Virus record (IMG/VR): IMGVR_UViG_2563366806_000001
Location: 1 to 15,507 of that record
From: a virus
Taxonomy: Duplodnaviria > Heunggongvirae > Uroviricota > Caudoviricetes
DNA length: 15,507 bases
Strand: one strand, 5' to 3'
In this document: positions 1-15,507 of the stretch, one piece after another
Position numbering within the stretch: position 1 is the first letter of the stretch
Layout: each line of letters begins with the position of its first letter
Notes under the pieces: generated by a model
The model's database searches: none
What the model saw: the letters and a program-made list of their open reading frames with translations, nothing else
Told to the model about the DNA's origin: nothing
Made by a program: the position numbers and the translations under genes

Positions 1-179
1 AGTCGCTGTCGTTCTCAAAATCGGTGGAGCTGCATGACAAAGTCATCGGGCATTATCTGAACATAAAACACTATCAATAAGTTGGAGTCATTACCGCCAG
101 AGTTAAGGATGAACTTGAAGGAGAAACCTACGAAATTTTCGTAGGTCAAAAAAACGGCGCAGAAATAGATATTATAACA

Positions 180-701
180 ATGACCTACAAACAAGCCCTG
201 CGAGTTGCCGCGCGCGAGTCAAAAGCGGTCCGCCGTTCGCTGATCGACAAACTGGAAGAATTACAGCAGGCAAACTCCCCTACCCCATCGATCCCCCAGA
301 CATTACCAGAAGCCCTACGCCTGGCTGCCGAGTTAGCAGAACAGAAAATGCAGTTGGAACAACAGCTGGTGGCCGCAGCCCCTAAAGTCGATTTTGCCGA
401 CCGGGTATCAGTGGCCAATGGAATCCTGATCGGGAACTTTGCAAAGGTCGTTGGACTTAAGCAAAACGCCCTTTTCTCATGGTTGCGCCAGAACGGCATT
501 CTCATGGCTTTTGGTGCGCGCAAAAACGTATCGCACCAACAGTACATCAACGCCGGGTATTTCACGGTGAAAGAAGTGGTGTTGGATGATGAAAATGGCT
601 ACCAGATACGGCTGACGCCCCAATTAACGGGTAAAGGCCAGCAGTGGTTAACTCGCAAGCTACTTGATGCTGGTTTGTTAAAACCAGTAGCAATAGGTTA
701 A
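180..701 (+). CDS. KilAC (antirepressor C-terminal) domain protein, 173 aa
   Basis: ATG 180 to TAA 699-701. Residues ~37-170 align without gaps to the C-terminal 134 aa of the KilA ORF at 865-1665 (87/134 identical, counted by eye; shared IPQ[TS]LPEALRLAA[ED]LAEQK and TGKGQQWL). No clear Shine-Dalgarno upstream; same-frame TAA at 78-80. Confidence 0.7.
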   Translation: MTYKQALRVAARESKAVRRSLIDKLEELQQANSPTPSIPQTLPEALRLAAELAEQKMQLEQQLVAAAPKVDFADRVSVANGILIGNFAKVVGLKQNALFSWLRQNGILMAFGARKNVSHQQYINAGYFTVKEVVLDDENGYQIRLTPQLTGKGQQWLTRKLLDAGLLKPVAIG

Positions 702-713
702 CAAAAGAAAAAA

Positions 714-738
714 CCTGCCAGCAAACTGGCAGGTTTCT
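714..738 (+). terminator. rho-independent terminator after the KilAC ORF
   Basis: Stem CCTGCCAG (714-721) / CTGGCAGG (726-733), loop CAAA, followed by TTTCT. Confidence 0.6.
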
Positions 739-743
739 GAGCA

Positions 744-766
744 GATCGACCAACCCGATCTGGATC
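744..766. promoter_or_regulatory. cluster of three GATC (Dam) sites just upstream of the kilA control region
   Basis: GATC at 744-747, 757-760 and 763-766. Confidence 0.4.
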
Positions 767-778
767 GAGTTAGAAAAA

Positions 779-795
779 TTTGCTCTAATAAATTT
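779..795 (+). promoter_or_regulatory. C1-repressor operator-like site upstream of kilA
   Basis: TTTGCTCTAATAAATTT matches the recalled P1 C1 operator consensus ATTGCTCTAATAAATTT at 16/17 positions, about 70 bp upstream of the kilA ATG. Confidence 0.55.
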
Positions 796-864
796 CGTTT
801 TCTAAGTGCAAAGAATCACCATTTCGAGCTGGTGATTGAAGGTTGATGCAAATTTGGAGAAAAA

Positions 865-1665
865 ATGCAACAAACATTCAATGCGGATATGAATATATCA
901 AACCTTCATCAAAATGTCGATCCTTCAACCACTCTTCCCGTTATTTGTGGTGTTGAAATTACGACCGACCGCGCTGGCCGTTACAACCTTAATGCTCTAC
1001 ACAGAGCGAGCGGACTCGGTGCCCATAAAGCGCCAGCTCAATGGCTAAGAACGCTGTCAGCTAAACAGCTCATCGAAGAGCTTGAAAAAGAAACTATGCA
1101 GAATTGCATAGTTTCGTTCGAAGGCCGTGGCGGCGGCACTTTTGCCCATGAATTGCTCGCAGTGGAGTACGCTGGTTGGATTTCTCCCGCGTTTCGGCTG
1201 AAGGTAAACCAGACATTTATCGACTATCGAGCTGGAAGATTACAACCTGCTATTCCGCAGAGTCTCCCTGAAGCTCTCCGTTTGGCTGCCGACCTGGCAG
1301 AGCAAAAGCAACGGCTGGAGCAAAAAATGCTTATGGATGCACCTAAAGTCGAATTCGCCGAACGCGTTGCTACCGCCAGCGGGGTTCTAATCGGCAACTA
1401 TGCCAAAGTGCTCGGCCTGGGCCAAAACTATCTCTTCACCTGGTTGCGTGATAACGGAATTCTGATCGCAACCGGTGAACGCAGGAACGTCCCCAAACAA
1501 GAATACATATCCCGTGGGTATTTCACCCTTAAAGAAACCGTGATCGATACAAGCAATGGAAGCAGGATTTCTTTCACGACTCGTATAACCGGCAAAGGTC
1601 AGCAGTGGCTGATGAAGCGATTGCTTGATGCTGGTGTGCTGGTACCTGTCGCGGCAACGCGCTAA
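865..1665 (+). CDS. kilA: KilA (KilA-N domain plus KilAC domain), 266 aa
   Basis: SD GGAG 854-857, ATG 865. N-terminal KilA-N-like segment (PVICGVEITTDRAGRYNLNALHRASG). Length and position directly upstream of repL match the P1 lytic replicon as recalled. C-terminal domain paralogous to ORF 180-701. Confidence 0.8.
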   Translation: MQQTFNADMNISNLHQNVDPSTTLPVICGVEITTDRAGRYNLNALHRASGLGAHKAPAQWLRTLSAKQLIEELEKETMQNCIVSFEGRGGGTFAHELLAVEYAGWISPAFRLKVNQTFIDYRAGRLQPAIPQSLPEALRLAADLAEQKQRLEQKMLMDAPKVEFAERVATASGVLIGNYAKVLGLGQNYLFTWLRDNGILIATGERRNVPKQEYISRGYFTLKETVIDTSNGSRISFTTRITGKGQQWLMKRLLDAGVLVPVAATR

Positions 1666-1694
1666 CAGACGTAGTAAGAACCACCAGCATTGTA

Positions 1695-2540
1695 ATGCTG
1701 GCTAAAGTCACTTTCCTGAGCTGTATAACGATGAGCGATTTTACTTTTTCTGGCTATGAATTGGCCTGCTTTGTAACACACTCCGGTCTATCCCGTAGCG
1801 CCGGGCATATCCTGTCGCAATGTGCAAATCTCGCGGCAACAACCAGTGAATACTTCATTCACAAGCCTCACCGCCTGATCGCGGCAGAAACTGGTTATAG
1901 CCAATCAACCGTCGTTCGTGCATTCCGTGAAGCTGTAAACAAAGGAATCCTGTCTGTAGAGATTGTTATCGGCGATCACCGTGAACGTCGCGCTAACCTG
2001 TACCGGTTTACACCATCCTTTTTGGCCTTCGCACAACAAGCCAAAAATGCGCTGACTGAAAGCAAATTAAAGATCTCTTCAGCGGCAACCAAGGTTAAAG
2101 CTGTTATCGCTAAGTCATTGGCTTTATTTAATTTTATATCCACACCCCCATGTCAAAATGATACCCCCTCCCCCTGTCAGGATGACGTGGCAATAAAGAA
2201 TAAGAAGTCACAAGTTAAAAAAACAAAAAGATCAGTTTCCGGCGGTGCCGGAACGTCCAGACTCAAAAAATTGACTTCATGGATCGCTGAGGCAAAAGCA
2301 AAGGCTGACAATCTGCGGTTATCCCAAAAACGCGCTCAAAAACATGAGTTCAAGCAGAAAGTAGAGGCGGCTGCGCGGAAATATGCTTACCTGAAGAACA
2401 AGCGTTCGCCTGATATTGGCGGGATATCAAACTTCGATAACCTACCGCATTGCATGACGGTAAACGAAGCTCTTAATGCGGTTTTAGCCAAAAATAAAGA
2501 TAACGAACAATGGGGTATACCGGCGGGATTCAGAGGGTGA
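1695..2540 (+). CDS. repL: RepL-like lytic replication initiator, 281 aa (ATG 1731 is an alternative start)
   Basis: Begins 29 bp after kilA; 281 codons as recalled for P1 RepL; HTH-like segment TGYSQSTVVRAFREAVNKGIL; stop TGA 2538-2540. Confidence 0.6.
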   Translation: MLAKVTFLSCITMSDFTFSGYELACFVTHSGLSRSAGHILSQCANLAATTSEYFIHKPHRLIAAETGYSQSTVVRAFREAVNKGILSVEIVIGDHRERRANLYRFTPSFLAFAQQAKNALTESKLKISSAATKVKAVIAKSLALFNFISTPPCQNDTPSPCQDDVAIKNKKSQVKKTKRSVSGGAGTSRLKKLTSWIAEAKAKADNLRLSQKRAQKHEFKQKVEAAARKYAYLKNKRSPDIGGISNFDNLPHCMTVNEALNAVLAKNKDNEQWGIPAGFRG

Positions 2541-2666
2541 TAGATTGCTCTAATCTGGAGTCACCTGGCGTTTTCAGTATGGATTTTCTTTGGCGCGGTC
2601 TGGCCATTAGGGATCATGTTTGCTGCAACGTTTCTTCTGATGTGGGTATTCACCCTTCCAGGTGAT

Positions 2667-2707
2667 TTCTATAGAAAAAAAGCCAGACATTGATACAATC
2701 GCTGCGG
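2667..2707 (+). promoter_or_regulatory. putative hok/mok promoter and mRNA 5' end
   Basis: -10-like TACAAT at 2694-2699. Predicted transcript 5' end GGTGCTTGAGG (2707-2717) resembles hok-family mRNA 5' ends. Confidence 0.35.
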
Positions 2708-2761
2708 GTGCTTGAGGCTATCTGCTTCAGGCATTACCCGAAAAGCAGATAGAAGAAAGCC

Positions 2762-2827
2762 CCAGATAACATTACGCGTCCTGCAAGACGCTTAACATTA
2801 ATCTGAGGCCATATCTATGCTTAGCAT
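2762..2827 (-). ncRNA. sok: candidate Sok-like antisense RNA (antitoxin); ends approximate
   Basis: Minus-strand promoter: -35 TTGACC (complement of 2856-2861), 16-bp spacer, -10 GCTAAT (complement of 2834-2839). The transcript would be antisense to the mok SD and start (ATG 2817). Weak hairpin GCGTC/GACGC around 2777-2792. Confidence 0.35.
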
Positions 2828-3023
2828 ACGTAGATTAGCCTCTTACCGACCAAAAGGTCAAGGAGAAGCAGGCTATGAAGCAGCAAAAAGCGATGTTAAT
2901 CGCTCTGATCGTCATCTGTTTAACCGTCATAGTGACGGCACTGGTAACGAGAAAAGACCTCTGCGAGGTACGAATCCGAACCGGCCAGACGGAGGTCACT
3001 GTCTTCACAGCCTACGAATCTGA
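2817..3023 (+). CDS. mok: Mok-like leader ORF overlapping hok in a different frame, 68 codons
   Basis: SD GAGG 2805-2808, ATG 2817, TGA 3021-3023 (7 nt before the hok stop). Nested arrangement is typical of hok/mok/sok loci. Confidence 0.5.
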   Translation: MLSIRRLASYRPKGQGEAGYEAAKSDVNRSDRHLFNRHSDGTGNEKRPLRGTNPNRPDGGHCLHSLRI

Positions 3024-3030
3024 AAGGTAA
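2875..3030 (+). CDS. hok: Hok/Gef-family type I toxin, 51 aa
   Basis: SD AAGGAG 2860-2865, ATG 2875, TAA 3028-3030. Hand translation: MKQQKAMLIALIVICLTVIVTALVTRKDLCEVRIRTGQTEVTVFTAYESER. Single hydrophobic helix plus the conserved RKDLCE..R.G..E..F.AYE tail of Hok/Gef/RelF proteins (closest to HokD/HokC as recalled). Below the ORF-track size cut-off. Confidence 0.85.
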   Translation: MKQQKAMLIALIVICLTVIVTALVTRKDLCEVRIRTGQTEVTVFTAYESER

Positions 3031-3042
3031 GAGACCTGGCGG

Positions 3043-3053
3043 GGAGAGATCCC
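3043..3053. repeat. IS186 target-site duplication, left copy
   Basis: GGAGAGATCCC, identical to 4392-4402. Confidence 0.75.
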
Positions 3054-4391
3054 ATAAGCGCTAACTTAAGGGTTGAACCATCTGAAGAATGCGACGCCTC
3101 GGTGCCTCGTTAAGACGATGCCTCGCGTTCTTCAATTGCGTTTTGTAGGCTGTCAGGGATACTGTCCCACGAATGGCCACCTGTAAGCTCCAGATGACCA
3201 TTTTTGTTATTCTCCACAACGAGTTAGTTCTTCTTTTCGGATCCGGCACTTCTGGGGGGGAAATCCAGCGATGGCTGGATTATGTCGTCAATTAAAAATG
3301 CGGCGAGTAGATTAGCAAATATCCACGCTTTCGCGAGTTCAGGTTCCTTTGCACGCAAAGCATCCAGGTGCAGCAAACTTTTGAGCCGCTTAAAAGCCAG
3401 TTCAATTTGCCATCGCAGACGGTAACAATCAGCCACTTGCTCTGCTGAATATTCATCTTCCGGTAATGATGTTAGCAATAGCACATGGCCCGCTGCTTCC
3501 AGCGTTTCCGCCTGAACTACTCGTCCTTTTCGACGATTCTCGCTGAGCAGTCGGGTTTTACTGATTAATGCTTTTTCGGGAGGAAGTGATACGGCAATGA
3601 GACGTGCCGGAAAGGGAGCTCCGGCTTTTTTATTACCTGAATTGCCTATCATTACAGTGGTTTCACCGTTCTTACCGCAATCCAGCCCGCGCAGAAAACC
3701 CATCATGTCAAAGCGCATTCCTTCTGCAGTTAACCAGCGCAATCCTCGCCAGTGAACCCGGACGATATAATCAGCTTCTCCAAAAGCAAGTGAGCGGATA
3801 CATTCGGGACGCGAACCGAATCCCCGGTCAGCAATGCGTATCTCGTCTGCCGTTTGCGCAAATCGGTCCAGCCGTTCAGCGTCTCTGCTGTCGGTTAGCT
3901 CAAAATCAGTGAACTGACAGGTATGAGGATCATATCCCATATGTAGTCGCCATTCAGCGCTGCCGCCCCCGGGCGCACTGATTGCTGTTCCATCGACAAG
4001 ACGCAATCTCTTTCCGCTTGTACAACCCGTAACTGCGGCGCGTACAGCAAGTGTTTGTGCGGCAAGTATGCCAAACCAGTCGGCGGCATTCCGCAGCCGC
4101 TTCAGGAGAGCCACGTCAGATAATGTTGCAACGTCATGGAGCTGAGCCCATGCAGTGACTTCACGTAATGACATCCCCCCGGGGCCGTAAGCCAGCCCCA
4201 GACGTAGCAGAGTTGCAGCATCACGAATTTCGCGGCGGCGGGTTAGAGCCCCGGCATTACGTGCCGAAGTATCCAGTTCTTCGGGCTTACCAATATGGGC
4301 CAGAATTGCTGACCAGTTATCGTGAGAGTAATTCATCGGCACGTTAAATCATATCAGGCGTAATACCACAACCCTTAAGTTAGCGCTTATG
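3054..4391 (-). mobile_element. IS186 insertion sequence (IS4 family), complete, 1338 bp
   Basis: Perfect 23-bp terminal inverted repeats CATAAGCGCTAACTTAAGGGTTG at 3054-3076 and (complement) 4369-4391; single transposase ORF; flanked by an 11-bp direct repeat. Confidence 0.9.
3224..4336 (-). CDS. insL: IS186 transposase, 370 aa from ATG 4336 (ORF track extends to GTG 4342)
   Basis: Protein MNYSHDNWSAILAHIGKPEELD...YRLRWQIELAFKRLK... recognised as IS186 InsL; fills the element between its inverted repeats. Confidence 0.9.
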   Translation of the reverse strand: MNYSHDNWSAILAHIGKPEELDTSARNAGALTRRREIRDAATLLRLGLAYGPGGMSLREVTAWAQLHDVATLSDVALLKRLRNAADWFGILAAQTLAVRAAVTGCTSGKRLRLVDGTAISAPGGGSAEWRLHMGYDPHTCQFTDFELTDSRDAERLDRFAQTADEIRIADRGFGSRPECIRSLAFGEADYIVRVHWRGLRWLTAEGMRFDMMGFLRGLDCGKNGETTVMIGNSGNKKAGAPFPARLIAVSLPPEKALISKTRLLSENRRKGRVVQAETLEAAGHVLLLTSLPEDEYSAEQVADCYRLRWQIELAFKRLKSLLHLDALRAKEPELAKAWIFANLLAAFLIDDIIQPSLDFPPRSAGSEKKN

Positions 4392-4402
4392 GGAGAGATC
4401 CC
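4392..4402. repeat. IS186 target-site duplication, right copy
   Basis: GGAGAGATCCC, identical to 3043-3053. Confidence 0.75.
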
Positions 4403-4426
4403 CGCCACTCTTCGTGTGTCAGGTAT

Positions 4427-4438
4427 CCTCAATGCACC
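4427..4438 (+). promoter_or_regulatory. displaced hok mRNA 3' fold-back (fbi-like) element
   Basis: CCTCAATGCACC is near-complementary to the predicted hok mRNA 5' end GGTGCTTGAGG (2707-2717). Now separated from the hok body by IS186. Confidence 0.35.
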
Positions 4439-4452
4439 CTTTCCTCTCCAAA

Positions 4453-4478
4453 TAAAAAAGCTCCCGAAGGAGCTTTAA
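4453..4478 (-). terminator. rho-independent terminator ending the minus-strand late operon
   Basis: Stem AGCTCC (4459-4464) / GGAGCT (4469-4474), loop CGAA. Plus-strand A-run 4454-4458 gives the U-tract for minus-strand transcripts; a short T-run on the plus side makes it weakly bidirectional. Confidence 0.6.
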
Positions 4479-4495
4479 AATACAAGGGATAACTC

Positions 4496-5005
4496 TTAAT
4501 CCCACTCAATCCAGTTGTAGACGATACGAAGTGACGGGCGCACAGCGGCAGTCACATCTTCGGTACTAAAGTCGATTGCATCACTGTAGATTTTGCAGTC
4601 CAACATTTCAATTGTTGTAGCAGCTTTTGTCACAGCGTTAACCCCGGAAGATTTGGATTCAGGGGTCGCAGCCATCGTGATATCAACATAGTCCTTCGCC
4701 GCAATGCGATCTTTAATGAACTGAAGAATATCGCCTTCGATAGTCTCCACGCACTGGACCTGGATTTCCCCAGAGTTTCGAATTGGACCGTGCTGGTTGA
4801 ACTTCACACCATTCGGACCATAGTCCTCCACATCCTCGCGGGTCATTTCAGGAATTTGCGACGTGCGAACCAGTACGCTGATATCTTCATGGCCTGCAAA
4901 AGTGAGCTGGAATTCAGAAGATACCAGTCGTTCGCCTTTGGCCGCGTTGGCAGTATAGCGGCCCTTAATAAATTTACGGTTTCCCTTAGTGTTATTGTGC
5001 CCCAT
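4496..5005 (-). CDS. late structural protein, possibly tail-tube-like, 169 aa
   Basis: Last gene of the co-directional late operon, downstream of the sheath gene and directly before the terminator. Size and aromatic C-terminus (RIVYNWIEWD) are reminiscent of contractile-tail tube proteins; assignment from memory, unverified. Confidence 0.4.
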   Translation of the reverse strand: MGHNNTKGNRKFIKGRYTANAAKGERLVSSEFQLTFAGHEDISVLVRTSQIPEMTREDVEDYGPNGVKFNQHGPIRNSGEIQVQCVETIEGDILQFIKDRIAAKDYVDITMAATPESKSSGVNAVTKAATTIEMLDCKIYSDAIDFSTEDVTAAVRPSLRIVYNWIEWD

Positions 5006-5016
5006 ATAAAATCCTT

Positions 5017-5598
5017 TTACTGGAACGCCCGAACAATATCGGAGCTGTTATATATCGAAGAACCAGTCAACTGGAGGTTGACGGTGTTTTTCAGGAAATG
5101 CCCATTGCTGTCCCTGGGCGCATCGAGATCGAAACTTATGTCCTGGATAGCGACATCAATGATGTTGATCCGGCGACCAATGTTTAGCGTCACACGCTCC
5201 GGGATTCGACCACCAATACTGGCATCTTTAAGTTCCGGGCTAATCATCGCTGACAATGCGGCGATAGCTCCTGAAACCTCCGTGAATGGGTCAAACAAAG
5301 CGATGAAAGTTACTGGCAGCGTGAAAGTCGGCGGTGTTCCCCCTTCCCAAACCATTAAGCTGTTCCAACGGGCAACCGACGTTGTTTCAGTACCAACCTG
5401 CGCAAAACCACTGAAGGCACCAGCAACAGATCCCATGGACATACCGGTAAACGGCGCTTCCCAATTCTGGGCCATGTTCATTGCCGCTCCCTGGCTGATA
5501 TATCCGGTAACCTGGTACTGAGAGTTCGTTAAAGTAACTTTCAGATATGGCGATACACCGTCAGCCTGGCTGTAAACCCCATAAGGTATAGGTGCCAT
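5017..5598 (-). CDS. late-operon protein of unknown function, 193 aa
   Basis: ATG start; 11-bp gap to the next gene; co-directional with structural genes. No recognisable motif. Confidence 0.4.
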   Translation of the reverse strand: MAPIPYGVYSQADGVSPYLKVTLTNSQYQVTGYISQGAAMNMAQNWEAPFTGMSMGSVAGAFSGFAQVGTETTSVARWNSLMVWEGGTPPTFTLPVTFIALFDPFTEVSGAIAALSAMISPELKDASIGGRIPERVTLNIGRRINIIDVAIQDISFDLDAPRDSNGHFLKNTVNLQLTGSSIYNSSDIVRAFQ

Positions 5599-5633
5599 TC
5601 AAGTTAAAGGCCGGAGTTCTCCGGCCTCCTCCT

Positions 5634-6449
5634 TTAGCCGAGGCGCTTACGGCGCAGTTTCATTGACTTTTTGCGGGCCAGTTTTGCCGCGCCGGTCTGG
5701 GCTTTACGACGCGCTTTTTTCAGCGCCGATTTTTGAGCCGCAGTCAGACGTTTTTTACGCAGGCGTTTACGGATGAGTTTGATCTCACCGTTACGAACAA
5801 CCTTCTTAAATGCTTCAGTCAGCATTTCATCAGAAGTGCCAGCAACAACAAACGCCGCTTCCAGTTCGTCACGGTCGTCGCTATCTAAACCAGCGATAGA
5901 GGCACCAACATCAGCAGCTGCGTCGTCGTCTTCATCGTCAGCCAGTGCTTCGATCAGGTCATCATCTACACCGCATGCTGCGAGGAAGTCAGCAACATTT
6001 GCCCATGCTTCGTTATAGGCATCGTCCTGTTCTTCTGTAACTTCGGAGTCGTCGTCATCAGAGATACCAGCGATAGCCTGAACGAAACCATCAAGGGAGT
6101 CGAAAGTCAGATCACCGCTATCAGCCCAGGCGAAAACGGCGTCGGCTGCATCACTCAACGCATTCTGCATAGCACTTCGATTTGCAGCTTCCAGAATCAT
6201 CTGGTGCGCCTGTTCGACGGTCCATTCTTTACCGTCTTTCCCTTCCAGGATTTGCTCAGGAGCCGTGGCAGATGGAGCGTTATCGTTAGTCTGTGCCGCC
6301 GGTTCCGGATTATTATTAATAACCGGATCTGTTGTCGGTTCGGCGCTTGCTCGGGCAGACTCCATCAACTGCACAGGATCAGAGTTCAAAGCGAAACGAG
6401 ACAGTCCATTCCCCAAAAATGCCCCGGATTGAAAAAAGTTTTTGCTCAT
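5634..6449 (-). CDS. charge-segregated late-operon protein, 271 aa (acidic core, Lys/Arg-rich C-terminal tail)
   Basis: ATG 6449, 9 nt after the sheath stop. Central Asp/Glu-rich tracts (DDDDSEVTEEQDD, ADDEDDDAAAD, DSDDRDELE); last ~50 residues almost all K/R (KLIRKRLRKKRL...RRKRLG). Confidence 0.45.
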   Translation of the reverse strand: MSKNFFQSGAFLGNGLSRFALNSDPVQLMESARASAEPTTDPVINNNPEPAAQTNDNAPSATAPEQILEGKDGKEWTVEQAHQMILEAANRSAMQNALSDAADAVFAWADSGDLTFDSLDGFVQAIAGISDDDDSEVTEEQDDAYNEAWANVADFLAACGVDDDLIEALADDEDDDAAADVGASIAGLDSDDRDELEAAFVVAGTSDEMLTEAFKKVVRNGEIKLIRKRLRKKRLTAAQKSALKKARRKAQTGAAKLARKKSMKLRRKRLG

Positions 6450-6458
6450 TGTATTTCC

Positions 6459-8048
6459 TTACTTAATAAGCAGCGGTACGCCCTGGATACGACGGGCTAC
6501 GCCAGTCGGGCAGCAGGCCCAGACTACTTCCCATTTATCGAATTCCGCCTGCGTAACTTTCAGCACATACGGTTCTGTACCGTCAGCATCAGGATCACGA
6601 GGAGCCACCAGAGCGCCGGAGGCGACAAAGCGATCCAAAAGTTTGGTCATCCCTTTAGTCAGGCCAGACTCAGTAATGCCGTCCGGGTTATGCTTCATCT
6701 GTCGGGCTAACTGGACAAAGAAACGGCTGATTGCGTTCATCAGGGATGGGACGTGCTGGAAATGCAGATAGTTGTCCTGCGTGCAGCAAGTTAAAGCATC
6801 ATCGATGATCATCTGGCCCGAAGTACCTACAGATACTTTATTGAGTCGGCCCTTGACCATAGCTTCTTCGTCCGGGGTGTCTTCAGGATACAGCGGCTGA
6901 AGTGATGCACGAGCAATGACGGCACGTTCTTCACCAGCCGGTGAGTAATGCCAACCGCCGACATCGGAGTTTTTCTTGACGCCACGAGCTTTCGCCGCAT
7001 ACGCCGCGCCAGACAGACCGAAGACCACGCGGGATTGGGTCCATTTGTCTTTGCAGGAGAACGGGAAATGATAGACAGCACAGCTTACATAATCGGTACC
7101 AAGTAAACCGGTATCTTCAACAGCAGAGATCGCTTCCGTGTACGTCAATGTCGGTTTGACATCAAAGAAGCCATCAATCAAGCGATCAGAACAGATATTA
7201 CCTAACGCAGTGATCGCCGCATTGTCATAGCAACCCAGGCCGAGAACAGCGGTGTACATGTACGGCGCATTGTTCAGCACTTTCACCGCACGCAGGTAAG
7301 CAGCAGTGGAAATGTTCGACTGATCGCCGTTGGTACCGCCAGTGAACGCCAGCGATTTTTTATTTGTTACTTTCGCCGTCGAAATCAGCTCTTCATTAAC
7401 AACCGCGCGCAGATATTTAGAACGGGCTTCCAGAGCCGTAGGCAGATAACACAAGCGGCCCATGTCATCTTTCGCTTCTTCCGCCAAAGACACAGTGTGT
7501 GTCTCCAGGGTCGTTACCACACCGAGCGAAGTCGTCTGGGTCAGTTTTAAGAGGAAGCGTTCATTACCCGCGCTGTCCGCTGTTGCCGTTTCGATGGTTA
7601 ACTCACGGGTAGGAGAAATACACGGATCACCATCATCAACGTAGATAGCAAAGGCTTCGCCGCTATCAAGTTCAATTTCAGAACCGTATGGCAACGCACT
7701 GTAAGCCGGTTCGCCTGATTCATCGAACATAATAATCGGGAACTTCGCATCATCCGGAACAGCACGGACAACATAACCAGACGTTTGCTGAATAGCTTCG
7801 TACACATGGCGAATTGGTTCGAACTGTGAGCCGGAGGACGGCTTCAGCGGTTCGCCGAGAACATCTTCGTAATTGGACTCAGTAACCGCAAGAACAGTAA
7901 ACGGCTTGCCACGCGCAAATACGCCAATACCTGCCCACAAGCTGCTATTTAATACAACACCGGTAGATAACGTCGCATCGGCATTGATCGGGCTAACAGC
8001 GACACCGGATGCATTACCTAATGACTGTTGAATTGAATATTGAGACAT
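6459..8048 (-). CDS. contractile tail sheath protein, 529 aa
   Basis: N-terminal ...VTESNYEDVLGEP and C-terminal ...GGWHYSPAGEERAVI motifs resemble conserved sheath signatures (T4 gp18 ...TFGQP / ...TWMSPAGYNRGQI, recalled). Follows the putative head gene as P1 gene 22 follows 23. Confidence 0.6.
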   Translation of the reverse strand: MSQYSIQQSLGNASGVAVSPINADATLSTGVVLNSSLWAGIGVFARGKPFTVLAVTESNYEDVLGEPLKPSSGSQFEPIRHVYEAIQQTSGYVVRAVPDDAKFPIIMFDESGEPAYSALPYGSEIELDSGEAFAIYVDDGDPCISPTRELTIETATADSAGNERFLLKLTQTTSLGVVTTLETHTVSLAEEAKDDMGRLCYLPTALEARSKYLRAVVNEELISTAKVTNKKSLAFTGGTNGDQSNISTAAYLRAVKVLNNAPYMYTAVLGLGCYDNAAITALGNICSDRLIDGFFDVKPTLTYTEAISAVEDTGLLGTDYVSCAVYHFPFSCKDKWTQSRVVFGLSGAAYAAKARGVKKNSDVGGWHYSPAGEERAVIARASLQPLYPEDTPDEEAMVKGRLNKVSVGTSGQMIIDDALTCCTQDNYLHFQHVPSLMNAISRFFVQLARQMKHNPDGITESGLTKGMTKLLDRFVASGALVAPRDPDADGTEPYVLKVTQAEFDKWEVVWACCPTGVARRIQGVPLLIK

Positions 8049-8107
8049 AACTTTCCCTGTTATGCGCCCCGCACGGGGCGCTATGTTAAACGGAGAACTT
8101 CCCCTGA

Positions 8108-9814
8108 TTACTCAGAGTCACCGGCATCAATTGTGTCGCCGCTTATAAAGTTAAGCCCGCCTTTTTTGGCCATTGTCAGCGTTACACGAGTGAAGTAATC
8201 AGCGCCGTTGCGTGGGTGCATATCGTTGATAGCCGAACCCCACAGCGTGGTACGGTTGACCAGCGCCGGAGTGGTCGGATGCTGGAACGGGATGGCCGGG
8301 ACAGCATCACCAGTCACGAAGCCTGCTTTACCCGGATTTTCATCACGGACGTAGCACAGCACATCCATCGAGCTGAACTGAATGTTCTCTGTCGTTAAGT
8401 TCTTACAAATACCAGCAGGTACTTCGTACACTTTCACGTTACCGAACAGGGTACCGATGTAGTGAACATACGGAGTCTGGATATAGTCTTCGGCTGGCTG
8501 GAAGAAATCCTTCGGCAACTGTTTGAAGAAAGATGCTGCATCAGCACCAGCAAACATCCCCATCGCACCAGAAGATTTAACGCGCTCAATAATGTCGCGA
8601 TATACAGTCTGGAATTTGCCACGAATGATGGTTGCCCATACATCAAAGGACTGGTTAACCGGCAGAGCGATGTCAAAGGTGTCGGTCGCAAGAGTACGCC
8701 AGATCATGATGCGAAGACGCAGCATATCCTGTTCATGAGACAGGTATTCCTTCAGGGTGCGGAACTGTAGGGAACCCAGGTCCAGACCAAATTCACGCTG
8801 TGCTTCATACGCCGCCTGTACCGTGTGCTCAGCCGCGATAACGAACTGACTTGGGGGCAGGGTGTATTTCTTCATTTCGTGGTTGATCAGCGGGATCAGC
8901 TCAGGAGCGGCTTCAATATTGATTTCCGTCTCAATTGCGATCTCAGTGCCTTTATCCGGCGCTTTGGAGAACGACAGGGCAATCTGACCAATGTTGTAGT
9001 TCAGAGAGCAGGTAACAGTGATTTGCTCACCAGCAGCATTAGTAAACGAGTGAAGTAGGCTGCCGGAACCGTTATCAACAACAGACTTAATACGGTTAAC
9101 GTAGATGTTAGTGCGACCTTTTCGGATTGGTACATTCTGGCCTTCGAAGTCTTCCATCTTGAAGGTTGCGGTTTTGCTGGTGCCATCGGAGCTTGCCACC
9201 AGCACATAGCGGCGACGTAACTGGCTGTACACACCGACGGATTGCATGTCCAGAACATCACCAGCAGCATAAGAACCAAAAGATGAACCTGCCACGTTAA
9301 AGACTTCATAGATGTCGGACTGGTCACGCGTAACCGGAATGAAGGTACACGCATCAGCGGTAGCTGCCCCCAACTGAACAGGCAGGATCATCGCGAGGAA
9401 TAAAGGCAGACGCATAACACCGTCAGAAACGCTCATCATCTCTGCTGCGACGGATTCCAGCATCGCTTTATTAGTGGCATCCATGCTATTGCGGGTGGAC
9501 TCAATCAGGCAGTTTTCCAGCGTCTGGTGGCAGGAGGCCAGAATTTCCGGACGCGGCATAGATTTATGTGCTGCGGCGTAGTCAGCCAGTGCACTTGCCC
9601 ACGCTGTAGCGATTTGAGCGGTGGCATTATCAGAGATACCCGCAAAAACCGGGTCTTTACGTGCAGCTTCAAGGATAGATGCGGCACGCGCGGCATCATC
9701 TTTAATGAATTGGTTATCAGTACCGAACTGCGCAGTGCTTGCCCAGCCAAGCACAGCTTTAGAGCGTTTTGCGATATCTGCAATACGATTCTGGTATTCG
9801 CGTAAGTTACTCAA
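8108..9814 (-). CDS. putative major head protein precursor (P1 gene 23-like), ~568 aa
   Basis: First gene after parB/parS, same strand. ORF track starts at TTG 9835, but TTG 9814 has a good SD (AAGGAAG, complement of 9821-9827, 6-nt spacer); no in-frame ATG for ~90 codons. Alanine-rich helical N-terminal ~110 aa is consistent with a cleaved propeptide. Confidence 0.45.
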   Translation of the reverse strand: MSNLREYQNRIADIAKRSKAVLGWASTAQFGTDNQFIKDDAARAASILEAARKDPVFAGISDNATAQIATAWASALADYAAAHKSMPRPEILASCHQTLENCLIESTRNSMDATNKAMLESVAAEMMSVSDGVMRLPLFLAMILPVQLGAATADACTFIPVTRDQSDIYEVFNVAGSSFGSYAAGDVLDMQSVGVYSQLRRRYVLVASSDGTSKTATFKMEDFEGQNVPIRKGRTNIYVNRIKSVVDNGSGSLLHSFTNAAGEQITVTCSLNYNIGQIALSFSKAPDKGTEIAIETEINIEAAPELIPLINHEMKKYTLPPSQFVIAAEHTVQAAYEAQREFGLDLGSLQFRTLKEYLSHEQDMLRLRIMIWRTLATDTFDIALPVNQSFDVWATIIRGKFQTVYRDIIERVKSSGAMGMFAGADAASFFKQLPKDFFQPAEDYIQTPYVHYIGTLFGNVKVYEVPAGICKNLTTENIQFSSMDVLCYVRDENPGKAGFVTGDAVPAIPFQHPTTPALVNRTTLWGSAINDMHPRNGADYFTRVTLTMAKKGGLNFISGDTIDAGDSE

Positions 9815-9959
9815 TTTACTCTTCCTTAAACACAAGGCACTTGTGTGAATCCCTTTTCGGAAGAGATTTTATTGAAAATCACTTGTTGACTTTCTCGCGA
9901 AAAGTAATTTTTTAAATTTTTTGTGCGGGGAAGTGGACGGTGAATGCAGGCGTTAAATC

Positions 9960-10030
9960 GTGGGAATTTCAGTCTGAAATTCTCCTAAAAAACACATGCA
10001 AATCATAATGTTAGTAATGAAATTGGTGCG
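9960..10030. other. parS-like partition (centromere) site downstream of parB
   Basis: 19-bp palindrome GAATTTCAG-T-CTGAAATTC (9964-9982) built from inverted ATTTCAG heptamers (cf. P1 ParB box A ATTTCAC); IHF-consensus-like AATCATAATGTTA (10001-10013); further heptamer TGAAATT (10018-10024). Confidence 0.45.
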
Positions 10031-10078
10031 GGACATTTTAGGAAGGGGAGGGGCTAACACCACCTCCCACCAGCGGGA

Positions 10079-11044
10079 TTATTCCCCAGCAGACATTTTC
10101 CCAATGATTTTTTTTATTGCTTCGTCAATTTCAGTTTGCACTTCAGACGGGAGTCTGGAGAACTCGTAGGCGACAACCCGTTTTTTCGGATCGGACTTCT
10201 TTCGAGCATATTGGCGACGGTCAGAGAAGTCTCGCAGCTTCTCAACCACCACAGATTTAACCGGCGCGGGCTTCAGGCTTTTGCTTTCCGCTTTGAAGAT
10301 AGCCAGTATCTTCGCTTTATCCTCTTTCGCGCCCTCAGTCTCTGCAATTCGTTCGCGCACCGTATCAACCAGCTCTTCAATAGGCACGCTTTTAGCGTTG
10401 GCATCCTCGGAGATCTGGAGCAGTAACTGGTAATCTGGCAGGGCGAGATCGCTGGCAACAGGGAAGACAGCAATCATCTCATCCGGCACCGCTGCCGCCT
10501 GGAACGCGCGCGTAACTTTAGCCTTTGAAATGTTCTCAGCGCGGGCGATCTCTTCTTTGGTCATGCTCTTACCATACATAACCTCGAAGCGTTTACCCAG
10601 TTCGCGCAGGGTGTGTTCGCGGGCTGTCTGGATATCAATGGCCAGCTGGCGTGCATCCGCCAGGCTGATCTCATCTTTCGTCACCAGAATCTCAAATTTC
10701 GTTTCATTGAAGATACACGCAGCGCGGCGACGTGATCCGTCCAATACCTCAATGCGCTCCCCAACCATACGACCGATAGCCGGGAAGAACTGTTGCAATT
10801 TAATGGTGCGGGAAATATCGCTTACCGACTCAGGGGTGAGCAGAGACTGATCGCGGCCGTTAACTGCCGGGTCAACGAACGTGCGCGACTCAATCTCACC
10901 ACTCAGCACAACGGTAAGCAAAAATTTAGCCTGGCGGCCAGATTTTAGGGTAAAGATTTTGGTGCCTTCACTGCCTTCAAGCATGCGAGCAAACTCGGAG
11001 CTATTCTTGCCCAGCACTCGTCCACGGGAAACTATTTTTTTCAT
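10079..11044 (-). CDS. parB: ParB partition protein (P1 ParB-like), 321 aa
   Basis: Overlaps the parA stop by 4 bp (ATGA). Protein recognisably similar to P1 ParB (e.g. FDRRQYARKK... C-terminus, central HTH region SKAKVTRAFQAAAVPDE). Confidence 0.9.
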   Translation of the reverse strand: MKKIVSRGRVLGKNSSEFARMLEGSEGTKIFTLKSGRQAKFLLTVVLSGEIESRTFVDPAVNGRDQSLLTPESVSDISRTIKLQQFFPAIGRMVGERIEVLDGSRRRAACIFNETKFEILVTKDEISLADARQLAIDIQTAREHTLRELGKRFEVMYGKSMTKEEIARAENISKAKVTRAFQAAAVPDEMIAVFPVASDLALPDYQLLLQISEDANAKSVPIEELVDTVRERIAETEGAKEDKAKILAIFKAESKSLKPAPVKSVVVEKLRDFSDRRQYARKKSDPKKRVVAYEFSRLPSEVQTEIDEAIKKIIGKMSAGE

Positions 11045-12252
11045 GCCGCCTCACCCCTAACAAACTCAATTCGATCAAACACAGCCTTAGTGAAACGCTC
11101 GGCCTCGGTTCGTGCCTTCTTCAGCGCCTCTGCACTGCCTGGATACGATTGCGGGTTGGCACTGATTACGGTGTCGAAAGACTCGCCGCATCGCTCAAAT
11201 CCATCCAGACGAGGCAGAGAAGAGTCCAGAATGTTGCTGGCGTAAACCTCACGCGCAAGGCTGTGTGATGTCTCGTGATCGCGCTTGCCGGTCATCTTCG
11301 ACATAAAACCAATGCTGGCGCTTAAACGCGGTTCTACGCCTTCCTCCTCCAGTTGCTCCAGCATTTCTGGCAGACGGGTGAGATATTTCAGTGTTGAGTG
11401 GAAGTCAACCTGGGCTGGTGGGGTAGGGGTAAGCAGCAAATCGCTGGCCGCCAGACCGTTGAGCAGGAACGGATCCAGGTGTGGACCGGTATCAATAAAG
11501 ATAAAGTCATAATCATCAGCAACACGATCAATGATATTGCGTCGAAGGATTTCGTACTGATTTTGTCCGGGAAGATGCTCTTCAACCAGCTCTTTCCATT
11601 GGCTGGCAACAAAGCCATCGTCGATAGAGGCTGGAATCACGTCTACGCCAGGAACGATGGTCGGACGAATCACCTCTTTGCGTAGCGTCTCCGCGTCCAA
11701 GTCGTTCAGCATCGCCTGCGCGGCGGTTTCCAGGATGGAACCAATACTGTGAGTATGGTCGAGGAACATTGTGCTGGATGCCTGAGGGTCAAGGTCAATT
11801 ACCAGAATGCGCAGATCGTGACGCAGTAAATCCTGATGCACACGCAGAGCGTGCGCCAACGTGACTGTGGAAACCGTTTTGGATACGCCACCCTTCAGGT
11901 TTACGACAAAAATAACGTAAGGCGATTTGTGAATGTCGCGATATTTTGGGATCTTACGGTGGGCATAGATATCAATGACGTTCTGGATGGTCAGCGCGTA
12001 CTGTTCAACGTTACCGACCTGTTTCTTGTTGAACTGGTACCCATCATCTTCCATCTCTTTGATGGCCTGCTCCACAATGCGGCGGCTCAGCTTCGGCAAC
12101 TTTGCCACAGCGTTACGAGTGAACGTCTGATAATACTCGGTCTGATTGAACTCTTTGCGCTGATCTTCAATATCCTGACTCATGGCCTTAAGTAATGCGC
12201 TTGCACGAAGAGCTATGGTGCCGACACCGCCGTAATCGCGTTTCATCATCAT
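11041..12252 (-). CDS. parA: ParA partition ATPase (P1-type), 403 aa in track; third ATG at 12246 is the best-spaced start
   Basis: Walker A KGGVSKT; long N-terminal regulatory extension typical of P1/F-type ParA; SD AAGGAG (complement of 12253-12258); strong resemblance to P1 ParA (FVVNLKGGVSKTVSTV..., ...LPRLDGFERCGESFDTVISANP...). Confidence 0.9.
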   Translation of the reverse strand: MMMKRDYGGVGTIALRASALLKAMSQDIEDQRKEFNQTEYYQTFTRNAVAKLPKLSRRIVEQAIKEMEDDGYQFNKKQVGNVEQYALTIQNVIDIYAHRKIPKYRDIHKSPYVIFVVNLKGGVSKTVSTVTLAHALRVHQDLLRHDLRILVIDLDPQASSTMFLDHTHSIGSILETAAQAMLNDLDAETLRKEVIRPTIVPGVDVIPASIDDGFVASQWKELVEEHLPGQNQYEILRRNIIDRVADDYDFIFIDTGPHLDPFLLNGLAASDLLLTPTPPAQVDFHSTLKYLTRLPEMLEQLEEEGVEPRLSASIGFMSKMTGKRDHETSHSLAREVYASNILDSSLPRLDGFERCGESFDTVISANPQSYPGSAEALKKARTEAERFTKAVFDRIEFVRGEAA

Positions 12253-12276
12253 CTCCTTATCATTTCGTATGAGTGA

Positions 12277-12338
12277 ATTGTACGTTTGATTCTGCTACGT
12301 GCAACTTATTTTGATTCGTGCGTAAATTATTGCACGTA
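12277..12338 (-). promoter_or_regulatory. parA promoter with inverted-repeat operator
   Basis: Minus-strand -35 TTGCAC (complement of 12299-12304), 16-bp spacer, -10 TACAAT (complement of 12277-12282). Perfect 9-bp inverted repeat TACGTGCAA (12296-12304) / TTGCACGTA (12330-12338) overlaps the -35. Confidence 0.5.
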
Positions 12339-12362
12339 AAGAAATGGCGATGAGGCTATTAG

Positions 12363-12645
12363 ATGTGTGCTGGAGGGATGATGCAGGACCAGAATGTGCG
12401 ATAGAGGGAAGTCGCATTGAATTATGTGTTGTGGAGGGATCGCTGGTATCAAATATGTGCGCTGAAGGGAAAGATAGAAGATTAGATGTGCGCTGGAGGG
12501 AAACTTGGATGGTTAGATGTGTGCTGGAGGGAATGTCTGGGCAAACTGCGTGGCGCAACCCTCCAGCGCACACCAAAAACAGGAAAATGGGCAGGCATTC
12601 CCGGCAGCGCACATTTTTCAAATGCAGCTGCCCTCCAGCACACAC
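12363..12645. repeat. incA-like iteron array: nine RepA-binding repeats (6 direct, 3 inverted)
   Basis: ATGTGTGCTGGAGGGA-type cores starting at 12363, 12394, 12424, 12455, 12486, 12517; inverted copies at 12559-12573, 12599-12614, 12631-12645, the last abutting the repA stop. Confidence 0.85.
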
Positions 12646-13506
12646 TTATTCGGGAAGTTTCAGCTTTGGATTGCGAGAATGGACGATTACAAAACTTTCC
12701 CGGCCTTTCTTCTCAATTGAACAGTCGAGATAGCCAATTGTTTTAAGCTGTTCTATCGCTTTCTTAATGATACGGTTTTGCTCGCCAACAGCTGACTGCA
12801 AAGCCAGGCGCTCACGGATTCGCGCGAACGATAGCGGCAACGGGTTCTGCGGAAGGCTTTCGATGAAAGTGTAAATGGCTTGTGCAGCTTCTTTCTTCGG
12901 AAGGGCACGCAAGGCGTGGTGTTGCAACAGAACGCGATAATCAAGCTGGAACAGCTCCCAGAGCTTCGAATCGGCCTCCAGCTCTATCAGATCAAGGTCA
13001 GCATCAAAACGCCCGACCTTCAGCAGACCAGTCTGATAGCCGCCTTTAGCATCTTTTCCGCGCTTAAAAGCGATACCCTTGTTACGCAAGCGTCCAAGTG
13101 ATTCATGAATGGTTAAACGCAGTTTCGCATCCAGACGTTTTGAGGGGAAACCACAGGCTTTAGCGAACTCCTGAAACGATAACTGGATGGTGTTTGAAGA
13201 CAAGCCGTATTTGCTGAACGCGTAGATGACACCGATCCACGTTTTGAAATCAGTATCCATATCGAGTCGAGGACCGGTGATTTTAATATCATCGTAACCC
13301 TCGGCTTTAGCTATCTCCAGCTGGGAAAACGCTTTGGTGGCATCAATCTCTTTACTTTCTCCTTTGCTCTTTGATGGCTTCGGAACGAATACCCCCAAGC
13401 GCATCAACGCTACAGGCTGCACAGTGTTGTTTGAATTAACTGTTAGTTCTTTTGCCTTACTTTCAATGTCTGCGTAAAGAATATCGGAGATAAATGATTG
13501 ATTCAT
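12646..13506 (-). CDS. repA: RepA plasmid replication initiator (P1 RepA-like), 286 aa
   Basis: ATG 13506, TAA 12646-12648; flanked by iteron arrays on both sides; protein matches recalled P1 RepA in length and sequence. Confidence 0.9.
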   Translation of the reverse strand: MNQSFISDILYADIESKAKELTVNSNNTVQPVALMRLGVFVPKPSKSKGESKEIDATKAFSQLEIAKAEGYDDIKITGPRLDMDTDFKTWIGVIYAFSKYGLSSNTIQLSFQEFAKACGFPSKRLDAKLRLTIHESLGRLRNKGIAFKRGKDAKGGYQTGLLKVGRFDADLDLIELEADSKLWELFQLDYRVLLQHHALRALPKKEAAQAIYTFIESLPQNPLPLSFARIRERLALQSAVGEQNRIIKKAIEQLKTIGYLDCSIEKKGRESFVIVHSRNPKLKLPE

Positions 13507-13519
13507 ATTACTTTTTCCG

Positions 13520-13783
13520 AATTATGTGGATAGTTTTTATAAGTGGTGATAACTACCCAGGCTTTCCCGTCAGCACACATCCTATATCCCGCCAGCACAC
13601 ATTAGCAACCCGTCAGCACACATTTTTATCCCTCCAGCACACATCGTTTTCCCTCCAGCACACATCGCGATACACTTCTAAGCCAGACGTGGCGCGGCCT
13701 GCAACGATCAGGGATCTATATGGATCTAATTGGGATCTGTATGGACCTAATTATTGGATCTACCCAGTGGATAATGTGGATAA
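13520..13783. other. oriR-like plasmid replication origin
   Basis: DnaA-box-like TGTGGATAG (13525-13533); five iterons; five GATC sites (13706, 13713, 13723, 13734, 13757) in short A/T-rich repeats; tandem DnaA boxes AGTGGATAA (13766-13774) and TGTGGATAA (13775-13783). Confidence 0.8.
13565..13665. repeat. incC-like iteron array: five repeats at ~21-bp spacing
   Basis: (T/A)CCC(G/T)(T/C)CAGCACACAT at 13565, 13587, 13608, 13629, 13650, same family as the incA repeats; lies in the repA promoter/origin region. Confidence 0.85.
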
Positions 13784-13785
13784 GT

Positions 13786-13810
13786 GAAAAACCGGCCAAC
13801 ATAGCCGGTT
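13786..13810 (-). terminator. terminator after the Cys/His-rich ORF, shielding the origin
   Basis: Stem AACCGGC (13790-13796) / GCCGGTT (13804-13810), 7-nt loop, followed on the minus strand by a T-run (complement of plus-strand A-run ending 13789). Confidence 0.5.
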
Positions 13811-13823
13811 GGAAGGAAGGGTA

Positions 13824-14210
13824 TTATTCTACGCTTTCGATAAGAAGACCATGTTCATAACATTTAAGCTCATCGCCTTCGTACAGGAATTGGTATCCAA
13901 TACCACCATTTTCATGGACATTAGGGAATAACTCATAACTCACTGAAGAGCAAATCACACCAATGCAGCGATCAACGCCTTCTCGTTCTTCAGTGCTGAA
14001 AAAATCCTCTTCGGTAAGGACACATTGCTCATCAGCATAGGTCGGAAATACATGCTCGATGCAATCCGGGTGTTTTAAACCAAGCTGATCGGCAAGCTCG
14101 AAAGCATGACGGTATTGTTCAGATCCTGGCTTGCCAACAGTGATGTGCTCAATTTTGTAGATTGAAGTTGCTTTGTTGATAGTTTGCTTTACTGTTACTT
14201 TATCAGACAT
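13824..14210 (-). CDS. hypothetical Cys/His-rich protein, 128 aa
   Basis: ATG 14210, TAA 13824-13826. Motifs HPDCIEH, CVLTEE, CIGVIC, CYEH suggest metal binding. Occupies the position of P1 upfA as recalled. Confidence 0.55.
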   Translation of the reverse strand: MSDKVTVKQTINKATSIYKIEHITVGKPGSEQYRHAFELADQLGLKHPDCIEHVFPTYADEQCVLTEEDFFSTEEREGVDRCIGVICSSVSYELFPNVHENGGIGYQFLYEGDELKCYEHGLLIESVE

Positions 14211-14221
14211 AAAAATCCCTT

Positions 14222-14554
14222 TTAGTTACCTCTGATAGCGCGGTTGTAATCATTAACGTTGCGATTCTTCCTGTTAATCCCCATCAGCATCGTTTCTGTA
14301 TCGAGGATATACGCTGGCAGATCATCAAAATATTCACTGCTAAACTCTGGCATCCTGCACATAAATGCACTTTTGGGGGCAGGGTGGTTAACCTTTGTCG
14401 GCGTCGGCGTTAAATTCGCTGATCGACTGCCGGAGCAACCGCTGAGTGTCAGCAGGAATGCGCTGGCGAACATTACCCGCCGCAACCAGTTGTTTCTGAA
14501 CTTCAGCTTTTCGTTCCATTTGCCTGTCAGCATATTTGGCTTGTTCTGATTCAT
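14222..14554 (-). CDS. lipoprotein, candidate o-spanin (Rz1-like), 110-aa precursor
   Basis: SD AGGAAG (complement of 14561-14566) 6 nt before ATG 14554. Signal peptide with lipobox LSGC; Pro-rich mature N-terminus (TPTPTKVNHPAP) with a further Cys. 5' 167 nt lie inside the preceding ORF in another frame. Confidence 0.55.
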   Translation of the reverse strand: MNQNKPNMLTGKWNEKLKFRNNWLRRVMFASAFLLTLSGCSGSRSANLTPTPTKVNHPAPKSAFMCRMPEFSSEYFDDLPAYILDTETMLMGINRKNRNVNDYNRAIRGN

Positions 14555-14810
14555 TTTTCACTTCCTGGCTGTGAAAATGTTGCTCTGCTTTGTTCATCGT
14601 CTCAATGGTCTGGTTAAGATCCATTATTGACTTATCACGTTCCTTAACAGCCTGATCAAGACTGCCAATTTTCTCCATGGCTTGCTTTAGCTGATGACGT
14701 TCCCATGCAAACCCAGCACCAACAAGTGCGCAAATCAGAACAAGAACACCAGTAGCAGCAAGTTTCTCCTTCAAAGACAAAGCTGTTTTTAACGTAGAAA
14801 AGAATGACAT
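14388..14810 (-). CDS. type II membrane protein, candidate i-spanin (Rz-like), 140 aa from ATG 14810 (ORF track starts at TTG 14837)
   Basis: SD GGAGG (complement of 14816-14820) 5 nt before ATG 14810. One N-terminal TM helix (LAATGVLVLICALVGAGFAW) then a charged helical domain. Its 3' end overlaps the lipoprotein gene. Confidence 0.55.
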   Translation of the reverse strand: MSFFSTLKTALSLKEKLAATGVLVLICALVGAGFAWERHQLKQAMEKIGSLDQAVKERDKSIMDLNQTIETMNKAEQHFHSQEVKNESEQAKYADRQMERKAEVQKQLVAAGNVRQRIPADTQRLLRQSISEFNADADKG

Positions 14811-14849
14811 GTCTTCCTCCTGAAGAAAAATTATCAATGAAGTCCTTTG

Positions 14850-15386
14850 TTACTGTGCCGCTTTGTTTAATTCATCAAGAACAGAATCAGGAACCAAAGC
14901 GGCAACTGCGCTGGCTGTGCTGACCTTATTTGCTGATGCTTCCGCAAGCGCGGTACCGATAGCATGGTTATAAGCAGTTATGGCTACGTTGGCGCTTTCA
15001 TTCGCTCGTTCATACTGCTGTTGTAACGCAGTTGTGGGCGTTGTTGTCTGGTTGAAAACAACCCCAAACTGTTCAGTTGCTACTTTCAGAGATTCAATTT
15101 GCTCTTCTGTTAGTGCTGGTGGGGGAGTGGCAGTGCCGCCGCCTGAACCAGAGCCTGACGAGCTTCCTGAGCCAGTATTAAGGGTCTGGTTAATCTCCCC
15201 CATAGCAGCGACTAAACTTGATGTATTAAGCGCGTTAACAGCGTCCTCAAGCGATTTAGTAATATTCACATCACCAATGGCAATAGAGATCGGCAGTTCT
15301 GAAACTTCTCGCTCATTAGCACGGCAGTAAACATCCCAACCAATATCGAGTTGAAGCAGCATTGACAGATCTGCATAACCAGCCAA
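14850..15386 (-). CDS. hypothetical protein with Gly/Ser-rich linker, 178 aa (start uncertain)
   Basis: ORF-track start is TTG (complement of 15384-15386) with no convincing SD. Internal linker TGSGSSSGSGSGGGTATPPP separates two Ala-rich segments. Same-frame stop upstream at 15474-15476. Confidence 0.45.
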   Translation of the reverse strand: MAGYADLSMLLQLDIGWDVYCRANEREVSELPISIAIGDVNITKSLEDAVNALNTSSLVAAMGEINQTLNTGSGSSSGSGSGGGTATPPPALTEEQIESLKVATEQFGVVFNQTTTPTTALQQQYERANESANVAITAYNHAIGTALAEASANKVSTASAVAALVPDSVLDELNKAAQ

Positions 15387-15507
15387 CAGGTCCGCGTGCT
15401 TAGTTGCCAGTTCTCCAATGTTCGTTAAGTCGGTTGTGGTTGTTCTTATCGTTGAAACGGTGATGCTGCCAACTTACTGATTTAGTGTATGATGGTGTTT
15501 TTGAGGT

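Follow-up and report, generated by a model that had tools for sequence, protein, structure and literature searches.

The left end of the window (the whole stretch of DNA that was analysed, 15,507 nt) carries one end of an insertion sequence, an incomplete antirepressor gene and the genes kilA and repL. The order ant–kilA–repL is that of phage P1, and the P1 record places ant directly upstream of kilA, as the earlier note on this DNA had stated. The following features were assigned.

1–95, plus strand: right end of IS1B; the window begins within the element, and its right inverted repeat (...ATCAATAAGTTGGAGTCATTACC) ends at base 95
3–80, plus strand: last 25 codons of IS1 insB and its stop codon TAA (78–80), from Pfam and the end of the RefSeq CDS
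96–701, plus strand: ant pseudogene remnant, codons 144–344 plus the stop of a 344-aa P1-family antirepressor, Ant (tblastn, alignment, RefSeq)
96–104, plus strand: GCCAGAGTT, one copy of the reconstructed 9-bp IS1 target-site duplication, ant codons Ala-Arg-Val 144–146; the same 9 bp stand before the IS1 left end in plasmids with the reciprocal junction
180–701, plus strand: ORF of 173 aa, starting at an ATG that is the first ATG/GTG/TTG in the open frame of the remnant
357–665, plus strand: KilAC domain (Pfam ANT, PF03374) of the ant remnant, residues 93–195 of the translation of 81–698, E=5e-30
709–738, no strand assigned: hairpin with a 13-bp stem between ant and kilA, terminator-like on the minus strand by scan
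779–795, plus strand: C1 repressor operator Op53/OrepL (TTTGCTCTAATAAATTT), overlapping the kilA–repL promoter
865–1665, plus strand: kilA, intact, 266 aa (KilA-N and KilAC by Pfam), in the same position as in P1
1695–2540, plus strand: repL, lytic replicon initiator, with the length and position of P1 repL

Megablast divided window positions 1–900 cleanly at base 95/96. Bases 1–95/96 matched IS1 or sequence annotated as IS1 transposase at up to 100% identity in many records from phages, plasmids and E. coli chromosomes, and the translation of 3–77 matched the Pfam family DDE_Tnp_IS1 (E=9.5e-10) over profile positions 107–131 of 131. Over its 15,507 bases the window showed two mismatches to plasmid pExPEC1 (NZ_JBYPZB010000002.1), from an E. 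coli strain from mussels. In pExPEC1 the element is a complete IS1B of 768 bp (L004:15328-16095) with both canonical terminal inverted repeats and a transposase annotated in RefSeq with a programmed frameshift. The RefSeq CDS ‘IS1-like element IS1B family transposase’ ends at L004:16080, which is window position 80, and the 15 nt from there to the IS1 terminus are the tip of the right inverted repeat. The local element is thus like IS1 (IS1B) in its 768-bp length, in its canonical ends and in an insB that ends 15 nt before the terminus.

The frame of the 173-aa ORF is open from 81 to the stop at 699–701 and is closed upstream by TAA at 78–80; stops occur at 58/64 and at 35 in the remaining forward frames, so that the earlier reading of an open frame from 81 to 701, with stops in every frame within the first 80 nt, was correct. 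The ‘same-frame stop’ itself is the stop codon of insB, and it falls in the ant frame by coincidence, with a chance of one in three.

To the right of the junction, Ant residues 144–344 matched window 96–698 at 99% (tblastn and protein alignment). Window 96–900 was 98.9–99.6% identical to the uninterrupted ant–kilA region as found in phage RCS47 and in many P1-like IncY plasmids, and from about position 174 on the window was 97% identical to P1 and P7. The intact gene in pTetA_020022 encodes 344 aa and lies after icd (L002:3572-4606). ANT/KilAC was the only domain found by Pfam in the upstream ORF, in agreement with the earlier description of 180–701 as essentially a KilAC domain on its own. 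RefSeq (PGAP) annotates a pseudogene at L004:16099-16701, equivalent to window 99–701, as ‘phage antirepressor KilAC domain-containing protein; incomplete; missing N-terminus’, and a pseudogene annotation with ‘missing N-terminus’ was present in two records, those of pExPEC1 and of a Czech clinical plasmid. Region 96–701 is almost certainly the inactive 3′ part that IS1 has left of ant, the P1-type antirepressor gene of the immI region. It is an ordinary pseudogene, annotated as such in RefSeq, and all its components are of types already well described.

The earlier note had offered two origins for the ORF, a short natural paralogue or the C-terminal remnant of a larger antirepressor truncated by a nonsense or frame change. 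The remnant of a larger antirepressor was upheld, but the proposed cause was not, the gene having been cut at codon 143/144 by IS1. Inactivation of ant by a point nonsense mutation or frameshift, with the 5′ part of the gene still lying upstream of 78–80, would agree with the stop at 78–80 sharing the frame of the ORF. It is nevertheless highly improbable, given that IS1 and not ant is found upstream of base 96, that the stop belongs to insB and that ant 5′ sequence is absent from the whole of pExPEC1 (described below).

The other origin, a natural stand-alone KilAC paralogue of KilA translated from ATG 180, draws on the intact 173-aa ORF with its complete Pfam ANT domain and on the occurrence of the same ORF in at least 10 records. 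All of those records, however, bear the identical IS1 junction at 95/96. At least 80% of window 1–900 was covered in 442 E. coli records. Of these, base 96 was crossed, among the matches listed, only by nine, each with the IS1 junction; the other listed matches reach upstream no further than 96 or 172–180. The intact, IS-free relatives examined encode an ant of 344–347 aa in which ATG 180 is an internal Met codon; it corresponds to Met172 of Ant, within the conserved stretch ITMTYKQALRVAARE common to P1 Ant, and all full-length matches to window 1–900 bear the IS1 junction. An unrelated intact gene ending at 78–80 and relatives carrying the 173-aa ORF had been named in the earlier note as what would mark an ordinary small paralogue; such a gene does end there, namely insB, but relatives carrying the ORF as a gene were not found. 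With the pseudogene annotation in RefSeq and the missing expression signals given below, there is hardly any chance that the ORF is a natural short paralogue, and annotation should treat 180–701 neither as a gene nor as a new KilAC paralogue.

In comparison with P1 ant1/ant2 (immI; NC_005856 48688-49731), the remnant occupies the same place directly upstream of Op53–kilA–repL, its C-terminal 171 residues (from the conserved ITMTYKQ) are nearly identical to those of P1 Ant and it has the same KilAC domain. Its residues 144–171, in contrast, are those of the RCS47/pTetA_020022 variant and unlike the P1 variant. Window 96–179, which encodes these residues, is a short variable patch that differs strongly between the P1/P7 and the RCS47/pTetA-type Ant proteins and includes a 3-aa indel. 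Outside the patch the two types of Ant agree closely, with about 93% identity before residue 144 and near-identity after residue 171. IS1 is located exactly at the start of this patch.

IS1 generates a 9-bp target duplication and is well described as causing adjacent deletions and inversions. In pExPEC1 the 9-bp flanks of the local IS1 copy are unlike, ACCCGTTCG on the left and GCCAGAGTT on the right, and the element is therefore at present no simple insertion. A simple insertion still in place was accordingly rejected, there being no 9-bp duplication around the local copy. The junction expected on the other side of an ordinary insertion was assembled as a query of 320 nt, comprising 160 nt of ant ending in GCCAGAGTT and the first 160 nt of IS1 (left inverted repeat, IRL). 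This predicted reciprocal junction was found at 99.7–100% identity over 320 nt, with seven records at 100%; it occurred in nine E. coli genomes, from isolates of chicken, human, seawater and hospital origin, and in five plasmids of PLSDB, four of them identical with records among the nine.

Two of the reciprocal plasmids were examined (L011 and L012). In both, ant is annotated in RefSeq as ‘phage antirepressor Ant; missing C-terminus’, and in pPK8568-122kb, one of the two, an intact icd lies shortly before it. The IS1 copies (L011:9161-9928 and L012:9161-9928) are joined at their right ends to window position 2629, which means that the 3′ part of ant, kilA and repL have been deleted; the deletion amounts to 2,533 bp and corresponds to segment 96–2628. 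The reciprocal ant fragment ends ...NNDFIARV and the remnant in the window begins ARV..., these three codons being the duplicated target. The target duplication GCCAGAGTT was thus put together across lineages from two reciprocal junctions, never within one molecule. Apart from the separation of the two target halves, which now occur only in different plasmids, nothing distinguishes this case from ordinary IS1 insertions. The collections searched contained no record with both junctions, and among the matches listed the two sets of records did not overlap, so that a single ancestral insertion is favoured by parsimony, short of proof.

The same records bear on whether the junction was produced by assembly, as a chimeric contig end in which a collapsed IS1 repeat was joined to ant. 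The window starts and ends within IS1 copies, as contigs from short reads often do. An artefact is still the least probable of the explanations considered, and vanishingly so, because the identical junction lies inside at least 10 independent assemblies, full-length IS1 and further leftward sequence were present in the three junction loci examined, and the reciprocal junction with the matching 9-bp target duplication occurs in other plasmids.

Whole pExPEC1 (209,383 bp) was rebuilt from five pieces and then searched by BLAST for the c4–icd–ant 5′ region. This region was absent from the complete plasmid, the sole match being a diverged second module (54% aa identity). The idea that the two halves of ant had merely been parted by a composite transposon or an inversion was rejected on this result, the 5′ half being nowhere in pExPEC1. 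To the left of the local IS1 lies IncA/C mob sequence (mobH/mobI) without ant. A second copy of IS1B, in inverted orientation (L004:13475-14242), lies 1 kb to the left of the remnant's IS1 (L004:15328-16095), and the two copies flank a mobH fragment. They share a split 9-bp repeat, ACCCGTTCG, which is the IRR flank of one copy and the IRL flank of the other; such a split repeat is the signature of IS1-mediated inversion or recombination between inverted copies.

The second immunity module of pExPEC1 is intact (L004:4967-7432) and comprises the c1 repressor and, on the opposite strand, an isrK-like RNA, C4 RNA, icd and ant. Its Ant has 372 aa and is 54% identical to the truncated Ant, so that the plasmid has lost one antirepressor and kept another of a different type. 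Similar extra icd–ant homologues have been reported in pSvP1, and homologues of this kind near the res–mod position are a point of agreement with the IS-rearranged P1-like (IncY) phage-plasmids (PMC6906374).

In the history that appears most economical, one IS1 insertion would be the source of both sets of junctions. IS1B would have entered ant at the boundary of codons 143 and 144, with duplication of the 9-bp target GCCAGAGTT, and IS1-mediated deletion or recombination would later have left descendants with one junction each, the left or the right. In the lineage of the window, a later IS1-mediated rearrangement may have swapped everything to the left of the element for the unrelated IncA/C mob sequence, with the loss of ant codons 1–143, icd, C4 RNA and the c4 promoters; the order of these events is the one that we infer. 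Rearrangement of the immI/kilA/lytic-replication region by IS elements has been described as common among P1-like plasmids (PMC6906374), and IS-mediated loss or replacement of that region (RD-3 in that study) is shared by the plasmid with the remnant and the IncY phage-plasmids described there. The pExPEC1-type plasmid (209 kb) differs from those phage-plasmids in being, by its gene names, a P1-derived replicon and not a prophage: no P1 phage-morphogenesis gene names were present in the RefSeq annotation of pExPEC1. The loss of the immI antirepressor next to kilA–repL is a further sign of an IS-degraded P1-derived replicon as opposed to an inducible prophage. The IS1/ant junction and its reciprocal might be used as markers in tracing lineages of IncY-derived plasmids; beyond correct annotation the importance of the remnant is slight.

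The signals for expression of ant lie on the missing side of the break, and among those lost are the C4-processed leader and translational coupling to icd. In the P1 record, ant1 extends over 48688-49731 with the in-frame start of ant2 at 48937, and both starts are upstream of the position of the break; the same is true of icd (‘apparently required for expression of ant’), of the C4 antisense RNA and its target sites, and of the c4 promoters. A full-length Ant frame with the Ant1 start and the in-frame Ant2 start was not found in the remnant, which holds residues 144–344 only. Rfam placed C4 and the a1b1 target upstream of the intact ant of pTetA_020022 (L002), and detected no C4 RNA in the window, where sok was its sole match. 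No Shine–Dalgarno sequence precedes ATG 180, as had been noted earlier; none of GGAG, GAGG or AGGA occurs in the preceding 29 nt (AAAACGGCGCAGAAATAGATATTATAACA). A consensus scan of 1–900, a crude one that also missed the known PkilA, gave no promoter-like site, and the best −35/−10 pair at the IS1 end was weak as judged by eye. The remnant is presumably not translated.

Four junction-bearing remnant sequences were compared. Two substitutions, P289S (nt 531) and R290H (nt 535), are common to the junction-bearing copies and lie inside the motif NVP[RK]Q. Intact Ant, P1 Ant and KilA (NVPKQ) all retain this motif; as the second Ant has NVPFQ, the Pro of the motif is invariant. R183L was added in one lineage. 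All three substitutions are nonsynonymous, two of them in the motif, which points towards relaxed constraint, although two to three changes since truncation are too few for statistical proof of decay. With respect to P1 ant, then, the remnant consists of codons 144–344, without the Ant1/Ant2 starts, icd, C4 RNA and c4 promoters, and carries P289S and R290H.

These data also bear on a role for the truncated gene. IS1 insertions can create outward promoters, and the remnant might be expressed from transcripts that read out of IS1 or start at a hybrid promoter formed at its end. Transcription beginning within IS1 or at its edge, followed by translation from Met172, would then yield a polypeptide consisting of KilAC alone, which might modulate either the toxicity of KilA or the C1/Ant circuit of the second module, for example by interfering with KilA, the second Ant or C1. 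The open frame from 81 to 701, the complete domain and the retention of the junction in plasmids from several countries and sources are in line with such a product. There is also a precedent in staphylococcal phage phi11, in which the C-terminal KilA-type domain of Gp07 alone was reported to be growth-inhibitory when overexpressed (PMC5944126). Against it stand the lack of a promoter-like site and of a Shine–Dalgarno sequence, the weak −35/−10 pair, the nonsynonymous nature of all the substitutions, one of which hits the otherwise invariant Pro, and the loss of the entire segment 96–2628 in the reciprocal lineages; hitch-hiking with the adjacent replicon explains the persistence of the junction. 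Expression of the fragment by either route is accordingly improbable, as is a modulating activity of its product, if somewhat less so than a point mutation or a natural short gene, and an inactive remnant is the preferred reading.

The similarity between the ORF and KilA was confirmed. An ungapped count by eye had given 87/134 identities, or two-thirds, to the C-terminal half of KilA, and BLASTP gave 88/136 (65%), ungapped, with E=1e-66. The KilAC half of kilA (nt 1318–1626) and the KilAC of ant are paralogues, with 63% identity between them at the DNA level, which indicates that the duplication is old and not recent. In direct protein comparison, P1 Ant1 and P1 KilA were 52% identical over 205 aa and about two-thirds identical over the KilAC core. 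Neighbouring KilAC genes are hence the native P1 arrangement, and the proposal that the KilAC module had been duplicated locally was not borne out; domain sharing between ant and kilA has long been known for P1. The remnant and P1 KilA are 65% identical in KilAC, whereas KilA, an intact protein, comes with a promoter and operator of its own and an N-terminal KilA-N domain, none of which the remnant possesses.

The gap between ant and kilA is 163 nt. The hairpin within it lies in a region colinear with the P1 sequence downstream of ant and is native to P1-like genomes; it may mark the end of the ant mRNA and/or that of the antisense P53as RNA. Positions 779–795 match the P1 feature ‘monovalent C1-controlled operator OrepL’ exactly. 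RepL (1695–2540) carries the RefSeq names ‘MarR family transcriptional regulator’ and ‘helix-turn-helix domain-containing protein’, which could mislead automated readers.

Further to the right, a ‘membrane domain protein’ pseudogene of 117 nt occupies 2577–2693. A hok/sok type I toxin–antitoxin system at 2706–3030 (Rfam sok 2706–2880, 115 bits; hokD 2875–3030) follows repL at the place where P1 has rlfA/rlfB. IS421 (IS4 family) extends over approximately 3037–4407, with its transposase on the minus strand (3224–4336), and is present in the reciprocal plasmids L011 and L012 in the opposite orientation relative to its surroundings.

At the right end of the window, 15459–15507 are the first 49 bases of the left end of an IS1 oriented like the one at 1–95, and this second IS1 cuts the gene at 14850–15458 (minus strand; RefSeq ‘missing N-terminus’). 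Direct IS1 copies thus bound a block of 15.4 kb with the order ant′–kilA–repL–hok/sok–IS421–parBA–repA, which could be an IS1-bounded translocatable segment with the whole IncY replicon or a contig broken at repeats. The same IS1/ant′ junction was found in E. coli NCTC11129 (NZ_LR134222.1 4714646-4715545), in a record of 5.0 Mb, where a plasmid segment has either integrated into the chromosome or been assembled into it.

Follow-up and report, generated by a model that had tools for sequence, protein, structure and literature searches.

The stretch of DNA analysed here (the window; 15,507 nucleotides) is, by sequence identity, part of a P1-like plasmid prophage. Positions 600-1000 are 98-99.5% identical to phages P1, P7, RCS47, SJ46 and others, and match 511 plasmids, chiefly from Escherichia, with at least 95% identity in all but one. 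A KilA-based search of representative genomes returned only near-identical P1-like loci or relatives that are too distant (Chromatium, Symbiopectobacterium). Two plus-strand genes follow the control region. kilA (865-1665) is an open reading frame of 266 aa with a KilA-N domain (PF04383) and an ANT/KilAC domain (PF03374), named according to the P1 annotation; repL (1695-2540) is an open reading frame of 281 aa for the lytic replication initiator, with ~97% identity to P1 RepL, whose homologues carry the PF26868 (Phage_P1_RepL) domain. The 3' portion of the antirepressor gene ant lies upstream. It is interrupted by an IS1 end at 1-96, which puts the start of ant, together with c4 and icd, outside the window on its left side; in plasmid CP081699, at least, unrelated DNA stands in their place. 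The c1 gene is outside the window.

As judged from its sequence, the region in front of kilA is the well-studied Op53/P53 (OrepL/PkilA) control region of the P1 kilA-repL lytic replicon, and as such it is already known. The P1 annotation was taken from AF234172 (also NC_005856) and from the older record X15638; for positions past 708, the P1 coordinate in AF234172 is the window position plus 49031. The operator, promoter hexamers, Dam sites, Shine-Dalgarno sequence, kilA start and antisense promoter are shared with P1, and their order and spacing are the same. Between 739 and 930 there are substitutions relative to phage P1 at 749, 768 and 771 only, and all fall outside annotated P1 elements: 749 is between the first and second GATC sites, and 768 and 771 are in the promoter spacer. 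Upstream of 739, the sole base difference is one base in an A-run near 707; the locus also differs from P1 in that ant is cut by the IS1 end. The discovery value is small, as the operator, promoter, Dam sites and antisense promoter are all in the P1 record and have been described for decades. The value lies in the correct annotation of a P1-like plasmid prophage which has an intact lytic switch despite its IS1-cut ant. Only the small inverted repeat discussed below is without an existing P1 annotation.

The sigma-70 promoter P53 (PkilA; 761-789, plus strand) is placed according to AF234172 and X15638. It has a -35 hexamer TGGATC (761-766), a 17-bp spacer and a -10 hexamer TCTAAT (784-789); both hexamers are identical to those of P1. 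A TG at 781-782, read from the sequence, would give P53 an extended -10. The -10 hexamer lies inside the 17-bp C1 operator Op53 (OrepL; 779-795, plus strand), which reads TTTGCTCTAATAAATTT, is identical to the annotated and experimentally defined P1 operator and matches the C1 consensus ATTGCTCTAATAAATTT at 16 of 17 positions. AF234172 words it as 'monovalent C1-controlled operator OrepL; corresponds to former Op53'. This is the sole operator match in the window at three or fewer mismatches (0.07 expected). The original prediction, which had proposed a C1-operator-like site with 16/17 matches at this position and had suggested repressor control of the lytic replicon, thus agrees with the textbook description of P1 Op53/P53, to which the region corresponds in sequence. 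Binding of C1 to Op53, and the overlap of P53 by Op53, are described for P1 in PMC9948254. Because the operator is identical, the action of C1 can be transferred to this locus: in the prophage state, C1 on Op53 would cover the -10 of P53 and keep transcription of kilA, and then repL downstream, switched off along with lytic replication. The predicted kilA leader is ~69 nt long (796-864, plus strand; its start is placed from the position of the -10, as the P1 records annotate none for P53) and contains the Shine-Dalgarno sequence GGAG at 857-860, given in X15638 as the ribosome-binding site; the gene itself begins with the ATG at 865.

Three GATC (Dam) sites, a motif which reads the same on both strands, were located by scanning at 744-747, 757-760 and 763-766. 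The claim of three such sites in 23 bp (744-766) is correct, and AF234172 labels them 'Dam methylation site 1-3 within the regulatory region of kilA'. The third is inside the -35 hexamer TGGATC of P53; the others, at 744 and 757, are close by (within ~31 bp), with spacings of 13 and 6 bp. The triplet is clearly unusual against chance. Only one other triplet as tight as this (23 bp or less) occurs in the 15.5-kb window, and it belongs to a cluster of five GATCs at 13706-13760. Dinucleotide shuffles of the window contain a mean of 0.097 triplets, and at least one triplet is found in 8.7% of them. When only the intergenic stretch 702-864 is shuffled, the probability of a triplet is 0.0004; uniform placement of the 74 GATCs of the window gives P = 0.002 for a triplet inside that stretch.

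In a neutral scan of the window for promoters and terminators, the part from 600 to 1100 yielded a single good promoter and a single terminator, and the minus strand carries both. The promoter is P53as (PaskilA; 892-920, minus strand), with a -35 TCGACA (920..915), a 17-bp spacer, a TG and a -10 TATATT (897..892). It scores 10/12 with the TG in the promoter scan, is identical to that of P1, and lies inside the 5' end of kilA, convergent with P53. A further GATC (919-922) overlaps the edge of its -35. P53as/PaskilA was overlooked in the first reading of the sequence. The terminator is a G+C-rich hairpin after the ant stop codon (709-738), with 13 pairs, 11-bp perfect arms and the tail TCTTTTGTTA; it is strong on the minus strand, where a T-run is next to the hairpin. 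As predicted from the sequence, the antisense RNA would stop there, and on the plus strand the hairpin would serve as a weaker terminator for ant. It is also kept where the gene upstream is not the same, as in pTB502, in which ant and the hairpin are ~480 bp further apart.

The annotated P1 antisense transcription start corresponds to position 884 of the window. Together with the terminator (738..709) and its U-tract, this start gives a predicted minus-strand RNA ('ask') of ~180 nt (180-184 nt) which runs from 884 to ~705, the 3' end being estimated from the scanned terminator (701-705). Heinrich 1995 reportedly describes a 180-base transcript, in agreement with the predicted length. The complementarity of the RNA takes in the start and Shine-Dalgarno sequence of kilA, then the inverted repeat and the operator, and finally both P53 hexamers and all three GATCs. 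It folds far better than its shuffles (z = -5.4; without the terminator, z = -2.9). A permissive Rfam search of 600-1000 gave no family near its gathering threshold; the best match, ctRNA_p42d, covers the terminator hairpin only (21.1 bits, against a threshold of 50). A P1 gene table in PMC10695390 lists 'ask' as the regulatory region of kilA. Antisense control is on record for P1, both in annotation and in print. P53as, a strong constitutive promoter, would fire from inside the first kilA codons back over the leader, the operator and P53, and the ~180-nt antisense RNA, stopping at 738..709, would damp expression from P53. A second regulator had been proposed for the region. One is indeed known, but it is the antisense RNA from P53as and not a protein at the inverted repeat. 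The control region can, with high confidence, be described as a layered switch, made up of C1 repression and the antisense RNA and, more tentatively, of the GATC sites and the inverted repeat as a putative RNA element.

Conservation was determined in a set of 84 sequences, made up of the window, P1 and their relatives among viral and genomic loci. Nucleotide diversity (pi per site) in this set is 0.004 for the operator, ~0.005 over the leader (796-864) and, for the terminator hairpin, 0.008; the third codon positions of kilA, a rough neutral yardstick, give 0.033. The operator has one variable column, which is changed in three of the 84 sequences. GATC sites 2 and 3 are invariant (84/84), and site 1 is lost in three sequences, which read CAGTTCG there. 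The promoter spacer (767-778) is a polymorphism hot spot, with a pi of 0.10 among the 84 sequences.

The inverted repeat is perfect, with arms of 8 bp on either side of an 8-nt spacer (AATCACCA at 814-821 and TGGTGATT at 830-837). These coordinates are as originally reported, as is the location upstream of the kilA Shine-Dalgarno sequence; the repeat ends 20 nt before GGAG. In the P53 transcript, as placed from its -10, it occupies approximately +19 to +42; the antisense RNA has it at +48 to +71. Against chance it is borderline (P ~0.05), since an equal one (a perfect 8-bp repeat with a loop of 3-12 nt) is found in 5.1% of shuffles of the 163-nt intergenic stretch. The window holds eight hairpins of this kind. 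A hairpin in the leader RNA had also been suggested. The predicted fold agrees with this; covariation lends it no support, and conservation is no better than in the rest of the leader. The hairpin has a predicted energy of -9.7 kcal/mol on the plus strand and -9.9 kcal/mol on the minus strand, with z-scores of -2.0 and -2.7, respectively, when isolated. It is present in the minimum free energy, centroid and alignment-consensus folds, and RNAalifold recovers it independently. The sense leader as a whole folds no better than shuffles (z = -0.4). None of the seven stem pairs has a compensatory change, among relatives which are 98% identical and too similar for covariation to speak either for or against the hairpin. 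Two substitutions are found in the stem: A821T (4/84), which breaks the closing pair, and T833C (1/84), which gives a mismatch in the sense RNA and a G-U pair in the antisense RNA.

A terminator or attenuator reading of the repeat was rejected: the terminator scan is silent here, and the bases past the stem, GAAGGUUG on the plus strand and CUUUGCAC on the minus strand, form no U-tract on either strand.

The sense and antisense RNAs overlap by 89 nt (796-884), and the hairpin at 814-837, near the middle, is the only stable local one in the overlap; this makes it a natural place for loop-loop contact. The inverted repeat is most likely an RNA element of this sort, although the contact between sense and antisense RNA is the weakest step of the proposed mechanism. 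Kissing-loop antisense systems include CopA/CopT of R1, RNAI/RNAII of ColE1 and Sok/hok. The P1-type locus resembles them in having a cis-encoded, fully complementary antisense RNA over the Shine-Dalgarno sequence and start codon, and in having complementary stem-loops predicted in both RNAs. The YUNR motif occurs in many antisense recognition loops, and by inspection it is present in both loops here (UUUCGAGC and GCUCGAAA); its chance frequency is ~1 in 4 per 8-nt loop. The locus differs from these systems in that loop contact in trans is only putative here, and promoter interference could explain the effect. Convergent promoters 88 bp apart are reported to interfere in published P1 work, and this interference could act without any loop contact.

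The best reading of the repeat is a stem-loop in RNA from which the pairing of sense and antisense transcripts may start, and a reading in which the repeat has no separate function is nearly as likely. In the latter, the repeat is a chance palindrome in a leader which is conserved for translation initiation and antisense complementarity. This is quite conceivable: the frequency of such repeats in intergenic shuffles (5%), the eight comparable hairpins in the window, the lack of covariation, the loss of the closing pair in 4/84 sequences and the unremarkable fold of the sense leader all fit it. The z-scores of the isolated hairpin, its recovery in all three kinds of fold and its being the sole stable local hairpin in the overlap count against it, as does the presence of YUNR in both loops, itself weak evidence. 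The repeat could instead act as DNA, as the operator of a second regulator that binds as a dimer, such as KilA or RepL in autoregulation, or a host factor. Its perfect symmetry (8 + 8 bp) and its location just after the transcription start, where a bound protein could block elongation, would suit such an operator; so would the KilA-N DNA-binding domain of KilA and the winged-helix-like character of RepL. The repeat is well conserved among relatives, but not above the flanking leader. The half-site TGGTGATT has no second copy in the 15.5-kb window, which includes repL, where oriL is located. The P1 record annotates binding sites for C1, IHF and others, but none at the repeat. When viral contigs were scanned, the pattern AATCACCA-N4-12-TGGTGATT turned up only at P1-like loci and in evident chance matches with differing spacers. 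Compared by eye, the repeat is not known to fit the consensus of any E. coli regulator. A protein operator at the repeat is thus very improbable, and the RNA stem-loop is preferred.

The presence of the GATC sites can be explained at the level of DNA, RNA, or both. As one GATC lies in the -35, the activity of P53 probably depends on methylation state or on SeqA binding. Dam-sensitive or SeqA-sequestered promoters include P1 cre, the IS10 transposase promoter pIN and the E. coli dnaA promoter. P53 resembles these in that a GATC overlaps a hexamer and the others are within one to two helical turns; by this analogy, its geometry fits methylation-dependent binding of RNA polymerase or SeqA. It differs in its TG extended -10, which may lower its dependence on the -35. 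Dam control of P53 matches the P1 annotation and is plausible, with circumstantial support from the GATC clusters of the relatives described below; the literature searched contained no experimental test of a Dam effect on P53. It should be noted that a TG extended -10 could make a weak -35 matter little, and with it the methylation of that -35.

GATC sites 2 and 3 also form part of a predicted 10-bp hairpin in the antisense RNA (750-773, minus strand), together with the promoter spacer. At the top of the stem, site 3 is paired with site 2; spacer positions 768-772 are in the 5' arm. Five of the ten pairs vary among the 84 sequences, on one side each, and all of the changes are transitions; in the rest of the region, transversions are about as common as transitions. 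On the antisense strand the variants switch among G-C, A-U and G-U, and pairing is kept in 99.2% of cells; for the mirror helix of the sense strand, the figure is only 70%. This pattern suggests that the antisense hairpin is maintained (P ~0.03 by a rough estimate), and the hairpin may be a second reason for the presence of the GATCs. Taken further, the triplet might have no Dam or SeqA role in P1 at all, and be kept as the self-complementary stem of an antisense-RNA hairpin before the terminator. Such an exclusive role is somewhat doubtful. It is favoured by the pairing of sites 2 and 3, by the five variable positions (pairing-compatible on the antisense strand only), by an extended -10 which may leave the -35 dispensable, and by a searched literature that holds no Dam experiment on P53. 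On the other hand, site 1 is outside the 10-bp hairpin and yet is retained in 81/84 sequences, and in the relatives described below (D6, Enterobacter kobei, JBIWA008 and Pantoea) the GATCs are in or beside inferred -35 and -10 hexamers. In the first three of these, the minus-strand terminator is downstream of the inferred promoter, so the antisense RNA would not cross the GATCs, yet the clusters persist. The DNA-level and RNA-hairpin roles are not mutually exclusive.

Five lineages of P1-related phage-plasmids, P1 included, have GATC pairs or triplets in or beside the promoter of the lytic replicon. Hexamers in the relatives were assigned by reading the sequence, and the Pantoea promoter was reported by the scan. 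Phage D6, which has a RepL 29% identical to that of the window and is without kilA, carries a GATC triplet upstream of repL that spans no more than 29 bp and is read as TTGATC-N18-TAGGATC. It also has a minus-strand promoter in the 5' end of repL and a minus-strand terminator in the leader. D6 thus resembles P1 in the GATC triplet upstream of repL and in the arrangement of antisense promoter and terminator. It differs in that its GATCs are in the inferred -35, spacer and -10, and in that its antisense terminator is downstream of the promoter, whereas that of P1 is upstream. No P1-type C1 operator is found in the D6 stretch examined at three or fewer mismatches. A plasmid of Enterobacter kobei has the same TTGATC-N18-TAGGATC pattern and a GATC triplet; its RepL-like protein has ~29% identity to RepL of the window and ~25% to that of D6, the latter over only 89 residues. 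The upstream regions of D6 and E. kobei give no convincing alignment, and MAFFT leaves their GATCs out of register. Enterobacter sp. JBIWA008 has TTGATT-N18-TAGGATC followed by two further GATCs. In a Pantoea agglomerans plasmid there is a GATC pair, with a promoter TTGATC-N17-TATTAT and the second GATC in its spacer. A blastn search of the P1 control region against the phage collection returned no D6-type record. RepL homologues of ~48% identity, found in Enterobacter and metagenomic contigs in another operon context, have neither an upstream GATC cluster nor a C1-like operator; in view of this and of the differing operon context, they were set aside as a guide to the P1 region.

For the lineages in which it was tested, the probability that such a triplet falls in the intergenic stretch by chance is 0.002-0.008 each. 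The clusters across lineages support a DNA-level role at the lytic promoter, through Dam methylation or SeqA binding; this sequence-based support is circumstantial, because the D6-type lineages share ancestry and are not mutually independent. A more ambitious proposal is that the GATC group is a conserved promoter design of P1-related phage-plasmids (P1, D6, E. kobei, JBIWA008 and Pantoea) which makes the firing of the lytic origin dependent on methylation, that in P1 the same bases double as an antisense hairpin, and that the inverted repeat is where the antisense RNA makes first contact with the kilA leader. As a whole, this proposal is speculative and rather unlikely. SeqA is known to sequester oriC and dnaA; if the proposal were true, the GATCs would be hemimethylated after passage of the replication fork, and SeqA could sequester the lytic promoter in the same way. 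For P1 specialists there are small leads in the two predicted antisense-RNA hairpins (one built from GATCs, the other from the inverted repeat) and in the annotated P1 Dam sites, as a similar GATC-rich promoter recurs in distant relatives. Elsewhere in the DNA of the relatives examined, such triplets are rare, and otherwise occur at likely origins. The five-GATC cluster of the window is probably the plasmid origin oriR; it adjoins a 286-aa open reading frame taken as repA.

The control module ahead of kilA begins at the terminator hairpin that follows ant (709..738). Some P1-like elements carry ~480 bp of additional DNA between ant and this hairpin; one is plasmid pTB502 (NZ_CP034821; positions 663-1150 of the locus). 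Extra DNA at the same place is also present in three viral-contig haplotypes with the start CTTATACAAAAAAACC. In the P1-like elements with the additional ~480 bp, the sequence is unaltered from the terminator hairpin onward; the module therefore starts there.

Ant itself is interrupted at the left edge of the window. Positions 1-96 are the end of an IS1 element (IS1B family), and only the 3' part of ant, encoding the KilAC/ANT domain, is left (97-701). In the plasmid collection, this IS1/ant junction is common to only seven plasmids. For CP081699, one of the seven, the sequence on the far side of IS1 is of the IncA/C mobI type, and the immI region (c4, icd and the start of ant) has therefore been replaced.

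The spacer of the P53 promoter is a polymorphism hot spot. At positions 767-772 nucleotide diversity (pi) is 0.10, three times the level at kilA third codon positions. Several alleles occur, including AGTTAG, AGTCAG, GGTCAG, GGCCAG and GACTGG. The changes are transitions only, and they preserve the pairing of the hairpin predicted in the antisense RNA (750-773). The -35 of P53 is weak, matching at three of six positions. Direct reading of the sequence shows a TGn extended -10, TGcTCTAAT (781-789), which falls within the C1 operator consensus; an extended -10 of this kind could make up for the weak -35. The control region also contains two more perfect 8-bp inverted repeats. One, TTAGAAAA/TTTTCTAA (770-777 / 798-805), flanks the operator on both sides; it is just 7 bp long in most relatives because position 771 is polymorphic. 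The other, AAATTTGC/GCAAATTT (776-783 / 848-855), has one arm at the left edge of the operator and its partner directly 5' of the Shine-Dalgarno sequence.

The convergent antisense promoter, P53as, lies in the 5' end of kilA. This end contains a 19-nt imperfect tandem direct repeat (889-926; 74% identity); the P53as -10 lies in one copy, ATGAATATATCAAACCTTC, and the -35 in the other, ATCAAAATGTCGATCCTTC. Within region 915-923, a GATC at 919-922 overlaps the P53as -35 (TCGACA, 920..915). This GATC has no Dam-site annotation in P1. The 7-mer GGATCGA is common to the -35 regions of P53 and P53as.

Outside the kilA control region, GATC triplets occur in the window only in a cluster at 13706-13760, which has five GATCs in 55 bp. 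It adjoins a 286-aa ORF on the minus strand (12646-13506). By comparison with P1, the cluster is probably oriR, the plasmid origin that depends on methylation, and the ORF beside it probably repA. The Enterobacter sp. JBIWA008 plasmid has four GATCs in 37 bp (1936-1972) within its repL-like gene; by analogy with P1 oriL, which lies inside repL, these sites could mark an internal lytic origin.

The regions compared around the start of repL lie at 2225-2460 in phage D6 (L093), 1170-1420 in L095 and 1150-1300 in L221 (two other loci), and 1100-1260 in the JBIWA008 plasmid (L222). An inferred repL promoter, TTGATC/TTGATT-N18-TAGGATC, is common to the D6-type phage-plasmids. The repL leaders of D6, E. 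kobei and JBIWA008 have a minus-strand terminator hairpin, and D6 has a minus-strand promoter within the repL 5' end. An antisense RNA may accordingly be common to these lytic replicons in general. The 8-mer GATCGAGT is common to P1, D6 and the Pantoea plasmid.

KilA matches under unrelated taxa are found on two short contigs. One, from the MAG 'Bacillota bacterium' (JAFAFU010000019), encodes a KilA 100% identical to that of the window; the other, from Acinetobacter idrijaensis (JQCU01000197), encodes only the first 35 residues, also 100% identical. The likeliest source of both is E. coli P1-like DNA that was mis-binned or entered as a contaminant.

Follow-up and report, generated by a model that had tools for sequence, protein, structure and literature searches.

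An IS186 insertion divides the 3' RNA hairpin of a complete hok/mok/sok toxin-antitoxin locus in a P1-like phage-plasmid

Background

When an insertion sequence lies between a hok gene and the 3' end of its mRNA, is the toxin still regulated, constitutively silent, or de-repressed? The question is raised by a 15,507-nucleotide stretch of viral DNA (IMG/VR record IMGVR_UViG_2563366806_000001, positions 1 to 15,507; the window hereafter) that belongs to a P1-like phage-plasmid and carries a complete hok/mok/sok toxin-antitoxin locus, in which IS186 divides the 3' RNA hairpin. Post-segregational killing by such loci requires a long-lived pool of inert hok mRNA. In the hok/sok (parB) system of plasmid R1 a stem between the 5' tac and 3' fbi elements is modelled to hold the mRNA untranslatable, a GC stem just past the hok stop is the 3' end of the processed mRNA, and 19 single substitutions that break a terminal C-G pair of this 3' stem abolish both truncated mRNA and toxicity (PMC9841398). 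A sequence-only reading of the window had described the locus and asked the question above; here we follow its claims through alignment, profile searches, RNA folding and comparison with related loci.

Results

The flanks of the locus are ~98-99% identical to Punavirus records annotated KilA, RepL, BplB, baseplate or tail tube protein, and tail sheath, and the P1 gene order kilA-repL ... bplB-pmgG-21-22-23-parB-parA-repA is matched in the window, its par/repA end by ORF sizes only. Gene-order comparison with canonical P1 (NC_005856), which has rlfA-rlfB-pmgF between repL and bplB, shows that the cassette, a hok/mok/sok type I toxin-antitoxin found in one P1-like phage-plasmid lineage, occupies the place of these three genes. 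The sequence-only reading was thus right about the P1-type backbone and about the rlfA/rlfB genes that it assigned to this place in P1.

It had also described a Hok-family gene with an overlapping mok frame, a promoter and an antisense unit, all of which were recovered in the same places (Table 1) by Pfam, Rfam RF01794, the ORF list, a promoter scan and alignment to K-12 sokC and sokE; the possibility it had raised that the 51-residue ORF and its leader might fail to align with the family did not materialise. Hok scores 78.7 bits against PF01848 (cut-off 22), a Hok/Gef toxin by that model, and the RF01794 match compares with a gathering score of 59; against an NCBIfam Hok-family subfamily the score is 49.5 bits, under that model's cut-off of 73, and public records label the gene HokD. 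The hok/mok promoter-like site is unchanged in 65 related loci and puts the start of the mRNA near 2706, which is also the first position matched by the Rfam model. The mok frame is kept in most related loci and overlaps hok in the expected position, with a putative coupling to hok, and its 68-residue product had no Pfam match in the profile search. An antisense Sok, complementary to the region where mok translation starts and with a promoter-like site of its own, is predicted from the RF01794 match, the mapping of sokC and sokE, and -35 and -10 hexamers whose position agrees with the annotated sokC and sokE 5' ends; the generic promoter scan scored this site under its threshold. Sok has a predicted fold of -32.9 kcal/mol and, relative to sokC and sokE, an additional 18-nt hairpin at 2775-2792.

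Among related loci of full coverage the hok ORF is undamaged in all 16 IS-bearing and all 53 empty copies. Private amino-acid changes are present in ~5-6 of the 16 IS-bearing copies and in ~4 of the 53 empty ones, a difference that we do not rely on as a sign of relaxed constraint after insertion, several of the copies concerned being from low-coverage metagenome contigs.

Table 1. Features of the interrupted hok locus, in coordinates of the window
Feature	Position	Strand	Evidence
hok/mok promoter-like site, TAGAAA-16-TACAAT + TG extension	2672-2699	+	Promoter scan
hok mRNA leader, including Sok target region	2706-2880	+	Rfam RF01794, full-length model match, 114.9 bits, E=7.2e-27
tac element GGGUGCUUGAGG, 5' end of hok mRNA	2706-2717	+	Pairs with 4427-4439 in reconstructed mRNA; unchanged in 67 loci
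Sok antisense RNA, putative extent (~2825 to 2749)	2749-2825	-	Alignment to annotated K-12 sokC and sokE
mok reading frame, 68 aa, overlaps hok	2817-3023	+	ORF list
Sok promoter-like site, -35 TTGACC (2856-2861), -10 TAATCT (2832-2837), 18-nt spacer	2832-2861	-	Read off sequence
hok toxin gene, 51 aa	2875-3030	+	Pfam PF01848 (HOK_GEF), E=2.4e-22
3' GC hairpin, left arm and loop, GGCGGGGAGAGATCC; left duplication copy 3043-3052	3038-3052	+	Sequence, empty-site comparison
IS186, 1339 bp, 23-bp inverted repeats 3053-3075 and 4369-4391	3053-4391	-	1339/1339 positions identical to K-12 IS186A and IS186B
Weak hairpin then U-run inside IS186, candidate 3' end of interrupted hok transcript	3171-3207	+	Folding; ~175 nt past hok stop; putative 3'-end role
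IS186 transposase ORF; K-12-type ATG at 4336 gives 370 aa	3224-4342	-	Pfam DDE_Tnp_1, E=1.6e-26; NCBIfam IS4 family transposase, 133 bits
Right duplication copy (4392-4401) and right hairpin arm CCCCGCC (4400-4406)	4392-4406	+	Sequence, empty-site comparison
3' long-range pairing partner; fbi element CCUCAAUGCACCC = 4427-4439	4413-4439	+	Minimum-energy folds of reconstructed mRNA
Terminator hairpin, bidirectional, between hok and convergent bplB late operon	4457-4476		Terminator scan (- strand); forms in + strand fold too

The inserted element has the ends and the transposase of IS186, the latter scoring above the cut-off of the NCBIfam IS4 family model and convergent with hok; public plasmid records annotate the element as IS4-like, IS421-family. 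It is bounded by a 10-bp target duplication, GGAGAGATCC, and interrupts the loop of the GC hairpin GGCGGGG-AGAGAT-CCCCGCC, 3' of hok. The core of this hairpin, GGGG-AGAGAT-CCCC, fits the GGGG(N6/N7)CCCC motif targeted by IS186, for which either orientation is expected (PMC5009759). Uninterrupted, the hairpin folds at -19.3 kcal/mol; its stem, GGCGGGG/CCCCGCC, is intact in empty-site relatives and divided by the element in the window. With IS186 excised in silico the sequence runs colinear with that of IS-free P1-like phages, and these relatives carry exactly the predicted empty site, not an unrelated sequence. The boundaries, the empty-site comparison and the folds together uphold the earlier claim that IS186 entered the GC hairpin of the 3' untranslated region and parted a fold-back element from the transcript body. 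Two details of that claim need adjusting: the distance of 12 nt past the hok stop holds for the duplicated target, whereas the IS itself begins 22 nt past it, and the candidate fold-back element proposed at 4427-4438 is real, with limits of 4427-4439.

Minimum-energy folding, which leaves out kinetics, joins 2706-2717 to 4427-4439 by 12 base pairs in the IS-free reconstructed mRNA, and the tac/fbi duplex has an energy of -21.9 kcal/mol, against -15.4 +/- 2.4 for shuffled tails. The adjoining 4413-4426 is predicted to form a second helix with 2817-2830, a stretch that includes the mok start codon (we dropped the name 'dcb' for it because the dcb box of R1 lies near the Sok promoter; PMC9841398). 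The sequence of 4413-4439 is conserved in 59 of 62 loci and has homologues at hokC, at hokE and in prophage hok loci. In the interrupted locus, tac and fbi are separated by the 1339-bp IS plus the 10-bp duplication, so that 4413-4439 and the terminator lie 1349 bp further off, past terminator-like sites within IS186 on the hok strand (3171-3207 and 3606-3631). The insertion spares the Sok unit along with the promoter, tac, mok and hok. The IS-interrupted transcript and the 3'-trimmed mRNA give the same 5' fold, with tac paired locally to 2725-2739. A substitute fbi inside IS186 was considered and rejected: the best tac duplex there (3095-3108, -17.9 kcal/mol) is within the range for shuffled sequence (-15.4 +/- 2.4) and plays no part in the minimum-energy fold.

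The same element occupies the homologous position of the homologous hairpin, with 10-bp duplications, at two chromosomal loci of K-12, a more exact form of the association of hokC and hokE with IS186 that the sequence-only reading had mentioned. At hokC (gef)/mokC/sokC, IS186A is 100% identical to the copy in the window and has the same orientation, its transposase convergent with hok, and the fold-back element is likewise pushed downstream of the IS; the duplication is GGAGTGATCC instead of GGAGAGATCC, and the locus is chromosomal rather than on a phage-plasmid. At hokE/sokE, IS186B lies in the opposite orientation with the 10-bp duplication GGAGTAATCC, in a more divergent hok paralogue whose tac/fbi pairing shows a compensatory change. 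Because the flanks differ between hokC, hokE and the window, these are independent insertion events; recombination with K-12 hokC::IS186 is ruled out as the origin, the flanks on both sides and the duplications being different.

IS186 is present at ~200 of the ~416 P1-type hok loci in PLSDB and absent from 216, and the plasmid copies are oriented as in the window in 160 cases and oppositely in 34. At least 7 hok haplotypes include IS-bearing copies, with both orientations represented, and among IMG/VR viral contigs 52 of 98 readable IS186 ends adjoin hok-family hairpins. Recombination, evident from all four allele combinations at nearby sites, precludes a clean count of insertions, and a tree of the 2-kb flanks, whose clustering was uninformative, was discarded for that purpose; at least two events (both orientations) and probably many took place at P1-type hok. 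The duplications on the two sides of some IS186 copies do not match, which points to recombination mediated by the IS. One locus (L017) has GGAGTGATCC as its right-hand duplication, but a hokC-type origin or a join to the chromosome is ruled out by its flank, which belongs to a P1-type hok allele whose loop is AGTGAT; it is therefore a recombinant or chimera of two P1-type IS-bearing alleles.

Perfect G4-N6-C4 hairpins at P1-type hok in PLSDB are ~80% occupied (~200 IS-bearing versus 51 empty). Most of the empty sites carry one of at least 5 independent changes in the C-run, namely CTCC (53), CCTC (71), CCCT (15), CCCCGT and a one-C deletion, and among the PLSDB loci no IS was found in these variant alleles. 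All of the empty-site substitutions are C-to-T on the sense strand, which keeps a G-U wobble and the RNA hairpin and breaks the DNA target.

Discussion

Among the regulated, silent and de-repressed states, the evidence favours a toxin that is still regulated by Sok and has lost post-segregational killing. From the folds and the precedents of K-12 gef and R1, we consider it probable that the locus is expressed, repressed by Sok and harmless, its addiction function gone. K-12 gef (hokC::IS186), which shares both the identical IS and its orientation with the window, is transcribed, its mRNA ends inside the IS ~200 nt beyond the stop codon, and the antisense RNA still controls gef (PMC3562002); chromosomal hok loci did not mediate post-segregational killing according to a preprint that cites Pedersen and Gerdes (bioRxiv 10.1101/2025.08.07.668861). 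In its components the locus resembles the published description of R1 (PMC9841398), with a Hok/Gef toxin, an overlapping mok frame, a predicted antisense Sok, a 5' tac that pairs with a 3' fbi in the folded IS-free mRNA, and a GC stem just past the hok stop; R1 is uninterrupted and its post-segregational killing proven, whereas here the 3' stem is divided and fbi would be taken out of the transcript.

An IS186 identical to the K-12 copies has transposed into the hairpin loop with duplication of 10 bp, and in the mechanism that we propose hok transcripts would now end within it, ~175 nt past the stop, as the weak hairpin with its U-run and the gef precedent suggest. For transcripts ending there the closed tac/fbi fold-back would be impossible, so that the 5' domain would take the open, Sok-binding fold of the 3'-processed mRNA; the same transcripts would lack the GC stem that shields processed mRNA from 3' exonucleases. 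Given neither a closed fold nor a protective stem, the long-lived inert mRNA pool would not be built. In plasmid-carrying cells hok mRNA would be bound by Sok and then degraded, and the toxin ORF would remain as a passenger. That ~200 sequenced plasmids have both the insertion and an undamaged hok ORF speaks for the viability of such an arrangement, and since nearly half of P1-type hok loci are IS-bearing the insertion can be at most mildly deleterious to the plasmid. The conclusion that addiction is lost must be tempered by the IS-derived 3' end, which could make the mRNA stable enough to allow some killing, and the lack of Hok ORF disruption in the 16 IS-bearing copies fits a recent insertion but would also fit a locus that has kept its function.

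The loss of fold-back could instead mean de-repression, every hok transcript being translatable from birth and the cell depending on continuous Sok synthesis, which would make the locus a sharper addiction or abortive-infection module or else a fitness burden. In its favour, the IS-interrupted 5' domain takes the fold of the processed, active mRNA, translation is blocked by the tac/fbi stem in the R1 model (PMC9841398), and IS-bearing copies conserve both the Sok unit and the Hok ORF. We nevertheless regard this as unlikely: the protective 3' stem is destroyed, and breaking it removes truncated mRNA and toxicity in R1 (PMC9841398); it is also in this open form that the mRNA is bound by Sok and destroyed by RNase III, which would leave no reservoir to outlast Sok; and the arrangement is tolerated by K-12 strains as well as by the plasmids counted above.

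A different rival concerns why the insertion is so common. Selection may have favoured it, either as a means of neutralising a costly toxin or for the portable homology or promoter that the IS brings, and this would explain the near-half occupancy in PLSDB. The spread over haplotypes and orientations speaks for this reading, as do the mismatched duplications that hint at IS-mediated recombination. IS186, however, struck one site in 16 independent insertions in mutation-accumulation lines, without selection (PMC5009759), and since GGGG(N6)CCCC is hit repeatedly in this manner, target-driven recurrence is enough to explain the counts, which heavily sampled resistance plasmids may also inflate; we therefore give selection for inactivation a small probability, slightly below that of de-repression. 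That some transcripts cross all of IS186, with the GC stem and tac/fbi closing round a 1.35-kb insert to leave a working hok/sok, is very improbable, for although the insertion is in the loop rather than the stem, the duplication keeps both hairpin arms, and arms, fbi and terminator are unmutated in IS-bearing copies, the hok strand meets two terminator-like sites inside the IS, gef mRNA is reported to end there (PMC3562002), read-through would oppose convergent transposase transcription, and the opposite orientation (34 plasmids) has other internal signals, so that behaviour could vary with orientation.

Known IS186 hot spots such as fimA and menC (PMC5009759) resemble the present site in having a perfect G4-N6-C4 target, both orientations and repeated independent hits; unlike them, the target here is a functional RNA hairpin common to a whole gene family. 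When carried by mobile elements, the hok 3' hairpin may act as a self-eroding hot spot for IS186, a suggestion that we advance only tentatively and think rather doubtful. Among 5426 complete E. coli genomes, erosion was not seen at chromosomal hokC (~990 occupied, 3535 with a perfect empty hairpin), which lowers its probability. Lee et al. (PMC5009759) posed such escape as an open question; if the empty-site alleles do reflect it, they would offer a tractable natural case in which the target preference of a transposon conflicts with a structural constraint on an RNA. Were the hot spot truly self-eroding, it would provide evidence from nature for the reshaping of a functional RNA structure to escape a site-specific transposon, and IS-disrupted hok alleles would be short-lived.

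The arrangement is common and largely known, having been published structurally, without the hok interpretation, for pSvP1 (Venturini et al. 2019, PMC6906374). There an IS186B insertion has a 10-bp direct repeat, GGATCTCTCC, whose reverse complement is the duplication in the window, and rlfA/rlfB/pmgF are replaced, as here, by two ORFs including an 'antibacterial toxin'; the authors blame the IS for the loss of these three genes and never mention hok, Sok or the fold-back element (PMC6906374). Relatives with the hok cassette and without the IS show that the cassette replacement is older than the insertion and independent of it, which corrects the published view: the loss of rlfA/rlfB/pmgF in pSvP1 was not caused by the IS.

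Conclusions

The conserved 3' hairpin of hok mRNA is the commonest IS186 landing site that we found on E. coli phage and prophage DNA (IMG/VR). For many P1-like phage-plasmids, resistance plasmids included (KX880944 is among the matches), the hok addiction or defence module would often be disabled by IS186 in the way of K-12 hokC and hokE, a point of modest importance that bears on annotation: an intact Hok ORF alone is no ground for counting such loci among functional toxin-antitoxin or stability systems.

A hok 3' hairpin interrupted by IS186

The Hok-family gene, overlapping mok frame, plausible promoter and candidate antisense unit that a sequence-only reading had placed within 2667-4478 are borne out by Pfam, the ORF list, the promoter scan, Rfam and alignment to sokC/sokE. 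The matching Rfam family, RF01794, bears the name 'sok' yet matches the hok-encoding strand. Relative to the leaders of hokC (gef) and hokE, the chromosomal hok loci of E. coli K-12, the window has an 18-nt insertion that gives an extra hairpin in the Sok-encoding region; it appears as an insert in the Rfam alignment and is absent from the K-12 loci.

Features of the interrupted hok/mok/sok locus and its surroundings
Position	Strand	Feature	Detail
2544-2560		P1 C1 operator Op55/Orlf	just after repL; first 11 nt ATTGCTCTAAT retained
2566/2567		143-bp deletion	relative to most relatives
2672-2699	+	sigma-70-like site	mRNA start near 2706
2706-2717	+	5' end of mRNA (tac)	GGGUGCUUGAGG
2706-2880	+	full-length RF01794 match	114.9 bits, gathering score 59
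~2825 to 2749	-	putative Sok	-35 TTGACC, -10 TAATCT
2775-2792		18-nt insertion	CGCGTCCTGCAAGACGCT
2817-2830 / 4413-4426	+	second predicted helix	2817-2830 includes mok start codon
2817-3023	+	mok frame	68 aa
2875-3030	+	hok	51 aa; PF01848, E=2.4e-22; NCBIfam Hok family
3038-3052, 4400-4406	+	interrupted hairpin
3053-4391		IS186	1339 bp; 23-bp inverted repeats; 10-bp target duplication GGAGAGATCC
3171-3207	+	weak hairpin and U-run	within IS186
3606-3631	+	stronger terminator-like site	within IS186
4427-4439	+	3' fold-back partner (fbi)	CCUCAAUGCACCC
4457-4476	-	terminator	between bplB late operon and transposase

The inserted element encodes an IS4-family DDE transposase on the minus strand and is identical to both E. 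coli K-12 IS186A and IS186B (1339/1339 positions). In silico removal of the IS and one duplication copy leaves a sequence colinear with IS-free P1-like phages (e.g. MH422554, MH160767), in which the hairpin GGCGGGG-AGAGAT-CCCCGCC is restored, a perfect match to the motif GGGG(N6)CCCC described for IS186 targets (PMC5009759). The earlier placement of IS186 in this 3' GC hairpin stands, but the distance of 12 nt past the hok stop codon holds for the duplicated target and not for the IS proper, which begins at 22 nt. Like the IS186 transposase, the bplB late operon is read on the minus strand (4342-5005), and only one terminator stands between the two. Late-operon transcripts that continued past it would cover the transposase in sense and then, beyond the IS, run antisense to hok; a terminator scan found no strong minus-strand terminator between 3224 and 3053.

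In line with the sequence-only reading, IS186 sits at the equivalent point of the homologous hairpin in both hokC and hokE of K-12, with 10-bp duplications GGAGTGATCC and GGAGTAATCC, respectively; its orientation at hokC is that of the window, and at hokE the opposite. Because the flanks differ, the three insertions are independent. The window locus is a further case of IS186 in a hok 3' hairpin; the original observation is confirmed and its interpretation supported.

The surrounding backbone is P1-type: kilA and repL precede the locus, and past it come bplB, pmgG and genes 21-23, encoded on the opposite strand. Canonical P1 carries rlfA, rlfB and pmgF between repL and bplB; in the window's lineage their place is taken by a small ORF and the hok cassette. 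P1 similarity stops at ~2555, which puts the cassette's left boundary inside the C1 operator. Many relatives have the cassette without the IS, so cassette replacement and IS insertion were separate events. The 143-bp deletion, found in both IS-bearing (4) and empty (5) copies, takes away the beginning of a small hydrophobic ORF of 81 aa (MQSDFLQLAIAFAG...), which most relatives have between repL and hok.

Recurrence of the insertion

Insertion of IS186 in the P1-type hok hairpin is common, and the structure has already been described in one P1-like plasmid: Venturini et al. reported IS186B in pSvP1, flanked by the direct repeat GGATCTCTCC (reverse complement of the window's duplication), leaving hok unrecognised and holding the IS responsible for the missing rlfA/rlfB/pmgF (PMC6906374). 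Among PLSDB plasmids, 160 match 2541-4495 over at least 80% of its length with the IS included, 34 carry the IS in opposite orientation at the same junction, and 216 have an empty site. Nineteen of 75 loci sampled from IMG/VR, metagenomes and phage records are occupied, on at least 7 hok haplotypes. Relative to the window's own copy, the IS186 copies show 0-2 base differences, while the flanks diverge by 1-3%, a disparity that fits recent, repeated insertion. Of the IS186 ends that could be read in IMG/VR viral contigs, 52 of 98 adjoin hairpins of the hok family (P1, prophage, hokC or hokE type), the remainder lying mostly at other G4-N6/7-C4 sites, and hokC is occupied in ~990 of 5426 complete E. 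coli genomes. At five IMG/VR and metagenome loci (L017, L063, L078, L119, L127) some IS186 copies have unlike duplications left and right (such as GGAGAGATCC and GGAGTGATCC, respectively), which suggests either homologous recombination between different hok::IS186 loci via the IS or chimeric assembly over the repeat.

Alleles of the empty hairpin

Among related P1-type loci (L001-L078) the hairpin is unusually polymorphic, with single C-to-T changes at 3040, 3052, 4402, 4403 and 4405 and a one-C deletion; its haplotype diversity is within the top 1% among 3387 windows. All substitutions are sense-strand C-to-T, so that the RNA stem is kept by G-U wobble and the C-run of the IS186 target is interrupted. 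The variant hairpins are predicted to fold at -16 to -17 kcal/mol; the perfect one reaches -19.3, and a control with a G-to-A change -12.4. No IS was seen on a variant allele in these loci.

Hairpin alleles in PLSDB, counted with allele-specific 52-nt queries
Right arm	Empty sites	IS-flank matches
CCCCGCC (perfect)	51	~200
CCTCGCC	71	0
CTCCGCC	53	0
CCCTGCC	15	0
one-C deletion	5	beyond resolution of query

The IMG/VR and metagenome sample has a like pattern (12 perfect empty, 44 variant empty, 19 occupied), and the right arm is perfect in all occupied copies showing it. In a prophage hok family, the IS186-carrying allele GCGGGG-AGAAAT-CCCCGC was never found empty, and almost all empty sites read GGCG[G/A]GGG...CCCTCGCC, a wobble or compensated pair. 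The lambdoid prophage hairpins (L148-L261) include GGCGGGGG/CCCTCGCC, with a G-U wobble, and GGCGAGGG/CCCTCGCC, in which the pair is compensated to A-U; the two forms resemble successive steps of a compensatory change, pointing to selection on the RNA stem. The allele pattern fits a hot spot that insertion uses up and that mutations sparing the structure evade, a reading we regard as tentative and rather doubtful; recombination prevents counts of independent events in the allele pattern, and sampling is biased. At chromosomal hokC no erosion was seen, since 3535 of the 5426 complete E. coli genomes hold the hairpin perfect and empty.

Functional state of the interrupted locus

In the predicted fold of the restored mRNA, the 5' end pairs with 4427-4439 through 12 bp with one bulge. 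This modelled pairing is the tac/fbi fold-back of R1 hok (PMC9841398), and the candidate fold-back element of the earlier reading was accordingly correct. Equivalent complementarity recurs, correspondingly placed, in hokC, hokE and prophage hok loci, in hokE with a compensatory change. In R1, the stem corresponding to the window's GC hairpin forms the 3' terminus of the active mRNA once this has been processed, and 19 single substitutions breaking a C-G pair in it abolish both truncated mRNA and toxicity (PMC9841398).

For a 2706-3207 transcript of the interrupted locus, the 5' domain is predicted to fold exactly as in the 3'-trimmed mRNA, with tac paired locally to 2725-2739, and no convincing substitute fbi was found inside IS186. 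K-12 gef carries the identical IS, likewise oriented, and the gef mRNA reportedly ends within the IS, ~200 nt past the stop codon, and keeps antisense control (PMC3562002). A de-repressed toxin dependent on Sok seems unlikely, and inactivation that was itself selected slightly more so. Retention of function via read-through, set against the terminator-like sites on the hok strand of the IS, is very improbable.

Given those sites, the gef precedent, the trimmed-like 5' fold and the lack of a convincing fbi in IS186, the locus is probably transcribed and held by intact Sok. A closed, long-lived full-length mRNA could then not form and the protective 3' stem would be missing from the transcript, so that post-segregational killing would be lost.

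Follow-up and report, generated by a model that had tools for sequence, protein, structure and literature searches.

A charge-segregated protein encoded after the sheath gene of P1-like phages is probably an enlarged relative of the T4 prohead-core protein gp68

The product of bacteriophage P1 gene 21, gp21, is probably a core or accessory scaffold protein of the prohead, related to T4 gp68 but larger, that would be processed and removed as the head matures. We came to this reading from a homologue of gene 21 encoded in the window, by which we mean the whole stretch of 15,507 nucleotides that was analyzed. A prohead-core role accounts for the charge pattern of the protein, for the conservation of that pattern, for its protease motifs, and for its absence from virion proteomics and structural maps. 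As judged from sequence profiles, the "unknown family" status of gp21 is resolved: the protein appears to belong, as a divergent and enlarged member, with the prohead-core proteins of the gp68 kind, and it does not represent a new type of system.

The window carries a P1/P7-type plasmid prophage in which repA, parA, parB, gene 23, gene 22, the target open reading frame (ORF), pmgG, and bplB follow one another on the minus strand; beyond bplB lie an IS element and then kilA and repL on the plus strand. The target ORF (5634..6449, minus strand) runs from ATG to TAA over 271 codons, is the homologue of P1 gene 21 (ORF56, YP_006524) and P7 upf54.2, and shares 96.9 to 99.3% DNA identity with these two genes and their relatives. 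Its location in a head/tail operon right after the sheath gene, as first described, was confirmed. The operon, all on the minus strand, begins with gene 23 for the major capsid protein (8108..9814) and gene 22 for the tail sheath (6459..8048), proceeds through the target ORF to pmgG for the tube-linking baseplate protein (5017..5598) and bplB for the major tail tube protein (4496..5005), and ends at an intrinsic-terminator-like hairpin with a T-run (4457..4476). The target ORF starts 9 nt past the sheath gene, and its ribosome-binding site, AAGGA (6456..6460, minus strand), read directly in the sequence, overlaps the sheath-gene TAA and so couples the ORF tightly to gene 22. The position directly past the sheath gene and ahead of the tube genes was kept in all P1-like relatives examined (P1, distant prophages, and one metagenomic relative). 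The original prediction was right, in general terms, to call such a protein unusual between sheath and tube genes, yet the arrangement is a conserved one among P1-like phages. A viral contig scan returned only near-identical P1-like loci.

Several other features of the window were recorded. A second, stable hairpin (5609-5626, minus strand; −23.8 kcal/mol, z −4.4) lies past the stop codon of gene 21 and ahead of pmgG, and it partly sequesters an AAGGAGG located 30 nt upstream of the pmgG ATG, there being no nearer Shine-Dalgarno sequence. P1 and P7 differ by one stem base each, with pairing kept as G-U, and the hairpin may set the level of pmgG translation. Between bplB and repL, about 1.9 kb (2555-4453) replaces the P1 pmgF-rlfB-rlfA segment; it contains an IS-type DDE_Tnp_1 transposase ORF (3224-4342, minus strand; E 1.6e-26), and its flanks are 97 to 98% identical to P1. 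At the other end, the match to P1 breaks off near 9981, within the parS region, and blastn aligned none of the parB, parA, and repA genes of the remaining stretch (9982-15507) with the P1 par region, while the adjoining gene 23 is about 97% identical. By these comparisons, position ~9981 is a mosaic boundary beyond which a different partition/replication module appears to begin. Finally, an ORF at 180-701 (plus strand), which aligns within P1 ant1/ant2, and KilA (865-1665, plus strand) have a closely similar C-terminal domain, seen in the translations as PEALRLAA(E/D)LAEQK ... GKGQQWL.

Charge is distributed very unevenly along gp21. Residues 1 to 220 have a net charge of −39 and the last 51 residues one of +22. 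The first 70 residues are roughly neutral (3 K/R against 8 D/E), residues 111 to 220 hold 4 K/R against 34 D/E, including the runs DDDD131, DDD162, and DDEDDD171, and residues 221 to 271 hold 23 K/R and a single D/E. Since 23 of the 33 K/R fall within the last 51 residues (hypergeometric P = 4e-12), the segregation is far beyond chance. The same pattern, defined as an N-terminal part of −15 or lower and a last 55-residue segment of at least +12, was found in 229 of 235 family members. The charge-segregated 271-residue protein announced by the original prediction is therefore borne out, as are its near-neutral N terminus and acidic core; the description of the tail as almost pure Lys/Arg was overstated, K/R making up 45% and A/L/S/T/Q/G the remainder.

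Routine tools matched the protein to no named family, in line with the first description. Scans of Pfam and NCBIfam gave no family match, and a PHROG scan placed the protein in PHROG 1053, a family without an assigned function; when the family as a whole was scanned, phrog_1053 alone was returned, except that two members reached E 0.02 on phrog_14114. Relatives numbered 111 in a 90%-clustered database and, by profile, 621 clusters at 50% identity, 404 of which fell below E 1e-10, with a typical length of 210 to 270 residues. The best conserved part of the family is the basic tail, with the consensus KVVRNGKVxLIxKRxRKxRxSxAQKAALKKARRKAxTxAAKLARxKSMKLRxKRG, in which V217, R219, G221, Q239, and A246 are invariant.

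An AlphaFold2 model, built with a 47-sequence alignment, consists of a disordered N terminus, a helical domain spanning residues 70 to 205 (pLDDT about 90), a flexible linker (209 to 223), and two C-terminal helices (237-250 and 253-270, pLDDT 72-89). The following segments, all on the minus strand, can be placed on it. Residues 1 to 30 (6360..6449), predicted to be disordered, end in Q-L-M-E30/S, a candidate head-protease site, the slash marking the putative cut. Residues 66 to 70 (6240..6254), in a flexible linker, carry the further candidate protease motif QILE69/G. The predicted all-helical acidic domain (residues 70 to 205; 5835..6242) contains MILE87/A, DLIE167/A, and the Asp/Glu runs. 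Within the low-confidence linker, residues 209 to 213 (5811..5825) carry MLTE212/A just ahead of the basic module, which covers residues 213 to 271 (5637..5813), has a mass of 6.8 kDa, and bears a net charge of +25. The module is made up of a VVRNGxV stretch, modeled at low confidence and without secondary structure, an AxQxxxLKKAxRK segment, and a C-terminal RxKSMKxRxKRxG. One relative, P0220, has two tandem copies of the module.

Structure prediction had been proposed as a check in the original prediction; fold searches with the helical acidic domain (residues 70 to 205) found no significant structural neighbor. With regard to P22-type scaffolding proteins, which bind coat protein through a basic helix-turn-helix at the C terminus, gp21 offers its two predicted C-terminal helices and no structural match. 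A resemblance of gp21 to ribosomal L34/S20, noticed by eye, was judged compositional. The model, disordered in part and otherwise all helical, has no tube beta-sandwich, and cryo-EM assigns the P1 tube and baseplate proteins to other genes, which argues that gp21 is itself neither a tail tube nor a baseplate protein.

The lead to T4 gp68 arose while T4 neck and head genes were being checked. T4 gp68 is a protein of 141 residues with a layout like that of gp21, an acidic N-terminal part followed by ...PLNE/FIVKHVSARGEI...KRRKALGLS. In a profile-profile comparison with hhalign, the alignment of 229 gp21-family members matched that of 17 diverse gp68 proteins (Vibrio, Aeromonas, Acinetobacter, Alishewanella, and RB43- and RB49-like) at 96.6% probability (E 6.1e-10) over 105 columns. 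The aligned span pairs the C-terminal 111 residues of gp21 (161 to 271; 5637..5969, minus strand) with residues 10 to 141 of gp68, which is nearly full length. The 47-member gp21 alignment gave 93.4% (E 2.5e-7) against the same 17 proteins, and comparisons with a single gp68 or a narrow gp68 alignment were suggestive (34 to 38%, P about 4e-4). Landmarks common to the two families are a hydrophobic-x-E before the module, V..G.V, AxQxxxLxKAxRR, and ...K[SA]MK.RK..G[LM] at the C terminus; MLTE212/A itself aligns with PLNE67/F of T4 gp68, as a conserved hydrophobic-x-Glu-small motif.

Controls were scored alongside the real comparison. Against a real score of 50.5, the reversed alignment scored 13.8, and 40 column shuffles confined to the acidic and basic halves scored 18.3 ± 3.4, with a maximum of 24.9. 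For the basic module alone, the real score was 32.4 and the shuffled one 11.2 ± 2.3. The failure of the reversed and shuffled controls rules out composition as the cause of the match. Proteins of T4-like Bacillus phages bridge the two families, with hhalign values of 99.8% to gp21 and 92.6% to gp68. The relationship is invisible at the profile-to-sequence level: a HMMER gp68 profile scored about 0 to 22 bits on the gp21 family and did not separate it from charge-preserving decoys, and databases consequently do not connect the two families. PF26830, the Pfam model of gp68 as precomputed in the protein database, is carried by no gp21-family protein; the PHROG models of gp68 are 1049 and 14114, the latter being the one reached by two family members at E 0.02. 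A large protein search with the gp68 profile returned close gp68 relatives only, among the matches listed, and so added no separate confirmation. hhalign comparisons of gp21 with T4 gp67 and gp22 gave probabilities of 0.9% and 0.4%, and the first 160 residues of gp21 have no counterpart in gp68, gp67, or gp22. Altogether, the C-terminal 111 residues of gp21 are, at the profile-profile level only, homologous to nearly full-length T4 gp68. The original prediction had named beforehand what would speak against it, namely a clear relationship to a routine scaffold or tail-assembly chaperone whose relatives keep this charge pattern, and this is essentially what was found, through T4 gp68 and ~230 relatives.

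Likeness to gp68 extends beyond the aligned region. Each protein has an acidic N-terminal part and a basic C-terminal module with a hydrophobic-x-Glu directly ahead of it; each is encoded among the late structural genes of a myovirus with a Glu-cutting head protease and is absent from the finished virion. The differences are considerable as well. gp21 has 271 residues against 141, the ~160 additional N-terminal ones forming a disordered stretch and the helical acidic domain, and the basic module of gp68 is interrupted by ~14 inserted residues. In T4 the gene order is 20-67-68-21; in P1, gene 21 lies between the sheath gene and pmgG, and prt and pro are adjacent elsewhere with nothing between them. 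Like T4 gp67 and gp22, both of which are degraded by the head protease, gp21 is highly acidic and rich in L/I-x-E, although it has no detectable sequence relationship with either. The single gp21 chain combines an acidic stretch like that of the gp67 tail with a basic one of the gp68 type.

The same basic module occurs with acidic low-complexity flanks in SP-15 SP15_037 (L093:8404-9420), in vB_BceM-HSE3 gp066 (L092:8524-9453), and in the metagenomic proteins P0107, P0109, and P0111. The module matches have HMMER E values of 1e-8 to 4e-5 in 5.8 billion sequences and 99.8% by hhalign. In contrast to gp21, these proteins are 300 to 470 residues long and carry the module internally, and their genes, which have no assigned function, follow the gp13 neck gene. 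In the T4-like Bacillus phages and metagenomic relatives, invariant Glu residues stand on both sides of the gp68-type module. A gp14-like neck protein was considered for this group, given its place after gp13, and rejected: the flanks are acidic and of low complexity, with no gp14 similarity.

P1 Pro cleaves gp23 between E120 and S121 (PMC9024508). That site reads AMLE/S in P1 and in the window; the T4 head protease cuts after L/I-x-E. Across the 229 gp21 relatives, Glu is present in at least half of the sequences at only five columns. Two of these, E30 and E212, are almost always hydrophobic-x-E followed by A/S/G, and the other three never are; at the E30 column, Glu occurs in 66% of the relatives and is almost always in the hydrophobic-x-E context. 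Over the acidic parts of 232 relatives, the motif [LIMVF][LIMVF]E[ASG] occurred 474 times where shuffles predict 76, a 6.2-fold enrichment, while three permuted control motifs ranged from 0.88- to 1.36-fold; the z-score of this enrichment is inflated because the sequences are related, but the contrast with the control motifs stands. Longer relatives contain tandem ALLES, MFES, or LFES repeats. In two relatives, P0170 and P0200, the repeats read hydrophobic-hydrophobic-Asp-small instead, which hints at a lineage-specific protease specificity.

Among the proteins compared, the motif is associated with substrates of Pro. gp23 has three copies (E49, E105, and the mapped E120), all within its cleaved N-terminal propeptide of 120 residues (9455..9814, minus strand), and none in the 448 mature residues. 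DarA has a single copy, DLLE68/A, and its cryo-EM density begins at residue 70; Pro itself has seven copies. gp21 has four exact copies (E30, E69, E87, and E167) and the variant MLTE212/A; the segments around E30 and E212 are modeled at low confidence and are presumably flexible. There are none in the sheath protein, PmgG, BplB, or ParA, and one each in ParB and RepA, so that the gp23 propeptide, gp21, ParB, and RepA are the only carriers in the window. These data suggest that gp21 is a candidate Pro substrate, with the motif conserved at E30 and E212. The specificity of P1 Pro that underlies this comparison is based on one mapped site, in gp23, and one approximate structural inference, in DarA; on that basis, [LIMVF][LIMVF]E[ASG] might be used to predict where Pro cuts. 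As for Pro (339 residues, L103:2015-3034), it has no detectable Peptidase_S77 match, and its C-terminal third is coiled-coil-like, with weak Dynamitin and ATG16 matches, and full of the cleavage motif. It resembles protease-scaffold fusions of T4-like contigs, and its RefSeq name, "tail fiber protein," looks wrong.

gp21 does not figure in published accounts of the mature P1 virion. In the LC-MS/MS table of the virion, ORFs 54 (BplB), 55 (PmgG), 57 (gp22), and 58 (gp23) are present and ORF56 is missing, and according to that paper P1 has no identified capsid scaffolding protein (PMC9024508). Cryo-EM work has identified the tube as BplB, the tube initiator as Tub, and the tube-linking ring as PmgG; its models assign almost all P1 virion proteins, and gp21 is missing from them. 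Our literature search found no paper discussing gp21 itself. In T4, the core contains about 240 copies of gp68; assembly can proceed without the protein, the L/I-x-E protease degrades it, and it has been linked, with gp67, to head-size determination.

We infer the assembly contacts, the actual cleavage, and the head-size role of gp21 as follows. The protein would be made late, together with the capsid protein, and would co-assemble within the procapsid. Its basic two-helix tail may anchor it electrostatically to an acidic partner, for which the acidic domain of another gp21 subunit, the gp23 propeptide, and the inner shell surface are candidates. Activated Pro would cut it at flexible sites, at about E30, E69, and E212 and perhaps at E87 and E167, into an acidic piece of roughly 19 kDa and the basic peptide of 6.8 kDa, and these pieces would leave the head or be broken down before or during DNA entry. 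On the model of T4 gp67 and gp68, gp21 may bias the choice of P1 between big and small heads.

Several observations run against a prohead-core role. The homology is at the profile-profile level only, and the first 160 residues lack a counterpart in T4 core proteins. The gene lies directly past the sheath gene and before the tube genes, not in the portal-protease interval that gene 68 occupies in T4. Depositors have named gene 21 homologues "gp21," "baseplate or tail tube protein," "tail tube protein," or "hypothetical," and NC_005856, the P1 record, labels the gene "baseplate or tail tube." The position and the label speak instead for a nonvirion tail-assembly factor, catalytic or chaperone, that is discarded from the finished tail; it might act in baseplate or tube initiation or keep sheath or tube subunits from polymerizing prematurely. 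Absence from the virion fits such a chaperone as well as a scaffold, and in the T4-like Bacillus phages the related gene stands between the gp13 neck gene and the tail genes. Tail assembly chaperones such as lambda gpG/gpGT and P2 gpE/E+E' are also acidic, helical, encoded among tail genes, and absent from virions. However, gp21 has no sequence or fold similarity to gpG/GT-type chaperones, no PHROG or Pfam tail-chaperone match, and no place between tube and tape-measure genes; the P1 tape-measure gene lies elsewhere, with PmgB proposed as its chaperone. A gpG-like tail chaperone or a sheath antipolymerization factor, taken as specific candidates, had nothing beyond gene position in support and were set aside. 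Moreover, the homology is to a head-core protein and to no tail chaperone; gp21 carries the head-protease motif four or five times and the tail proteins of the same operon not at all; and the enrichment and tandem repeats of this motif in the family have no rationale in a cytoplasmic tail chaperone.

The tail label presumably derives from tail-less amber mutants. That old phenotype may reflect polarity on pmgG and bplB or a misassigned allele. NC_005856 shows one late promoter ahead of gene 23 and the next ones only inside bplB; with no promoter between gene 23 and the interior of bplB, a gene 21 amber mutation could exert a polar effect on pmgG and bplB and so look like a tail defect. Deletion of pmgG gives no tails, and pmgG and bplB, both needed for tails, have no classical gene number. 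It is also plausible that a nonessential gp68-like protein would not itself give conditional-lethal mutants. This explanation of the label is plausible but unproven, and the conserved post-sheath position is unexplained; for these reasons we regard a tail-assembly role as unlikely yet still worth keeping in view. Of the three options offered by the original prediction, an assembly factor is thus the one that survives, in the head rather than the tail on the evidence of gp68 homology.

A second of those options was an injected internal protein. The intact protein is absent from virion proteomics, and what might be retained is the 59-residue basic fragment: after a cut at E212, this +25 peptide would remain on the DNA inside the head, like T4 internal proteins or adenovirus mu, as a counter-ion, condensing, or pilot factor that may be injected, the acidic part having masked it until the DNA arrives. 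This overlaps with the prohead-core reading, in that both need prohead entry and Pro cleavage. The conserved cleavage motif falls exactly at the N-terminal border of the basic module, and the module is the most conserved part of the protein, even in otherwise unrelated larger proteins, as expected of a universal ligand such as DNA. All of its tryptic peptides are 7 residues or shorter; the published trypsin LC-MS/MS therefore could not have detected it, which leaves room for retention in the head, and DNA-bound peptides would be invisible to symmetrized cryo-EM, another reason for such a peptide to stay hidden. On the other hand, there is no positive sign of retention, and the invariant V217, R219, G221, Q239, and A246 suggest a defined protein interface and not generic DNA coating. 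Because gp68, according to T4 reviews, is broken down into peptides that leave the head, we rate this variant low, a little below a tail-assembly role. The remaining option, a DNA mimic or antidefense effector that would direct an acidic surface and a nucleic-acid-binding tail against host restriction or nucleic-acid enzymes, is very improbable. The strongly acidic helical domain and basic tail recommend it by composition only, and P1 is known from the literature to package antirestriction proteins. Yet the gene belongs to a late structural operon and lacks a separate promoter, the family has been kept within the structural modules of phages that differ greatly, the fold searches gave no significant match, and gp68 homology explains the composition. 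gp21 shows neither the fold similarity to mimics nor the early or independent expression of Ocr/ArdA-type proteins.

Head assembly in P1, a workhorse phage, is to this day described without a separate scaffold or core protein. A prohead-core role for gp21 contradicts both that description and the current annotation. If it is right, the tail tube/baseplate annotation would be corrected for a family of several hundred sequence clusters, gp68-type proteins would be placed far outside the T4 group, and the motif would offer a validated-looking means of predicting Pro substrates. If instead the basic peptide were packaged and injected, it would be a phage analogue of adenovirus mu/VII, and packaging would probably hold as well for the 74-residue C-terminal fragment of T4 gp68. 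As a prohead-core protein, which we consider its probable role, gp21 would strengthen the view of P1 head assembly as T4-like and would provide a concrete candidate for the long-known, poorly explained big, small, and minute heads of P1.

Follow-up and report, generated by a model that had tools for sequence, protein, structure and literature searches.

The gene pair at positions 14222 to 14810, on the minus strand of the DNA analysed here (a stretch of 15,507 nucleotides, hereafter the window), very probably encodes the two-component spanin of a P1-like phage-plasmid in the overlapped arrangement, ppfA coding for the predicted i-spanin and mlp for the predicted o-spanin; the function is a prediction. 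The pair is the already catalogued ppfA/mlp of phage P1, and its recognition is thus a correct rediscovery and not a new finding. A preliminary description had reached the correct function from the raw sequence alone, and its reading of the pair as an overlapped i-spanin and o-spanin is supported by SpaninDB, by a study of P1 lysis (PMC9025707) and by existing Rz-like spanin annotations. The discovery value is small, as the pair has been listed as P1 spanins since 2007-2018. What interest remains lies in the fact that these are predicted spanins of a phage that ranks among the most widely used, also as a vector backbone, that mlp is still missed or truncated by gene callers in many records, and that the operon is expressed with late kinetics although no Lpa-type late promoter can be recognised.

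A known P1 gene pair and its operon

Judged by its nucleotide identity to P1, P7, RCS47 and SJ46 (98.6-99.4%), the window is P1-like phage-plasmid DNA. An 801-bp stretch covering the pair is 98.6% identical to P1 at the nucleotide level, and the proteins share 98.6% (PpfA) and 97.3% (Mlp) identity with their P1 counterparts. The genes, their neighbours (upfB, upfA and repA), SD sequences, overlap and lipobox are the same as those of P1 ppfA (gp064) and mlp (gp063), which make up the family 'P1' in SpaninDB. Compared with the sequences deposited there, PpfA carries I45M and E128Q, and Mlp carries S7N, V32A and S108R; a further difference from P1 is that the operon is cut here by IS1 within upfB. 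SpaninDB (supplement of PMC6139136) assigns gp064 (PpfA) and gp063 (Mlp) to the architecture 'ovl', an overlapped two-component spanin, with a 36-residue N-terminal/TMD part in the i-spanin and with zero (gp064) and one (gp063) periplasmic Cys. Several GenBank/RefSeq records label matching features ppfA/mlp, Rz/Rz1 or 'Rz-like spanin'. The 2022 study of P1 lysis (PMC9025707) likewise treats ppfA and mlp as the P1 spanin genes, located in an operon apart from the remaining lysis genes, and describes their spanin function as experimentally unverified.

The preliminary description had proposed that a gene for a type II membrane protein overlaps a lipoprotein gene in a different frame, and the coordinates bear this out exactly. 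The ppfA gene (14810..14388, minus strand) runs from an ATG at 14810 to a stop codon at 14390-14388 and encodes 140 aa; mlp (14554..14222, minus strand) runs from an ATG at 14554 to a stop codon at 14224-14222 and encodes a lipoprotein precursor of 110 aa. Each start codon is preceded at 6 nt by an SD sequence, AGGAGG for ppfA and AGGAAG for mlp. The dual-coding overlap (14388..14554, minus strand) spans 167 nt and comprises PpfA residues 86-140 and Mlp residues 1-55, that is, the Mlp signal peptide and its first 15 mature residues. Since its ATG begins at the second position of a ppfA codon, mlp lies in the +1 frame.

The pair had also been correctly placed beside the plasmid replicon: upfA is the sole gene between mlp and repA (13506..12646). 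This last gene of the operon (13824..14210, minus strand, 128 aa) belongs to phrog_1453, of unknown function, and no library assigns it to a lysis gene; its relatives carry PF13876, and it is absent from one relative. Directly 3' of upfA, ahead of oriR, a consensus scan detected a terminator-like hairpin followed by a T-run (13790..13810, minus strand), which probably marks the end of the upfC-upfB-ppfA-mlp-upfA transcription unit. On the upstream side, upfB (14850..15458, minus strand) is truncated by IS1. In P1 this gene measures 846 nt; here its first 79 codons are gone, together with everything upstream, namely upfC and whichever promoter may precede it.

The predicted i-spanin and o-spanin

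Residues 17-35 form the only hydrophobic segment of PpfA (mean Kyte-Doolittle value of 2.35 over 19 residues), which is preceded by a net charge of +2, and both hydropathy and charge agree with the one N-terminal TM and N-in/C-out topology that the spanin criteria of Summer 2007 and Kongari 2018 set for an i-spanin. Its periplasmic part comprises 104 residues, 35% of them charged, and lacks Cys. The AlphaFold2 model (mean pLDDT 70.6) consists of a helix at 13-110, a loop at 111-119 and a second helix at 120-137, in keeping with the mainly alpha-helical periplasmic domain of i-spanins, two helices joined by a linker, and with the single N-terminal TM and long charged periplasmic helix that had been read from the sequence. 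PpfA matches phrog_89, annotated 'Rz-like spanin' and also containing LysB of phage P2, at 1.1e-25. Direct comparisons with LysB are weak: BLASTP gives E 61, profile alignment against the single LysB sequence a probability of 1.3%, and family-to-family hhalign 23% over 42 columns of the TM region only. With the NCBIfam LysB model (TIGR03495) PpfA reaches 19.5 bits, below the cut-off of 92.75, and it lacks both the C-terminal Cys pair of LysB and its WY..LPDAVRRLH motif. Homology between PpfA and LysB is not established by these comparisons, and the match to phrog_89 may reflect the clustering of TM-plus-coiled-coil proteins in PHROG. As a Pfam scan of PpfA gave no match, no curated spanin model fits and the LysB score is weak, the i-spanin assignment of PpfA rests on topology, gene position and PHROG clustering. 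With the PpfA model as query, Foldseek returned no match in BFVD below E = 1.9, which is no surprise for one long helix. Just 36 matches to the PpfA family came out of an exhaustive HMM search across 1.84 billion representatives, so that the family is narrow; weak matches to long proteins (600-1,100 aa, in several stretches) were discarded as generic coiled-coil.

The lipoprotein features proposed for Mlp (an LSGC lipobox, a Pro-rich mature N-terminus and a free Cys) are all present. A basic n-region and the h-region VMFASAFLLTL precede the lipobox LSG|C, in which Cys40 (codon at 14435..14437, minus strand) is the predicted lipidation site and the first residue of a mature protein of 71 aa that begins with CSGS. 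The preliminary description had suggested a LipoP prediction, and SpaninDB lists one for the P1 counterpart, with cleavage at position 39. Mlp thus has the signal peptidase II lipobox of an o-spanin without Asp at +2; since this residue is Ser, sorting to the outer membrane is expected. The first 25 mature residues include 4 Pro and 7 Ser/Thr. The single further Cys, Cys27 of the mature protein and Cys66 in the numbering of the precursor, is invariant in eight aligned sequences (the window and seven relatives). With none in PpfA and one in Mlp, the pair resembles the 507 of 528 spanin systems in which either subunit has at least one periplasmic Cys (PMC6139136). Mlp matches phrog_30284 ('Rz-like spanin') at 1.4e-76 and phrog_456 at 4.2e-5, and its similarity to P2 LysC is detectable by BLASTP (37% identity over 68 aa, E 4e-8), by reciprocal PHROG matches and by hhalign of the mature domains only (probability 52%, E 1.4e-4), in which the second Cys is aligned. 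The NCBIfam model NF038368 (LysC/Rz1-like) gives Mlp 14.3 bits, below its cut-off of 27, and neither protein matches any Pfam family, Phage_lysis (Rz) and Rz1 included, at E <= 1. The signal peptide, at 39 aa, is unusually long, which counts against the spanin reading; for the P1 o-spanin SpaninDB records no PROSITE match and remarks 'Too long signal sequence'.

The distribution and evolution of the pair bear on whether mlp is a gene at all. The overlapped pair and an identical synteny (upfC-upfB-ppfA-mlp-upfA-repA) occur in six relatives at ~60% identity and one at ~30%; the +1 ORF is intact in each of them, and the 167-nt overlap in this frame is kept in all relatives examined. A chance ORF in and beyond ppfA could be suspected from the behaviour of gene callers, which often skip or truncate mlp: a fragment of 44-52 aa is called in Cronobacter phage JK004 and several assemblies, and PGAP rows omit it. 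Nevertheless, the mlp frame is intact in the window, in P1 and in seven relatives whose PpfA identity goes as low as ~30%, nine sequences in all. The start codon of mlp, the Cys of the lipobox, the second Cys and motifs near the C-terminus are conserved, as is a DDLPxYI...INRKN segment of Mlp. The first ATG is kept in all relatives, in two of which it is the only one, and the lipobox Cys occupies the same aligned position in seven of seven, two of them with the atypical lipobox LNAC/LNGC. In the six frames of the 15.5-kb window, moreover, Mlp is the sole ORF to pass a combined filter for n-region, h-region and lipobox. The selection analysis refutes the chance-ORF interpretation, which thereby becomes extremely improbable: dN/dS is 0.08-0.13 in the part of mlp outside ppfA and 0.16-0.27 in ppfA alone, and both frames are under purifying selection. 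Within the overlap, the ppfA frame has a dN/dS of 0.18-0.29 with dS depressed to 0.64-0.94 (against 1.5-2.2 outside), and the mlp frame reaches 1.65-2.5, a pattern that identifies the C-terminus of PpfA as the frame under constraint; of the Mlp signal peptide only the general properties are preserved. In 50,697 phage records, tblastn with PpfA and Mlp detected P1-like phages and JK004 only, with no homologue inside a classical lysis cassette; a word-indexed protein search recovered P1-like proteins of at least 59% identity only, viral-contig scans found no further sequences of the distant relatives P0084 and P0093, and a genome-contig scan found near-identical loci only.

Among known systems, the experimentally characterised prototype is Rz/Rz1 of phage lambda. 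The two systems share an inner-membrane protein of type II topology whose periplasmic domain is helical, a lipoprotein of the outer membrane that is rich in Pro and read in the +1 frame, and at least one periplasmic Cys free for a homodimer disulfide. The differences are several: Rz1 is wholly embedded in Rz whereas the P1 genes overlap, Rz has two periplasmic Cys and PpfA none, mature Rz1 is 40 aa long against the 71 aa of mature Mlp, the P1 pair is unlinked to a lysis cassette, and the Pfam searches revealed no sequence similarity. P2 LysB/LysC are closer in architecture, with 141/96 aa and a 146-nt overlap against 140/110 aa and 167 nt, and the non-lipid Cys of LysC aligns with that of Mlp. 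However, the relation of PpfA to LysB is unsupported by direct comparison, both P1 proteins stay under the NCBIfam cut-offs, and lysB/lysC directly follow holin Y, endolysin K and lysA, while the P1 pair has no adjacent holin or endolysin.

By analogy with lambda, PpfA would be inserted in the inner membrane N-in/C-out and extend a largely helical stalk of about 100 residues into the periplasm. Mlp would be exported, lipidated on Cys40 and, having Ser at +2, carried by Lol to the outer membrane, in whose inner leaflet it would probably form homodimers through its single, invariant periplasmic Cys. Its conserved C-terminal domain may then bind the conserved C-terminal helix of PpfA, so as to form a complex that bridges the periplasm through the murein meshwork. 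Once the holin LydA had triggered and the SAR-endolysin Lyz had degraded the murein, the complexes would be freed to collapse and could fuse the inner and outer membranes, which would clear the final obstacle to the exit of virions. The assembly of the complex, the disulfide-linked dimer, the fusion of the membranes and any effect on lysis are what this analogy would predict for the P1 proteins.

Late transcription and dispersed lysis genes

Spanin genes usually, though not obligatorily, adjoin a lysis cassette. The window contains neither holin nor endolysin, as the preliminary description had noted when it suggested that lysis genes might be split across the genome. This holds for P1, in whose genome lyz-lydD-lydE, lydA-lydB-lydC and ppfA-mlp occupy three separate sites (lyz at 20.3 kb, lydA/B at 30.4-31.2 kb and ppfA/mlp at 63.4-63.9 kb); the dispersal is a known peculiarity of the phage (PMC9025707). 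The position of the pair beside the replicon, with no holin or endolysin nearby, is explained by this dispersal over three unlinked operons.

The timing of transcription is that of late genes. In Table S1 of PMC8201110 the log fold change between 10 and 30 min rises from 5.57 to 11.25 for ppfA and from 4.15 to 10.53 for mlp, matching lyz (6.05 to 11.35), lydA (5.21 to 11.77), lydB (3.37 to 11.01) and the structural genes, unlike the early neighbours hrdC (9.40 to 11.98) and parA (9.46 to 11.46). LP23, LPlyz and LPdar served to build a P1 late-promoter motif. In the window this motif detected LP23 again, yet it found no Lpa-type promoter with at most one mismatch within ~1.3 kb upstream of the P1 ppfA operon; two mismatches gave one match, which lay on the opposite strand and was no more than expected by chance. 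A sigma-70 promoter scan of 13700-15507 stayed at background level. Two sigma-70 promoters have been predicted a short way upstream of ppfA in P1 (63984-64010 and 64200-64229); by arithmetic these correspond to 14852-14878 and 15068-15097 in the window, so that both are retained here.

A rival reading is that the pair forms an envelope module unrelated to lysis, for example in superinfection exclusion, receptor masking or lysogenic conversion, and that its service to the plasmid prophage keeps it beside the replicon. The distance of the pair from lyz and lydA/B, its place two genes from oriR/repA and the predicted sigma-70 promoters in lieu of an Lpa-type one are compatible with such a role. 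A CRISPRi screen of P1 (PMC10695390) scored both genes as non-essential: the efficiency of plating was 0.24/0.19 when mlp was knocked down and 1.3/1.2 when ppfA was; the effects of lyz and lydA were also weak in it. In PLSDB the pair occurs in 650 plasmids, about 150 more than P1 lyz (502), which implies that it persists in derivatives apparently devoid of the endolysin. The outcome of the screen, the missing Lpa-type promoter and this distribution also weigh against the spanin reading itself. The pair is also harmless on P1-based vectors, P1 57408-64090 being 100% identical to pPAC4. Nevertheless, spanins without an endolysin are expected to be harmless from the biology of lambda Rz/Rz1, and the surplus of plasmids is more simply explained by hitch-hiking with the replicon and partition region in IS-rearranged derivatives. 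The late kinetics, which differ from those of early and plasmid-maintenance neighbours, also speak against an envelope module, as do the +1 overlapped layout with a type II membrane protein, a spanin signature, and the resemblance of Mlp to the P2 o-spanin LysC, conserved Cys included. The scenario is improbable, and superinfection exclusion, which the preliminary description had raised as an alternative, finds no positive support; in published RNA-seq data the operon behaves as a late one. Alternatively, the spanin could have a second role in the plasmid state, independent of lysis (envelope remodelling, vesiculation or exclusion), or a redundant route through the outer membrane could make it dispensable. 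This idea draws on the PLSDB surplus, on the intact survival of the pair in IS-scrambled and cointegrate plasmids and on its non-essentiality in plating, and we give it very little credence.

IS1 and the state of the element

The copy described here sits in a rearranged context. The P1-like DNA spans 96-15458 with IS1 ends on both sides. The homology to P1 stops at 15458; PGAP annotates an identical junction as a pseudogene that lacks its N-terminus, beside an IS1 transposase. The same IS1::upfB junction is found in at least eight complete E. coli plasmids, one of which is an 83-kb, IS-riddled and scrambled P1 derivative, and an IS4-family (IS421-like) transposase gene (3224-4342) occupies the rlfA/rlfB stretch of P1. 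Most likely the element derives from P1 by degradation, and, since IS1 removed what lay further upstream in the operon, such a plasmid may carry the pair as a mere passenger. In that case, it would be a functionless relic in an IS1-rearranged plasmid without lytic growth, surviving through its linkage to repA/par. The flanking IS1 ends, the loss of 79 N-terminal codons of upfB and of all that preceded them, the recurrence of the junction and the IS4-family insertion make this a serious, if doubtful, possibility for the present copy. Against it, both ORFs are intact and nearly identical to those of P1, the region is 100% identical in many plasmids of ~90 kb, the normal size of P1, and the two predicted sigma-70 promoters 5' of ppfA have been retained.

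The overlapping ppfA and mlp genes

Both genes lie on the minus strand. The first, ppfA, extends from an ATG at 14810 to a stop codon at 14390-14388 (140 aa), and mlp from an ATG at 14554 to a stop codon at 14224-14222 (110 aa); AGGAGG and AGGAAG are respectively found 6 nt upstream of their start codons. They share 167 nt and, since mlp starts at a ppfA codon position 2, it is read in the +1 frame; the 3' overlap in different frames claimed for 14222-14810 was thus accurate to the nucleotide. PpfA has a single hydrophobic segment (residues 17-35), preceded by a net positive charge and followed by a periplasmic part of 104 residues which is 35% charged and devoid of Cys. Its AlphaFold2 model (15-sequence alignment, mean pLDDT 70.6) consists of a helix (13-110), a loop (111-119) and a second helix (120-137), in agreement with the type II membrane protein of the preliminary description. 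Mlp starts with a basic n-region, a hydrophobic h-region and the lipobox LSGC, whose Cys40 is encoded at 14437-14435. The mature protein (71 residues, N-terminus CSGS) contains one Cys besides that of the lipobox, and 4 Pro and 7 Ser/Thr among its first 25 residues, as expected from the lipoprotein with a Pro-rich mature N-terminus and a free Cys that had been proposed. As these features are found at the expected positions and mlp is the only one of all ATG-started ORFs in the six frames of the window to pass a simple signal-plus-lipobox filter, the original observation is confirmed in full.

The pair is already known as the predicted P1 spanin pair. The 801 bases around it are 98.6-99.4% identical to P1, P7, RCS47, SJ46 and other P1-like phages, in whose records the match covers ppfA and mlp under various labels (PpfA/Mlp, 'outer membrane lytic protein Rz / outer membrane lipoprotein Rz1' or 'Rz-like spanin'). 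Bednarek et al. 2022 (PMC9025707) describe the partly overlapping ppfA and mlp as the P1 spanin genes, whose operon is not linked to the rest of the lysis genes; according to the same paper, this assignment was made by Summer et al. from predicted features. [quoted passage not shown] 2018, PMC6139136), PpfA is the i-spanin (the transmembrane protein) and Mlp the o-spanin (the lipoprotein). [quoted passage not shown] Its curators remarked on the o-spanin 'Too long signal sequence' and 'LipoP server finds cleavage site at 39th position. No hit by Prosite'.

Selection and family relationships

The pair was compared with its homologues in Cronobacter phage JK004, five Salmonella/Klebsiella-type P1-like contigs (PpfA identity 59-63%) and one 94-kb P1-like viral contig (~30%). 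The gene order upfC-upfB-ppfA-(mlp)-upfA...repA is common to all of them, upfA being missing from one relative of ~60% identity (L087). The +1 ORF is intact in all relatives, begins where the first ATG of the window copy aligns and keeps the Cys position. Its lipobox is LSAC in five of them and LNAC or LNGC in two. The latter belong to the mlp homologues of L087 and of another relative of ~60% identity (L088), at ~4350, which have Asn at position -2 in an otherwise conserved ORF, a residue that the PROSITE lipoprotein pattern is not known to allow there. Two relatives have no ATG upstream of the lipobox other than this first one, which supports the long predicted Mlp signal peptide (39-40 residues) being real. 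Nei-Gojobori estimates of the relatives against the window sequence gave, outside the overlap, dN/dS values of 0.16-0.27 for ppfA (dS 1.5-2.2) and 0.08-0.13 for mlp, so both genes are under purifying selection. Within the overlap, dN/dS was 0.18-0.29 in the ppfA frame (dS 0.64-0.94) and 1.65-2.5 in the mlp frame. On these estimates, the constrained product of the overlap is the PpfA C-terminus, the Mlp signal peptide retaining its general character alone. The PpfA C-terminal motif IPxDTxxLLxxSIxxFNA is still present in ~30%-identical relatives, and Mlp has the invariant motifs AFMCxMP, DDLPxYI and INRKNxN; these are plausible candidates for the contact surfaces. The mlp gene is often mis-annotated in sequence records: gene callers systematically overlook it or reduce it to a fragment of 44-52 aa that lies beyond the ppfA stop, as in L002 (5458-5592), L086, L088, L089 and L090, and also in L094 and L095. 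The 46-aa phrog_15803 'lipoprotein' appears to be built from such shortened calls.

Neither protein matches Pfam, and the NCBIfam matches are all below threshold (LysB 19.5 bits versus a cut-off of 92.75; P2_Rz1 14.3 versus 27), which excludes the pair from the curated LysB, LysC, Rz and Rz1 families. Among PHROGs, PpfA matches phrog_89 (1.1e-25) and Mlp phrog_30284 (1.4e-76) and phrog_456 (4.2e-5), all three labelled 'Rz-like spanin'. LysB, the i-spanin of phage P2, is a strong member of phrog_89. Nevertheless, homology between PpfA and LysB is unsupported (BLASTP E 61; family-versus-family hhalign probability 23%, over the transmembrane region only), and PpfA lacks both the C-terminal Cys pair and the motif of LysB. 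An exhaustive HMM search of 1.84 billion proteins retrieved 36 PpfA representatives at E <= 1e-3. Together, the family, PHROG and HMM results indicate that PpfA forms a narrow family confined to P1-like elements. The P2 o-spanin LysC belongs to phrog_456 and reciprocally matches the P1 Mlp family. Mlp and LysC are 37% identical over 68 residues (pairwise E 4e-8); without their signal peptides, hhalign gave a probability of 52% (E 1.4e-4, 35% identity over 48 columns) with the non-lipid Cys aligned. Mlp is thus probably a distant relative of LysC.

Late expression and putative function

Expression timing was taken from Table S1 of Cech et al. 2021 (PMC8201110), which reports log fold changes 10 and 30 min after P1vir infection. 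The genes of the ppfA operon rose from 4.86 to 10.63 (upfC), 4.12 to 11.07 (upfB), 5.57 to 11.25 (ppfA), 4.15 to 10.53 (mlp) and 5.21 to 11.24 (upfA), and known late genes from 6.05 to 11.35 (lyz), 5.21 to 11.77 (lydA), 3.37 to 11.01 (lydB) and 5.44 to 12.07 (gene 23). The early or maintenance neighbours went from 9.40 to 11.98 (hrdC), 8.62 to 11.06 (uhr), 9.46 to 11.46 (parA) and 7.37 to 10.16 (repA). On these kinetics, upfC-upfB-ppfA-mlp-upfA follows the time course of a late operon, a timing that fits a role in lysis and argues against a role in the prophage state. A late-promoter motif, AAGTKAYTT-N4-TANNNT, was derived here from LP23, LPlyz and LPdar of P1. It has an exact match (AAGTGATTT TCAA TAAAAT) at 9866-9884 on the minus strand, upstream of gene 23, which corresponds to LP23 of P1. 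No such Lpa-type motif occurs, at up to 1 mismatch, in P1 60232-67032 (NC_005856), where the only annotated promoters are predicted sigma-70 ones; late kinetics without a recognisable Lpa box are odd. A G+C-rich, terminator-like hairpin followed by a T-run (13790-13810, minus strand), 14 nt past the upfA stop, probably ends the operon just ahead of oriR.

The SpaninDB 'ovl' entry, the published description of the P1 pair (PMC9025707), the selection on both genes and their late kinetics support the overlapped i-spanin/o-spanin reading, and spanin action is very likely the function for which the pair evolved. PpfA would be anchored N-in in the inner membrane. Mlp would be lipidated on Cys40 and delivered by Lol to the outer membrane, its single conserved Cys probably linking it into a dimer, and the C-terminal parts of both proteins would bind across the periplasm. 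Once the holin LydA triggers and the endolysin Lyz destroys the murein, the complexes would collapse and the inner and outer membranes fuse. Signals, architecture, selection and timing are documented for the pair itself; we infer the interaction, the disulfide and the membrane fusion from work on lambda Rz/Rz1 (Berry 2008, 2012; Rajaure 2015, as cited in PMC9025707). In a genome-wide CRISPRi screen of P1 (Piya et al. 2023, PMC10695390), mlp and ppfA were rated non-essential, with plating efficiencies of 0.24/0.19 and 1.3/1.2, respectively. Yet, since the effects on lyz (0.05/0.0035) and lydA (0.12/0.0024) in the same table are also modest, this result is not decisive.

Genomic context and distribution

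The window is collinear with P1 49.2-64.6 kb over 96/174-15458 and carries, in order, ant (3' part), kilA, repL, an IS4-family transposase gene, bplB, pmgG, 21, 22, 23, parB, parA, incA, repA, oriR, upfA, mlp, ppfA and upfB. As had been remarked, it contains neither holin nor endolysin, for which either dispersed lysis genes or another envelope role of the pair had been considered. The former holds for P1, whose lysis genes occupy three separate sites: lyz-lydD-lydE (~20 kb), lydA-lydB-lydC (~30-31 kb) and ppfA-mlp (~63.5 kb). The transposase gene (IS421-like, 3224-4342, minus strand, 372 aa) lies between repL and bplB and probably replaces or interrupts P1 rlfA/rlfB and pmgF; IS421 is named in the annotations of matching plasmids. 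Positions 1-95 correspond to an IS1 3' end, and 15459-15507 to the left end (left inverted repeat) of an IS1 in the same orientation, so 15.4 kb of P1-like DNA are bracketed by IS1 copies. The right-hand IS1 removes the first 79 codons of upfB, upfC and everything further upstream. The identical IS1::upfB junction (100% identity) recurs in no fewer than 8 complete E. coli plasmids, one of them an 83-kb IS-riddled P1 derivative in which PGAP marks upfB as a pseudogene. Because of this truncation and shared junction, the source element is probably a plasmid that derives from P1 and has been degraded. The ORFs of ppfA and mlp are both intact here, and two predicted sigma-70 promoters just upstream of ppfA are retained.

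The proximity to the plasmid replicon noted at the outset is genuine, the adjacency to repA being kept in all relatives examined, and nothing ties this position to replication. Megablast matched the 589-bp pair in 650 PLSDB plasmid records, versus 502 for P1 lyz and 374 for IncY repA; as it exceeds the latter, the pair must also occur with other replicon alleles. Mobilizable or conjugative plasmids account for 118 records of the pair versus 31 of lyz, which suggests that P1 remnants and cointegrates lacking the endolysin retain it. This surplus is most simply explained if, in derivatives that have undergone rearrangement, the pair hitch-hikes with the replicon and partition block. In L092, the P1-like relative most distant from the window, an additional 318-aa ORF (7226-8182) is inserted between upfA and repA.
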